In this document: piece by piece, positions 1-64,000 of the stretch
Layout of the letters: every line of letters starts with the position of its first letter
Numbering within the stretch: position 1 is the first letter of the stretch
Assembly: GCF_006345805.1 (NCBI RefSeq)
Contig: NC_043020.1
Coordinates: forward strand, 7,378,001-7,442,000
Origin: Octopus sinensis
Lineage: Eukaryota
Direction of reading: 5' to 3'
DNA length: 64,000 nt
Program-made: the position numbers and the translations under genes
Notes under the pieces: model-generated
Told to the model about the DNA's origin: nothing
Database searches by the model: none
Seen by the model: the letters and a program-made list of their open reading frames with translations, nothing else

Positions 1-807
1 TAATTGACTTAATCCCTTTGTCTGTCCCGTCTATGTTTAGCCCCTTGTGGGCAATAAAGAAATATAACTGTTGTATTTTTTATTATTAAAAAAACCCCAC
101 AAAAACATCAATTACATTGTTACTCAAATAACATTACATTCCAAGTTCAAATCCCGCGTAGATCAACTTATCATTTCTTACTCCCAGGGTTGATTAAATA
201 AAGTACCAATTAAATATTGGAAGTCCATACTCTCAACTAACCGAATCCAGGTAAAAAAATAATATCACGGGGAATAAAATCACAGGAGTTTTGTCCTGGG
301 GTGGGGGGTTAATCCAAGGGTGTTTTGTCCGGACCCCATAAATTGTGTTTTTTTTTTCCTAGCCAAAATTGCGACTTTATTACCAGTCACCGACTAACCA
401 TCTTCACTCAAAATTACTGGCCTTGTACTCAAGTTAGAAACAATTATTACAGAAACGACATTACATTGTGAGTTCAAATTCCGCGCGGATCCACGCCAGT
501 GTTTCGTCCCTTTGCGGGGACGGACGACAACCACAACAATAATAATAAAAGTACCAGACAAGTACTGGAATTCATTGTATCGGCTAATTCCTGCCTTCAA
601 AACTACAGGACTTGCGCCTAAATCAGAAATGACATTACATTATTACTGTTTTCCGGAAAATAAACTCCCCAATCTTTTATAATATCCATCCAGCCACCCA
701 TATTCGCCGCCCTCTTTTCACGGAAGGGTCGTGGCGATTGAGTCTTCAGGTACTTCCTTCATGAAATCCTACGGAGAAAAGAGATCTTTTATAATATCAA
801 GAATATA

Positions 808-1175
808 TGGGATGGAAGCACTCCGTCGGTTACGACGATGAGGGTTCCGGTTGATCCGAATCAACGGAACAGCCTGCTCGTGAAATTAACGTGTAAGTGG
901 CTGAGCACTCCACAGACACGTGTACCCTTAACGTAGTTCTCGGGGATATTCAGCGTGACACAGAGAGTGACAAGGCCGGCCCTTTGAAATACAGGTACAA
1001 CAGAAACAGGAAGTAAGAGTGAGAGAAAGTTGTGGTGAAAGAGTACAGCAGGGATCACCACCATCCCCTGCCGGAGCCTCGTGGAACTTTAGGTGTTTTC
1101 GCTCGGTCTGGGAATCGAAACCGCGATCCTACGACCGCGAGTCCGCTGCCCTAACCACTGGGCCATTGCGCCTCC
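808..1175 (-). mobile_element. tRNA-derived SINE (tRNA-Arg-like head; resembles octopus OR-type SINEs)
   Basis: Near-identical to 43491-43862 in reverse; 13-bp TSD tatcaagaatata at 795-807 and 1176-1188. Confidence 0.9.
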
Positions 1176-2839
1176 TATCAAGAATATAATTATGGTAATA
1201 AATCGACGAATACTTGGTTGCTACTTTAATCTATCAACCTTGAAAGGATGAAAGGCAAAGTTCGTGCCAACGCGATTTGAATTTTTAAAGTAAAGGGCAG
1301 TAATTACTGCATAATTTTTTCACTGATTCCGTGCTGATTCTGTTAATTTACCGTATTGCTTGATGCTTTTTGTCTCCTTATTGGGGAACCTCGAAATATA
1401 TCATCCTTTTTTCCTAGTGAATTCCTGGAGTACCATAACCTGACTCCCCATAGACAATAAGTCATAGCTACAGAGTGATGCCCCACTAACATCGTTTCCT
1501 TATAACTTTCTAAATAAAAATTTACTTTGGAATGAAAATTTGCAGAGCTATGTTTTCAAGGGTGTAGATTAGACTTATGTTGATATCATCAGAAATTCTT
1601 TCTTTTAAAAGAATTTCAGATCATTTTTCCTACTCACGAATTTTTTTTTTCGTCATAACTCTCTTGAAAACGCATATCTTTAAATGACATTTTGCAGAAA
1701 TATATTTTCCCGAGTATGGATTACGCAATGTTATTGTTCGAACGTAGAAATCGGGGAAAATGTAAAAAAGCTAAATAGAATTTGGTAACAAGGCAAGTAC
1801 ACAGGATGAAAGAAAACGATAAGAAATTCCTCACCTCGAAAACATAAAAAAAAAATTTCTAAATATTTTTAATCACTATAATTGTAATCTAGACACTAAA
1901 AAACTATACGGAAACCAAACCTGAGGCTGGAGCACTTATCTGTAGTTATACTCTCAATATATGGGTTGAGAAATTAGATGTTGCCGTCAAAATTAAACAT
2001 TTCGTAATTGATCTTATCCATTCGTTTTTGTTTAGATGATGTAAATTACCTAGACCACAATATGCTCTACTCTTTGTATAACTTTAAGTCCCTTGGCTCA
2101 GCTGGCTACGGCTGACAGAACCTGGTATGGGCCCCTATCCAGGGTTATGGAACGGAGACAACCTTTAAAGAAATCCGGAGTGGAGCCTCGCAGGCAGTTT
2201 AGTGTTCGACTCGACACTCTTCTGGCAGCCCTTGCAACCAAGCTGGTGCCAAACATAATGCTCTGCACTCCTTTGGACTACGTCAGCAAGGTTGAGAGAG
2301 GAATCCTGACGATTGGGCTACCCAGGATTTTCTTACATTTAGCCCAGGCCTGCGCAAAACTGATTTTATGCACAACTCCATTGTCTCCCGAGACGAAAGG
2401 ATGCCAACAACTTTTGTTTTTGGATGGGATATTCTGTTTCCTTTTCCTTCTATGTAAAGTGTCAAATTTAGTCTGAACACCCAGTAATTCGCCTCCATAT
2501 TGAGGATGCTGCTAACAGAAATCCCCAAACTGTTATATCCTGGCGTTGGATAAATAATTTGATAAAGCATGGGGTAAGAAAATACTCACATGACACAATG
2601 GCATTACTGTTACACAAGGTTAAACACTCTCTACTAACGGCTCATAGTGAACTGCTTCCCAAACTGCCCGCAGTTCTTTATTTTATAGCAATGTGCCAGT
2701 CCACTTTTAGTCACTTGGTGGGTGGTCAGAATTCTTCTACAACACAAACTATCTGTTATTTATCTCCTTAACTTGGTATACTCTGTCATTTACCCTTTTG
2801 CAAAAATATCAGTGCTATAATAGTATTTATGTATGTATG

Positions 2840-3806
2840 TGTAACGATATGTATTCGTAACGAAAAAGTTTTTGGTTGAAGTCGAGGGTTACCAACTGTA
2901 ACGGTTGAGATTGATTAATGTAATTACCAATTGTAACGGGTAAGATTGATTAGTAAACACTATTATGAAATGTCGGAGTCAGCAGATGTGACTATATAAA
3001 TTTGTTGTTATAATTGTATACTGTAGGATGTGAAAGATGAACAATGCATGAAGTTTTAAGAAAGTATTTATTTACCGTTACGTTACAATACCTTGCCTCG
3101 ATGGGCAGCTTATAATAAATCCAAAAGCATGTGAAGTAAAGTTTGTGTTTGTGTTCTCTTCACTGTTTAGTAGTAATTACAGAGAGAGATAGAAAGATGT
3201 AAGAGAACAGAATTAGAGCTAGTGAAAGTTGTAGGGTTGTGAGACGTTGTCTCACAGTTGTTGCTGACAGTTATTTCATTTCTCTCACTGACCATTGTCT
3301 TTAGCAGCTGCATTCCTTGTGATCATGATTCTAGCAGTCCATTCCCTAATTAATTGAGTCATCACGAGCCACCTCGCTTGGTTGTCGCCTAGTGACTACT
3401 TGATTTTTGATTGGGGTGTTCTTGCTTTTATAACTATCCAGAAGGATAGACATATCATTGAGAACAATAGATTTAGTTGGCGGACTTGTTAACTCTATTC
3501 TAGCTTTTGGTGAAGTAGAAGGGGTTAGAAAGAGTCAAGTGGTGAAGACATTATTTCGGTCTAGCTAAAGGCATCTGGAAAATGTAAAACTGCTGTCAGA
3601 GAAAAACCATTGTTCTACCATGGGAAAAGTTCTGTTGCAGTGTTAATTTGTATGTTCTCTTCTGCTTTTAATTAGTTGAAGTTTCCCTGTAAAGCTGCTG
3701 GTTTCTCACAAATATACAAAGCTCCATTACTGGAATTTAGAAAACAAAAATAAATTCACATTTTAAACTTGTGCAAATTTTGCAGATTTTTACTGTTCCA
3801 CTTACA
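2840..3806 (-). mobile_element. Candidate solo LTR
   Basis: Termini TGTAA...TTACA; flanks gtatg/gaatg (4/5 match); on - strand TATAAAAG near 3430 precedes AATAAA near 3070. Confidence 0.45.
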
Positions 3807-4331
3807 GAATGTATTTGTAATGGGCAAATTAGATAGTTGAATTCTTTTTCCGAAAACCCTAGATCCTGCAGATACTCATGTAGTGACACCAGGTTTTAGA
3901 TGCCATTTTGGGACGTCCATCTGCGCATGTGTGCAATGTTTGGTGTCTTCCGGTAGGCTTGCCGGAAGTCCCCTGATGTGCATGCGCAGAAATCAGGAGC
4001 AGTTAGCTTTTCCCGCCTTTCCAAGCCGCTTGGCGGTCAATGAATTAAGACTTATCCCGACAAGGCTCCGAGCGAAGGGAATAGAGAAAAGGTGTCTGTC
4101 TGTCTGTGTGTGAGTTTGAGAAAAGATGGAAACGTGCGGCACGATTGCTGCGAGTGAAAGTGGCCACATGAACACGCTATGAGTTCGCTGCCGAGTTTCA
4201 GTGGGAAAAAAAGGGCTCATGGGGTCGGCAATCCTGGTGTTCCCACTTCATGTGTCGTTTTTATGTTGTGCTGTAAAAAAATTTTGTGTATCATTCGATT
4301 TCCTCGACTTTTCTTTCGATTTTATGTAAAA

Positions 4332-4698
4332 CTAGCAGTATCGCCCGGCGTTGCTCGGGTTTGTAAGGGAAATAACTATAAAGCATTTTTAGAGAGTTAT
4401 AGCCAAAAAAATGGAAAAAAAATTATGGTAAATTTTTTTTTGAGAGTTAAAACGGTCGAGTTGCGTCCCCTAGACAGTCTGTGGTTTGTGTTTCTGATTC
4501 TCGACCCCATGTCGAATTTATCGATTTTTTTCAGAACTGGGGGAACTTTTCAAAATTTTCTCTGCGTTAGTTTTGAATTATGACATTGGGCTATGAGTGT
4601 GTCAAGTTTCATCATAATCGGTTGAAAGCCGTGGTCAGGATGAGGGTACAACCTGACAGACACACACACAGACAAACTGCCGTTTATATATAGAGAGA
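4332..4698 (-). mobile_element. Non-autonomous Helitron
   Basis: On - strand: A|TC start, (GTCT/GT) microsatellite, terminal hairpin CCCGAGCAACGCCGGG, CTAG|T end. Confidence 0.85.
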
Positions 4699-4796
4699 TT
4701 CTTAAAGATCATTTTTATGTAAATTTCATCCGTTTCTCATGACCCCCCCCCCTATACGTTGGCCCCTTGTGGGTAATAAAGAAATTGAGCGAAGGG

Positions 4797-4864
4797 GTGA
4801 ACCAGACTCTGCAGGCGGTGAACCAGACTCCGCGGGCGGTGAACCAGACTCTGCAGGCGGTGAA
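4797..4864 (+). repeat. 21-bp tandem repeat x3
   Basis: ggtgaaccagactctgcaggc units. Confidence 0.9.
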
Positions 4865-5030
4865 GACTGTTTTAACCATGGGGATTTAATTCGACTCTGT
4901 TGTTTACCTAACCCTGGCGTTCACGCTCCCGATAACCAGCGATGAAGTATCTCCTTCGGTGATAATAATAAACTATTATTGTTATTTGTTCAGCTATTCG
5001 TGTTCCTACCGTTTTATTCCTTTTTTTAAT

Positions 5031-5422
5031 CTTTTACTTTTACTTGTTTCAGTCATTTGACTGTGGCCATGCTGGAGCACCGCCTTTAGTCGAGCAAATC
5101 GACCCCGGGACTTATTCTTTTGTAAGCCCAGTACTTATTCTATTGGTCTCTTTTGCCGAACCGCTAAGTGACGGGGACGTAAACACACCAGCATCGGTTG
5201 TCAAGCAATGCTAGGGGGACAAACACACACATACATACATATATATATACATATATACGACAGGCTTCTTTTCAGTTTCCGTCTACCAAATCCACTCACA
5301 AGGCATTGGTCGGCCCGGGGCTATAGCAGAAGACACTTGCCCAAGATGCCACGCAGTGGGACTGAACCCGGAACCATGTGGTTGGTTAGCAAGCTACTTA
5401 CCACACAGCCACTCCTGCGCCT
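5031..5422 (-). mobile_element. SINE family A (tRNA-like head, CCTTGGGCAAG segment, internal (TA)/(TG) tract, GAGTAAAA-type tail)
   Basis: At least 18 full or partial copies, e.g. 8539-8918(-), 21180-21592(-), 30352-30760(-), 30900-31277(-), 33627-34050(+), 45582-45975(+), 47128-47543(-), 47861-48295(+), 51220-51514(-), 52615-53680(+ x3), 58395-58950(-). Confidence 0.9.
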
Positions 5423-5945
5423 TTCTACAACATTGTAGGGAAAATGTGTGAAGCCCCCTACAAGTGCAGATATCGCACATAGATAGATAACAAAAATCCA
5501 ACACTCATAATCACTATCGGTATAAATGTGAATTTATTATTTAGACATGGAAGCTGGAGGTTCAAAGAAGCTGTTTGTAGTTATCCACTTTCTCAATGAT
5601 TTTCAAAGAGATACTCACTACACTCTCGGAGTGGTTGGCATTAGGAAGGGCATCCAGCTGTAGAAATTCTGCCAGATCAGACTGGAGCCTGGTGCAGCCA
5701 TCTGGTTCGCCAGTCCTCCTGTCAAATCGTCCAACCCATGCTAGCATGGAAAGCGGACGCTAAATGACGATGACGATGATGATGACTCACCTCAGCAGGG
5801 TAGCTAACCTCTGTGACCAAATTTCAGGCCTGGTCCCTATGGTAGAAAGAATTATTAATAGTCTGAAAGTAAACTAGCAGAACCATTAGCCTGTCTGACA
5901 AAATGCTTAGTAGTATTTCTTTTGGCCCTTCGCAGCCAGAGTTCA

Positions 5946-6306
5946 AATCTTGCTGAAGTCAACATTGTCTGTCGTTTATTTTAGGGCTGATCAGATAAGG
6001 TACCAGTCAAGCACAAGGGTCAATGTAATTAATATGATCCCTTCCTCCAAAATAACTCTTAATGATTTAAGTGTGCTGGCAGTGCTGTCTGTCTCACTGC
6101 GACCGATATTGGCAGATAAAATACAATCTTGCTAGTGCCAACATTGTCTGTCGTTTATTTTAGGGCTGATCAGATAGAGTACCAGTCAAGCACAAGGGTC
6201 AATGTAATTAATATGATCCCTTCCTCCAAAATAACTCTTAATAATTTAAGTGTGCTGGCAGTGCTGTCTGTCTCACTGCGACCGATATTGGCAGATAAAA
6301 TACAAT
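5946..6306 (+). repeat. 179-bp tandem duplication upstream of exon 1
   Basis: aacattgtct at 5961 and 6140; includes part of a family-B SINE. Confidence 0.9.
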
Positions 6307-6559
6307 TATTGCTTAACTTTGGTAAACTAGACCGAGAAGATCTATGATCAAAGACATTCCAGCTGTGCCCTTCCAGTTTTCCAGCAAATTATTTTAGACT
6401 GTATAATCTACCATATCCTTCATACTTTTGTTAATTATTTAAGACGGTGGGTGTGATTTGAGTGGGGTTTAGCTGCTATTTTTAGAGGCTTGAATGACCG
6501 CCTGTACAAACCTGCCACCTGTGGAAAGTGGTGGTGGGAGAAAAGAGAAAGAAGCGTAA

Positions 6560-6607
6560 GCCACGTGACCAACTGACTTACCTGTCAATGGCGTCGCGAG
6601 TTCAGTT
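6560..6607 (+). promoter_or_regulatory. Candidate core promoter: E-box and initiator
   Basis: GCCACGTGAC at 6560-6569 and TCAGTT (invertebrate Inr consensus TCAKTY) at 6602-6607; locally CpG-rich; no ATG seen between it and 6828. Confidence 0.35.
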
Positions 6608-6827
6608 GAAGTGTTTCACCTGTAATTTGCCAACTTTTAAAACTAAACAAAACAACCGGAATAGGTCACCAGCTACACCAACAAGTTGTCTCCCGACCCC
6701 GTTCCCCCCATCATAATTATCGCCATTACCTTTAGTTTTTAATTAATTTCCGTCAACACCTTTGAAACTTTTAACCAGGAAAGAAAAGACACTCCCAAAC
6801 TAAGCTGCGACCAGAGAACGAGGAAAA

Positions 6828-7118
6828 ATGGGCCACAAAAGATGGCATATAATTCTTGACTGGATCCTCTTACATATTCTCGTCTTCTCTTGGTGTCCAT
6901 CGACTTGTTGGGCTGAAATTGTGAAATGCAATGAACCATATGGCAGATATGAATTGGACAAGCGTCACGTCATGACCCACACCACCTACGGAACTGTTGA
7001 AGGTTTCTCTATACCTGTTCATAACACGCTTCTCAAAGACAGACGAGTGAACGTCTTTCTTGGCATTCCTTATGCCAGAAGACCCACCGACAAGGACCAC
7101 AAAGAATATCGCTTCAGG
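6828..7118 (+). CDS. Exon 1: signal peptide and N-terminus of the esterase domain
   Basis: AAAATGG start context; hydrophobic leader HIILDWILLHILVFSWCPSTCWA; TTYGTVEGF, VFLGIPYARRP, EYRFR; donor AGG|GTAAAA, phase 0. Confidence 0.92.
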
Positions 7119-10100
7119 GTAAAAGATTTAAGATTATAATATAATATTATATATATATATAGTACTATGGTGTATATATATATATATATAGAGAGAGAGA
7201 GATATATATAGTACTATGGTATATGTGTATATATATATATATATATAAGGTTGTCCCAAAAGTTCGTAGAAAGTCTTGGAAAATAATGGTCTTTATTTTG
7301 AAGAATAATTTTTGTTGTTTTTGTTAGTACTTGGCAAGTAAAAATTCAATTTTCGCAAGTGTTTACGAACTTTTGGGACAACCTAATATATATATATATA
7401 TATATATGGTACTATGGTATATATATGGTAGATAATAGTTAAAATATATACTATATGGTACTATATATATATATAGTTGTGTGTGTATTAAAAAAATGTT
7501 TAAAGGGGATAAATATATCCTGGTGGATACTGATTTATCTCATAAAATAGTTTATATGCTGTAGTTTTGGATGTGTATAAATCTCCACTCACCTCTTGGT
7601 TTTCAATTATATACATAATACAAACATACATACATACACACCCATATATATATATACACACACACATATATATATATATATAAATATATATATAAGTTGA
7701 AAATGCACAGATAATAGTTAAAATATTTTTTATATTGTATTTTAAATGAATTTTATATATTTTTTTAAATATAAGTATTTTAATTATTCTCCATGCATTT
7801 TCAACTAAAATAACAAATAACATTGGAGGAGGGAGTTCCAGCCCGTTTCTATGGAGTCCTGTCTGTTTTGTAAAGATTATCATTTTGGGTATTTTCCCGG
7901 TTTATGACCAGGAAGTGGAAAAATATCCAAAGCAATCGGCATTGAAATTTCGAAACAAGCCTTTTCTGTTCCCAGAATTGTAATCTTCACATTTTAAAAA
8001 CATGGGATCCTGAAATAATTTTTGAAAAAACAACAAAAAAAAAGTGTGAAAACCCACAAATATTGGGACGAATTTGAAAAGCTGTTTTTTTTTTTTTTTT
8101 CATTTTCTATATTTTACGTCTTTCAGTCATTGAACTGCGGCCTTGCTGGGGCACCTGCCTCGAAGGGTTTAGTCGAATTAATCGATCCCACTACTTTTTG
8201 TTAAAGCCTGGTATTTATTCTGTTGGTTCGTTTTGCCGAACCGCTAAGTTACGAAGACATAAACAAAACAACACAAGTTGTCTAGCTATTTTAAAAATAA
8301 GTTTGGTAATGTTATTTTGTTTGTTTTTAAAGCCATTTTAACGGTGCTGGTTGCACTGATGGATAACGCTGGTTTGAGTGAGGCTGCGTGGATAGATAAG
8401 GGAAGAACGAGGAAGCCGGGATTAAGTGCAATGATTTATTCAAACCGAAAGTGTTACAACGGCAAAGCTGTAAAGATACATCTTGAACGAACGGTCAGAA
8501 TATATACACAATGGTTTAACAAGCACTTGGTACATATCTCTTTTACTCTTTTACTTGTTTCAGTCATTTGACTGCGGCCACGCTGGAGCACCGCCTTTAG
8601 TCGAGCAAATCGACCCCGGGACTTATTCTTTGTAAGCCCAGTACTTATTCTATCGGTCTCTTTTGCCGAACCGCTAAGTGACGGGGCCGTAAACACACCA
8701 GCATCGGTTGTCAAGCAATGCTAGGGGGACAAACACACACACATACATATATACGACAGGCTTCTTTCAGTTTCCGTCTACCAAATCCACTCACAAGGCA
8801 TTGGCCGGCCCGGGGCTATAGCAGAAGACATTTGCCCAAGATGTCACGCAGTGGGACTGAACCCGGAACCATGTGGTTGGTTAGCAAGCTACTTACCACA
8901 CAGCCACTCCTGCGCCTATATATATATATAATAATAATGAAATTATTGTATACAGTGCTCAGGTGCACCACAACTTGTCAAAAGTGCGTATAAAGTATAT
9001 GCAGTAATGTACAAATGTCTGGAAAGCGAACAGTGTATGAGTCAGATACATGCTTGCGTGTGTATGGAGGGGAGAAAATCAGGTGTAGTGTTGGCGAATC
9101 TCAGGAAGCATGGAAGTTTTGAAGGATGCAGTGCTCCGAAAACTAGCAACTGATGGTGGCAGTTTGTTCCATGCTTCAGCAACTCTCAGCGTGAAAAAAA
9201 AATGTTTCCGAAAGTCATGGGAGTTGTGCTGTTTTCTGACTTTGTAAATTATGTCCACGGGTGTTCGACGGGTGGATTTTGAAAAGGTGCTCAGAGTTAT
9301 TGTTTGTAAGATGATGGTGATGTTATGCTGGATAGAACAAGAAGAACAAATACGGGATATAACTTCTGCCGGAGGACAGGAACAAATGTACACGTCAAGG
9401 ATAGCCGAGGCTGGCTGCGGAAATAAACTTGTTCTCGGTCGAAGATCCAAACTCGATCCTGCAGACCCACCTCACTGAAGAAATAGCAGGAAAGGTTTCC
9501 TTAAATAGCCTGATGCTAGGGCTAGTGGATAGACACAAAATTGGTACGCTTGGCTGGTCTCTCACATGATGGGGTAAACAGCTTGTTCTCTCTGATTCCT
9601 CCTTCAGTATAATAATAATAATAATAATAAAACATTGTGTACAGTGCTCAGGTGCACTACAACTCATCTAAAGTGTATGTATAATCAGGTGTAGTTTCGG
9701 CGGATTTCGGAAAGCATGAGGGCCTTAAAGGATGCAGTGTCATGGCAGTCAACAACTGACGCAGGCAGTTTGTTCCATGCTTCAGCAACTCTGAGTGTGA
9801 AAAAATGCTTCCGAAAGTCATGGGAGCTGTGTTGTTTTCTGACTTTGTAAATATGTCCACGTGTGTTAGACTCATGGAGATCAAAAAGGTGTTCAGTGTT
9901 GTTGTTGGTGAGGTGGTTGATAATTTTGTGGGTGTTTACCAAGTCCGTCGCCAGACGCCGGAACTTCAGTGAATCCATGCCCAGGGAAACAAGGCGCTCA
10001 GAATATGGTAGGTGTCTGATGGAGGGTATGCGTTTGGTTGCACGTCTCTGGACAGATTCCAGGAGGTCAATGTTCTGAGCAAGATAGGGATTCCAAACTG

Positions 10101-13100
10101 ATGATGCGAATTCCAAGTGTGGTCGTACCATAGCTGTATACAGTTTTAAATAGATGGCTGGAGAGCGGCTAACAAAAGTCTTGCTGAGTGATGCCAAGAC
10201 ACCCTCGGCCTTCTTGACAATTTTAGAGATATGCTTTGTCCAACGCAATCTGCTCTAAGACCGTCTCTTTAATATTTAAACCAGTCATATCCGGTTCCAA
10301 ACTTTCTACATGTTTCAGGTAAACATGGCCAGGTAAACAAGCATAACATTTGGCAGAGTAATCAGAAAACACTAAACAGCTATTGTTGCTTGTCTTTGAC
10401 CCCGAATACTACTTCACTAAACCCCTACTTTACTCTGTTTGTCTTCTGACCCCTATCATATGTTTTTTTGTTAACTCCCTGTTTTTTTTACTATTTACCT
10501 CTTTCTTAGTTTTTGTTTTGACCTGACAAAGTGTGTTGTTAAATGTCCTCTTTTATATTCTCTCTCCGGAACAGATTCCCGACGAACCAGAATGGGATGG
10601 TTTGTGGAAGGCTACGAAATTCGGCCCTGCCTGTCCACAGGCTCCATGGTACGCCCGTGAAACTATCCCTGACTTTCATGAGATGGATGAAGACTGCCTT
10701 TACTTGAATATTTATGCTCCAAATGTAAGTTTGTCTTTACATTGAAATGTAGACGAGAGAGAGGTTAGCATGGCCCAGGCGAAAGGGCCTATAGATTGGA
10801 GAAGGACACCTTGACCACAAGGTGCTTGAGAGAGAGGTTAGCATGGCTCAGGTGAAAGGGCCTATAGATTGGAGAAGGACACCTTGACCACAAGGTGCTT
10901 GAGAGAGAGGTTAGCATGACCCAGGTGAATGGGCCTATAGATTGGAGAAGGACACCTTGACCACTAAGGTGCTTATCTCAGCTGTCAGATGACCATGGTT
11001 TTGTGGGGTTTCCACAAATAACGCTCAAAGGTTGCCCAATTTTAGGGGAAATTTTCATTATTGAAATTTGCTTTTGTTATTTCTCTTGTTTACATGTTTT
11101 TTTTTTATTTATGTAATCCTACAAGGTATCATCCTTTGCCATCCTCAATCGTTTTGTGAGCTTTTGAGGATAATAAAGAAAACATTATTATTATTATTAT
11201 TATTAGTAGTAGTAGTAGTAGTTGGTGGTGGTGAGCTGGCAGAATTGTTAGCACACTGGGCAAACTGCTTAGCATTTCATCTGCCTTCACGTTCTGAGTT
11301 CAAATTCTGCTGCATCCTTCCAGGGTCGATAAATTAAATACCAGTGAAACACTGGGGGCAATGTAATTCACTAATCCCTTCCCACAAAATTTCAGGTTTT
11401 GTGTCTATAATAGAAAGGATTATTATTATCATTAAGATGGTGAGCTGACAGAATCGTTAGCACACTGGACGAAGTGCTTAGCGGTATTTCGTCTGCCCCT
11501 ATGTTAGGAGTTCAAATTCTGCTGAAGTTGACTTTGCTTTTTATCCTTCCAGGGTTGATAAATTAAGTACCAGTAAAATACTGGGGGCAATGTAATTCAC
11601 TAATCCCTTCCCGCAAAATTTCAGGTTTTGGGCCTTTAGTAGAAAAGATTACTATTAAGATGGTGAGCTGGCAGGATAGTTAGCACACTGGACGAAATGC
11701 TTAGCGGTATTTCGCCCATCGCTACATTCTGAGTTCAAATTCTGCTGAGAATGATTTTGCTTTTTATTCTTTCAGAGTCGATAAATTAAGTACCAGTGAA
11801 ACACTGGGGTCTATTTAATCGACTTATCCCCTCCCCACAAATGACTGCCCTTGTGGCAAAATTTGAAGCCATTATTATTGCCTCTGCCTTAGGGAAAGTG
11901 GAAGGATTGTTTACAGTCGCATTTGTTTGTTTGTTTGTCCATGGACAAGATATCTCAAGAACCGCTGGATGGATTCAGATGAAACTTCCAGGAATGTTTG
12001 GCCTCGTGACCGCCACAAACTGATTAGATTTTGGGATCGATCCGGTACAATTTTTGAGAGAGTGGTTGGGTTCATTTTCAGTATTCTCATTGGTGAGAGC
12101 AGTCAAGTTTATTTCAGATATTCTCATTTTAAAAATCATCTCTGGTTAATCATTGAGAGGATGTTGGTATTGCCCTGGTGGAGGTTTGCGCTTTCTGAGT
12201 GCTCTTATTATTATTCAAATAAGAGGATGCACGACCCAGCGGTAAGGGCATTGTGCTTGCAATCATAAGGTTGTGGTTTCAATCCCTAGATCGGATGGTG
12301 TGTTGTGTTCTTGAGCAAAAAACACTTCATCTTGCGTTGCTTTGCTATCATGTGGACAGCTGATGTGTGGTGCACTGTGAACCTGTTCAAGCAACATTGG
12401 TTTGATGGACGGAATAAGCTAATGTTCGGCACATACATTTGATCTCTATGAAATAAGTCATTTGTGCAGGTCGTTCAGTAAAGAAGCTGAACACTCATCT
12501 GTCATCTTCAATAGGAGAGTCCGTCAGTATTATTATTATTAAGGCATCAAGCTGGCAAAATTGTTTGGCTGTCAAACAAAATTGGCCCCTTGAATTCTGA
12601 GTTCAAATGCTGCTGCAATCTGCTTTTCCTTTCATCCTTTTGAGGCTGGTAAGATAAAGTACGTAACAAATTGAGGGGTCAATAGTATTGACTAACTCCT
12701 TTTCCTCAAAACTTCTGGCCTTGTGTCAAAATTTATTGGGTTGGGACATAATTATTGCAGCTTTTTTTCAACAAATTTTATTCAACAAAAACATCTTTAA
12801 ATGACGGTCTGACCGTCTGCCAAGCAAATGGGAAGCAGTAATTGAAGTAGATGGTGAATATGCTCCAGAATAATCATTTAAAGATGTTTTTGTTGAATAA
12901 GATTTGTTGAAAAAAAGTTGCAATAATTATGCACCAACCCATTACTACTGCTACTACTAAGGGTAAAGATGCACCTTCGGTCAAGAATGACCATGGCATT
13001 GCACCTAGAAAGATGCCCACTGAGGCACAAGTCCAGGCAAGGTTGTTTATAGAAGACCAGCAGTTGCCCATGCATACCAGCCCGTGGTCGCCCTGCTTCT

Positions 13101-15126
13101 GATATTGTCAAAGAGAAAGGCAAAGGCCAATCTAGCTTGGCACCAGTGACATTGTAACTTATTTCTACAGCTGAGTAAATTGGAGCAACGTGAAATGTCT
13201 TACTGAAGAATCCAACACAGCCCAGTCTGGGAATCGAGCTCGCTACCTCATGGTTGTGAGCCTGATACTCTAACCATTGAGCTATGTGCCTTCACTATAC
13301 TGCTGCTACTACGACTACTATACTAAGCTGGCAGAATTGTTAACTCACCTGACAAAATGCTTGGCGGCAATTTATCCATCTTCACACTCAAATTCTGCTG
13401 AGGTCAATTGGTCTTCCGTCTTTTAGGGGGCGATACAATAGGTACCAATTGAGCACTGGGGTTGATGTAATTAACTGGTCCCTTCCTCCAAAATTTCAGG
13501 TCTTGTACTTATACAGTGATCCCTCGTTTATCGCAGTAGATTGGTTCCGAGACTGGCCGCGATAACTGAATTTCCGCAAAGTAGGGACACCATATTTACA
13601 GTATTTATTTAACGTGTATTTGGACTTTTAAAGCCCTCCCTGTACTGTTAACAACCCACCCATTACAGTAGTCTATTAATAACAAGGACAACTGTTAAGC
13701 AATAACACTTTAGATTTAAAAAGATAAAGATTGTTACTGTTACACAGGCCAGATTACAAAATAGAAAGCTGTGATTCATCGTCTCTCTCCATTGCACCAA
13801 TCACAGCCCGCCTTAAGTTCAAATACCCCTATATATGCTTTTTTGCTATTTTATGCTTGTTTTGTTGTTCCTAGACTAGGAAATAACATTTATTATTAAT
13901 ATTTTAATGGATTTAATGAAAAATTTTAGGCGTTCATATATATATATATTTTAAAAATCAGCGAAGTTGTGAATCTGTGGTAGTTGGACCGCGAAGTAGC
14001 GAGGGATCACTATAGTAGAAAGATTATTATTATTATTGGTGAGCTGGTAGAATCCTGATTGTGCTGGGCAAAATGCTTGGCGGCATTTTGTCCCTCTTAA
14101 ATTTCTAAGTTCAAATTCTGCCAAGGTTGACTTAGCCTTTTTATCTTTTTGGGGTTGATAATATAGGTACCAGTTGATTACTGGTGTCTGTTATCGACTC
14201 ACCCTCTTCCCTAAACTTCAGGCCTTGTACCAAAATAAGAAAACAACGGCATTATTATTATTAAAGTGGTGAGCTGTTCTTGACTTACTACCCTCCCCCA
14301 AGATTTCAGTGTGGTACCTTTAGTAGAAAAGATCATCATCATTATTATTATTATTTTTCCCTTCTTTCTTCAAATTTTCTTCCGTTTCTCGCCGAGTGTT
14401 TTCCGTACACCTAGGGCAGAGAAGCTCATTGTATGCATTCGCAGATTACATATGCAAATTCACAGGTAAAATATGTATTTTTAAAAAAATTAATAAATAA
14501 ATAAATTCATGAATGGATGTTGTTTTCACAGCGATAATGCTCTTCTCAGTACATGAGCCGTTCCAGTTAACACGTTTTTTGCATTTTCATCATTATCATC
14601 ATCATCGTTTAACATCCGCTTTCCATGCTGGCATGGATTGGACGGTTCAATTGGGGTCTTGGAAGCCCGAAGGCTGCACCAGGCCAGTCAGATCTGGCAG
14701 TGTTTCTACAGCTGGATGCCCTTCCTAACGCCAACCACTCCGTGAGTGTAGTGGGTGCTTTTTACGTGCCACCCGCACAGGTGCCAGACGAGGCTGGCGA
14801 ATGGCCACGCTCGGATGGTGCTTTTTACGTGCCACTGGCACGGAGGCCAGGCGAGGCTGGCAACGGCCACGGTCGGATGGTGTTTGTTACGTGCCACCGG
14901 CACGGAGGCCAGTCGATGTGGCGCTGGCTACGGCCATGTTTGGACGGTTTATTATTGAATCATTATCTCGCTGAGCGAAATGCTAAACATCATTTCATCT
15001 GTTTCTATGTTCTGAGTTCAAATTCTGTCAAGGTCAACCTTGCCTTTCATCTTTTTGGGGGTCGATAAACACTGGATTTGATGTAATCAACTAGTTCCCC
15101 CCTGCCCCAAATTTCAGGCTTGTGCC

Positions 15127-15165
<39 letters not shown>

Positions 15166-18100
15166 TTTTCTTTTCTTTAGGCTTCATCACAACAAGGTAC
15201 CACGCATCAAGATGGCTGGGGCCAAATCAACAGGCCACTTTACCCTGTCCTTGTGTTTATCCATGGTGGGGGATATGTCATGGGAACATCTCAGCAATTC
15301 CCTGGTTTGTTCTTGGCTGAACGCAATGTTGTTGTCGTCACAATGAACTATCGACTGAATGCCCTCGGTAAGTACTTCACAGGGGTCATATAATGGGGTG
15401 CAGTGTGGTTGGTGATGCGATTGTTGTTGTTTAACCCCAGGTTAAACTTTGAGTGGACTTATGGTCAAAGGTATTCCAGATGTGACAGTCCAGTTAATTA
15501 TTTTTCTGTTTGGAGGGAACTCAAGACTGCACTGTTCAATGTGCATCCTTCAGTGTGTGGTTTGAGGGAGGTTTAGTTGCCATTTCTAGCAGGTTGACTG
15601 ACCTCATAGAGGCCCTTTTGATGATTTAGTGGAGGAGTGATGTGGCATAATGGTGTAGGGCAGTGGTTCTCAACCGAATTCCATATGGCCCCTGAGGGTC
15701 TATATAAGAGTTTTGGGGATCCACATAACAATAGTAAACTGGGGTTCCACAATAGTATTCTAAGGGCTCCTGAAAAACTTTTGCTTTAGATATATGTATT
15801 GGTGTATGTTGCAAAGAAACAGCTGGGTTTCTTTCTCTAACATTTTACACAGTTCAACCTACACAAGGGAATGTGTGAAAAACAGAATAGGGATTTTGAA
15901 AGTGGTTTCTATAAAACTAGTTTTTAAACATCGAATGGCTATGGGGTCCACCAGAAAAAAATATCCAAAGGGGTCCATAGACATATAATAGTTGAGAATC
16001 CCTGCTTTAGATGTATGTAATGGTATGTATTGCAAAGAAGCAGCTGGGTTTCTTTCTCTAACATTTTACAGTTCAACCAACAGAAGTTAATGTGTGGAAA
16101 ACAGAAGAGGAAATTTGAAAGAAGTTTGAATAAAACTAATTTTTAAATGGCTATGGGGTCCACCAGAATAAAATAATAATCAGAGGGGTTCTTAGGTAAA
16201 AAAAAAAAAAAAGTGGTTGAGATGCCTTGGTGTAGGGGTATCGAATGATATAGTAGAGTGTGAAACGAACTTCGTGAGTGTGAATATCTTCTCTGGACCT
16301 TTTGGGGGTGCGAGAGGCAATCACTAGCCGTTGCTTTAATAATCCAGAATTCTACCTGTCAGAAACAACAAGACGCAGACGTAAAATATATATAAACTAC
16401 TTTATTCTCTAATGTGGTAACAGTAACAATAAGTGGTTATCTGGTATCCCTTTGGTATAAATGTGTCAGTGCTGAACCTTATCGCTGTAAAATAAGAAAG
16501 TGTTCAAATGCAAAACGACACTGGTCAAAGATGGCGTCCGGAACAGGGAGATGTGGTCTGCAACAATTTGGTTAAAGGCCTTTTGGTAAGGTGCTGCTAG
16601 AATCAAGTTCGGACGGAGAGAAAATATACGTGACCGTCGCCTTCAGTTGCTGCTGTCTCAAGTCGCTGCTTGCTGGACGCTGGTGGTCAACGTCTTACAA
16701 TCCCCTTGCCTCGGCTAACTGCTACGTAGGCAAAAGGGTTCTTCTTCCGGTGGTGAAAGCACCAACCCCGCACGCGCGAAATACAAATGGACGGTGCGCG
16801 AGCGCGCGCCGTTGTATAGGATCACTACAAGTGTTTTGGTGTAGTCAGTGCATTGTATATGGCTTTGTACAGTGTAGTATGGTCTGGAGCCAGAGATTTT
16901 GTGGAGAAATATGTTTACGATCAAATGAAACAACTCCCAATCTCTGGGAAGAATAGGACCAAAGCCCTAAGGGCAATATCAGAGACAGAGAAGAGATGTT
17001 CCATCTGGATCTGGTCGAAGAGGAATAAAATCGACCACCATTACTGATTTTTGTATTTTAATGCTAAGGGAAGTAACTCTGAATGAATCGTCGTGATAGC
17101 GTTGACGTTGCACCGCTACCATGGCAACCAGTTTTATTTCTTAAAGTATAAGTTTGAATGCTGAGTCAACGGAGGGGAGTCCCAGCTTGATGAACTCTCC
17201 AAGCGGTTTGAATGCACGAGTCTCCGATATCCAAATGGCTAAAAGGTATCAGCAGAAGGGTACCCAGGAGTCATGACCTGGGTGTAGCCTGGACTGCCTG
17301 AGTGGGGTTTCTTCAGAAAACTTCTGCTGTTCTGCCCCCTCAAGAGATTCTTACCTCTATAAATATCTCTCCTATAAGTTCGTTGACGGGAAACCTTTTG
17401 AATATGCATATCAACGCTCCCATTTTATTAACCCATTAGCGCCCATGGTCCTTTTCTTCGGACCAGAAGGATGATCCATCATATTTCTGCAACACCTGTA
17501 TTTTTCTGAGGTACCTGTTGTTAGTCATCAATTTTTTTTATATAGGCGCAGGAGTGGCTGTGTGGTAAGTAGCTTGCTTACCAACCACTTGGTTCCGGGT
17601 TCATTCCCACATATATATATATGACTGGCTTCTTTCAGTTTCTGTCAACCAAATTCACTCAAGGCTTTGGTCAGCCCGAGACAATAGTAGATGATACTCA
17701 CCCAAGGTGCCACGCAGTGGGACTGAACCTGGAACCATGTGGCTGGGAAGCAAGCTTCTTACCACACAGCCATGCCTGCACCTTTATATGTATAATATAT
17801 ATATATATATATATATTTATTTATTTATTTATTTATTTTGTTAAGGGCCAATACACTGGCCTGAGTGGTATTTCTTCTCTGAAGACCTGCTGTTCAGCTC
17901 TCGAGAGTTTTTTTACCACCAGAGTGCTATGTGGCATAGTCTGCAATGACAAGAATTGTAAGCACCCTGGACAAAATGCTTAGCTCCATTTTGTATGTCT
18001 TTATGTCCTGAGGTCAAGTTCCACCGAGGTCAACCTTCCCTTTCATCCTTTTGGGGTCAATGTAATCAACAAGTTCCCTGCAAATTTCAGGCCTTGTGCC

Positions 18101-21100
18101 TTTCGTAGAACGAATTATTATTATACTGTTCTTCCCCACCCAATTTCTGCAGTTGTCACCTATTCTTCCTTACTCTCCCATACTGTTCATCTCCCAATAT
18201 TATTCACCCTCTCAACCATTCCTTGTCTTTAACTATCTCTCATTCTCTCATACACCCTTGCAACCTATCTTCTCCCGCACTTCCTCTTCTTCTGTCTCCT
18301 CTAACTTCTACTCACCTTGTATCTTCAGGGTCTGCCCTGACCCCTCATTATCACTATTTTTATCCTGCCCATTCCCAACCTTTATTCCATAATGTGAAGT
18401 GACGTGTAGCCCCTCTACTGCAAGAAATCTTTTCTGGTTCCTTCTCTCACTGTAACCCTTCATCCCATAACAAAGCCGTCTCCCTCCCCACTGTACTCCC
18501 ACTCAGTTTAAGAGGATCTTAGTCTTAGACGTTACCCAGTAACCTCACTAGTGCTGGTGCTGCAGGAAATGCACCCGCTGTAGAGTGATTGGGATTAGGA
18601 AGAATATCTAGCTGTAGAAACCATGCCAAAATAGGCATTGGAGTGTGATGCTGTACTCGGACCTGTTGGATTCTGTCAAACAATAACTCTGAGCACCTTT
18701 TCAAACTCCACCCATCTAACACCCGTGGACATATTTACAAAGTAAGAAAACAGCACAGCTCCCATGACTTCAGGAAACATTTTTTCACGCTGAGAGTTGC
18801 TGAAGCATGGAACAAACTGCCACCGTCAGTTGCTAGTTGTCGGAGCACTGCATCCTTCAAAACTTCCATGCTTTCTGAGATTCGCCAACACTACACCTGA
18901 TTTTCTCCCCTCCATACACACGCTTAGGCATGGAACAAACTGCCACCATCAGTTGCTAGTTGTCGGAGCACTGCATCCTTCAAAACTTCCATGCTTCCTG
19001 AGATTCGCCAACACTACACCTGATCTTTCTCCCCTCCATACACACGCAAGCATGTATCTGACTCATACACTGTTCGCTTTCCAGACATTTGTACATTACT
19101 GCATATACTTTATATGCACTTTTGACAAGTTGTGGTGCACCTGAGCACTGTACAATAATTTCATTATATATTATATTATATTATATTATATCATCCGAGC
19201 CAAATTGAGGAGTAGGCTCAACAAACCAGTATGATCTTAGGCTCAAATGCATGGCCCCTACATCAGACTGTGATTAATGAAGAGAACATGCTGCGGTCTT
19301 CATCCTGCGGAGCACTGAGCATAGGCAATCCAATCGAGGGCTTTTTAATCCAGTTGTCACATGCAATTATTTATAGCTCTCTCTGCTGAGGAATTCACGT
19401 TTCCAAAGAAAGAATTATTTCACGTTCTTGAATTTGCCAAACTCTAACAATGTCAATAAGTCATGTTATTGTTTTTTTTTATATTGTTATTATTATTATT
19501 GTTATTTTTGTATTTCAGGTTTCTTGAGTACCGAAGACCAATTGGCAGCTGGGAACTATGGACTGTGGGACCAGGTGCGTGCACTGCTTTTCATCAAGAA
19601 TAACATTAGGAACTTCCAAGGCGACTCGAACAAGATCACCATTGCTGGTCATGATGCAGGAGCAGCAAGTGTCGGAATACATTTGCTCTCACCTCAGTCA
19701 CAAAGTAAAACATTATTATTATTATTATTATTATTATCATTATTATTATTATTATTGTTATTATTATTATTAAGGCGCAGGAGTAGCTGTGTGGTAAGTA
19801 GCTTGCTAACCAACCACATGGTTCTGGGTTCAGTTACACTGCGTGGCATCTTGGGCAAGTGCCTGTCGTATATATGTATATATCGACCCCGAAAAGATGA
19901 AAGGCAAAGTTGACCTCGGCGGAATTTGAACTCACAACGTAATGCAGACGCAATACCGCTGAGCATTTCGCCCGGCGTGCTAACGTTTCTGCCAGCTCAC
20001 CGCCTTATCAGAAAATTAAATACCAGCAGAGTACTGGAGTCGAGTTGCTCGACTAAAGGCAGTGCTCCAGCATGGCCGCAGTCAACTGACTGAAACAAGT
20101 AAAAGAGTATAAGATTTGAGGAGAGCAAAGATCTTTATATTTTTCGATGTCTGTTAATTGTTCCGTTTTTCTATATTTACCATTCCAGAACTGTTTGATT
20201 ATGCTATTATGATGAGTGGCTCTGATCGTAATGTGTGGGCCGTGAAGAGTGAAGGCAGCGCATCCCACTATGCCTACAACCTGGGATTGAACCTAGGATG
20301 CCCAACCAATGACAATTACCGTCTAATCAAGTGTCTCCGCCAGCGCTCAGCTATGGAAATCGTTAATGCTTCTTCCTGGATTCGTATGAAGGTAAGCTTT
20401 TCTTGGATGGGGTCATTTACTGGCTTTGAAACCATTTTTTTTTTTACTCCCTCACCCCTCATCATAAACGCTGACAGCATCCCTGTTGTTGATAATTATC
20501 TTCAAGGATTGCCATCTTCATTATCATACGATAACATTTATCCCCACTTAAAAGTGGGCATGGTGTTGGGTCACAGGATACTGTGTTATTTACAAAAGAT
20601 CCTCTCATGTGGACTTGTGGTGCATATAAGCACACGTGTATATATCGCTAGCAGGAGATAATCGTCCACTATTGCCACTGGGACTGCCAGATCATTTGAT
20701 TTCGGCCTTCCTAGGCCTTGTCAATGGCAGATACCCAAGGCTAGAGAAAGCAGTGATTCCTCTGTCAGCAATATACATAGAATCTCAATATCTCTGCAGG
20801 CAAATAGCCAGTGGGGGTTATTAAAAAACAATTGATCGCAACAGAAGCAGTGTTGATACCAGAAGATAATATTTATCCTCCACTTAAAAAAAGTTGTATG
20901 TAGTGTTGGAACACAGAAACCTGCATTACATGCCACGAGAAAACCTCTCATTTTGGACTTGTGGTGCATATAAGCACTTGTGTATATATCGGTGCTCCAG
21001 CATGGCCGCAGTCAAACGACTGAAACAAATAAAAGAATATCGCTTCATACACACACACACACACACACAAAGCCAGGTCAGTGTCGTCTCCCTTGCTGCC

Positions 21101-24100
21101 CATACCCCAAGCCCTTTTCTTCCGCTTCCTTTCACTTCTGCATGCACTGATTCAATGACTGTCTTATAGAGATATGATTACTCTTTTACTCTTTTACTTG
21201 TTTCAGTCATTTGACTGCGGCCATGCTGGAGCACCGCCTTTAGTCGAGCAAATCGACCCCGGGACTTATTCTTTTGTAAGTCCAGTACTTATTCTATCGG
21301 TCTTTTTTGCCGAACCGCTAAGTGATGGGGAAGTAAACACACCAGCATCGGTTGTCAAGCAATGTTGGGGGGGACAAACACAGACACACAAACACACACA
21401 CACGCACTCACATACATATACATATATACGACAGGCTTCTGTCAGTTTCCGTCTACCAAATCCACTCACAAGGCTTTGGTCAGCCTGAGGCTATAGTAGA
21501 AGACACTTGCCCGAGGTGCCACGCAGTGGGACTGAACCCGGAACCATGTGGTTGGTAAACAAGCTACTTACCACACAGCCACTCCTGCGCCTGTTCATTT
21601 CCCCTTATTTTTCCTGTTTCTCCATTTATCCTTTCTGAAGGAGAGCGTTTGCTTGAAACGTTAAGTACTTCAGTTTTTCCTGAGCATCAACCTAATACCT
21701 TGTCTTCATTGTTTTTGTTTTTCTTGTCACCATCTTCTCCACCATCAGCATTGACATGTCTATTATGTAATTTCTCTTCAGCCCGGAGAAGTTGGCAATC
21801 CATGGGGTCCCGTGGTTGATGGTGCCCTGCAGGGCAACATCCGCTCAATCCTTCCCAGACCTCCCAAGGAAATGAGGGAACAGAGAAGGTTTCAAAGGAT
21901 CAAAGTTTTGGCAGGAATCGTTGAAGACGAAGGAGCATATTTCATACGTAAGGAGATTCCTAGCTTTTCTTTGATTTTTGCTGCTCTCATTCACTTTCTC
22001 TCTCTCTCACCATTTCTTCTCCTTTATTTATTTCTCTCTCTCACTACAAAATAATCCTTTCTGCTATAGGCACAAGGCCTGGATTTTTTGTGGGGAAGGG
22101 GAAATTTATTACATTGACCACAGTACTTGCGAAAATTGAATTTTTACTCGCCAAATACTAACAAAAACAACAAAAATTATTCCTCAAAATAAAGACCATT
22201 ATTTTCCAAGACTTTCTACGAACTTTTGGGACAACCTTATATTTTATCAACCCTGAAAGGATGAAAGGCAAAGTCGACCTTGGTGGAATTTGAACTCAAG
22301 ACATAACAGTTGATAAAATACTGCTAAGCATTTTACCCAGCATGCTAATGATTCTGCCAGCTCACCACATTATTATTAATAATAATAATAATAATAATAA
22401 TGGTTTCAAATTTTGCCACAAGGGCAACCATTTTGGAGGAGAGAATGAGTTGATTTCATCAACCCCAGTGTTTTTACTGGTACTTGATTTATCAACCCCG
22501 AAAGGATGAAAGGCAAAGTCGACATCTGCAGAATTTGAACTCAGAACGTAGTGTTGGGTGAAATACTGTCAAGCATTTCATAATGCACGCTAACGATTCT
22601 GCCAGCTTACCTCAATAAGTGTTTCATCCAACATTTTAACGATTCTGCTAGCTTGTCACCTTAATAATAATAATAATAATAATAATAATAGTCCTTTCTA
22701 CTATAGGCACAAGGCCTGAAATTTGGAGGGAGGGGACTAGTCGATTGCATTGAACCCAGTACTCTACTAGTACTTAATTTATCAACCCTGAAAGGATGAA
22801 AGGCAAAGTCGACCTTGATGGAGTTTGAACTCAGAATGTAGTGATAGGTGAGGTACTACTAAGAAGTTTACCTGGCGTGTTACTGATTCTGTCAGCTCAG
22901 CGCCTTCAATAATCCTTTCTTCCTTCCTTCCTTCTATTGTTGTTTTCTTCCCTTGTTACTTCATTCCTTCCTTCCTTTATTCATTTCTTCTCTTCTTTCT
23001 CAGCCAATTATTTTGGACTTGAAGACGGAATACAACCGGCCGAGTTTCAAAACCTTATTTACGAATTTGTGGTGGAGAGGAACGCAACCAATCAAGAGAG
23101 GGCCTTGGAGAGCCTGGAATTTGAATACACTTACTATGAAGATCCCAAAAATATAACTGGTATTCGGAACCGTTCTATTGCAGTAGGTTCCATATATTCA
23201 TATATTTTTTCCTACAGAAATAATAGTGGTTGTGGGTTTGGTGGTGGTGGTTGTGGTTATGAGGGTTTGGTGGTTGTGGTTGCAGTAGCTGTGATTTTGT
23301 TATAAAATTAATTGAAAGAAAGACAATGTCTTTAAAAAAAATGGTAACGTAAGGGATAAAGCCCATTTCCTTTTTTTTTTTTACAGTGTCTATTTACTTT
23401 TTTAATGGATTATTCAGAGGAAGAAGGGCAGGAGGAGGAAGGAAGATTCTCTCAGACACAGACCTGGCCACAAGCTTGCAACAGAGTGGAACTTTTTAAG
23501 GGCACTCAAATATTGTTAAACTGAACAAACTGATAAAATTTAACCCCTAAAAATACTAGAACATCACTTCTGAAGCTTCCATGCAGTTTTGTTCCTAGTT
23601 GGGTTGATTAAAGTTTTGGTCAAACCAAGGCCATGGTCCAGCACCAAAGTGTCTGTGGAGAGATCAAATCCTAAACCATATGGTTAGGAACTGAATGTTT
23701 CAATCAAACAACGATGTTTGTACTTCTGCATTATCTTCATATATCTAGACATTTAACCATTTTTCATCTCCTTTGTTTTCATGCTGGAGCACTGCCCTTT
23801 TAGCCAAAGAAATCGACTCTGGAACTTATTCTTTGTAAGCCTAGTACTTATTCTATCAGTCCCTTTTACCGAACTGCTAAGTTACAGGAATGTAAACACA
23901 CCAACATTGGTTGTCAAGTGACAGTGGAGGGGCAAACACTGACACACACACAAATACATACATTCATATATATATTTAAACACATAAGAGATGGCCATAA
24001 TAGGACATCCGACTCACTAGAAGAGCAGATTTAAACTCCAAACCACTAACAGTTGTAATTCTGAAATGGAAAGAGAAATAAAAACGTTTACCCTTTCCTT

Positions 24101-24201
24101 TCTGGACTATGCATAGTTTTGGCAATCTTTTGTATAAAATAAAATTATTTTAATTTATGATGGCATTGCCATCTTCAGCAGAAAACCAGGCTAGCATATA
24201 T

Positions 24202-24233
<32 letters not shown>

Positions 24234-27200
24234 AACACACACACAACACACACACACACATGATGGGCTTCTTTCAGTTTCTGTCTATCGAATCCACTCA
24301 CAAGGCCTTGATTGGCCCAAGGCTATAGTTGAAGACTCTTGCCTAAAGTGCCAGTATATTATGGTTGTATAACAGAATATGCTGTCCCTTACAAGTCATT
24401 AATATATATATATATATATTTTTTTTTGTTTTTTTTTTACCTCTGACTCCATACCTGTACATCTCTTGAAAATACCTTTCACTATCATCATCATCATCAT
24501 CATCATCGTTTAACGTCCGCTTTCCGCGCTAGCACGGGTTGGATGGTTCGACCGGGTCTGGGAAGCCAGGGGCCGCTCCAGTCTGAATCTGGCAGAGTTT
24601 CTACGGCTGGATGCCCTTCCTAACGCCAACCACTCCGTGAGTGGATTGGGTGCTTTTTACGTGCCACCTGCACAGGGGCCGGAGGGTCCGGCATCGGTCA
24701 CGATCGGTTAACGTGTCAGCGGCACGGGGCAACGAGGTCCGGGGTACTTTGGGGATCGGGGTACTTTGGGATCCAGGGTACTTTGGGGATCCGGGGTACT
24801 TAGAATGGGTAGGGGGTATGTGGAATTGCTGCAGAAAGCAGCCGGGTCTTGTAGTCACAGCATATCTCCAGAGATCTCGGTCTTCTTTCGCCATTCCTCA
24901 GTGAGGCCCAATGCTCTGAGGTCATGCTTGACTACCTCATCCCATGTCTTCCTGGGTCTACCTCTCCCCCTGATACCTTCAACTGTTTGGGAGTGGCACT
25001 TCTTCACACATCTCTCTTCATCCATCCGCAGCACATGACCATACCATCGCAAGCGTCGCTCTTGCACACCACATCTGATGCTTCTTATATCCAGCATTTC
25101 TCTCAGGATGCTTACACTCTGTCTTGCGTGCACACTGACACTACACATCCAGCGGATCATGCTAGCTTCATTTCTTTCAAGTCTACGCATGTCTTCTGCA
25201 GTCACAGCCCATGTTTCATTACCGTGAAGCATGGCAGTTCGCACACATGCATCATACAATCTACCTTTTGCTCTGAGGAGAGACCTTTTGTTGCCAGTAG
25301 GGGTAGGAGCTTTCTGAACTTTGCCCAGGCTATTCATTTTCTAGTGGTGATACTCTCTGTGCATCCACCTCCGCTACTAACTTGGTCACCCAGGTAGCGG
25401 AAACTATCAACTACTTCTAGTTTCTCTCCCTGGAGTGTGATGGAATCTGTTTTCTGAGTGTCTGTTGTGTCTATTGTCCCTGTGCATCTGCCGCACATGA
25501 AAGCTATCTTATCTGTTAATTTCCCTTTATGTTTGCTGCACCTCTTATGTGTCCATAACTTACATTGGGTGCATCTTATGGAGTTTCTACCTGTACCTTT
25601 CCTACAGGTTGAGCAGGGCCACCTACCCGAGGGGGTGTGTGCTGAGTACCTCTTGCTGCTTACTAATACTTTGGTCTTTGCTACATTTATTCTAAGGCCC
25701 TTTGATTCCAACCCTTGCTTCCACACCCGAAATTTCTCTTCTAGTTCGGGTAGTGATTCTGCTATGAGAGCTAGGTCATCGGCATAGAGGAGCTCCCAGG
25801 GGCATCCCGTTTTGAATTCCTCTGTTATTGCCTGAAGGACTATGATGAATAAAAGGGGACTGAGGGCTGAGCCCTGGTGCACACCTACTTCTACCCGGAA
25901 TTCTTCACTATATTCGTTGCCAATCCTAACCTTGCTGACAGCCTCTCTGTATAGAGCCTGTACAGCCCTTATTAGCCATTCTTCAATCTCCAGTTTCCGC
26001 ATCGACCACCAGATAAGGGAACGGGGAACCCTGTCAAAGGCTTTCTCCAAGTCTACAAAAGCTATGTAGAGGGGTTTATCTTTAGCTAGGTATTCTCCTG
26101 CAGTTGTCGGACCAGAATATAGCATCAGTGGTGCTTCTACCTGGTACAAAACCGAACTGCATTTCATCTAAACAAATTCTCTCCCTAATGAGATTGGTTA
26201 CGACCTTCTCTGAGACCTTCATCACCTGGTCCAACAGTTTGATACCTCTGTAGTTATTTCTATCTAGAGCATCACCCTTACCCTTGTAGCAGTTGACTAT
26301 GGTGCTGCTGCACCAGTCATTGGGTATGACTCCATTGTGAACTACCTGGTTTACAATGCGGGTGACTATGGCATAGCCCACATAGCCAGCTGTTTTAAGC
26401 ATCTCAGCAGTGATTCCTGATAGGCCAGGGGCTTTGCCTGGTTTCATATCCTTATTGCCTTATCTACAAGGGAGCTGTCTATTCGGGTAGCTGGTCCCTC
26501 TACTGGGTCAACATTTGGCAGGCTCTCCTCCTCCCATTCATTCTCCTCATTCAGCAGTCTTTCATAATGGCTTCTCCAAGCCTCTTTCTTTTCACTAGTA
26601 GTAAAAGCAAGTGCCCCATCATCCATGCGGACACATTTCTCTCCTATAACATTGCTATTTTCTCTGACACACTGTCTGTCAATCCGAAATACTTCAGCTC
26701 TTTGATCCTCGCGACGCTGGACATTGGCAAACTTCTTCTTTTCTGCTACATCTTTGGCAATGTATACCTGCCGCCCAGCCTCCCTTTTGGCTATCTGGTA
26801 CAGTTCCCTGCTGCCCCCATCCTTCCAGGCTTTCCAGGCCCGTCTCTTTTCACAGATGGCTTTATCTACTGCACTATTCCACCACCACGTAATTCTAGGT
26901 CTGGAAGGGACTTTGCACCATCCACAGACTTGGTCTGTGGCACTCAGCAAGCTGTCCCGTAGGAATTCCCAGCTACCTTCTATGTCTGACGTCTGAAGCT
27001 CCTCCTCCCTCTCATCAAATTTCTTGATGAGTATGTCCCTAACTCTTTATTTATTTATTTATTTTTTAGCTGATGTCCGACTATATGTTTGGAGCTGGTG
27101 TCGATGAAGTTGTGAAATACCATGCGAGATATAACTATACCTACTTCTATGTCTTCAAATACAAGTCACATTATGATTATCTTCCACCATGGAGAGGTGA

Positions 27201-27778
27201 GGCTTATTCTACTCTACGCTTTGGTTTCAGATTTTGGCACAAGGCCAGCAATCTCGGGGACGGCAGGTAAATCAATTGCATCAATGCCAGTGTTCATACT
27301 GCTACTTAGCATTTTACCGACCCCAAAAGGATGAAAGGCAAAGTCAACCTCAACGGAATTTGAACTTGGAACATAGCGATGGACAAAATACTGCTAAGCA
27401 TTTTACCTGGCGTGCTAACGATTCTGCCAGCTCAACACCTTATTCTACTCATCATATTGCAGAGAGACTTAGATGTTATTGTTGTTGTTGTTGTTGTTGT
27501 TGTCTATTCCACTTTGACCCTGATTCAACTGATCTGTATTCATGGGTATTGAAACCACAACCTACCTGTCTCCTGCTTTTGTTTTGTTTACTTTTGACAG
27601 GCTTAGTATACTTTGAGCTACATTACCCAGTATGGCATTTTTTTTAAGACAGTAGGATGTTTGAGGGATATTTCGCTGCTATTTCTAGCAATTATGCCAC
27701 ACATACACAAAAACACTCAGCCCTAAGATCTCCTTGGCAGCATGGAAAATCATGTTAAAACAAACAAATTAATGAATG

Positions 27779-27809
<31 letters not shown>

Positions 27810-30800
27810 GTGTATGCAGATGACATCAAGCTGTACCTTGAAATCAAGAGGACAGATCCTGTTGTCTACAGCTCTTTCCTGCAATCAGACCTGGACACAA
27901 TGCAGCGATGGATCACAGACTGGCAACTGAAACTGGCTGTGGACAAGTGTACCACCATGCATTTTGGGAGAAAAAACCCTGCGTCCACATACTCCCTCCA
28001 CAACACTGATATCAAGAAATCCTCTTGCAAGCGTGACCTAGGCATCACTGTCAGCAGTGATTTGCGTTGGACAAAGCATATCTCTAAAATTGTCAAGAAG
28101 GCCGAGGGTGTCTTGGCATCACTCAGCAAGACTTTTGTTAGCCGCTCTCCAGCCATCTATTTAAAACTGTATACAGCTATGGTACGACCACACTTGGAAT
28201 TCGCATCATCAGTTTGGAACCCCTATCTTGCTCAGAACATTGACCTTCTGGAATCTGTTCAGAGACGTGCAACCAAACGCATACCCTTCATCAGACACCT
28301 GCCATATTCTGAGCGCCTTGTTTCTCTGGGCATGGATTCACTGAAGCTCCGGCGTCTGGCGACGGACTTGGTAAACGCCCACAAAGTTGTCAACCACCTC
28401 ACCAATAACAACACTGAACACCTTTTTGATCTCCATGTGCCTAACACACGTGGACATGCCTACAAAGTCAGAAAACAACACAGCTCCCATGACTTTCGGA
28501 AACATTTCTTCACGCTCAGAGTTGCTGAAGCATGGAATAAACTGCCTGCGTCAGTTGTTGACTGCCATGACACTGCATCCTTTAAGACCCTCATGCTTTC
28601 CGAAATCCGTCGAAACTACACCTGATTATATATACACTTTCGATGAGTTGTAGTGCACCTGAGCACTGTATACAATGTTTATTATTATTATTATTATCAT
28701 GGACTCTCCTGTTGTTAGACAATGTATGAGGCAATTTCTTGCCGAACAACCACACAGATGATTTGTTTATAGTGATCAAATGTTTGTGTTGCACATAAGC
28801 TCTCTCATGACATTACCTGTACAGGTGCACCATGTGCCACATGTCAGATGACGAAATGATTGCAGAGCAACATGAAATGAAGTGCTTTGCTTAAGGACAC
28901 CATGCCATGCCATGCCCAGTCTAGAAAATGAACCTGTGATCTCGTAATCATGGATGCAACAGCCTAACCACTATGCTGCAAAGGAATAGGGATTTTAAAT
29001 GCAGGTAGATAACCTTATGAGCACTGTGATAGAATCTATAGTTGGCTAACCACGTCGAATGATGGGAAACATTTAGTATCATTTAGACTATACAATTTGC
29101 TAAATAAAAGTGTGGTTGCCCTTGCATACAGGCTCATCCCTTGCAACCCTCTATAGCTGAGCATCCCTAATCTTGTGGGCTGATAGGTGCTGCTGGTGCC
29201 TATTAAAAAGCACCCGTGCTGGTGTTGCATATAAAGCACCCAATACACTCTGTAAAGTGGTCAGCATTAGGAAGGGCACCCAGCTGTAGAAACCTTGCCA
29301 AAACAGACTGGAGCCTGAACAGCCCTTCAGCTGGTCAACTTCTGTCAAATTGTCCAACCCATGCCAGCATGAAAAATGGATGTGAAATGATGATGACGAT
29401 GAATTAGACTGTATTCCCTTCCATTGGTAAATCCAAGGTTTGCTTCCATGGATTTCATGAAGAATGGAGAGTATATTATCAAGACTTTAATTATTAAAGA
29501 ACAGACTGTTGCACATCTTCAAAATTTATTTAATAAAAAGCATTTTCCTCATATTACATTCCGACATGTTTCTGCTGAATATTTATTCAACAGAAATACA
29601 TGTCCTTAAGGTACTTTGATTTAGGCACAAATTCCATTCAGTGTACCACCTATTGCAAGCTATGGACGCACAAGAGGTACCAGTGCAATGAGGAAGTAAT
29701 GCTCGTATGTGGAGGATGTATGGAAGCTGTAAAGACCACGGATACGAAGAAAACTAATTTCTTTAAATGTCCCAGTGGGTCTCTGGAAGTTGTTATTTCT
29801 TGTGTTATATTAGTGTTCGTTCTTCCATGTGTGGAAGGAGACTTTTGCTGTTTTATTGAGTGTTGTGTTACGATGAAGGAATGATTATCTCCCTTGTGTT
29901 AACTGTCCACCAGGGGACTCCACATATACCATTAGGTATTCGTTGCATAACATCTGGGTTGAGTGGGAAGCCTGTTCTATTTGAGCTGTACTAGTGAATT
30001 AGTAACATTTTGCATAGGATGTGGGCTGTTCCTGGCAGCGTAGAGTGTTGAGAGTACTGGTATGGCTACTATATATTTTTTTAAAGCCAAAACAAGGCCA
30101 AGTTATAATAATAATACAAATTGATGGTTAGTACTATTACCTAGCCATAACTTAGTATTTCAATATTTCAGGGCCAGGAGCCTTTCTTCACAGAATTTAA
30201 GGAGAAAAAGTGTTGATAGCTGTTGCTTTTGATCTCTAGTTAGTATGAAGGGTTGCTTTGCATAGCTATAGTATCCAATAGTTTGTTTTGTTTTTATCAA
30301 ACCTAATTTTCCAATTATTATTATTGTTACAGTTTACACCATATTTTACATACTCTCTTTTACTCTCTTTTACTTGTTTCAGTCATTTGACTGTGGCCAT
30401 GCTGGAGCACCACCTTTAGTCGAGCAAATCGACCCCGGGACTTATTCTTTGTAAGCCCAGTACTTATTCTATCGGTCTCTTTTGCCGAACCGCTAAGTGA
30501 CAGGGACGTAAACACACACCAGCATCGGTTGTCAAGCAATGCTAGGGGGACAAACACAGACACACACACATACATATATATATATATACATATATACGAC
30601 AGGCTTCTTTCAGTTTCCGTCTACCAAATCCACTCACAAGGCATTGGTCGGCCCGGGGCTATAGCAGAAGACACTTGCCCAAGATGCCACGCAGTGGGAT
30701 TGAACCCAGAGCCATGTGGTTGGTTAGCAAGCTACTTACCACACAGCCACTCCTGCGCCTATCATAAATATTTCAATTTCAAGATCCTCAATATTTTGAC

Positions 30801-33774
30801 AGTTTTTTTTTTCTACTTCTTTTAGGGTAATATTTAGGTCAGAAGGGGTTTCAGTGTCTCCCAGTGTGAACGTGATTATTTTTCCAGTCGTTGATTATAT
30901 CTCTTTTACTTGTTTCAATCATTTGACTGTGGTCATGCTGGAGCACCGCCTCTAGTTGAGCAAATCAACCCCAGGACTTATTCCTTGTAAGCCCAGTACT
31001 TATTTTATCAGTATCTTTTGCTGAACCACTAAGTTATGGGGACGTAAACACACCAGCATTGGTTGTCAAGTGATGTTGGGGGGACAAACACAGACACACA
31101 TATACATATATACGACGGGCTTCTTTCAGTTTCCGTCTACCAAATCCACTCACAAGGCTTTGGTCGGTCCAAGGTTATAGTAGAAGACACTTGCCGAAGG
31201 TGCCATGCAGTGAGACTGAATCTGGAACCATGTGGTTTGTAAGCAAGCTACTTACCACACAGCCACTCCTACACCTATGAATGGTTTTACCTTGATTTCT
31301 TGATCAGTTTTGGCAATCATATTCTAGATGCCTGTGGCCCCAGGCTATTGTCAAGCACCCTGTTTTGGTACATATTTACATCACTTCTTGTCTGTTTTTA
31401 CATTGATATATTGGCATGTCACCCAGCGGATACAGCTGTCTACTTGATTATGTGTAGATGGGACAGTGAAAGTAAAATGCTCTTACCTTGAACAGAGATG
31501 GAAACTAGTACCCACCACAATCGGAGAAACATTGTACGAACCTTAATGTTTATTCTGCTTGACCTCTGGCTACACTCTACTCTCTCCCTGAATTCACTTC
31601 TCACAATTGAATACCCCAGAGGTTCTACAAAGAAAGAGGAAGATGGAATTCCCTGCTTCTTGATGAGACATCACTCCTTCCCTCGCTTCTGGTTCTGACA
31701 TCCCCCTTCACTCTTCCGCATTGCGTCTGTATATTTATTCACATTTAACAAGGGCTGAGCAGCTGGAAATGATGTGGTTAGCTGTCTTATTGTGCTGCTG
31801 AGGTCGACTTTGCCATTCATCCTTTTGTGGTCAATAAATTAAGTACCAGTGAAACACTGGGGTCAAAATTGCTGCTCTTGTGGCAGAATTTGAAACCACT
31901 ATTATTATTATTAAGGCAGTGAGCTGGTAGAATCGTTAGCATGCCAGATGAAATGCTTTGTGGCACTTTATCTGTCTGTGCATTCTGAGTTCAAATCCTG
32001 CTGAGGTTGACTTTGCGTTTCATCCTTTCAGGGTGGATAAATTAAGTACCAGTTGCATACTGAGGTTGATCTAATTGACTGGCCTCCTCCCCGCAAATTA
32101 CAGGCCTTGTGCCTATAAGTAGAAAGGATTATTATTAAGGTGGTGAGTTGGCAGAATGTTTGGCACACCGGGCTAAATGCTTAGTGACATTTTGTCTGTC
32201 TTATGTTCTGAGTTCAAATTCCAACAAGGTTGACTTTGACTTCGATCCTTTTGGGGTTGATAAAGTAAGTACCAGTCGAGCACTGGGGTCAATGTAATTG
32301 ACCAGTTTCCTCCCTCTTCAGTACAAAGGATTATTATTATTACCTCCACCTTAGCAAAAGTGGAGATATTGTTTTCAGTTGTGTCTGTTTGTTTGTCCAT
32401 GGACAAGATATCTCAAGAACTGCTGGATAGATTTGGATGAAACTTTCAGGGATCTTTGGCCTCATGACTGACACGAACTGATTAGATTTTGGGATTGATC
32501 TGGTACCAGACAAGGATTCTGGATTATTTTTCCTGTTTTTTTTACTTAATTTTTAAGAGCAGTCAGGTTCAATTTTAGTATTTTCATTTGTAAGAGCATT
32601 CGAGTTTATTTCAGATATTCTCATTTTAAAAATAATCTCCGGTTAATCGTTGAGAGGACGTTTGTGTTACCTTGACAGAGGTTTGCGCTCTCTGAGTGCT
32701 CTTGTTATTATTATTATTATTTCTAAATATATAAGCAAATAATAATGATCGTGAAATGATAATTCATCTGACTTCTTTTTTCCTTTTCTGTCGCAGGAGT
32801 TGCTCACGGTCAGGAATTGCAGTATGTGTTCGGCTTCCCTTACTTCTCCCGGTGCTACAGTAAGATCACTGGAGTCTACCCACGCCAAGACTACTCAGTG
32901 CACGACATTGAAATGAGTAATTACATGATGACAGTGTTCACCAACTTCACTCTACATGGGTTAGTAATTAATTTATCGCATTGTAATCAGGTGATGTCTC
33001 ACCTGCTATAACACCTGACTGATACAGACGTACTGGGCGATGATACTACGTTACCAACTGGTTGATCCCAGGTGACTGATGCCATCACAGCATTGCCATC
33101 ATCACCATCATCCTTATCATTGTCATAATCATCGTTGTCTTAATTTTTATCATTGTATTCATAACCATCATGATCATTATTCTTATATTTACCATCATCA
33201 TCCATATCTTCGTCATTGTCATCATCATCATCATCAGCATAATCAGCATCACCACCACAACCAACACCACCACCACCATCATCATTTGATATCAAATTTT
33301 CCATTCTTGCACGGATCAGATAGAATTTGCCCAGGCTGGTTTTCTAGGGCTGGATGCCCCTGTTGCCAGTTTCCAAGTAAGGTAATATTTCCCCCTAATG
33401 GCCAACACGTTTTTCATAGAAGACCAGAAACAAACAACATTGTTTCTCCGACGGTGATGCTCCTTTACAACTATGATGTGATGTCAAGACAAGATTGCAC
33501 TCACACACACACACTCCCATCACTATTGTTTAACCCTTTAGCATTTAAAGAAGCCACATCCTGCCAAAATATTCTTCCTGATATGAAGTGCTTTTCTCAA
33601 GAACACAATATATATATATATAAATCATAGGTGTAGGAGTGGCTGTGTGGTAAGAAGCTTGCTTATGAACCACATGGTTCCAGGTTCAGTCCCACTGCGT
33701 GGCACCTTGGGCTGACCAAAGCCTTGTGAGTGGATTTGATTGATGGAAACTGAAAGAAGCCTGTCGTATATATA

Positions 33775-33820
<46 letters not shown>

Positions 33821-34165
33821 TATATGTATGTGTATATATTTGTGTGTCTGTGTTTGTCTCCCTAATATCACTTGACAACCGACGCTGATGTGTTTACATC
33901 CCTGTAACTTAGTGGTTCGGTAAAAGCGACTGATAGAATAAGTACTAGGTTTACAAAGAATAAGTCTTGGGGCCGATTTGCTCAACTAAAAGGCAGTGGT
34001 CCAGCATGGCCACAGTCAAATGAGACTGAATCGAGTAAAAGAGTAAATAACAGGAGATGGGTTTGGTATTGAACTTTATTCTGTGCAAAGATCATGTCAA
34101 CCCGTCCTGCTCTACTCAACATTTAAACACACTAATCAGCTTATTTCCTGTAATCCAAAATATTT

Positions 34166-34208
<43 letters not shown>

Positions 34209-34563
34209 CACACACACACATATATGTATGTGTATATATTGTGTGTCTGTGTTTGTCTCCTAATATCACTTGACAACCGACGCTGATGTGTTTACATCCC
34301 TGTAACTTAGTGGTTCGGTAAAAGCGACTGATAGAATAAGTACTAGGTTTACAAAGAATAAGTCTTGGGGCCGATTTGCTCAACTAAAAGGCAGTGGTCC
34401 AGCATGGCCACAGTCAAATGAGACTGAATCGAGTAAAAGAGTAAATAACAGGAGATGGGTTTGGTATTGAACTTTATTCTGTGCAAAGATCATGTCAACC
34501 CGTCCTGCTCTACTCAACATTTAAACACACTAATCAGCTTATTTCCTGTAATCCAAAATATTT

Positions 34564-34629
<66 letters not shown>

Positions 34630-36990
34630 GAGGAAATATGTGTACATTAGGAGTGAAGAGTTACATACATTTTATGAATTACAAATAAAAAAATGTAATC
34701 TAAATAAATTTATTAAACTTTTAGACCTTTCTGTGATTTTTGGGCCATGCTGTATAAATGCTAAAATTCAAAACAAAAAAGTCTTGGGATTGATTTGTCT
34801 ACTAAAATTCTTCAAGGTGGTGCTGCAGCCTAATGACTGAATCAAGTAAAAGATAAAAGATACAACAGGCTTCTTTTAGTTTCCGTTTTCCAAAATCCTC
34901 CCCATATTTATGTCACTATATCAAGTGACTTACATCGTTATTAACATTTTAAAACTTATTAGTTTTGTAAATTTAATTCTTTCTTTCTTTCCAAGTTTTG
35001 TTTTAATTTTTATTCATAATGTTCTTTTTTTTTTTTTTTTTGACCCTTCCAGGGCCCCAACTCCATCCAGAGATGATCTCAAATATTTCCGGGATGTTTT
35101 CTGGCCTCCGTTCCGATGGAACAATCAGAGCTATATGATCATTGACAACCATACAAGAGTAAGCTTCCAATATCGACAGCAGGAATACATGTTCTGGACG
35201 GATTATTTCCCTAAAGTCTCCTTAAGTAAGTGCTGTTGCGGTCTTCTGCTTATTCCCCCTCCTCCTCCTCCTTCTTTGTCATCTTGTTCTTCTTGTTGTT
35301 CTCCTCCTCCTCCTTCCACTTCTTTTTCTCCTCCCCCTTTGTCATGTTCTTCCTCTCCTTCTTTGTTTTCTTCTTCCTCTCCTTCTTTGTTTTGTTCTTC
35401 TTCCTCTCCTTCTTTGTTTTGTTCTTCCTCTCCTTCTTTGTTTTCTTCTTCCTCTCCTTTGTTTTGTTCTTCTTCCTCTCCTTCTTTGTTTTGTTCTTCT
35501 TCCTCTCCTCCTTTGTTTTGTTCTTCTTCCTCTCCTTCTTTGTTTTGTTCTTCTTCCTCTCCTTCTTTGTTTTCTTCTTCCTCTCCTTTGTTTTCTTCTT
35601 CCTCTCCTTCTTTGTTTTCTTCTTCCTCTCCTTCTTGTTTTGTTCTTCTTCCTCTCCTTCTTTGTTTTGTTCTTCCTCTCCTTCTTTGTTTTTCTTCTTC
35701 CTCTCTTCTTTGTTTTCTTCTTCTCTCCTTTGTTTTCTTCTTCCTCTCCTTCTTTGTTTTGTCTCTTCCTCTCCTTTGTTTTGTTCTTCTTCCTCTCTCT
35801 TTGTTTTGTTCTTCTTCCTTCCTTCTTTGTTTTGTGTCTTCTTCCTCTCCTCCTTTGTTTTGTTCTTCTTCTTCCTCTCCTCCTTTGTTTTGTTCTTCTT
35901 CCTCTCCTTTTTGTTTTGTTTTTCTTCCTCTCCTTCTTTTGTTTTGTTCTTCTCCTCTCCTTCTTTGTTTTGTTTTTTTTCTTCTTCCTCTCCTTCTTTG
36001 TTTTCTTCTTCCTCTCCTTCTTGTTTTTCTTCTTCCTCTCCTTCTTTGTTTTGTTCTTCTTCCTCTCCTTTGTTTTGTTCTTCTTCCTCTCCTTCTTTGT
36101 TTTGTTCTTCTTCCTCTCCTTCTTTGTTTTGTTCTTCTTCCTCTCCTTCTTTGTTTTGTTCTTCTTCCTCTCCTTTGTTTTGTTCTTCTTCCTCTCCTTC
36201 TTTGTTTTGTTCTTCTTCCTCTCCTTCTTTGTTTTGTTCTTCTTCCTCTCCTTCTTTGTTTTGTTTTTCTTCCTCTCCTTCTTTGTTTTGTTCTTCTTCC
36301 TCTCCTTCTTTGTTTTGTTCTTCTTCCTCTCCTCCTTTGTCATGTTCTTCCTCTTCTCCTTTTCCTCCTTTGTCTTGTTCTTCTTCCTCTCCTGTCTTGT
36401 TCTTCCTCTTCTCCTTTGTCTTCTCCTTGTTCTTGTTCTTCTTCCTTCTCCTCCGTCTTCCTGAAAAAGAATCTCATTTCTTTTTGTGTTAAATAATGGT
36501 TGTGTGGTTAAGAAGATCTCTTTGCAACCTGATCGTTTGAAGTTCAGTTCCCCTGTGCAAGAGTCTTCTACTGTAGCCTTGGGCCAACCAATGTCTCTGT
36601 GAGTAGATTTGGTTGACGGAAACTGAACAAAGCCCATTATATGTATCTTGCATATTAAAACTGAAAATGTCTGTCTGCCTGTGTGTCTATCGGTATGTCC
36701 TTGTTTTGTGCCAAAACGGCTTGACCGATTTTTCTTAAACTTCACACACACACATTGCTTATGTATCTGGCGAGGTTTTAAGTATAAATTGATTTCAAAA
36801 AAATGTTTGGGTAAACGGCGGGAGGAATAACATTTTGGGTGTAAGTGAATGGCAATAGTATTTATTTTAAGCTTCCAAGGGAAATAACCCATTCCCTCCT
36901 GGAAATAACCCATTCATTTTCAGTATGCTTATTTCTTAGTTTTTGAATTATTTTAGTTATTTACTCAATTTATATATATATATTTACTTA

Positions 36991-37069
<79 letters not shown>

Positions 37070-37350
37070 GTGGAGGTGCAATGGCCTAGTGGTTAGGGCA
37101 GCTGACTCGCGGTCGTAGGATCGCGGTTTTGATTCCCAGACCGGGCGTTGTGTGTGTTTATTGAGCGAAAACACCTAAAAGCTCCACGAGGCTCCAGCAG
37201 GGGGTGGTGATCCCTGCTGTACTCTTTCTTCTGTTGGCCTTCTCACTTAGCCAGCGGGGTGGGGTCATTCGAAGGCTAAAACAATGCGAACGCATTGTGA
37301 CCAGCGATGTGTAGCAACATCTGATGGTCTGGTCGGTCACGTGATCACGT

Positions 37351-37389
<39 letters not shown>

Positions 37390-38364
37390 TATATATATAT
37401 AAAAGGGGCTACTCCAAACCAATTACCTGTTTGCTCTCAGGTATTCAAAATATGTTAGTCAACTGTTAACATATTAATCCAATAAAGTTCTTATAAGGCA
37501 AAAAATTAGAGGAACATTCCGTTGGATAATTCTGAATATATTCCCTTAGCTATATACGTTTCCTGGAGTATAAATATTGCCAATATTAAAAATAAGGATT
37601 ACCAACACCTGTTTCAATTGCAACTCTACTATAAAACGGTGCAGTCTCTAGCATCAAAATTTGAAATCACCGATGATCTGGCTGCATCTGCTGTTGTAGG
37701 GAGATTGTCTCCCTTGTCAGTCATTTAAGTCATTTAGATACATATGAGAGAGATATGAAAAGCATAAATAATGGACTTTGTATATTCATTCATGCATTGT
37801 AGACTTACAACTATTTCTGGTAGGCATTTTAGGTGCATTTATGGTTTAGTTTACCCAATCGATCAATTGAAAAAACAGATAATACCCTGAAGATGCAATC
37901 ACTGTTAGTCAAACACATCAACTGTTACATCAACTTTCTAATCGGGTGTGTATATTTAAGTGTGTCATCTTCAGGTCATAAGGTTTTGGTTGTTGGTGGT
38001 TTTATTCAGTTATTAATGGGATATTTAACTTTTTGTTTTGAGAATGTGAAAACTAAATATATATATGTGTGTGTGTGTGTCTGTCTGTCTGTGTCTATCT
38101 ATACATGTATATAAAGACATATGCTTTACTCTCAACACATATATTTATGAATCTCATTTGTTTCTCTCTCTCTCTCTTTTATATTTGCTGAACTTGAATG
38201 AAGAATTTTGCCAAGGATCGCCTGTTGTCAAGATAGAATCTGAAAAGATGACCACCTTCATGAAGACCACCTGGGCACTAGTTGTGATCAACGCCATTCT
38301 TCTCATCATCCTCTTGGCTTTTGCGATCACCATTTGCCGGCTACATCGGCAAAAGGATTTCTGA
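6828..38364 (+). CDS. 11-exon gene: single-pass membrane carboxylesterase/cholinesterase-family (neuroligin-like) protein, 661 aa, lacking the catalytic Ser
   Basis: Exons 6828-7118, 10575-10724, 15181-15367, 19519-19704, 20189-20391, 21782-21947, 23004-23182, 27070-27196, 32797-32959, 35053-35225 and 38204-38364 sum to 1986 nt. All introns are GT-AG with matching phases (0,0,1,1,0,1,0,1,2,1). Family motifs occur in order: FLGIPYA, CPQ, EDCLYLN, FIHGGG, NYRL, GNYGLWDQ, GHDAG, SGS, PVVDG, EDEG, GVAHGQEL, FW; then TM helix. Confidence 0.92.
7246..7386. mobile_element. Mariner-type MITE in (TA)n
   Basis: 21-bp TIR aggttgtcccaaaagttcgta / tacgaacttttgggacaacct; a second inverted one-TIR copy at 22125-22240. 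Confidence 0.85.
8930..9330 (-). mobile_element. CR1 3' fragment, second subfamily with longer 3' UTR
   Basis: KVRKQHNSHDFRKH...WNKLPPSV; matches the copy at 18676-19165(+), which has an internal ~90-bp duplication. Confidence 0.85.
9608..10250 (-). mobile_element. CR1-clade LINE 3' fragment
   Basis: 187-aa ORF nearly identical to 28062-28625; (ATT)n tail. Confidence 0.93.
10575..10724 (+). CDS. Exon 2
   Basis: acag|ATT; IPDEPEWDGLWKATKFGPACPQ...MDEDCLYLNIYAPN (carboxylesterase type-B signature, first disulfide); AAT|gtaagt. Confidence 0.96.
10755..10975 (+). repeat. 73-bp tandem repeat x3
   Basis: Units start at 10755, 10828 and 10901. Confidence 0.95.
11225..11875 (+). mobile_element. 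Three tandem copies of SINE family B (head GGTGAGCTGGCAGAA, B box GAGTTCAAATTC, core GCCTTTCATCCTTTCGGGGTCGATAAATTAAGTACCAG, (TTA)n-associated)
   Basis: The same motif recurs more than 20 times, e.g. 19881-20006(-), 22245-22905(- x3), 27225-27440(-), 31790-32330(+), 50470-50665(+), 55660-56580. Confidence 0.85.
11879..12208 (+). mobile_element. Helentron/DINE-1-like non-autonomous element
   Basis: Subterminal inverted CCTCYRCC / GGTGGAGG, (GTTT)n, terminal hairpin GCGCT..AGTGC; second copy at 32341-32703. Confidence 0.7.
12736..12942. mobile_element. Mariner-derived fold-back MITE
   Basis: ~70-bp inverted arms starting TTGGGTTGG, TA flanks; centre encodes a mariner C-terminus DRLPSKWEAVIEVDGEYAPE*. 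Confidence 0.85.
13514..14012. mobile_element. Tigger/pogo-like non-autonomous element
   Basis: TA|CAGTGATCCCTCG ... CGAGGGATCACTA|TA; interrupts the tail of a family-B SINE. Confidence 0.8.
15181..15367 (+). CDS. Exon 3 (correct frame absent from the ORF track)
   Basis: ctttag|GCT; ASSQQGTTHQDGWGQINRPLYPVLVFIHGGGYVMGTSQQFPGLFLAERNVVVVTMNYRLNALG; CTCG|gtaagt, phase 1. Confidence 0.96.
15661..16229. mobile_element. hAT (Charlie-type) non-autonomous element with internal duplication
   Basis: CAGTGGTTCTCAACC left TIR, degenerate GGTTGAGATGCCTTG right TIR; 8-bp TSD gtgtaggg at 15653-15660 and 16230-16237. Confidence 0.85.
19519..19704 (+). CDS. Exon 4 (nucleophile elbow GHDAG)
   Basis: ttcag|GT; FLSTEDQLAAGNYGLWDQVRALLFIKNNIRNFQGDSNKITIAGHDAGAASVGIHLLSPQSQ; CAAA|gtaaaa. 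Confidence 0.96.
20189..20391 (+). CDS. Exon 5
   Basis: ttccag|AA; LFDYAIMMSGS...LGCPTNDNYRLIKCLRQ (second disulfide); AAG|gtaagc. Confidence 0.95.
21782..21947 (+). CDS. Exon 6 (catalytic-position Glu)
   Basis: cttcag|CCC; PGEVGNPWGPVVDG...VLAGIVEDEGAYFI; ATAC|gtaagg. Confidence 0.95.
23004..23182 (+). CDS. Exon 7
   Basis: Long pyrimidine tract, ctcag|CC; NYFGLEDGIQPAEF...LEFEYTYYEDPKNITGIRNRSIA; GCA|gtaggt. Confidence 0.93.
24485..27046 (-). mobile_element. 5'-truncated, frameshifted RTE-clade LINE in intron 7 (antisense to the gene)
   Basis: Consecutive ORF pieces carry RT motifs KPGKAPG, NYRGIKLL, QFGF, FVDLEKAFDRV, GVHQGSALSPLLF, LYADDL, FRYLG, RRLRWYGHV, RGRGRPRKTW; 3' UTR ends in a (GAT)n tail at ~24485. 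Confidence 0.95.
27070..27196 (+). CDS. Exon 8
   Basis: ttttag|CTG; LMSDYMFGAGV...TYFYVFKYKS...LPPWRG; AGAG|gtgagg. Confidence 0.94.
27811..28697 (+). mobile_element. CR1-clade LINE 3' fragment (RT from YADD to stop, short 3' UTR, (ATT)n tail)
   Basis: YADDIKLY, RDLGITVS, LYTAMVRPHLEFASSVWNPY, LESVQRRATKRI, FFTLRVAEAWNKLP; frame uninterrupted. Confidence 0.93.
29625..29795 (+). pseudogene. Degenerate RTE ORF fragment
   Basis: NSIQCTTYCKLWTHKR...CGGC...SLEVV is homologous to NSIRCTQCKLWTHKRC...CGRC...KLEVV in the 25334-26167 ORF. Confidence 0.7.
32797..32959 (+). CDS. Exon 9 (catalytic-position His)
   Basis: cgcag|GA; GVAHGQELQYVFGFP...MSNYMMTVFTNFTLHG; TGG|gttagt, phase 2. Confidence 0.95.
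33780..34625 (+). repeat. ~398-bp tandem duplication in intron 9
   Basis: Identical ORF starts at 34057/34455 and 34083/34481; breakpoints in (TA)(CA) tracts. Confidence 0.9.
35053..35225 (+). CDS. Exon 10 (end of esterase domain)
   Basis: ttccag|G; APTP...FWPPF...YMII...YRQQEYMFWTDYFPKV; TTAA|gtaagt. Confidence 0.93.
35250..36460 (+). repeat. Pyrimidine-rich ~27-30-bp minisatellite (TCTTCTTCCTCTCCTTCTTTGTTTTGT)
   Basis: ~1.2 kb with almost no A on the + strand. Confidence 0.95.
37071..37352 (+). mobile_element. Sister SINE: same tRNA-Arg-like head, different 3' body
   Basis: First ~150 nt match 43491 onward, then the sequence diverges; inserted in (TA)n. Confidence 0.8.
38204..38364 (+). 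CDS. Exon 11: short stalk, transmembrane helix, short tail, stop
   Basis: First AG after a (CT)n tract, phase 1; FCQGSPVVKIESEKMTTFMKTT-WALVVINAILLIILLAFAITIC-RLHRQKDF*. A second in-frame acceptor is possible at 38216. Confidence 0.78.
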
Positions 38365-38756
38365 AACTACTAAATGTTGCATTTTGGCAGCGAAATGTCC
38401 CTCTCAAATCATACCCTGCTAGCTATAAGGACCCCCACCCCGCCAGAAAAAAAGGGGGGAATTGAACAATATCTTAGATAAACAAGAAAAACATGGGCTG
38501 GTCACATCTTGATTGTCTGTGGATAATGTTGATAATAACAACAATTATCCATGTATTTATTTTGTTGACCAATCTTCCGTACCATATACACTTGCTTTCC
38601 TTGAGAAAGTTTTCTACTGTGACAGGTTTAGCTGACTGTCCAGTTGTCCAGTTGGTCACTTCCGAAACAGTGTAACATCTTGTGAATATAATTCTTTCTT
38701 TTCAATCCAGATGAAAAAAAAAAAAAAAATTCAAAACCTGGAATCGGTATAATAAT

Positions 38757-38762
38757 AATAAA
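38757..38762 (+). terminator. Candidate polyadenylation signal
   Basis: AATAAA ~390 nt after the stop codon; lies in an (AAT)n tract, so it could be chance. Confidence 0.25.
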
Positions 38763-38780
38763 GCAATAATAATAATAATA

Positions 38781-39300
38781 ATAATTTTTGGTGCATTAGG
38801 CATGATAAAAAAATATTCAGACAAATACATAACAAAAACACCAGGACTTACAAACACATATAACATACAGAAAATTGCACTACTAGGCACTGCACACATC
38901 CTACGCAGAACACTTTCCATACAATAACCATCAGAGCATCACAACAAATCACAGCACATACCCAAGGCACACAGAGCTGTGCTCGGTAGTGAAGTGAAAG
39001 CACGCTATAAAAAGAAAATTAATAATAATAATAATATAATAATAATAATTTTTGGTGCATTAGGCATGATAAAAAAATATTCAGACAAATACATAACAAA
39101 AACACCAGGACTTACAAACACATATAACATACAGAAAATTGCACTACTAGGCACTGCACACATCCTACGCAGAACACTTTCCATACAATAACCATCAGAG
39201 CATCACAACAAATCACAGCACATACCCAAGGCACACAGAGCTGCGCTCGGTAGTGAAGTGAAAGCACGCTATAAAAATAAAACTACTGAATAATAATAAT
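38781..39300 (+). mobile_element. Two tandem 3' ends of an R4/Dong-like (RLE-type) non-LTR retrotransposon in (TAA)n
   Basis: IFGALGMIKK...IQKIALLGTAHILRRTLSIQ* C-terminus typical of this group; period 264 bp; flanked by (TAA)n. Confidence 0.75.
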
Positions 39301-42300
39301 AATGATGATGATAATAATCACAGCAGCCAAGTATCAAAGCTTATAATATGTGGAAAGAGATGCTGTGAGACCTGACAACAATCTGCTGTCTGCTCTCACA
39401 GAATCAACCAGAGCAAATAACCAAGCGCTTTGAGAAGTATAATAATTATAATGATAATAATGAAAATAACTTGTAGGATCCATGGAAATTCCACAGAACG
39501 AAAAAAGATTAAGAGAAGCTATTTAAGAAAGAAAGGATGATTTTTATTTTATTTTGTAAAGTATTTCGCTTCCAGTTAGAATAATATATTACATGATTTT
39601 AAAATTTCCCTCTGCTAAGCACTTTACATTTCTCTCTTTCTCTTCACCTCTCACTTCCACCAGTCACATGAGTGACAGCATAATGCATTGACTGGCTATC
39701 TGCTCTCTCATTCCTCCTCCTCCTCTCTAACAAACTAAAGCGTAAAGTAAGTATGAGCAGGTCATCATCATCATCGTCGTTTAGCGTCCGTTTTCCATGC
39801 TAGCATGGGTTGGACGAAGAAGAATATTATAGATTTAGTTCAACAGAAAAATATTCTTTTCACTATCAACACACCACCATCATTATCAGTATAGCTTTCA
39901 ATGTATCTCTATTCTGACAATACAAATGCTATCTGCCACCCTCACTCCCAATATAACTGCCTCCCCTGTTCATCTTTCTCTATCTACCATTCTTTAACCT
40001 CACCACTCAGAGCATCACCCTCTGCTAAATATTGTATCCTAAACATATCTCTTTCCCTTTCCCTCACCACTTTAATAATAAAAGTAATGATGATGATACT
40101 ATCAATAATAACTTGCGTCCTTGACATTGTGTTGGCATGTACACCACTGCAAGGACTGCAATTCTCTAATTTTACTCTGCTCTCTTTGCCTATTGTCTCC
40201 ACCATGGGAACCTTAATGCAGCTAAATCTCTGTTGGATCATATTCCTATCTTGGGGGAATGTATATTAGAAAATCCAGGCTTCCAGATAAGGCAGGAATG
40301 GCCTAGAGGTCTTTTGGTGAGAAGTTTTCTTGATTGAGACTGACTTGGGGCTACACAATAACGACGACAACAACTTTATTGGTATACAATATGAGCCAAC
40401 AAGAGGAAGCTCTTTGCTACCACACGAACTGCTAGAAATAGCAACCAGATCTCAAACATTGGATAATGTTGTCCAGAAAATACTGCATCTTTAAAAAAGA
40501 TAATAGAACAAAAATCTTTTATTATAAGTCTGGTCTGGCCTGGCCTGGTCTAGTCTTGAACAATCTGCAGTTTCGTTGTTTAGTAACAACAACAATAACA
40601 ATAATAGTAATAGACCAACAGATTTTACAGAGGACAAACTCAACCTGCTCCCAGACTTTTACACTGTACCCTTTGTCATTAGAATACACAGCATTGTCCT
40701 CAGTCAAGCAGGAACATGGTGAGTTTGGCTGCCTGGATCTCTGTTCTTATGGGCCTTGGTCTGCTTAGTCCAGACTGACCAATGTCAATTACCATTCAGC
40801 TTTTTTTTTTTTTTTAATATATATTTTATGTATAGTGTTTTTCTTATTTGAATACTAGCTTTATTTGAAATGACACTTTGAGTACATCCGAAGGTGAGTG
40901 TGAGTAAAAACTGATTACTTGAGTGTAATATGAGACAATGATTGCTGACTATGAGTGAAAATAGTTTAAATATTGATTACATGAGTGTAACTTGAACTGA
41001 AGCACTGGTCACTTCAGCCCTTTTGTTACCATATTTATGTTGAAATCCACTGTCTTTGTTACAATTAAATTTGAAAATATTGACGTGTTTTATAAAATAA
41101 TCTTGGTATTTGGGACACTATGAAATTTTGATGGAAGATCACTTTAACCCTTTTGTTACCATGTTTCTTTGTTTCAGTTAATTTTGAAAATAATGAATTT
41201 AGTAGAATTATTTTGGTGCTGTTAAGCTGGTTTATTGGAACAAATAATTAAAAAACTTCCATAGAAGAATGCTTACATTTTGATCACTTTAACTCTTTTG
41301 TTACCATACCCTTGTTGAAATACACTGCTTTAGCTGTAACTTGATATAGTGTTTTTTTGAACTGCTGATTGCTTTCATTTTGTAATAGACAGCTATCATG
41401 CAGAAAATACCAACTTCCAAATCCTGTTTTCTGATTAGGTTAAAATTGATTAAACTTTAAACTTTAGTAACATTTTTCTGCAATTTTTCTGGAAAAAATA
41501 AATTACAAAATCGGATTTAATGCAGAAAATTGTTTCAATGTATCAAATTTGAATATTTTGATTTGATTTTAGAATTTCACAATATGTGACAGCAACAGGG
41601 AAGACCCCACAAAAGTAGAGAGAGAGACAAAGTTATAGGATCTCTCTCTCTCTCTCTCACACATACACATTTACAAACATACATACAGGTAATCACGAGT
41701 TTAAAATGGTGTATAGTAGATATATGTATGTATTTATATTATGTCTGTGTTTATTTGCGATGAGAGCAAAAAAACCACATGTTAACAACCGTTGTCAACT
41801 TACCCCTTCTCTCCTTAAAGCCACATATTCCTCACACACACCTTTCCCTTCCTCAGTGTTTTAAAAGTTACTTATGTGTGTATATGCATGTATCTATGTA
41901 TTTATATAAGTATGTTTGCAGCATTGCTTGTATATCCCTGAATGACAGCTGTATTAACGTTATCGTCGTACTGCCACTCCGTATTTGTCGCTTACATAAA
42001 TTTGTTCTCCCCTTCCCTGATATCAGTGACACTCACTATGCCACCACATTTCCCTCACACTAACACTCTTGCACTCTTCTAATTTCATCAAATAGTAGCC
42101 CAGCCTCACTAGGGGAGGGGGGCATTATAGATTTTGATTGAAATTCAGTTAGCCTAAAATTGAACTGGATGTTAGTTTAACATGTATGCAAAGTTTCATT
42201 AAGATTGGTTCGCTGGTGTAGGCAGCAAGATGGCAACAGACAGATCAACAGACAGAAATTGCCATTTATGTATAAGATATGTATAGTTATATATATATAT

Positions 42301-43490
42301 ATATATATGTAATATATGTTTGCCCAAATCGAGTATCAAGCAAAATACCTTCTGGTGTTAGCTTATATCCCCATTCACAGGTTGGCTTTGCCTTTCAAGA
42401 TTCCGAAGTTGAGAAAGTTTGTACCTATTTACAATTACTTACTACATTATTGAATATGTTGTCCCAGCATGACCAAACTGATTGACACTAGTAAAGTTTA
42501 AAAGTGTAAAGTCTTGTGAATATAATAGCGACATTCTTATCATTAACCCTCTTCTGCTAATTAATCTATCACAAATCATTGGTACATATACTTTCAATGA
42601 ATCTCTTATTGTATATCTGTTGTAATTACTTTTGAATTATTTTTGTAAAATATTAAAAATATAAATGGAGAACTGTAGTTGTTGTTGTTTTTACATTATT
42701 GCCACTGCAGACTTAGTTACTATTTCAAGCACATTGGGTGGCTGCAAGAGTGGCTCCTTCATTCAAGCATCATGTCTCTGTTAGAAACAATTATTATTAA
42801 AGTAGGGCGTTAGGAAGGGCATCCAGCCGTAGAAACATTGCCAGATCAAACTGGGCCTGGTGCAGCCTTCTGGCTTCTCAGACCCCAGTTGAACCTTCCA
42901 ACCCATGCCAGCATGGAAAGCGGACGCTAAACGATGATGATGATGAACTGGCAGAACTTAGTACACTGGGAAAAATGCTTGCTGGCATTTCATGTCTTTT
43001 CTTGATGCTTTTGTGACAAAACGGCCGAACTTTAACATTTTATACACTGCATTTTCTCTGGAATTGTCTCCCTTGACGTTGTCCTGTTACAACAGGGGAG
43101 AAAACAGTTATGGTGACATGATGCACCTGCAGTGTGCTAAAGAGTAAAGAGTGTAAGATTGTTATAGAATGGTATTTCATATTTGAGAATGTTGAAATTC
43201 AGTGACAATAGAAGCATGAATTTGGAACAACGTCGAACATGCTTGACAATTTTCTGGATTCATGATAAATTTGAAAAGCATAGTATTGTCTGGTGAAGGG
43301 AAAATTTGGTAGACCTTGTACAGTAACAAGTGCTGATTCTTTGACTGCGATGTTGGAACATTTCACACATTTGTCACAGAGTTCCATCTTACAATGTGCA
43401 CATGAAACGGAAGTAAGCAGTACAAGTCTATGGCACATGGTTAAAAAAGTTATGTTGAAAGTTTACATCTCAGGGTTATTATGACCAATT

Positions 43491-43862
43491 GGAGGCGCAA
43501 TGGCCCAGTGGTTAGGGCAGCGGACTCGCGGTCGTAGGATCGCGGTTTCGATTCCCAGACCGGGCGTTGTGAGTGTTTATTGAGCGAAAACACCTAAAGC
43601 TCCAGCAGGGGATGGTGGTGATCCCTGCTGTACTCTTTCACCACAACTTTCTCTCACTCTTACTTCCTGTTTCTGTTGTACCTGTATTTCAAGGGGCCGG
43701 CCTTGTCACTCTCTGTGTCACGCTGAATATCCCCGAGAACTACGTTAAGGGTACACGTGTCTGTGGAGTGCTCAGCCACTTACACGTTAATTTCATGAGC
43801 AGGCTGTTCCGTTGATTCGGATCAACCGGAACCCTCATCATCGTAACCGACGGAGTGCTTCC
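43491..43862 (+). mobile_element. tRNA-Arg-like SINE, full length
   Basis: A box TGGCCCAGTGG, TCG anticodon-like loop, B-box-like GTTTCGATTCC; 13-bp TSD attatgaccaatt at 43478-43490 and 43863-43875. Confidence 0.92.
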
Positions 43863-43975
43863 ATTATGACCAATTAGCGATGACGATCCTGATTGGAGAA
43901 TTGAGTTTTGCAACGAGTTTCAACCTGTGGTAAGTGAAGATGATTGTGTTGTCAGAGGAAGCACAATTGAAACTA

Positions 43976-44876
43976 TTGGGTCATCCCATAAATAATGTGT
44001 GAAGTAAGGCCAGTGAGGGAGATGGGATAAACTACCTGCATCAACTTGCTATAAAAGCAGGAAGTAATTTTACCTTGTACTTATTCTTAGTGCAAGTTTT
44101 GAAGAGTGCAGTTTGATTTTTAAGTTATTTTTTCAAAGCTATAATGGAAGTAACAAAGGAGCATATTTGGAATATTTTGCTTTATGAGTTCAATAAAGGC
44201 AACAATGCAATGGAAAGTGTGAGGAATATTAATGCAGTATATGGGGATCGGACAATAAGCATAAGCCAGTGTCAAAGGTGGTTCCAGAAATTCTGAGCTG
44301 GAAACTACAGCCCAAAAGATGAACGTCATCCTGGAAGATCTGTAGAGCTCAACAAGGATGTCCTGCAAACCCTGGTGGAACAAAATCCCATCGTAACTGT
44401 TGAGGAACTAGCAGGGAAGCTTGAATTTGGTCATTCAACAACACCAGTGCTAGAAGAAAAACCACCATCTTTGGTTTCAAGACGAAAAATGTTCCTCCAT
44501 CAGGATAATGCTCTGCCACATACAGCAAGGATGGCATTCCAAAGGCTAGAGCAGTTTAAATGGGAAATGATGCTCCACCCACCATATTCATCGGACATTG
44601 CTCTATCTGATTATCATTTATTCCGCAGTCTTCAAAATCATTTGGATGGAAAAAATATGAATTCTATAGACGAGGTAAGAACAGTATTAGAGGAGTATTT
44701 TTCGTCACGGACAAGTGAATTTTGAAAGAGAGGCCTTGCGAGTCTACTAGATAGATGGAAGAGCATTGTAGAAAATGAAGGAGGGTATATTTTAGATTAA
44801 AAAAGAACTTTGTCTATCTTAATTTTGAAAAATAAAAGAAGTATAAAAAAACTGCATTATTTATGGGATGACCCAA
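43976..44876 (+). mobile_element. Internally deleted mariner (DD34D) transposon
   Basis: 22-bp TIRs ttgggtcatcccataaataatg, TA duplications at 43974-5 and 44877-8; pseudo-ORF 44144-44800 with HTH, HQDNALPH, HPPYSSDIALSDYHLF; two internal stops; WVPHEL and first Asp deleted. Confidence 0.95.
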
Positions 44877-47800
44877 TAAATGGGACTGTGAACTGACAAC
44901 TGTGTTTACTGGTCATCAGGAGATCCTTATTTGCATGTGGACAAAGCAGCCATTTTACCAGGGGTCAATGTCTGGTATGGAGTATCCTCAAGAGGTTTGT
45001 TACGAGCATTTTCCTTCGAAGGTCCTGTCACTAGTCAAGCATACCTGGACATGCTATGCTTGTCCATTTAACCTGCCATACATGCACTTTGTGGTAAAGT
45101 TGAAATTTTCTTGTGAAAGATGGCACACTGCCTCACTGTTGGCCAAAATGTGTGAGCTTGCCCAGATGGAAATTTGCTAAAACACTGGACAGGGTGAGGA
45201 GGTACAGTTGAGTTCCTTGCATGTTCTCCTGATTTAACACCTGCAGATTTTTACTTATGGGACACCCTAAAGGATGCTGTATATTGAAGAAAAGTGGCTA
45301 CATTGATGGCCTGTGCAGAAATCCCACTGGACATGTTGACCAACAGTGCCCAAGCAACAGTTCACCATACTAATAATAAATGCCTGGAATCCAATCGGTA
45401 CTACTTTGAGCACCTTTTATAATTAGAGATTAAAGGTAATAGTTGTTGAAGATGCTGTGCAGTGAGATTGAACTCAAAACTACATGGTTGCTAAGCAAGC
45501 ATCTTAACCACACAGACCTGGACCTCATGACAAAAAAAAAAATCATAACAAAACCAAAGCAATTATAAAATATCAAATATCTAGGAGTGGCTGTGTGGTA
45601 AGTAGCTTGCTAACCAACCACATGGTTCCGGGTTCAGTCCCACTGCGTGGCACCTTGGGCAAGTGTCTTCTGCTATAGCCCCGGGCCGACCAATGCCTTG
45701 TGAGTGGATTTGGTAGATGGAAACTGAAAGAAGCCTGTCGTATATATGTATATTATGCGTGTGTGTGTTTGTGTGTCTGTGTTTGTCCCCCTAGCATTGC
45801 TTGACAACCAATGCTGGTGTGTTTACGTTCCTGTCACTTAGCGGTTCGGCAAAAGAGACCGATAGAATAAGTACTGGGCTTACAAAGAATAAGTCCTGGG
45901 GTCGATTTGGTCGACTAAAGGCGGTGCTCCAGCATGGCCGCAGTCAACTGACTGAAACAAGTAAAAGTGTAAAAGAGAGAGAGAGAGAGTTGTTGAAGAT
46001 GCTGTGCAGTGGGATTGAACTCAAAGCTACATGGTTGCTAAGCAAGCATCTTAACCACACAGACCTGGACCTCATGACAAATAACAAAACCCCATAAAAC
46101 CAAAGCAATTATAAAACATCAAATATCTATATATGAATAAACTGGTTTAAGGGATATTTGGATGCTATTTCTAGCAGATTAAGTAACCACGTAGAGGCTC
46201 TTTCATTGATTTCATTTGTATAACATATTGGTTTTGTTCGACTCTCTCTCTCTCTCTATTAAATATTAAACATTTAAAGTAATATTACAGTGTGTCATTT
46301 ACTCAAGTAATGTGCATAGACTATAAAACAGAGCTATTTCGTTTCGAAGACAGACAAAATACAAAACATAATAGTTTTCTGTTAAACAGGGTTTCAAGAC
46401 AAAACAAAACCCCATCTATTAAATATTGACGGTTGGAACAAGTATTACATTCTGTGATTTACTTGTGTATTCACTGCAAAATAATGAGGCTTCTGGTTAT
46501 ACGGTTTAGAAGAGAGAATGGACACGATGTTTTTTGTGTCCAATTCAGATTCGATACAAAACATGGATATTAAATATTCAAATTTTACCAGGGTAATAAG
46601 TATAAATGATCTATTAACATTTATTTAATCCATAAAAAAACATGTCTATTAAATGTTGATTGCAAGGATAGGCTCCTGGCCAAAATCTTTTGTGCAAGTG
46701 GTAGAACAATTTTATCAAACTCTGGTATTTGTTTTATAAAACTTGGTGGGATGAAAGACAAGATTATAGGAAATTTGCTGGAAACATTTTTGCTGCAGGA
46801 AAATTTGTTTTTTAAAAAAACTTTTTCAACAAAAAAATAGATTAGCAGTTTTCTTAAAATGGCAACTTCGTTAGCTAACCTACGAATTAGAGAAAGGTAA
46901 TTTCTTTAAAATGTGTTATTTAGTTTACAGTCTGCTTGTATGCCTCCTTCATGGTGAAATTTCCAATGGCAAATTTTCCCATAGCAAAAATGTTTATGGC
47001 AAGTTTTCTGAACACGGAAAGACAATGTTGATCCTGGTATTGTTGGAACTTAAAAATACTTGGGATTAAGGCCAGGGTAAACTGGGAAGTCACCCAGGAG
47101 CCTCACTGGTCTATAGTCCCAATTCTGCTCTCTTTTACTCTTTTACTTGTTTCAGTCATTTGACTGTGGCCATGCTGGAGCACCGCCTTTAGTCGAGCAA
47201 ATCAACCCCAGGACTTATTCTTTGTAAGCCTAGTACTTATTCTATCGGTCTCTTTTGCTGAATCGCTAAGTTACGGAGACATAAACACACCAGCATCGGT
47301 TGTCAAGCGATATTGGAGGGACAAACACAGACACACAAACATATACACACACACACATATATATATATACATATATATACGACAGGCTTCTTTCAGTTTC
47401 CATCTACCAAATCCACTCACAAGGCTTTGGTCGGCCCGAGGCTATAGTAGAAGACACTTGCCCAAGGTGCCACACAGTGGGACTGAACCCAGAACCATGT
47501 GGTTGGTAAGCAAGCTACTTACCACACAGCCACTCCTACGCCTTTATTGTGGGTTGTTGTTCATAAGAAATACTAAAGGGACCAGTGCATTGATTTTCCC
47601 AGGGTCCTATAAAGTTGTGAAGACAGTCTTCAATAGGGCCCTTGTAATAAAGGAGTAGGCCATCACCTATTGATAGATTTAAACGACTATCTGTAATTGA
47701 TCCTATAGAAATGACGTGTGTTTTTCTGAAATGCTACATGTTGGAAGGTTTTAAATTAGATCACTTTAACCCCTTTGTTACCATATTTCTGTGGGTGTTC

Positions 47801-48023
47801 ACTGCTGTTGTTTCAATTAATTTTGACAATAATGAATTTAGTTAAATTACTTTGCCATTATAGGCGCAGGAGTGGCTGTGTGGTAAGTAGGTTGCTTACA
47901 AACCACATGGTTCCGGGTTCAGTCCCACTGCATGGCATCTTGGGCAAGTGTCATCTGCTATAGCCCCGGGCCGACCAACGCCTTGTGAATGGATTTGGTA
48001 GGTGGAAACTGAAAGAAGCCTGT

Positions 48024-48074
<51 letters not shown>

Positions 48075-50028
48075 TTGTGTGTCTGTGTTTGTCCCCCTAG
48101 CATTGTTTGACAACTGATGCTGCTGTGTTTACGTCCCCGTCACTTAGTGGTTCGGCAAAAGAGACCGATAGAATAAGTACTGGGCTTACAAAGAATAAGT
48201 TCCGGGGTCGATTTGCTCGGCTAAAAGGTGGTGCTCCAGCATGGCCACAGTCAAATGACTGAAACAAGTAAAATGAGTAAAGAGTAAAGAGAGTAAATTA
48301 GTAAAATTACTTTGTCATTATTAATCTGGTGTTTGGAACACAAACTGACATGAAAATTTGATGGACGGTTTTAATTGAGATTACTTTAACACAGGAAGTT
48401 TGTGCTTAGAATCAGAGACAGTCTCAGGAGGATTTGGTGTTAAAGAATGATGCAGAACCACTTTCAACATTGGTATGTTCCAGATAACTGCAATACCAGA
48501 AATACTAGAAATTTGTGAGGGTTTTTGTCACATTCACACTTGAAATTTATTCCCCACAGACAATGTTACTCATTACTCGTTACTCTTTTACTTGTTTCAG
48601 TCATGTGACTGTGGCCATGCTGAAGCACCGCCTTTAGTCGAGCAAATCAATCCCAGGACTTATTCTTTGTAAGCCCAGTACTTATTCTATCAGTCACTTT
48701 TGCCGAACTGCTGAGTTATGGGGACATAAACACACCAGTATCGGTTGTCAAGTGATGTTGGGGGGACAAACACAGACACACAAACATATACACACACACA
48801 CATATATATATACATGTGTGTGTGTGTGTCTCGATAAACCACAATTGTCCCTGAAAGTTGTTGTTTTTTATATGTTTGCTGTGGATTGCTTGAAGCTAAC
48901 TTTCTTCCTACACCTCGATCCCTAGATCTTACATTTATACTTATTCTTATGTTTGTTTCAGTCATTTGACTGCAGCCATGCTGGAGCACCACCCTTAGTC
49001 GAACAAATCGACCCCAGGACTTATTCTTTGTAAGCCTGGTACTTATTCTATCGGTCTCTTTTGCCGAACTGCTAAGTTACAGGGACATAAATATACCAAC
49101 ATCGATTCTCAAGTGATGGTGGGGTGACAAACACTGACACACAAACACACACACAAGCATATATACGACAGACTTCTTTCAGTTTCCATCTGCCAAATCC
49201 ACTCACAGGGCTTTGGTCTGCTTCTTCTTGTCACGTCGTACCGTGCCAAGTTAAGGCAGTTTGCTAAAACTTGTCCTTTCTGTTGTTCTGTGCTGTTCTG
49301 AGTTAAGGCTCCTTCCCATCATGCCATACCACGCTGAGTCAATGTTCCTTCTAGTGCCATGCGGAGTTAAAACTTGACCTTCCTCTATTGTTTGTTCTGG
49401 AGAAGGAGGAGGACATTTATGGCTGCAGTCCAGTGAATGAAACAAGTAACATATTCCTCTAGGAACCATTCAAGTGTTAATCATTGATTCCAAAAGGATA
49501 AAAGGCAAAATTGACCTCGACAGAATTTTAACAAAGATGGACAAAATACCAAATTCTTGTCATAAAGTCTGCACTAGTCACATCCTTACCCATGCCAACA
49601 ATGGTTTATATTGTCCACATAAGGCTGGAAAAGTGTAGAAACATTGATGAGATAGCTTGGTTGGCCCTCAGCATAAACAACACGTCATTATGCCTAAAAC
49701 AGATAGAATTCAGCGTAAAGTATACTAGCCGTCAATATGGCTAACCACTAAGGGTGGGTGTTACTGTAGCTTTTAACCCCAGGAGAACATCGTCTCCAGC
49801 TGGCTTTAGGCACACTATTTGTGCCCTTATGGTTTTTGCAAAGGGAGGTCATCCCTCTTTCGTAAGCCTAAGTGATACACACGGACTGCAGTTTCGAGGT
49901 GCTTGCCTCTTGTCAACGCACGGTAATCACCGGTTTACAATGAAAAGGAAGACCTGAATGCAAATACTTATGGGTTTTTCTAGTAACTGTCACTGATTTC
50001 AGTTCTATATTTAAGAGATGAGGAATTA

Positions 50029-50182
50029 TGTACATTATTTACATTTGATGGATATTTGTCCTCATCTTGTTTGTTGTTAACACAACATTTCGGCTGATAT
50101 ACTGGAGGGTATATCAGCCGAAACGTTGTGTTAACAACAAACAAGATGAGGACAAATATCCGTCAAATGTAAATAATGTACA
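50029..50182. repeat. Near-perfect palindrome (74-bp arms, 6-nt loop)
   Basis: 50029-50102 vs 50109-50182, two differences. Confidence 0.95.
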
Positions 50183-50432
50183 GATAGAATAATTATCATT
50201 GCTTTTTTTTATGGCAACGATTTAGCAGAATAATTAGCGTGATGGATAAAATACCCAGCAACGTGTTTTCAAGCTTTACGTTCTGAGTTAAAATTACATC
50301 AAGATCGACTTTGACTTTTAGGGGGTTCGCTTGCATACTCTGTTCCCGGGCCCATGCTCAACACATTCGGTAGGAATTACATAGGGAGCCAAATCAAACT
50401 GTTTTAAATAATACACACACACACGAGCACAT

Positions 50433-50469
<37 letters not shown>

Positions 50470-51876
50470 CGGGCGAAATGCTTTGCTGTATTTCGTCTGC
50501 CGTTACGTTCCCAGTTCAAATTCCGCCGAGGTCGACTTTGCCTTTCATCCTTCCGGGGTCGATAAATTAAGTACCAGTTACGCACTAGGGTTGATGTAAT
50601 CGACTTAACCCCTTTGTCTGTCCTTGTTTGTCTCTGTGTTTAGCCCCTTGTGGGTAGTAAAGAAATATATATATATATATATATATAATACGCGTATACA
50701 CTCGTTCACTTACTAATAACACTATACTAATACGAACGTAGTAGAAAAAAATGCTCTGGGAAAGATGAAAGGAGAAAAAGAGAGAGAGAAGGAGAGAGGC
50801 AAGAGGATTGGGTCAAAGAGAAGCAAGGCTCAACGGGAGAGAGACAAGTCTATAGAGAGACTACGAAAGGTACAGGCACGTTTCTAGGAGGTGAAGAAGC
50901 AAAAGAAGAAAAGAGAAAGAAAGAAAGAAAATAAGAAGAAAACCTGAAGAAGAGAGCAAAGGAGAATACTAGAGAGGAGGAGGGCATAGAAGATGAAAGA
51001 TGGAAAGAGGGGAGAGAGACTTAGAGGTGGCGGTAGTGAAGAAGAGGGGGTTAGTATGGATTAGGTTGCTTCCCCTTGTCACACTCTATCTCCTATTAGC
51101 ATTTCAACCCCCATCATCCACCACCAGCGCCCTTTGAACCAAAGAAGGGGATCGTTATTTCATGAGGTGGTTTTTGACCTGCTAGAAATAGCAGCCAAAT
51201 TCTCATAAATTTTAACCAATCTTTGTAAGCCTAGTACTTATTCTATCGGTCTCTTTTGCCGAACCGCTAACTTACGGGGACGTAAACACACCAGCATCGG
51301 TTGTCAAGCGATGTTGGTGGGACAAACACATACACAAACACAACACACACACACATATATATATATACGACGGGCTTCTTTCAGTTTCCATCTACCAAAT
51401 CCACTCACAAGGCTTTGGTAGAAGACACTTGCCCAAAATGCCACGCAGTGGGACTGAACCCGGAACCATGTGGTTGGTAAGCAAGCTTCTTACCACACAG
51501 CCACTCCTGCGCCTACAGATGGTCACATTTGGAATGCTTTTGATCCCTATATCAACTCGATTAGAGGTTGTTGGGTGTGGAGGTGACCTTGAGCTCCAAT
51601 CTGCTTCAATCTGCTTGAAATAGCAGCAAAATCCAGTTGTCTTAAAACAAGAATGACACGACAGTTAACGTTTTAAAAAGACTAGACTGTCACATTTGGG
51701 ATGTTTTTGATGCATGGATCAGCTCAGTTTGTGGCGGTGGAACGGATGAGTTAGAACTAAACAAGAATACCAGTTGACAGCGACAATGGAGGGGACTGCA
51801 TATTTATTCAACTTGCTAGAAATAGCAGCCAAATCGCTTTCACATCACAGTTGTATTGTTTGAAAATAAAAGGACA

Positions 51877-52130
51877 TGGGATGGAAGCACTCCGTCGGTT
51901 ACGACGATGAGGGTTCCGGTTGATCCGAATCAACGGAACAGCCTGCTCATGAAATTAACGTGTAAGTGGCTGAGCACTCCACAGACATGTGCACCCTTAA
52001 CGTAGTTCTCGGGGATATTCAGCGTGACACAGAGAGTGACAAGGCCGGCCCCTTGAAATACAGGTACAACAAAAACAGGAAGCAAGAGTGAGAGAAAGTT
52101 GTGGTGAAAGAGTACAGCAGGGATCACCAC
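51877..52130 (-). mobile_element. 5'-truncated copy of the tRNA-Arg-like SINE
   Basis: Matches 808-1062. Confidence 0.85.
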
Positions 52131-52399
52131 ATACTACCCCTGACACACTATGTCTGAAAGACCCCTCCTCTCCAAAAAAAAAAAGAAGAAAAATCAAAGA
52201 AAGAACCCCCTCAAAAAAAAAAAAAATTTCGATGGACTGGTTATGGTTGGGATGTTTTTCGACCATAGGGTTTACTCGACCAGAACTGACCTGTAATTAA
52301 ACAACAACAACAAGGCTTAGAACAACAACAACACAAACAACCACATTCACGTTCTCTTTTTGTTTGTATGTTTGTCTTCCTCTCTTAATAGATACTAAG

Positions 52400-52499
52400 N
52401 NNNNNNNNNNNNNNNNNNNNNNNNNNNNNNNNNNNNNNNNNNNNNNNNNNNNNNNNNNNNNNNNNNNNNNNNNNNNNNNNNNNNNNNNNNNNNNNNNNN
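52400..52499. other. Assembly gap (100 N)
   Basis: Run of n. Confidence 1.
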
Positions 52500-52766
52500 A
52501 CTATGATGACGACGATGATGTACCTCCATCATCTCCTATTTCACCATTCTTTATCATTCTGTGGATATTGCATCTGTTTACCTGTTGCTATATCATCCCC
52601 TGTCATATTTGTCTAGGCGTATGGAGTAGCTTGTTTACCGACTGCATGGTTCCGGGTTCAGTCCCACTGCGTGGCATCTTGGGCAAGTGTCTTCTGCTAT
52701 AGCCTCGGGCCGACCAAAGCCTTGTGAGTGGATTTGGTAGACGGAAACTGAAAGAAGCCCGTCGTA

Positions 52767-52804
<38 letters not shown>

Positions 52805-53974
52805 CGTGTATGTTTGTGTGTCTGTGTTTGTCCCCTAGCATTGCTTGGCAACCGATGCTGGTGTGTTTATGTCCCCGTAACTTAGCGGTTCGGCAAAAGA
52901 GACCGATAGAATAAGTACTGGGCTTACATAGAATAAGTTCCGGGGTTGAGCTGCTCGATTAAAGGCGGTGCTGCAGCATGGCCACAGTCAAAATGACTGA
53001 AATAAGTAAAAAAAAAAAATAGGAGTGGCTGTTGTGGTAAGTAGTTTGTCTACTAACCACATGTTCCGGGTTCAGTCCCACTGGTGGCACCTTGGGCAAG
53101 TGCCTCTACTATATAGCCTCGGCCAGCCAATGCTTGTGAGTGGATCTGGTAGACGGAAACTGAAAGAAGCCCGTCGTATATATGTATATTATATATATAT
53201 ATATATGTGCGTGTATGTTTGTGTGTCTGTGTTGTCCCCTGCATTGCTTGGCAACCGATGCTGGTGTGTTTATGTCCCCGTAACTTAGCGGTTCGGCAAA
53301 AGAGACCGATAGAATAAGTACTGGGCTTACATAGAATAAGTTCCGGGGTTGAGCTGCTCGATTAAAGGCGGTGCTGCAGCATGGCCACAGTCAAAATGAC
53401 TGAAACAAGTAAAAAAAAAAAATAGGAGTGGCTGTGTGGTAAGTAGTTTGTCTACTAACCACATGGTTCCGGGTTCAGTCCCACTGTGTGGCACCTTGGG
53501 CAAGTGCCTTCTACTATAGCCTCGGGCCAGCCAATGCCTTGTGAGTGGATCTGGTAGACGGAAACTGAAAGAAGCCCGTCGTATATATGTATATATATGT
53601 ATGTGCGTGTATGTTTGTGTGTCTGTGTGTGTCCCCCTAGCATTGCTTGACAACCGATGCTGGTGTGTTTATGTCCCCGTTTATGTACCCCCATCAGCCC
53701 CTATTTCACCATTCTTTATCATTCTGTGGATATTGGCATCTGTTTACCTGTTGCTATAATATATCCCCTGCCATATTTGTCGAAGCATTTTATTCCAGCA
53801 ACGGACATGATTTTCTCAAATCACAACACACACAAACAAAAGAAAAAAAAAAACAAACCCAGACAATAAACTTTAGTATTACACAGATGTGTGTGAGTGT
53901 GTGTGTTTCTGTGTGTTTCTGTGTGTTTGTGGGTGTGTCCGCTGTTGTTATTGATGATGAGAGTGTCTATAGAC

Positions 53975-54067
53975 CTGATGATGATGATGGTGATGATGAT
54001 GATGATGAGGATGACGAGGATGAGGATGATGATGACGATGATGGTGATGATGACGATGACGATGACG

Positions 54068-54099
<32 letters not shown>

Positions 54100-54210
54100 G
54101 ACGACGATGATGATGATGATGATGACGATGATGATGACGATGACGACGATGATGATAATGATGATGACGATGACGATGACGATGACGACGACGACGATGA
54201 CGATGATGAC

Positions 54211-54249
<39 letters not shown>

Positions 54250-55205
54250 ATCTATGGTGAGGTAACTGTTCTTGAAGTTTGTGTTGTTGTTGTTGTTGTT
54301 CTCCTTGATTATGGCAGATGTTATTGTCGACGTTGCTGTCGTCATACAGTTGTATTTTCTGCTCTCATTTTAAATAATTCATTTTGTTAGTAAAAGAGAA
54401 GGATGATACAGTATTGGTGGTGGTGGTGGTGGTGTCGGTGGTGGTGGTGGTGGCTGTTGTTGTGATGGTGGTCTTGGTGACAGTGATAGCGGGGAGTGAC
54501 ATGGAGGTGGTTGGAACGATGGTGGTGGTGGTGGTGGTGGTGGTGATGATGGGGGGTGGATAGCAGAAATGGTGGTAGTGGTGACATTGGTGGTGGTGAT
54601 GGTGGTGGTGGTTGTAGTAGTGGTAGTGATAACTAGTTGAAGATAATGGTGGTGATGGTGGCGGTGGTGGTGGTGGAGTTGGTTGTGGCGGTGGTGGTGG
54701 TGGTGGTGGCCGTGGTGGTGGTGATGGTGGTGGTGGTGGTGGTGGTGGCGTTGGTGTTAGGAACATTCCTCCCCATATCAACGGACCCACACATACACAC
54801 ATAAACAAACAACAATCACACACTCGTAAAAAGACACCCACCCGCCTCCGTGCACACGCTTATAAATAAACACTAACATCTCACATACACACACAAATAC
54901 GCATATACATACACACACACAAATACACATACACACACACAAATACATATACACACACACATATACACATACACACACACATATACACATACACACACAC
55001 ATATACACATACACACACACAAATACATATACACACACACAAATACACATACACACACAAATACACACACACGCACAAATACACATACACACACAAATAC
55101 ACACACACGCACACACAAATACACATACACACACAAACACAGTTATTAACTAACCATTGACACTCATTCACTTACACATTACACACACACACTCACACAC
55201 ACACT
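53975..55205. repeat. Microsatellite cluster: (GAT/GAC)n, (GGT)n, (CA/TA)n
   Basis: Direct inspection; similar (GAT)n at 57089-57235 and 57455-57575. Confidence 0.95.
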
Positions 55206-57457
55206 CCTGTGGACCTACAGTCACACACGTGTTTGTTTCTGTTGCTCGTTAAGGTTTGTTTGTTAACGAGCGTCCAACAGCTTGCTCCTCATTATTAGGC
55301 CTCTAATACTTTGGAATCGACCACAGCCAACACAGCAAGACAAAGAGTGAGAGAGAGAGAGAGAGTGAGGGGAAAGGAGAGAGAGAAAGAGGCAGAGGGG
55401 AAAGAGAAAGAAAGGAAGAAAGAAAGAAGGAAAGGAGATGGGGAGGGAGGCCAGCGCCGACTGAGTATTCCTTAGTTACTATGGATTCCCACAAAGACAT
55501 GACTATTTTATCTAAGACCAGCTGTATCACAACATGGTCCGTGTAGAAAGAATGTTTGATTTTCAAACCGAGGGATCATCGGTTCAATTCCAGTCAAATG
55601 CTCGTATATCGATGCTGTATTTTCTGACATACAAGATACAAGTCAATGTAATATATAGTTATTTCTTTACTACCCACAAGGGGCTAAACACAGAGGGGAC
55701 AAACAAGGACAGACAAAGGGATTAAGTCGATTACATCAACATCAGTGCGTCACTGGTACTTAATTTATCGACCCCAAAAGGATGAAAGGCAAAGTCGACC
55801 TCTGCGGAATTTGAACTCAGAACGCAGCGGTGGACGAAATACCTATTTCTTTACTACCCACAAGGGGCTAAACACAGAGGGGACAAACAAGGACAGACAC
55901 ACGGATTAAGTCGATTACATCGACTCCAGTGCGTAATTGGTACTTAATTTATCGACCCCGAAAGGATGAAAGGCAAAGTCGACCTCGGCGGAATTTGAAC
56001 TCAGAATGCAGCGGCGGACGAAATACCTCAAAGCATTTTGCCCGGCGTGCTAACGTTTCTGCCAGCTCGCCACCTTAATATATAGTGTAAACATGTTGTC
56101 CAAACAGGTGCAGAAGTACAGGGGTGGCTGTGTAGTAAGGAGTTGGAGTAAGGGAAGGTGGTGGGCTGGCAGAATCGTTAGCACGCCGGGCAGAATGCTT
56201 AGTGGTATTTCGTCTGCTGCTACGTTCTGAGTTCAAATTCCGCTGAGGTCAACTTTGCCTTTCATCCTTTCGGGGACGATAAATTAAGTACCAGTTACAC
56301 ACTGAGGTCGATGTAATCGACTTAATACCTATGTCTGTCCCTGTTTGTCCCCTCTGTGTTTAGCCCCTTGTGGGTAGTAAAGAAATAGGTATTTTGTCTG
56401 CTGCTACGTTCTGAGTTCAAATTCTGCCGAGGTCAACTTTGCCTTTCATCCTTTCGGGGGTTGATAAATTAAGTACCAGTTACACACTGGGGTTGATGTA
56501 ATCGACTTAATCTCTTTGTCTGTCCCTGTTTGTCCCCTCTATGTTGAGCCTCCCCCCTCCTGTGGGCAATAAAGAAATAAGGAGTTGGCTTCTCAATCAC
56601 ATGGCTCTGGGTTCAGTCCCATTGCATGGCACCTTGGGCAAGTGTCTTCTACTATAGCACCAAGCTGACCAAAGGATGAAAGGCAAAGTCGACCTTGGCA
56701 GAATTTGAACTCAGAACATGAAGACAAGCACATGGCTACTAAACATTTTGTCTGGGGTTGGTGCTAAGGGTTCTGACAGCATACAGCCTTAATAATGTTT
56801 TCTCTGTTGGTCACAGGGGCCGACATAGAACATACAAGGGATGCAAATACAAAGGCACAAACGGAGGGGTTTACCGTGTAAACATATAATAAAGCAATAA
56901 CAAAAATGAATAATAAAATTAAACAATTAAAATTCCCAAATAGGGGACGGGAGACTTCCAAGGGAAAAACCGTGCAAACCCCACAGAAAATCACGGTTTC
57001 CCTGACCACATAGGCAAGTGCTTGCTCCCTTTCTTACTCCACTCAGAAGCACATGCTCAAAGCAGGGCTTACTGCCTTAATAATAATCAGGATGATGATG
57101 ATGATAATGACGATGATGACGACGATGATGATGATGATGATGATATGATGATGATGATGATGATGATAATGACGATGATGACGACGATGATGATGATGAT
57201 GATAGTGATGATGATGATGATGATGATGATGATCAGTCTTTCTACTAAAGGCACAAGGACTGAAATTTTGGGGAGGGGCTAAGTCGATTACATTGATCCC
57301 CAGTACTCCGCTGGTACCTAACTTATTGACCCTGAAAGGATGAAAGGCAAAGATGACCTTGGCAGAATTTAAATTGTAAAGACGGACGAAATGTCTGCCT
57401 TTAGGTTTTGGGTATGGTACACTAACGATTCTGCCACCTCACTACCATCAATAATAA

Positions 57458-57491
<34 letters not shown>

Positions 57492-57825
57492 GGTGGTGGT
57501 GGTGATGAGGAAAAGAAGAATGATGATGATGATAATTAGCATCATCATTGTCATGATGATGATGATGATGATGCTGACAACGACGACTCAAATCAAAACT
57601 TAATTCAAGGACTTTGATGTGATCGACATGTGGAAGGTTGGTGTCACGCATTCTGGTGGCTGAATATTGGAAGGGAATGGAAAATGAAACAAAGGCATTG
57701 GACAGAAACAAAACAAAGAAAAAAAAAAGAAAAGAAAACAAGATAAAGTTGACCTATAAACGGAGAGCTGGGCTTGTATATTATGAATCAATAAAAGATA
57801 TGTTTCTGTGCGTGCAATGTGTGTA

Positions 57826-57877
<52 letters not shown>

Positions 57878-58938
57878 TACACACACACACATCATCATCA
57901 TCATCATCGTTTAGCGTCCGCTTTCCATGCTGGCATGGGTTGGATGGTTCAACTGGGGTCTGGGAAGCCAGGAGGCTGCACCAGGCTCCAGTCTGATCTG
58001 GCAATGTTTCTACGGCTGGATGCCCTTCCTAACGCCAACCACTCCGAGAGTGCAGTAGATGCTTTTTATGTGCCACCGGCACAGGGGCCAGACAAGGCTG
58101 GCAAACATCCACGATCAGATGGTGCTTTTTATGTGCCACCGGCACAGGGGCCAGACGAGGCAGACGAGGCTGGCTAACGGCCACGATCGGATGGTGCTTT
58201 TTATGTGCCACCGGCACGGAGGCCAGTTGGGGCGGCGCTGGCAACGGCCACATTCGGATGGTTCTCTTACGTGCCACCGGCACTGGTATTACACACATAT
58301 ATATAAATGTATGAGACATATGGTGTAGTGCTTGGGGTGTTGGACTCATGATTGTAAGGACTGCGGTTTTGATTCCTGGATCAGACAATGCAAAGAAATT
58401 GACCCCAGGACTTATTTTCGTTGTGAGCCTAGTATTTATTCTATCAGGCTCCTTTGCCGAACCGCTAAGTTATGGTGGGGGGACGCAAACACACCAACAT
58501 CAATTGTCAAGCGATGGTGAGGGTGGGGTGGGGCAGGCACAAACACAGACACAGACACACACACACACACACACACAAATGTATACAGGTTCAGTTTCTG
58601 TCAACCAAATCCACACACAGCAGAAGACACTTGTCCAAGGTGTCATGCAGTAGGACTGAACCTAGAACCATGTGGTTAGGAAGCAAGCTTCTTATCACAC
58701 AGCCATATATATATATATATATATATATACTCTTTTATTTGTTTCAGTCATTTGACTACAGCCATGCTGGAGCACCACCTTTTAGTCGAACAAATCTTCC
58801 CCAGGACTTATTCTTTGTAAGCCCAGTATTTATTCTATCGGTGTCTTTTTGCTGGACCACTAGATTACGGGGACATAGACACACCAGCATCGGATGTCAA
58901 ACGATGGTGGGGGGACAAACACAGACACACAAACATAT

Positions 58939-58976
<38 letters not shown>

Positions 58977-58983
<7 letters not shown>

Positions 58984-59371
58984 CTTAGTTATTTTAATAT
59001 TTCTATTATTGAAAACAAGTGGATGTATTCCACCGAAACTAGGTAAATAAAACCATCGAACAGAGATTGTCGGAAGCGACACCTACTGGCTGGCTACGCT
59101 GCATTGAAAAGGGGCAATACTCCGAAACGCGTCTGTAGCTGCCGGTCAAGTAGTGTGGAGCGACTGACCTCCCTTGTTCGAAGGTTATATGGATACAGTT
59201 TGTGTATCAAATAGCTAACTTAAGGCGATGGCCTCATGGAGCTAATAAGCGGACAGCTTTTTTCTTATTTTTATAAGAATGCCATATTAGTATGGCGATA
59301 ACTATTATTTTCCGGGAACGCTGCCGCTGTTCTCTTTTAGAGAGACTTAGTTATTTTAATATTTCTATTAT
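58977..59371 (+). mobile_element. Penelope/retrozyme-like 362-bp unit with terminal direct repeats
   Basis: 33-bp direct repeat at 58977-59009 and 59339-59371; contains a hammerhead motif; sits in (TA)/(GA) microsatellite. Confidence 0.65.
59085..59146 (+). ncRNA. Type I minimal hammerhead ribozyme, U3-A8 variant
   Basis: Stem I GCUGCA/UGUAGC (plus ACUGGC/GCCGGU beyond an internal loop), core UUGAAAA, stem II GGGG-CAAUA-CUCC, GAAA-CGCG-UC; folded by eye. Confidence 0.7.
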
Positions 59372-59382
59372 ATACATATACA

Positions 59383-59590
59383 TATCTGTAAAATAATATG
59401 TGACCTTTATTCAATAGCCAAGATAAAACTCTGAGTTTCGGATGCCGAGGTGGAAATCCACAACACCATCTCTTCGGTTATCTGGCCATCATGATTGTAA
59501 GAGATGGTGTTGTTGATTTCCACCTCGGCATCCGAAATTCAGAGTTTTATCTTGGCTATTGAATAATTATCACATATTATTTTACAGATA
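59383..59590. repeat. Long inverted repeat (92-bp arms, 24-nt spacer), Penelope-like
   Basis: 59383-59474 is the reverse complement of 59499-59590 with a few mismatches. Confidence 0.9.
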
Positions 59591-60052
59591 AATTCCTCTA
59601 TTTACATAATATTGAGGTCTCTTTCTTTCTTTTGTTATCTTACCATTTTTACCAATATATATATATACATATATACAATGGGCTTTTTTCAGTTTCCATC
59701 TACCAAATCCACTCACAAGGCTTTGGTTGGACCGAGACTATAGACATGAGTAGCTGACCCCCTACAAAACCTGGCATTGCACTCTCTTCTCGTAGTTCAA
59801 ACCCCTCTTCTCCTCGCATCATGCTGATTCCTCCAGCAGGGTTTGTAGCTTCTGCAAGTTGCATGGTGACCTTACCAGTGCCGAAGGCATCGAAAAGGTA
59901 CCTAGTCCTCACTGTGAAGTGGTTGGCATTAGGAGGGGCGTCCAGCCATGAAAATCATGCCAAAGCAGACCACTGGCGCTTAATACAGTCCTTGGACACA
60001 TCAGATCCTCTCATACCATCCAAACCATACCAGCACAGAACATGTATGTTAA

Positions 60053-60176
60053 ATGATGATGATGATGACGATGATGATGATGATGATAATGATGGTAATA
60101 ATGATGATAATGATGATGATGATGATGATGATGATGATTGATGATGATGGTAATGATGATAATGATGATGATGATA

Positions 60177-60217
<41 letters not shown>

Positions 60218-60226
60218 GATGACGAC

Positions 60227-60263
<37 letters not shown>

Positions 60264-60448
60264 GGGATGATGACGATGATGATGATGATGGTGATGATGA
60301 TGATGATGATGATGATGGTAATAATGATGATGATGATGATGACGTTGACGATGATGATGATGATAATGATATAATGATGGTAATAATGATGATAATGATA
60401 ATGATGATGATGATGATGATAATGATAAAAATGATGATGATGATGATT

Positions 60449-60487
<39 letters not shown>

Positions 60488-60542
60488 GTAATATTGATGA
60501 TAATGATGATGATGATGATGATGGTAATATTGATGATAATGA

Positions 60543-60584
<42 letters not shown>

Positions 60585-60615
60585 TTGATGATGATAATGA
60601 TGATGATGATGATGA
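60053..60615. repeat. ~560-bp (GAT)n microsatellite extending from an RTE-type tail
   Basis: Directly follows a diverged RTE 3' end at 59870-60052. Confidence 0.9.
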
Positions 60616-61414
60616 CAATATAGCAAAATCAGTTATGACAACGAGTGTTCCAGTTGATCTGATCAATGGAACGGCCTGCTCATGAAACTGAAATTAACGT
60701 TCAAGTGGCTGAGTACTCCACAGACGGACGTACCCTTAATGTAGTTCTCAGGTAAAATTTAGCAAGACATACTGAATGTGATAGGGCTGGCTCCTTTGAA
60801 TCACAGGTACAATGCATTTTTGCCAACCGAGTGAACTGGCACCGTGTGAAAATAAAGTATCTTGCTCAAGGACACAGTGCACTGCAAGATGTTGAACTCA
60901 TGGCCTTACGACCTTGACCTGGATATCCCTGACCACTTAGCCACACACCTTTACTGATGAGGATATATAAGCTGAAACATGGTTGTGTGGCTAAGAAGTT
61001 TACCTTCACAGTCATGTGGCTTCGGGTTCAGTTCCACTATGTGGTACGTTGGGTGAATGTGTTCTACTATTTCCCTTGGGCAACCAAAGCCTTGTGAGTG
61101 GATTCGATAGATGGAAACTGAAAAGAAGCCCAACAGGTATAATTTGAACAAACCATCATATGTCAGTTAATAGAAAAAAGGTGGGCTAACTTTTGCCTTA
61201 TGTTCAGTATACAATTCCTGTATGTACGCACACACACACACACACACCACACCCACACACCACACACACACATACACACCACATACACACCACAGACACA
61301 CCACATACCACATCAGTTTATCATATATGTATATTATACATACATACATACAGACACATAGACAACAGATTCATAGATAGATAGACAGCCATAAATATAT
61401 ATATATATATATAG

Positions 61415-61447
<33 letters not shown>

Positions 61448-61799
61448 TATATATATATACATATACATACATACATGCATGCACACATACATACATATGT
61501 ATATTTATGCACTAGCAGAATGCCTGGCATTGCCTAGACTGAAAAGTGATCTGTAAATAGCCCATAATTACTGTTAATGACTTAACGAAGACATATTTAG
61601 TTTAATAGAACACTAATGGATTTCTCTTACAACTTTCTCAGCCACAAAAGTAATGAAGCTGTTTTGACAATTTCGTTGCTGGTAATCTGGTTGCCAATGT
61701 CCTCTGTTATTGATACCTGTTTAATATTAATCCGGTAGTCAGTCCAAAGTGAAGCTGTTTGAAGACAAGGAGGAATTTCATTGGTTGTTGTTATTGCTA

Positions 61800-62440
61800 T
61801 TCATCATCATCATCATTTAATGTCTGCTTTCCATGCTAGCATGGGTCGGACGGTTCGACTGGGGTCTGGGAAGCCAGGAGGCTGCACCAGGCTCCAGTCT
61901 GATCTGGCAGTGTTTCTACAGCTGGATGCCCTTTCTAACGCCAACCACTCCGTGAGTGTAGTGAATGCTTTTTACGTGCCACCGGCACAGGTGCCAGGGA
62001 AGGCTGGCAACGGCCATGATCGATTGGTGCTTTTTACGTGCCACTGGCACAGGTGCCAGGGGAGGCTGGCAACAGCCATGATCGATTGGTGCTTTTTACG
62101 TGCCACTGGTACAGATGCCGGGGAAGGCTGGCAATGGCCATGATCGATTGCTGCTTTTTACGTGCCACTGGCACAGGTGCCAGGGGAGGCTGGCAATGGC
62201 CACCATCGATTGGTGCTTTTTATGTGCCACTGGCACGGAAGTCAGTCAAGGAAGCACTGGCAATGGCCACAATTGATTGGTGCTTTTTACGTGCCACTGG
62301 CACAGGTGCCAGGGGAGGCTGGCAATGGCCACGATCGATTGGTGCTTTTTATGTTCCACTGGCACGGAAGCCAGTTAAGGAAGCACTGGCATCAGCCATG
62401 TTTGGATGGTGCTTTTTACGTACGTGCCACCAGCACAAGT
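61800..62440 (-). mobile_element. RTE-related 3' end with expanded internal 62/67-bp tandem repeat
   Basis: (CAT)n followed by the same 3' terminus as the 24485 LINE. Related copies at 5617-5784(+), 14590-14945(-), 29190-29400(+), 42804-42945(+), 57891-58290(-), 59870-60060(+). Confidence 0.85.
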
Positions 62441-64000
62441 ATCACAACTACAATTTCCATTTGATTTTTATTTTGATGTTGATGTACTTGACTCAGTAGG
62501 TCTCCTCAAGCACAGCAGGTTACCCTATTATTATTACTATTATTATTATTATTATTTATATATTTGTTGTGCAAGATTTTTTATGTGAAATCGTGTGTTG
62601 AAACAGATATTGTTATATTTCGGAATGGTCATTTTGCCAGTTTAGCTAATAAAAACACACGCACTATATATTTGGTGTTATTTATTTTTTACATTAATCT
62701 TAATCTTATTTCGGCCAGAGTTCTTTCGTCACACTCCTGTGACCGCATCAGTGGTCCTTTGCTTTCTTCTTTCGTATTTGTGTTTCTCCTTACTAACCAT
62801 CAGTCATTTTGTATTTCTATTGTATGTGTCTTCATTTGCGCATGCTTATATCTCTATGTGCGTCTATGTTTATTTAGTGTGTGTGTGTGGGTGGATGCCT
62901 GTAATATTTGTATCTTCTGTTTATATATGTTCATGTAATTTGTTTTTGTTGTTGTTGTTTTTGTTTATTCTTATTTTGTTCATGTGTTTACATCCGCTTA
63001 TTATTATTATTATCATTACCTATGCTTGTATGTATGTATGTATAACAACAATACTAGTAATAATAATAATAAAAAAAAAAAAAAACTTATATAGTTATTT
63101 ATTTCTATTTGTTTATTTATCTGTATTTATTATGTTTTCGGGATCCTCTACCGTCATATGTTGTGGTGTGTGCTAGTGTTCCATTCTAGTTTCCTATTCA
63201 GGCTAGGAATTTGTCAAATTACAGAAGCTACATACATAATAGAAAATAAACCTAGGGGTCGATGTAGTGGACTAATCCCCTCCTCCAAAATTTCAGGCCT
63301 TGCGCCTGTAGTAGAAAGGATCCTGGTAGTGAACAGCTGACACCATAGTACATCTCCAGTGCTAGAAGCTGTGCAAAGACAATAAAATGATATTAGGTTG
63401 TCAAGAAAGTTCTTGCGGAATTTTAAATTTTTCGCACCTACCTTACCATTGTAAAAATATACAATCATATCATTAAGATTTCGAAGCTATGAGATAAAGC
63501 TTGATTAAGTCAAAACAATCTGAATGCTAAAAGGTTAAATTGTGGCTCAGTGGTTAGAGCATCTGGCTTACAATCATGAGGTAGTGAATTCAATTCCTGT
63601 ACTGGGCTGCGTGTTGTGTTCTTGAGCAAGACTCTTTATTTCATGTTACTCCAGTTCACTCTGCTGTAGAAATTAATTGCAACATCACTGGTGCCAAGCT
63701 GTATCAGCCTTTGCTTTTTCCTTGGATAACATTGGTGGCATGGAGAGGGGAGGCTGGTATGCATGGATGACTGCTGGTCTTCCATGAACAACCTTTCCCA
63801 GACTTGTGCCTGGGAGAGGAACTTTCTAGGTGCAATTCCATGATTGAAAGGAGTTTTGCTCTTACTCTTTATGCCAGAAAATACATAAATGTTTTGTTAC
63901 CTTCCATGAAAGGTGACTTCCTGATGGATCAATATTAAGGAACTCTTTCTTCCTACCAGGCTCTGGAAACTTGATTGATTTGAGTGAAACGTATTTGCTA

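What the first reader, a model, noticed from the sequence alone, without database searches (positions are those of the whole stretch)
19647..19661. Cholinesterase-fold membrane protein with Asp at the nucleophile position and the rest of the active site intact
Seen: the elbow is G-H-D-A-G (GAT at 19653-5, Asp255 of the precursor). The oxyanion hole HGGG (15262), the acid Glu in EDEG (21929) and the His in GVAHGQEL (32805) are all conserved. GAT is two substitutions from any Ser codon, so one sequencing error cannot explain it. Known: type-B esterases use G-x-S-x-G; neuroligins typically have Gly here; epoxide hydrolases and haloalkane dehalogenases use an Asp nucleophile (GHDWG in soluble epoxide hydrolase) with an Asp-His-acid triad. 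Inference: this is either a non-catalytic adhesion/ligand-binding protein distinct from true neuroligins, or a cell-surface enzyme with Asp-nucleophile chemistry on a cholinesterase scaffold. A-to-I editing of this codon would give Gly (GHGAG), not Ser.
Basis: partly seen in the sequence, partly recalled or inferred. Interest (0 to 1): 0.72.

Follow-up and report, generated by a model that had tools for sequence, protein, structure and literature searches.

The report
Octopus gliotactin-like dead esterase
An octopus gene encodes a membrane-anchored, esterase-shaped protein with aspartate where the cutting serine should be; its relatives put serine, asparagine, glutamate or glycine at that spot, so it is likely a non-catalytic adhesion-type protein of a known kind, likely related to gliotactin, and not a new kind of enzyme.

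Summary
An 11-exon gene encodes a 661-aa type-B carboxylesterase-fold membrane protein (identical to RefSeq XP_029650497.1) with GHD255AG, HGGG, Glu389 and His500. Contigs from 8 of 8 runs laid read GAT, unedited. The enzyme reading fails its own test. Among 28 molluscan orthologues the elbow is Ser in 21, Asp in 4 and Asn in 3; other spiralian relatives carry Asp, Glu, Gly, Thr or Ser. Acid plus His survive whatever the elbow holds (44 of 52 Gly-elbow proteins; vertebrate neuroligin-2). A nematode relative keeps GHDAG with Arg for His. Epoxide-hydrolase motifs are absent. A moth protein with GGG/GHDAG/Glu/His is already in print as non-catalytic. The octopus has a separate true neuroligin; this gene's clade is best placed beside gliotactin/GLIT-1 (preferred, not significant). 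Verdict: a cholinesterase-like adhesion-type pseudoenzyme, a new member of a known kind. Residual interest: bivalve and gastropod orthologues mostly carry a full Ser triad, so the family may switch between enzyme and pseudoenzyme states.

The parts
6828..7118 (+). exon 1: ATG, hydrophobic N-terminal helix (likely signal peptide, not run through a predictor), start of COesterase domain
10575..10724 (+). exon 2 (CPQ ... EDCLYLN disulfide loop)
15181..15367 (+). exon 3, with oxyanion-hole motif HGGG (His175 codon at 15262)
19519..19704 (+). exon 4, with the nucleophile elbow
19647..19661 (+). elbow G-H-D255-A-G; GAT at 19653-19655
   Evidence: same motif in Sepia and Argonauta
20189..20391 (+). 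exon 5 (MSGSDR)
21782..21947 (+). exon 6, with triad-position Glu389 (codon 21929) and the basic EQRRFQRIK segment that aligns with neuroligin QQGEFLNYD
23004..23182 (+). exon 7 (FEYTYYEDP; YTYWP.P in most relatives and gliotactins)
27070..27196 (+). exon 8
32797..32959 (+). exon 9, with triad-position His500 (codon 32805)
35053..35225 (+). exon 10, end of COesterase domain
38204..38364 (+). exon 11: short stalk, transmembrane helix (about aa 634-652), 9-residue cytoplasmic tail ending QKDF, stop TGA

Best explanation
The gene encodes a spliced, single-pass membrane protein with a cholinesterase-fold ectodomain and Asp at the nucleophile position, and it is likely a catalytically dead, adhesion- or ligand-binding protein of a spiralian family that is likely the counterpart of gliotactin/GLIT-1. 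Shown: gene model, fold, residues, transcription with GAT, orthologue variation, a separate true neuroligin in the genome. Inferred: Asp255 is a tolerated structural residue, not a nucleophile. The elbow has a strained backbone conformation that Gly, Asn and Asp accept best (recalled alpha/beta-hydrolase geometry), and Ser(AGY), Gly(GGY), Asn(AAY) and Asp(GAY) are linked by single A/G transitions, so the two-step distance runs through states seen in orthologues. Glu389, His500 and HGGG would be kept for fold and pocket integrity, as in neuroligins. The ectodomain would act as a binding surface at cell contacts (barrier junction or glia-neuron contact, by analogy with gliotactin); with a 9-residue tail lacking a class I PDZ motif it would need a partner to signal or anchor.
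For: Elbow in the 28-row molluscan clade (support 100): 21 Ser, 4 Asp, 3 Asn; oysters with Asn keep HGGG, the acid and GVAHGQELQ; Patella keeps Ser with Met for His. Other spiralian rows: Asp, Glu, Gly, Thr, Ser, several without His. Acid+His kept in 44 of 52 Gly, 11 of 13 Asp, 3 of 4 Asn, 129 of 136 Ser rows (217 of 225 rows scored). Neuroligin-2 has GSGAG, Glu and His. The 12 Asp rows are rejected as one clade, p-AU 6.65e-07. P0050 has GHDAG, Asp and Arg, matching the 'two aspartates and an arginine' of C. elegans GLIT-1 (PMC5773152, passages). Moth EoblCXE19 is GGG/GHDAG/E+/H+/SP+ and classed as inactive (PMC5741679, Table 2 and passages). Tree holding the spiralian clade with gliotactin/GLIT-1 is the best found, 25.8 log-likelihood units above the neuroligin-sister tree; YTYWP.P and HSVV/HTSV/PQTxV tails are shared with gliotactins. 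All 8 Ser-bearing paralogue loci among the 10 fetched use AGT.
Against: No assay or localisation exists for any member. The neuroligin-sister tree is not rejected (p-AU 0.146; 0.248 against the free tree), and support for the gliotactin link is only 80-86 where it appears, with two deuterostome/cnidarian rows inside and no such clade. The full set HGG[GAS]+acid+His is more enzyme-like than in most dead members (4 of 13 Asp rows, 9 of 52 Gly rows, 124 of 136 Ser rows). Asp is kept in 3 of 3 cephalopod genera, although 23 of 31 columns around the elbow are invariant among them anyway. The short tail differs from insect gliotactin's long PDZ tail. Triad geometry and gorge access could not be measured (no coordinates returned).
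Confidence: 0.7

Rival explanations
1. A working hydrolase that uses Asp255 as nucleophile, with His500-Glu389 activating water to cleave the Asp-ester intermediate, as in epoxide hydrolases and haloalkane dehalogenases.
For: HGGG, Glu and His are intact with GHDAG in 3 of 3 cephalopod genera; core model confident (pLDDT 87, triad blocks 95 or more); GHDAG+Glu+His also in Lingula (oxyanion HGGE) and moth CXE19.
Against: Sister orthologues swap Asp for Ser or Asn with the rest unchanged; Asp/Glu rows lose His (Seison Tyr, P0050 Arg, Rotaria Arg); no HGXP at the oxyanion site, no G-x-G-x-S/T, no aromatic after the Asp (defining motifs per PMC5082902); no Abhydrolase_1/EH family hit in Pfam or NCBIfam; converting an esterase to an epoxide hydrolase needed a loop exchange and gave kcat 0.01 per s (PMC3962183, passage).
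Confidence: 0.04
2. A neuroligin paralogue that acts at synapses by binding neurexin.
For: Best PDB hits by sequence and fold are neuroligins; RefSeq name is neuroligin-4; spiralian+neuroligin clade is not rejected.
Against: A separate octopus locus groups with vertebrate neuroligins at 99; no class I PDZ tail; QQGEFLNYD, recalled as the neurexin/Ca2+ face, aligns with basic EQRRFQRIK, though the octopus true neuroligin also lacks it; no gliotactin structure appeared in the PDB hit lists to compete.
Confidence: 0.12
3. A non-catalytic protein that cycles in the ER/early secretory pathway as a cargo receptor or chaperone, retained by its short basic tail.
For: 22 of 29 molluscan rows end in an 8-9-residue tail with Lys/Arg at -3 and a terminal Tyr/Phe; Argonauta ends KKDF, a strict KKxx.
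Against: Only 1 of 29 fits strict KKxx/KxKxx; basic residues beside a membrane are expected anyway; 6 gastropod rows have longer tails and annelid and flatworm relatives end in PDZ-type motifs.
Confidence: 0.1
4. The Asp is an artefact: a sequencing error, a decaying pseudogene, or a codon fixed by RNA editing.
For: The O. vulgaris model is split into 304-aa and 242-aa pieces.
Against: Intact 661-aa ORF, GAT in 8 of 8 runs, Asp in Sepia and Argonauta; A-to-I editing can only give Gly.
Confidence: 0.02

Closest known systems
Gliotactin (insects) and C. elegans GLIT-1
   Same: Type I membrane protein with a dead cholinesterase-like ectodomain; Gly or Asp at the elbow with acid and usually His kept; shared YTYWP.P segment in most family members; best-scoring sister group; GLIT-1 has two Asp and an Arg at the triad (PMC5773152).
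   Different: Intact HGGG; 9-residue tail without PDZ motif; YTYYEDP in cephalopods; most bivalve and gastropod orthologues carry Ser; orthology not statistically secured.
Insect 'neuroreceptor' carboxylesterase CXE19 (Ectropis obliqua EoblCXE19)
   Same: Exactly GGG / GHDAG / Glu / His / signal peptide, classed as catalytically inactive (PMC5741679).
   Different: 610 aa; not placed in my trees, so orthology is untested; inactivity was inferred there from the missing Ser, not assayed in the passages read.
Neuroligins (NLGN1-4; octopus locus L011-L013)
   Same: Same fold (TM 0.87-0.90 by target), single-pass topology, acid and His kept in NL2.
   Different: Separate clade; Gly elbow; long PDZ tail; acidic QGEFLNYD face replaced by a basic one.
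Epoxide hydrolases and haloalkane dehalogenases
   Same: Asp at the elbow of an alpha/beta-hydrolase fold; GHD-x-G look-alike.
   Different: Different family (PF00135 COesterase); no HGXP, no GxGxS/T, Ala instead of an aromatic after Asp; Asp not conserved among orthologues.

Membership tests
Type-B carboxylesterase/cholinesterase fold (PF00135) | COesterase profile and fold over the whole domain | tested here: met
   PF00135 E 1.8e-130, residues 50-599; AF2 pTM 0.84, Foldseek top hits neuroligins and cholinesterases
Active serine carboxylesterases/cholinesterases | Ser in G-x-S-x-G | tested here: not met
   Asp255 in genome and in 8 of 8 runs
Active serine carboxylesterases/cholinesterases | Acid, His and oxyanion hole | tested here: met
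   Glu389, His500, HGGG
Cholinesterase-like adhesion molecules (CLAMs) | Cholinesterase-like ectodomain lacking one or more triad residues (PMC9958613) | tested here: met
   Ser absent
Cholinesterase-like adhesion molecules (CLAMs) | Single-pass membrane anchor with ectodomain outside | tested here: met
   One hydrophobic helix about 634-652, N-terminal hydrophobic helix, 9 N-glycosylation sequons; surface location itself not shown
Cholinesterase-like adhesion molecules (CLAMs) | No hydrolase activity; adhesion or ligand binding | not testable with these tools
   needs assay
Gliotactin/GLIT-1 | One clade with insect gliotactin and nematode GLIT-1 | tested here: inconclusive
   Best tree found, bp-RELL 0.82, but neuroligin-sister tree not rejected, p-AU 0.146
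Gliotactin/GLIT-1 | C-terminal class I PDZ motif as in insect gliotactins | tested here: not met
   Tail CRLHRQKDF; annelid and flatworm relatives do have one, tardigrade and some chelicerate rows do not
Gliotactin/GLIT-1 | Tricellular septate-junction localisation and barrier role | not testable with these tools
   GLIT-1 itself showed no gut-barrier defect (PMC5773152)
Neuroligins | Orthology to vertebrate NLGN | tested here: not met
   Octopus L011-L013 is the row that groups with NLGN (SH-aLRT 99); a deeper sister relation is not excluded
Neuroligins | Intracellular region with C-terminal PDZ-binding motif (PMC10084454) | tested here: not met
   9-residue tail, no class I motif
Neuroligins | Neurexin binding | not tested
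   Only the recalled interface segment was compared by sequence
Epoxide hydrolases / haloalkane dehalogenases | Asp nucleophile conserved across the family | tested here: not met
   4 of 28 molluscan orthologues have Asp
Epoxide hydrolases / haloalkane dehalogenases | HGXP oxyanion motif | tested here: not met
   HGGG; the only HGxP (HGAP) lies at residue 550, after the domain's His
Epoxide hydrolases / haloalkane dehalogenases | GXSmXS/T motif | tested here: not met
   No G-x-G-x-S/T match; only Gly was tried as the small residue
Epoxide hydrolases / haloalkane dehalogenases | Two cap-domain tyrosines (EH) or halide-binding Trp (HLD) at the active site | not testable with these tools
   No coordinates returned; nucleophile+1 is Ala, not Trp/Tyr/Phe

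The most novel reading that the evidence does not exclude
The cephalopod protein is a real cell-surface hydrolase that runs Asp-nucleophile chemistry on a cholinesterase scaffold, in a family whose bivalve and gastropod members run the same pocket with Ser: a natural Ser/Asp nucleophile switch between orthologues.
Probability: 0.04. Interest if true: 0.85.

Novelty: new member of a known kind. Interest (0 to 1): 0.27.

Why it matters
As found, it matters modestly. It corrects an annotation (not a neuroligin-4, likely the cephalopod member of a spiralian gliotactin/GLIT-1-like family) and names a candidate barrier-junction or glial contact protein in cephalopods. The family is a handy natural series for pseudoenzyme evolution: near-identical pockets with Ser (clams, snails), Asn (oysters), Asp (cephalopods, Lingula), Glu (rotifers, bryozoans) and Gly. 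If Asp/Glu is the older state, clams and snails regained a full Ser-Glu/Asp-His triad, a rare pseudoenzyme-to-enzyme reversal (my estimate about 0.2 that Ser was regained and is active; interest about 0.55). If the Asp form were itself active, it would be the first Asp-nucleophile cholinesterase-fold enzyme I know of (recalled, not established by search).

Tried and rejected
No RNA holder listed on record: all runs are contig sets of guessed type, so no editing frequency or expression level could be read. Triad distances and gorge access: the structure tool returned no coordinates. Deep placement: AU tests did not separate gliotactin-sister from neuroligin-sister; the careful IQ-TREE run was not finished, so trees are FastTree and quick IQ-TREE. 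Direction of the Ser/Asp change is open: parsimony counts 5 Ser/non-Ser changes among 40 spiralian rows and 3 residue changes among 21 molluscan rows and cannot tell gain from loss. No squid, Nautilus, chiton or scaphopod orthologue was named. Schistosome cholinesterases of PMC6919630 (passages) could not be tied to the trematode members of this clade. PMC10138715 (passages) gave nothing on motifs. Paper searches: neuroligin+GHDAG 1 paper; mollusc carboxylesterase phylogeny with neuroligin and triad 0; neuroligin+octopus+cholinesterase 3; gliotactin+lophotrochozoa+septate junction 1; cephalopod+neuroligin+gliotactin 2; none is about this gene by title, listing or the passages read. No paper on restoring the neuroligin triad was found. 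Earlier scan findings: none. A regular expression mis-hit 5 of 33 molluscan rows; their elbow residues were taken. No complex was predicted.

Full report
Observation. The elbow GGT CAT GAT GCA GGA is at 19647-19661; HGGG, the Glu of EDEG and the His of GVAHGQEL are at 15262, 21929 and 32805. Eleven exons between 6828 and 38364, all with GT-AG introns, give 661 residues with Asp255, Glu389 and His500. This is letter for letter P0239, RefSeq XP_029650497.1 'neuroligin-4, X-linked [Octopus sinensis]'. Among the 40 candidates scored in the own genome only this locus matched at high identity. Of 24 runs listed I laid 8, from 7 study codes. In the 4 the contigs pass from exon to exon over exons 3-7 (exon 3 on a separate contig in one run), so they are spliced. 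In all 8 the codon reads GAT, and the only other letter in exon 4 is synonymous 19664 A>T. Contigs hide rare variants, so minor editing is open; it could only give Gly.

Anatomy. Pfam finds COesterase over residues 50-599 (E 1.8e-130) and no epoxide-hydrolase or dehalogenase family; NCBIfam gives only weak lipase-type hits below cut-off. AlphaFold2 on a 41-row alignment gives pLDDT 87, pTM 0.84; the Foldseek hits shown are neuroligins, cholinesterases and one carboxylesterase. There is an N-terminal hydrophobic helix, nine N-glycosylation sequons, one transmembrane helix near 634-652 and a 9-residue tail ending QKDF. No coordinates were returned, so triad geometry and gorge access are untested.

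Orthologues. Sepia and Argonauta proteins have GHDAG, Glu and His. A search with the Sepia protein, a profile search and a 225-row FastTree define a molluscan clade of 28 rows with support 100, cephalopods sister to gastropods plus bivalves. Its elbow residue is Ser in 21, Asp in 4 (three cephalopods and one unnamed partial row inside the gastropods) and Asn in 3 (oysters); five further partial rows left out of the tree all have Ser. Oysters keep HGGG, the acid and GVAHGQELQ with Asn. Patella keeps Ser with Met for His. The clade nests among brachiopod (GHDAG), annelid (GTDSG, GDGAG, GDTAG), nemertean (GHGSG, GSEAG), bryozoan (GHEAG), rotifer (GHEAG, GHDAG) and flatworm (Gly or Ser) proteins, several lacking the His. 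IQ-TREE trees of 73 and 71 chosen rows, with the five elbow columns removed, recover the molluscan topology.

Is an intact remainder unusual? No. Of 217 rows scored out of 225, acid and His are both kept in 129 of 136 Ser, 44 of 52 Gly, 11 of 13 Asp, 3 of 4 Asn and 3 of 8 Glu rows (rows are related, not independent). Mouse neuroligin-2 has GSGAG with Glu and His. Adding a small-residue oxyanion hole is more selective (124 of 136 Ser, 9 of 52 Gly, 4 of 13 Asp, 3 of 4 Asn). Asp at the elbow is recurrent: 24 of 488 domain matches (near-duplicates included), and 12 Asp rows are rejected as one clade (p-AU 6.65e-07). In print, moth EoblCXE19 has GGG, GHDAG, Glu, His and a signal peptide and is treated as inactive (PMC5741679: passages, section with Tables 1-2, one supplement passage). 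C. elegans GLIT-1 has two aspartates and an arginine at the triad (PMC5773152, passages; its supplementary figures are images I could not see). The unnamed P0050, sister to Strongyloides proteins, shows GHDAG, Asp and Arg; calling it GLIT-1-like is my inference. There the same motif persists with no His to work with.

Against Asp chemistry. Epoxide hydrolases are marked by HGXP, two cap tyrosines and GXSmXS/T (PMC5082902, passages). The protein has HGGG, no G-x-G-x-S/T and Ala after the Asp. [quoted passage not shown] Conservation of Asp in three cephalopods says little: 23 of 31 columns around the elbow, and 350 of 649 overall, are invariant among them.

Why Asp. Inference with recalled background: the nucleophile sits in a strained turn that Gly, Asn and Asp tolerate best, and these, with Glu, make up nearly all non-Ser states seen. 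All 8 Ser-bearing paralogue loci among the 10 fetched of 14 matches use AGT. AGY, GGY, AAY and GAY differ by single A/G transitions, so Ser and Asp are joined through Gly or Asn, both present in relatives.

Which family. A separate locus on contig C19 (L009, L011-L013; elbow GHGHG) groups with vertebrate and amphioxus neuroligins at SH-aLRT 99, so this gene is not the octopus neuroligin. The spiralian clade joins gliotactins, nematode GLIT-1-like and tardigrade proteins at support 80 and 86 (with two outside rows within), and not. The tree holding them together is the best found, 25.8 units above the neuroligin-sister tree, which is not rejected (p-AU 0.146). YTYWP.P in most members and gliotactins against YTDW in neuroligins, and HSVV tails in annelids beside HTSV/PQTxV in gliotactins, point the same way. 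Only P0216 is named Gli by its source; the other gliotactin labels are mine from the tree. Reviews describe gliotactin and its kin as catalytically dead adhesion molecules (PMC10084454, PMC9958613, passages). The Atlas returns only COesterase clusters, first a mostly molluscan one.

Open point. Whether cephalopods lost Ser or clams and snails regained it is not settled. Parsimony gives 5 Ser/non-Ser changes among 40 spiralian rows. GH[DE]AG in brachiopod, rotifer, bryozoan and nematode relatives favours an old acidic state; easy repeated loss of Ser favours the opposite.

Verdict. Real, expressed and correctly read, but most likely an ordinary cholinesterase-like pseudoenzyme: new member of a known kind, interest 0.27. 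Asp-nucleophile catalysis is not excluded without an assay (about 0.04). Five paper searches aimed at this gene or family found no description of it; most subscription papers are outside the library.

Noticed in passing
P0121-P0145 (molluscan orthologues): 21 of 25 bivalve and gastropod rows have Ser with HGGG-type hole and acid, most with His, nested among relatives that lack Ser: a possible regained catalytic triad.
   Followed up: partly
P0165, P0172, P0173, P0177, P0180, P0186, P0192, P0228: Trematode members of the same clade have GESAG, Glu and His with long PDZ-type tails, while Dicrocoelium and Opisthorchis felineus rows have Gly.
   Followed up: partly
window 38335-38364: Tail ends [KR]-x-[KR]-D-[YF] or similar in most molluscan orthologues; Argonauta has a strict KKxx. 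Could be an ER-retrieval/export or class III-like PDZ signal.
   Followed up: partly
P0001, P0240 (Octopus vulgaris records): The O. vulgaris gene is annotated as two pieces; the first leaves the frame after residue 295, within exon 5. Assembly error or a null allele.
   Followed up: no
L009, L011-L013 (G000:C19:5891500-6034300): Likely true octopus neuroligin, elbow GHGHG, with the triad His absent in the alignment.
   Followed up: partly
L003, L004, L006-L008, L010, L016, L017 (G000:C10:55.84-56.15 Mb): Cluster of at least eight largely intron-free carboxylesterase genes; the six fetched have Ser (AGT) elbows.
   Followed up: no
L002 (G000:C8:55327244-55330426): Paralogue exon with GHSAG and the same exon boundaries as exon 4, the best non-self hit (54%); the rest of the gene was not found.
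   Followed up: no
window 27759-28622: LINE reverse-transcriptase remnant (RVT_1, E 9.4e-08) in intron 8; related fragments near 18649-18897.
   Followed up: partly
window 33787-34619, 35347-36452, 38765-39301: Near-perfect 398-bp tandem duplication (98%), a 27-bp minisatellite of about 41 copies and a 264-bp duplication (97%); the near-perfect pairs may be assembly artefacts.
   Followed up: no
window 52400-52499: Assembly gap of 100 N.
   Followed up: no

What the first reader, a model, noticed from the sequence alone, without database searches (positions are those of the whole stretch)
58977..59371. Retrozyme-like unit: complete U3-A8 hammerhead within a 362-bp monomer plus 33-bp overhang
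Seen: a full type I hammerhead can be drawn at 59085-59146. Stem I GCUGCA/UGUAGC abuts the core UUGAAAA; stem II is GGGG/CUCC with loop CAAUA; then GAAA, palindromic CGCG, and a predicted cut after UC (59133). The usual C3-G8 pair is replaced by a compensatory U3-A8 pair, which argues for selection rather than decay. The unit starts and ends with the same 33 nt (period 362), has no ORF in the track, contains further hairpins (e.g. GCCATA-TTAG-TATGGC) and sits in a microsatellite. Known: minimal hammerheads with palindromic stem III occur in Penelope-like elements and in metazoan non-LTR retrozymes that form small circular RNAs. Inference: this is a ~1.1-mer reverse-transcribed from a 362-nt circular or tandem RNA, i.e. 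a possible cephalopod retrozyme family.
Basis: partly seen in the sequence, partly recalled or inferred. Interest (0 to 1): 0.75.

Follow-up and report, generated by a model that had tools for sequence, protein, structure and literature searches.

The report
Penelope-pasted hammerhead retrozyme, LINE-targeted
This is one truncated copy of a young, protein-free, 362-base jumping repeat that carries a predicted self-cutting RNA; its copies end at two fixed points in TA repeats, as if pasted by a borrowed Penelope-type enzyme, and a second jumping gene lands at one exact spot in it, likely its transcription start.

Summary
The hammerhead, 362-bp period and 33-bp repeat are real. The unit is a young family: 1,982 core-motif matches in the genome against 2 in the control, with a free N7 and compensatory changes in stems I and II. 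The 33-bp overhang is incidental: this copy is 5'-truncated and stops at one of two fixed family ends (unit 33 and 332, 63 nt apart), neither at the ribozyme cut. Two-armed insertions pair one end of each kind (59 of 60 with both ends fixed), abut (TA)n and show 9-14 bp duplications: a Penelope-type footprint. An intact Penelope-type element with its own U3-A8 motif is in the genome but shares no significant sequence with the unit. An L1/Tx1-type LINE sits at one site of the unit (30 of 30 loci), 57 nt behind a U1/U2-type promoter motif; sister LINEs sit at U1 and U2 starts. Cleavage, expression and circles are untested. Verdict: new member of metazoan non-LTR retrozymes. This scan noted the same kind of element and LINE on other DNA of this and other genomes.

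The parts
58977..59338 (+). One 362-bp unit of the repeat family (5'-truncated single arm; the start at unit position 1 joins a short (AG)n run)
   Evidence: 128 matches from 40 scored of 855 candidates, 97-100% identical; subfamilies down to 81%
59012..59027 (+). U1/U2-type promoter-like motif (motif A at 59015); predicted, not shown to function
   Evidence: best-scoring site on both strands of the circular unit with a matrix from 9 U1/U2 upstream regions of G000 (11.0 bits; leave-one-out range 5.8-21.4; 6 of 20,000 shuffles)
59072..59088 (+). 17-bp target that an L1/Tx1-type LINE duplicates when it inserts (empty in this copy); its first bases are the predicted transcription start
   Evidence: distance to the promoter-like motif
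59083..59153 (+). Type I hammerhead motif with U3-A8 core, 6-bp proximal stem I plus distal extension, 4-bp stem II, minimal palindromic stem III; predicted cut after 59133
59281..59308 (+). Hairpin 59281-59296 followed by fixed family end B (unit 332, 59308), a likely reverse-transcription start
59309..59371 (+). 63-nt 'tail' between the two fixed ends; includes the 33-bp repeat (59339-59371); 59371 is fixed end A (unit 33), where this copy meets TA-rich flank

Best explanation
The stretch is a 5'-truncated, one-armed copy of a young non-coding tandem repeat family with a conserved U3-A8 hammerhead motif, likely transcribed from an snRNA-type promoter, predicted to self-cleave in tandem transcripts, and likely pasted into TA repeats by a borrowed Penelope-type reverse transcriptase-endonuclease. 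Shown: family size and youth, hammerhead conservation, two fixed 3' ends 63 nt apart, scattered 5' ends, head-to-head arms with one end of each kind, (TA)n flanks, 9-14 bp duplications, both arms from one subfamily, a LINE at one site. Inferred: RNA polymerase II starts near unit 96-100; read-through of arrays gives RNA with several hammerheads, whose palindromic stems III pair as dimers and release 362-nt monomers or multimers that may circularise; the Penelope enzyme cuts both target strands about 10 bp apart, and each 3' end primes cDNA inside the RNA, one at each of the two sites; copying continues over several units (round a circle or along a multimer) until it drops off, and the two cDNAs are joined head to head or one is joined to the flank. 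This window's copy has one hammerhead only, so on its own it would not release a monomer. The LINE is a passenger that likely targets snRNA-type starts and borrows the promoter.
For: Family: 159 exact 42-nt copies, control 0; 1,982 vs 2. Constraint: in 25 picked units U3, U4, G5, A6, A8, A9, G12, U16.1 and C17 are invariant, A13-A15 are kept in 24 of 25, N7 is A5/C17/T3; 98.5% of cells paired, 4 of 19 pairs with changes on both sides, slid controls 22-50%. Ends: of 106 distinct insertions 70 are two-armed: 59 A+B, 0 A+A, 1 B+B, 10 with another end; in the two sets not chosen by end, 43 of 43 with both ends fixed are A+B. 141 of 160 fixed ends abut TA-rich sequence against 7 of 36 5' ends. Duplications of 9-14 bp at L016, L018, L035, L040, L097, L110, L130. 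Arms of one insertion differ by 1.2% (n = 31) against 7.2% between insertions (n = 981 pairs). These traits match those described for Penelope-like elements (PMC8557442, passages), whose tail lies between two RT start sites (PMC11167929, part 2 of 4). G000 holds an open 781-aa RT + GIY-YIG frame, and its family has a U3-A8 motif and two (TA)n ends about 40 nt apart (12 ends seen). Promoter; sister LINEs at the first bases of U1 (L253) and U2 (L252, L254). Period-2 variants in L080 and L045 and period-4 in L121 fit multimer templates.
Against: No autonomous element that carries the unit as its terminal repeat was found (30 GIY-YIG loci of 147 matches, and 20 longer regions); unit ends and the candidate Penelope ends are no more alike than shuffles (76-287 of 300 reach the score). 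No Rfam hit. Covariation counts sequences of a few related subfamilies, and the number of pairs with double changes does not beat the shuffle (304 of 500); stem III shows none. The promoter motif differs from the U1/U2 core hexamer at 2 of 6 places and lies in a predicted hairpin, which could explain its conservation. Private variants shared by some units of one arm only (L106) and the higher-order periods can come from DNA-level duplication. The tail (63 nt) is longer than the 30-40 bp in print. In Xenopus only 1 of 9 tested retrozyme dimers cleaved in vitro (bioRxiv 2026.07.22.740005).
Confidence: 0.75

Rival explanations
1. The family is the detached terminal repeat of a Penelope element (present but unfound, or lost), moved as linear multimeric RNA; the hammerhead is slow or protein-assisted and circles play no part.
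For: Ends ignore the cut site; in the anole Penelope, hammerhead mutants did not affect insertion in vitro and uncut RNA was the main substrate (PMC11167929); 24 of 57 Xenopus retrozyme families matched known elements, 21 of the 22 matched being Penelope-like; stem III is minimal.
Against: No coding element attached to the unit other than the LINE in 106 insertions; the hammerhead has canonical stem sizes with a loop-bulge pair, in a rod-like fold with compensatory changes outside the ribozyme; the unit has its own promoter-like motif.
Confidence: 0.17
2. The embedded L1/Tx1-type LINE is the enzyme source that mobilises the repeat.
For: All 30 LINE loci examined lie in the unit; the LINE is young with long open frames.
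Against: The LINE makes its own 17-bp duplication at unit 96-112, stacks at that site (L134, L140) and recurs unit after unit (L123), which is the pattern of a later invader; the repeat's ends have no poly-A and come as paired fixed ends in (TA)n; close sisters of the LINE sit at U1, U2 and other starts.
Confidence: 0.04
3. A satellite or minisatellite spread by DNA recombination, with a decayed or chance hammerhead look-alike.
For: Tandem arrays up to about 11 units; higher-order periods; no Rfam hit.
Against: Dispersed over many contigs, fixed 3' and scattered 5' ends, inverted arms, target duplications, free N7 with a fixed core, compensatory pairs.
Confidence: 0.04

Closest known systems
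Metazoan non-LTR retrozymes (coral, mussel, axolotl; PMC7229834, parts 2-3 of 6 and passages read; bioRxiv 10.64898/2026.07.22.740005, parts 1-3 of 5 read)
   Same: Tandem non-coding units of 150-450 bp, type I hammerhead in each unit, low GC, highly self-paired fold, duplications longer than 4 bp; weak palindromic stem III as in axolotl HHR_Amex1; Penelope elements proposed as mobilisers.
   Different: U3-A8 core; insertion-level Penelope footprint with strictly paired ends, not described in the parts read; circles and cleavage shown there, not here.
Endonuclease-bearing Penelope-like elements and their non-autonomous forms (PMC8557442 passages; PMC11167929 part 2; PMC4209133 passages)
   Same: 5' truncation, partial tandems, inverted 5'-truncated copy, tail at one end only, (TA)n targets, two internal RT start sites, U3-A8 hammerhead variant (Schistosoma Cercyon).
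   Different: No ORF; tail 63 nt rather than 30-40; full-size hammerhead rather than minimal; no sequence link to an autonomous family found.
Target-specific Tx1-clade LINEs: Tx1L in Tx1D, Keno in U2 genes, Tx1-Mar in Mariner-N4 (PMC4494074, passages)
   Same: APE + RT + zinc domain ORF2, zinc-knuckle ORF1, one exact site in a multicopy element, target duplication.
   Different: The target is a hammerhead repeat, and sisters use the first bases of U1, U2 and another hammerhead repeat; 0 papers held 'retrozyme' with 'Tx1' and 1 unrelated pipeline paper held the four terms. Clade not tested by a tree.
Newt satellite 2 (passage in PMC2220036 citing Coats et al. 1994; the original not read)
   Same: Hammerhead repeat reported to be transcribed from an internal snRNA-type promoter.
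   Different: Here the promoter is only predicted.

Membership tests
Metazoan non-LTR retrozyme | Type I hammerhead in each unit | tested here: met
   Rfam models do not detect it
Metazoan non-LTR retrozyme | Short (150-450 bp) tandem units, many genomic copies | tested here: met
   362-365 bp units, arrays of 1 to about 11
Metazoan non-LTR retrozyme | No protein coding, no LTR structure | tested here: met
   (ORFs); end structure; PBS and PPT were not searched for separately
Metazoan non-LTR retrozyme | At least two consecutive hammerhead units (the 2026 preprint's 'active' criterion) | tested here: met
   met by the family (L080, L106, L121, L130); not met by this window's copy, which has one hammerhead
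Metazoan non-LTR retrozyme | Self-cleavage of the RNA | not testable with these tools
   needs in vitro transcription
Metazoan non-LTR retrozyme | Expressed as monomer circles | tested here: inconclusive
   392-letter contigs in X2 and X18, the X18 one wrapping on itself with a 30-letter overlap; these runs are only guessed to be RNA and tandem DNA gives the same
Penelope-mobilised element | 5' truncation, tandems, inverted 5'-truncated copy | tested here: met
   70 of 106 insertions two-armed; scattered 5' ends
Penelope-mobilised element | Tail at one end only, between two fixed ends; microsatellite bias | tested here: met
   59 of 60 A+B; 141 of 160 fixed ends TA-rich; tail 63 nt, longer than 30-40
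Penelope-mobilised element | 3' end similar to an autonomous family | tested here: inconclusive
   none in 50 GIY-YIG loci or regions; only 150 of 5,029 candidates were scored
Autonomous Penelope-like element | RT + GIY-YIG ORF | tested here: not met
   no such ORF in the unit; the only coding insert found is APE-RT
Tx1-clade target-specific LINE (the insert) | APE + RT + zf-RVT ORF2, zinc-knuckle ORF1 | tested here: met
   nearest solved structures are L1 ORF2 (E 1e-53) ahead of R2 (E 1e-23)
Tx1-clade target-specific LINE (the insert) | One exact target with duplication | tested here: met
   30 of 30 3' ends; 5' junction at unit 112 in L114, L122-L126, L138, L139, L143, L160
Tx1-clade target-specific LINE (the insert) | Falls in the Tx1 clade of an RT tree | not tested
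   no reference sequences fetched; the label Tx1 is recalled and taken from PMC4494074 and earlier notes

The most novel reading that the evidence does not exclude
Each insertion is the print of one asymmetric Penelope enzyme dimer that grips a single retrozyme circle, primes both cut target strands at two different fixed sites 63 nt apart and rolls round monomer, dimer or tetramer circles; the circle carries its own snRNA-type promoter, which a LINE lineage has learned to target as it does U1 and U2 starts, giving a three-layer system (Penelope enzyme, ribozyme circle, promoter-seeking LINE).
Probability: 0.35. Interest if true: 0.72.

Novelty: new member of a known kind. Interest (0 to 1): 0.52.

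Why it matters
Which enzyme spreads animal retrozymes, and how Penelope elements build inverted ends with a one-sided tail, are stated as open in the papers read (PMC7229834; PMC8557442; bioRxiv 2026.07.22.740005). This family gives a short template, two exact predicted priming sites, a strict pairing rule, a candidate enzyme in the same genome and a predicted promoter, so both questions can be tested in vitro. The LINE adds a target class (a ribozyme repeat's predicted start) that my searches did not find in print.

Tried and rejected
Rfam: no hammerhead match in 57000-61500 or in the unit alone. The 5.35-kb insert was first read as the autonomous Penelope parent; its domains are those of a LINE, so rejected. 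My idea that the two flanking hammerheads cut out the LINE transcript was dropped in favour of promoter borrowing after earlier notes; L134 and L140, where the target is followed directly by another LINE, also fit it poorly. Ends set by the ribozyme cut: not supported. The cluster of 5' ends at unit 194-212 (22 of 122) was picked after seeing the data and is only a lead. A C3-G8 sister family with the same stem III: none found; the 12 matches are unrelated motifs or chance. Search for a Penelope element with the unit as its end: none; the unit copies near GIY-YIG genes in L193 and L203 are separate insertions in the opposite orientation. Expression: no RNA holder listed; contigs cannot show strand, start or circle. 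Empty-site test for this copy with DNA contigs: uninformative, contigs break at the simple repeats. A look-alike of the U1 motif at unit 76-82 was rejected (it would put the start inside the core and most subfamilies lack it). Look-ups of earlier notes by sequence and near this place returned nothing. Supplements of the papers were not read; retrozyme lists there could include this family.

Full report
Observation. Stem I extends to 59083/59153 beyond a UAC/U internal loop. Stems I and II have pair probabilities of 0.91-1.0 in a 75-nt piece and in the circularised monomer. The plus strand folds at z = -6.66, the minus strand at -4.84. The 33-bp repeat with spacing 362 is exact. No ORF of 25 aa or more lies inside the unit. 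Rfam finds nothing; the hammerhead numbering and the role of the C3-G8 pair are established knowledge, the latter also stated in PMC11167929 (part 2 of 4).

Family. A DNA search of the own genome G000 gave 128 matches from 40 scored of 855 candidates, 97-100% identical, many in tandem with period 362. The exact 42-nt motif occurs 159 times (control 0); the loose U3-A8 pattern 1,982 times (control 2); the C3-G8 version 12 times (control 3). Subfamilies reach down to 81% identity. In 25 units picked for diversity the core is invariant except N7 (A 5, C 17, T 3) and one decayed copy at A13-A15. Of 19 named pairs, 98.5% of 471 cells pair and 4 pairs change on both sides (one each in the two distal stem I helices, proximal stem I and stem II); slid controls pair at 22-50%; the count of such pairs does not exceed the shuffle (304 of 500), and related sequences inflate the cell counts. 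RNAalifold finds 7 of 81 pairs with double changes, three of them outside the ribozyme. Twenty public runs of 12 studies and 7 coded organisms hold the sequence.

Ends. I mapped the unit on loci L001-L060 and L073-L132, dropped clusters cut by a locus edge or with identical flanks, and kept 106 insertions; a few may be segmental duplicates (L084/L085, the two in L109), and halves of LINE-split elements count as one-armed or 'other'. 3' ends fall at unit 33 (A) or 332 (B), 63 nt apart in the tandem; both follow the motif CTATTAT in this subfamily. Seventy insertions are head-to-head pairs: 59 A+B, 0 A+A, 1 B+B (L131), 10 with another end. The set is biased to end A; in the set and the contig-1 survey, which are not, 43 of 43 with both ends fixed are A+B. 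Of 36 one-armed pieces 21 end at A, 10 at B, 5 elsewhere. 141 of 160 fixed ends abut TA-rich sequence against 7 of 36 5' ends. Where flanks are complex, duplications of 9-14 bp are seen at seven loci. Arms of one insertion differ by 1.2% (31 cases), arms of different insertions by 7.2% (981 pairs). Inner 5' ends are spread over the unit and not clearly enriched at the cut (6 of 122, 3.1 expected, P = 0.09). The window's copy is thus a single arm that starts at end A and was truncated 395 nt later beside an (AG)n run; its 33-bp overlap is incidental, and with one hammerhead it would not release a monomer by itself.

Mechanism of insertion (inferred). 5' truncation, partial tandems, an inverted truncated copy, a tail at one end only and (TA)n targets are the described marks of Penelope-like elements (PMC8557442, abstract and passages). 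In the anole element the tail is the stretch between two internal RT start sites, the protein is modelled as a dimer, and uncut RNA is the main substrate (PMC11167929). The simplest reading is a staggered double cut whose two 3' ends each prime cDNA inside the RNA, one at A and one at B. G000 holds such an enzyme: open 780-781-aa RT + GIY-YIG frames with a Cys-rich linker (the assignment to the Neptune clade is from the motif described and was not tested by a tree). Its family has a U3-A8 motif with palindromic stem III and two ends about 40 nt apart at (TA)n (12 ends printed), but these ends are not significantly like the unit's, so it is a candidate only. Arrays with alternating variants (period 2 in L080 and L045, period 4 in L121) fit multimeric templates, circular or linear, or later DNA duplication; L106, with variants confined to four inner units of one arm, favours the last in that case.

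The LINE. A 5.35-kb element with a zinc-knuckle ORF1 and an APE-RT-zf-RVT ORF2 (nearest structures L1 ORF2) interrupts the unit after position 112 and resumes at 96, a 17-bp duplication (window 59072-59088). Searching with its last 372 bases, target excluded, gave 40 matches of 349 candidates; all 30 loci fetched are followed by the target (L133 is the query's own locus, five lie in one cluster on C3, and these are the copies closest to the query). It stacks at the site (L134, L140), recurs unit after unit (L123) and occurs in a diverged subfamily (L158, L162). Tx1-clade LINEs that target other transposons or U2 are known (PMC4494074, passages).

Promoter (lead from earlier notes, tested here). 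U1 and U2 genes of G000 (40 loci) share a motif at -57 to -61. A matrix from 9 representatives scores its best site in the whole circular unit, both strands, at unit 39 (window 59015): 11.0 bits, next 7.1, leave-one-out range 5.8-21.4, 6 of 20,000 shuffles in a 7-position window. That predicts a start at unit 96-100, where the LINE's duplication begins. Of 20 sister LINE loci fetched, one has its 5' junction in the first 17 bases of U1, one sits at the first base of U2, 11 sit at the start of another hammerhead-like repeat (several showing the same upstream motif), and 7 have targets I did not identify. An snRNA-type promoter is reported for newt satellite 2 (passage in PMC2220036; original not read). 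Promoter function is not shown.

Expression. No listed holder is on record as RNA. Two runs guessed to be RNA hold a 392-letter contig, and the one in X18 wraps on itself (362 + 30); tandem DNA would give the same, so this is inconclusive.

Comparison. The element meets the testable features of metazoan non-LTR retrozymes (PMC7229834, parts 2-3 of 6 and passages; bioRxiv 10.64898/2026.07.22.740005, parts 1-3 of 5), which both propose Penelope elements as mobilisers without insertion-level data in the parts read. U3-A8 is in print for Schistosoma Penelope hammerheads (PMC4209133, passages). Searches for an octopus or cephalopod retrozyme and for a Tx1 LINE in a retrozyme listed no paper on either; the library lacks most subscription papers and supplements were not read. 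Earlier notes of this scan describe the same kind of element, the paired ends and the LINE on other DNA; whether e1-8807173 is this very family I could not tell (one search returned nothing).

Verdict. Real, a new member of a known kind, with an unusually clean mechanistic footprint. Interest 0.52; 0.72 if the asymmetric-dimer, rolling-circle and promoter-targeting reading holds (probability 0.35).

Noticed in passing
window 59383-59590: Inverted repeat with 92-nt arms, 95% complementary, 24 nt apart, directly right of the unit; high depth in DNA contigs, so likely a MITE-like repeat.
   Followed up: no
window about 58734-58960 (and a look-alike about 394 bp upstream): Very abundant SINE-like repeat ending in CA/TA runs; the retrozyme copy sits at its simple-repeat tail.
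   Followed up: no
L255-L265 (for example L255:300-600, minus strand): Another hammerhead-like repeat with a U3-G8 core, targeted at its start by a sister LINE about 83% identical; three loci are stacked LINEs.
   Followed up: partly
L253, L252, L254: Sister LINEs joined to the first bases of U1 and U2 genes.
   Followed up: partly
L266-L272: More distant sister LINEs with other, unidentified targets, some with short duplications.
   Followed up: no
L197, L199, L170, L182, L190-L192: Young Penelope-type family with open 780-781-aa frames, a U3-A8 hammerhead-like motif and two (TA)n ends about 40 nt apart.
   Followed up: partly
L194:4139-5824: Decayed two-armed Penelope-type insertion with U3-A8 motifs on both arms.
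   Followed up: partly
L061, L062, L064, L065, L071: Canonical C3-G8 minimal hammerhead-like motifs with the same palindromic stem III, unrelated to the unit; two in L064/L065 lie 1.2 kb apart.
   Followed up: no
G000:C3:72.50-72.53 Mb (L123, L124, L138, L141, L143, L148, L160): A two-armed repeat array in which nearly every unit holds a full-length LINE, about 30 kb in all.
   Followed up: partly
unit positions 194-212 (window 59170-59188): Cluster of 5' truncation points (22 of 122), inside the 3' side of the long predicted rod; window chosen after the fact.
   Followed up: no
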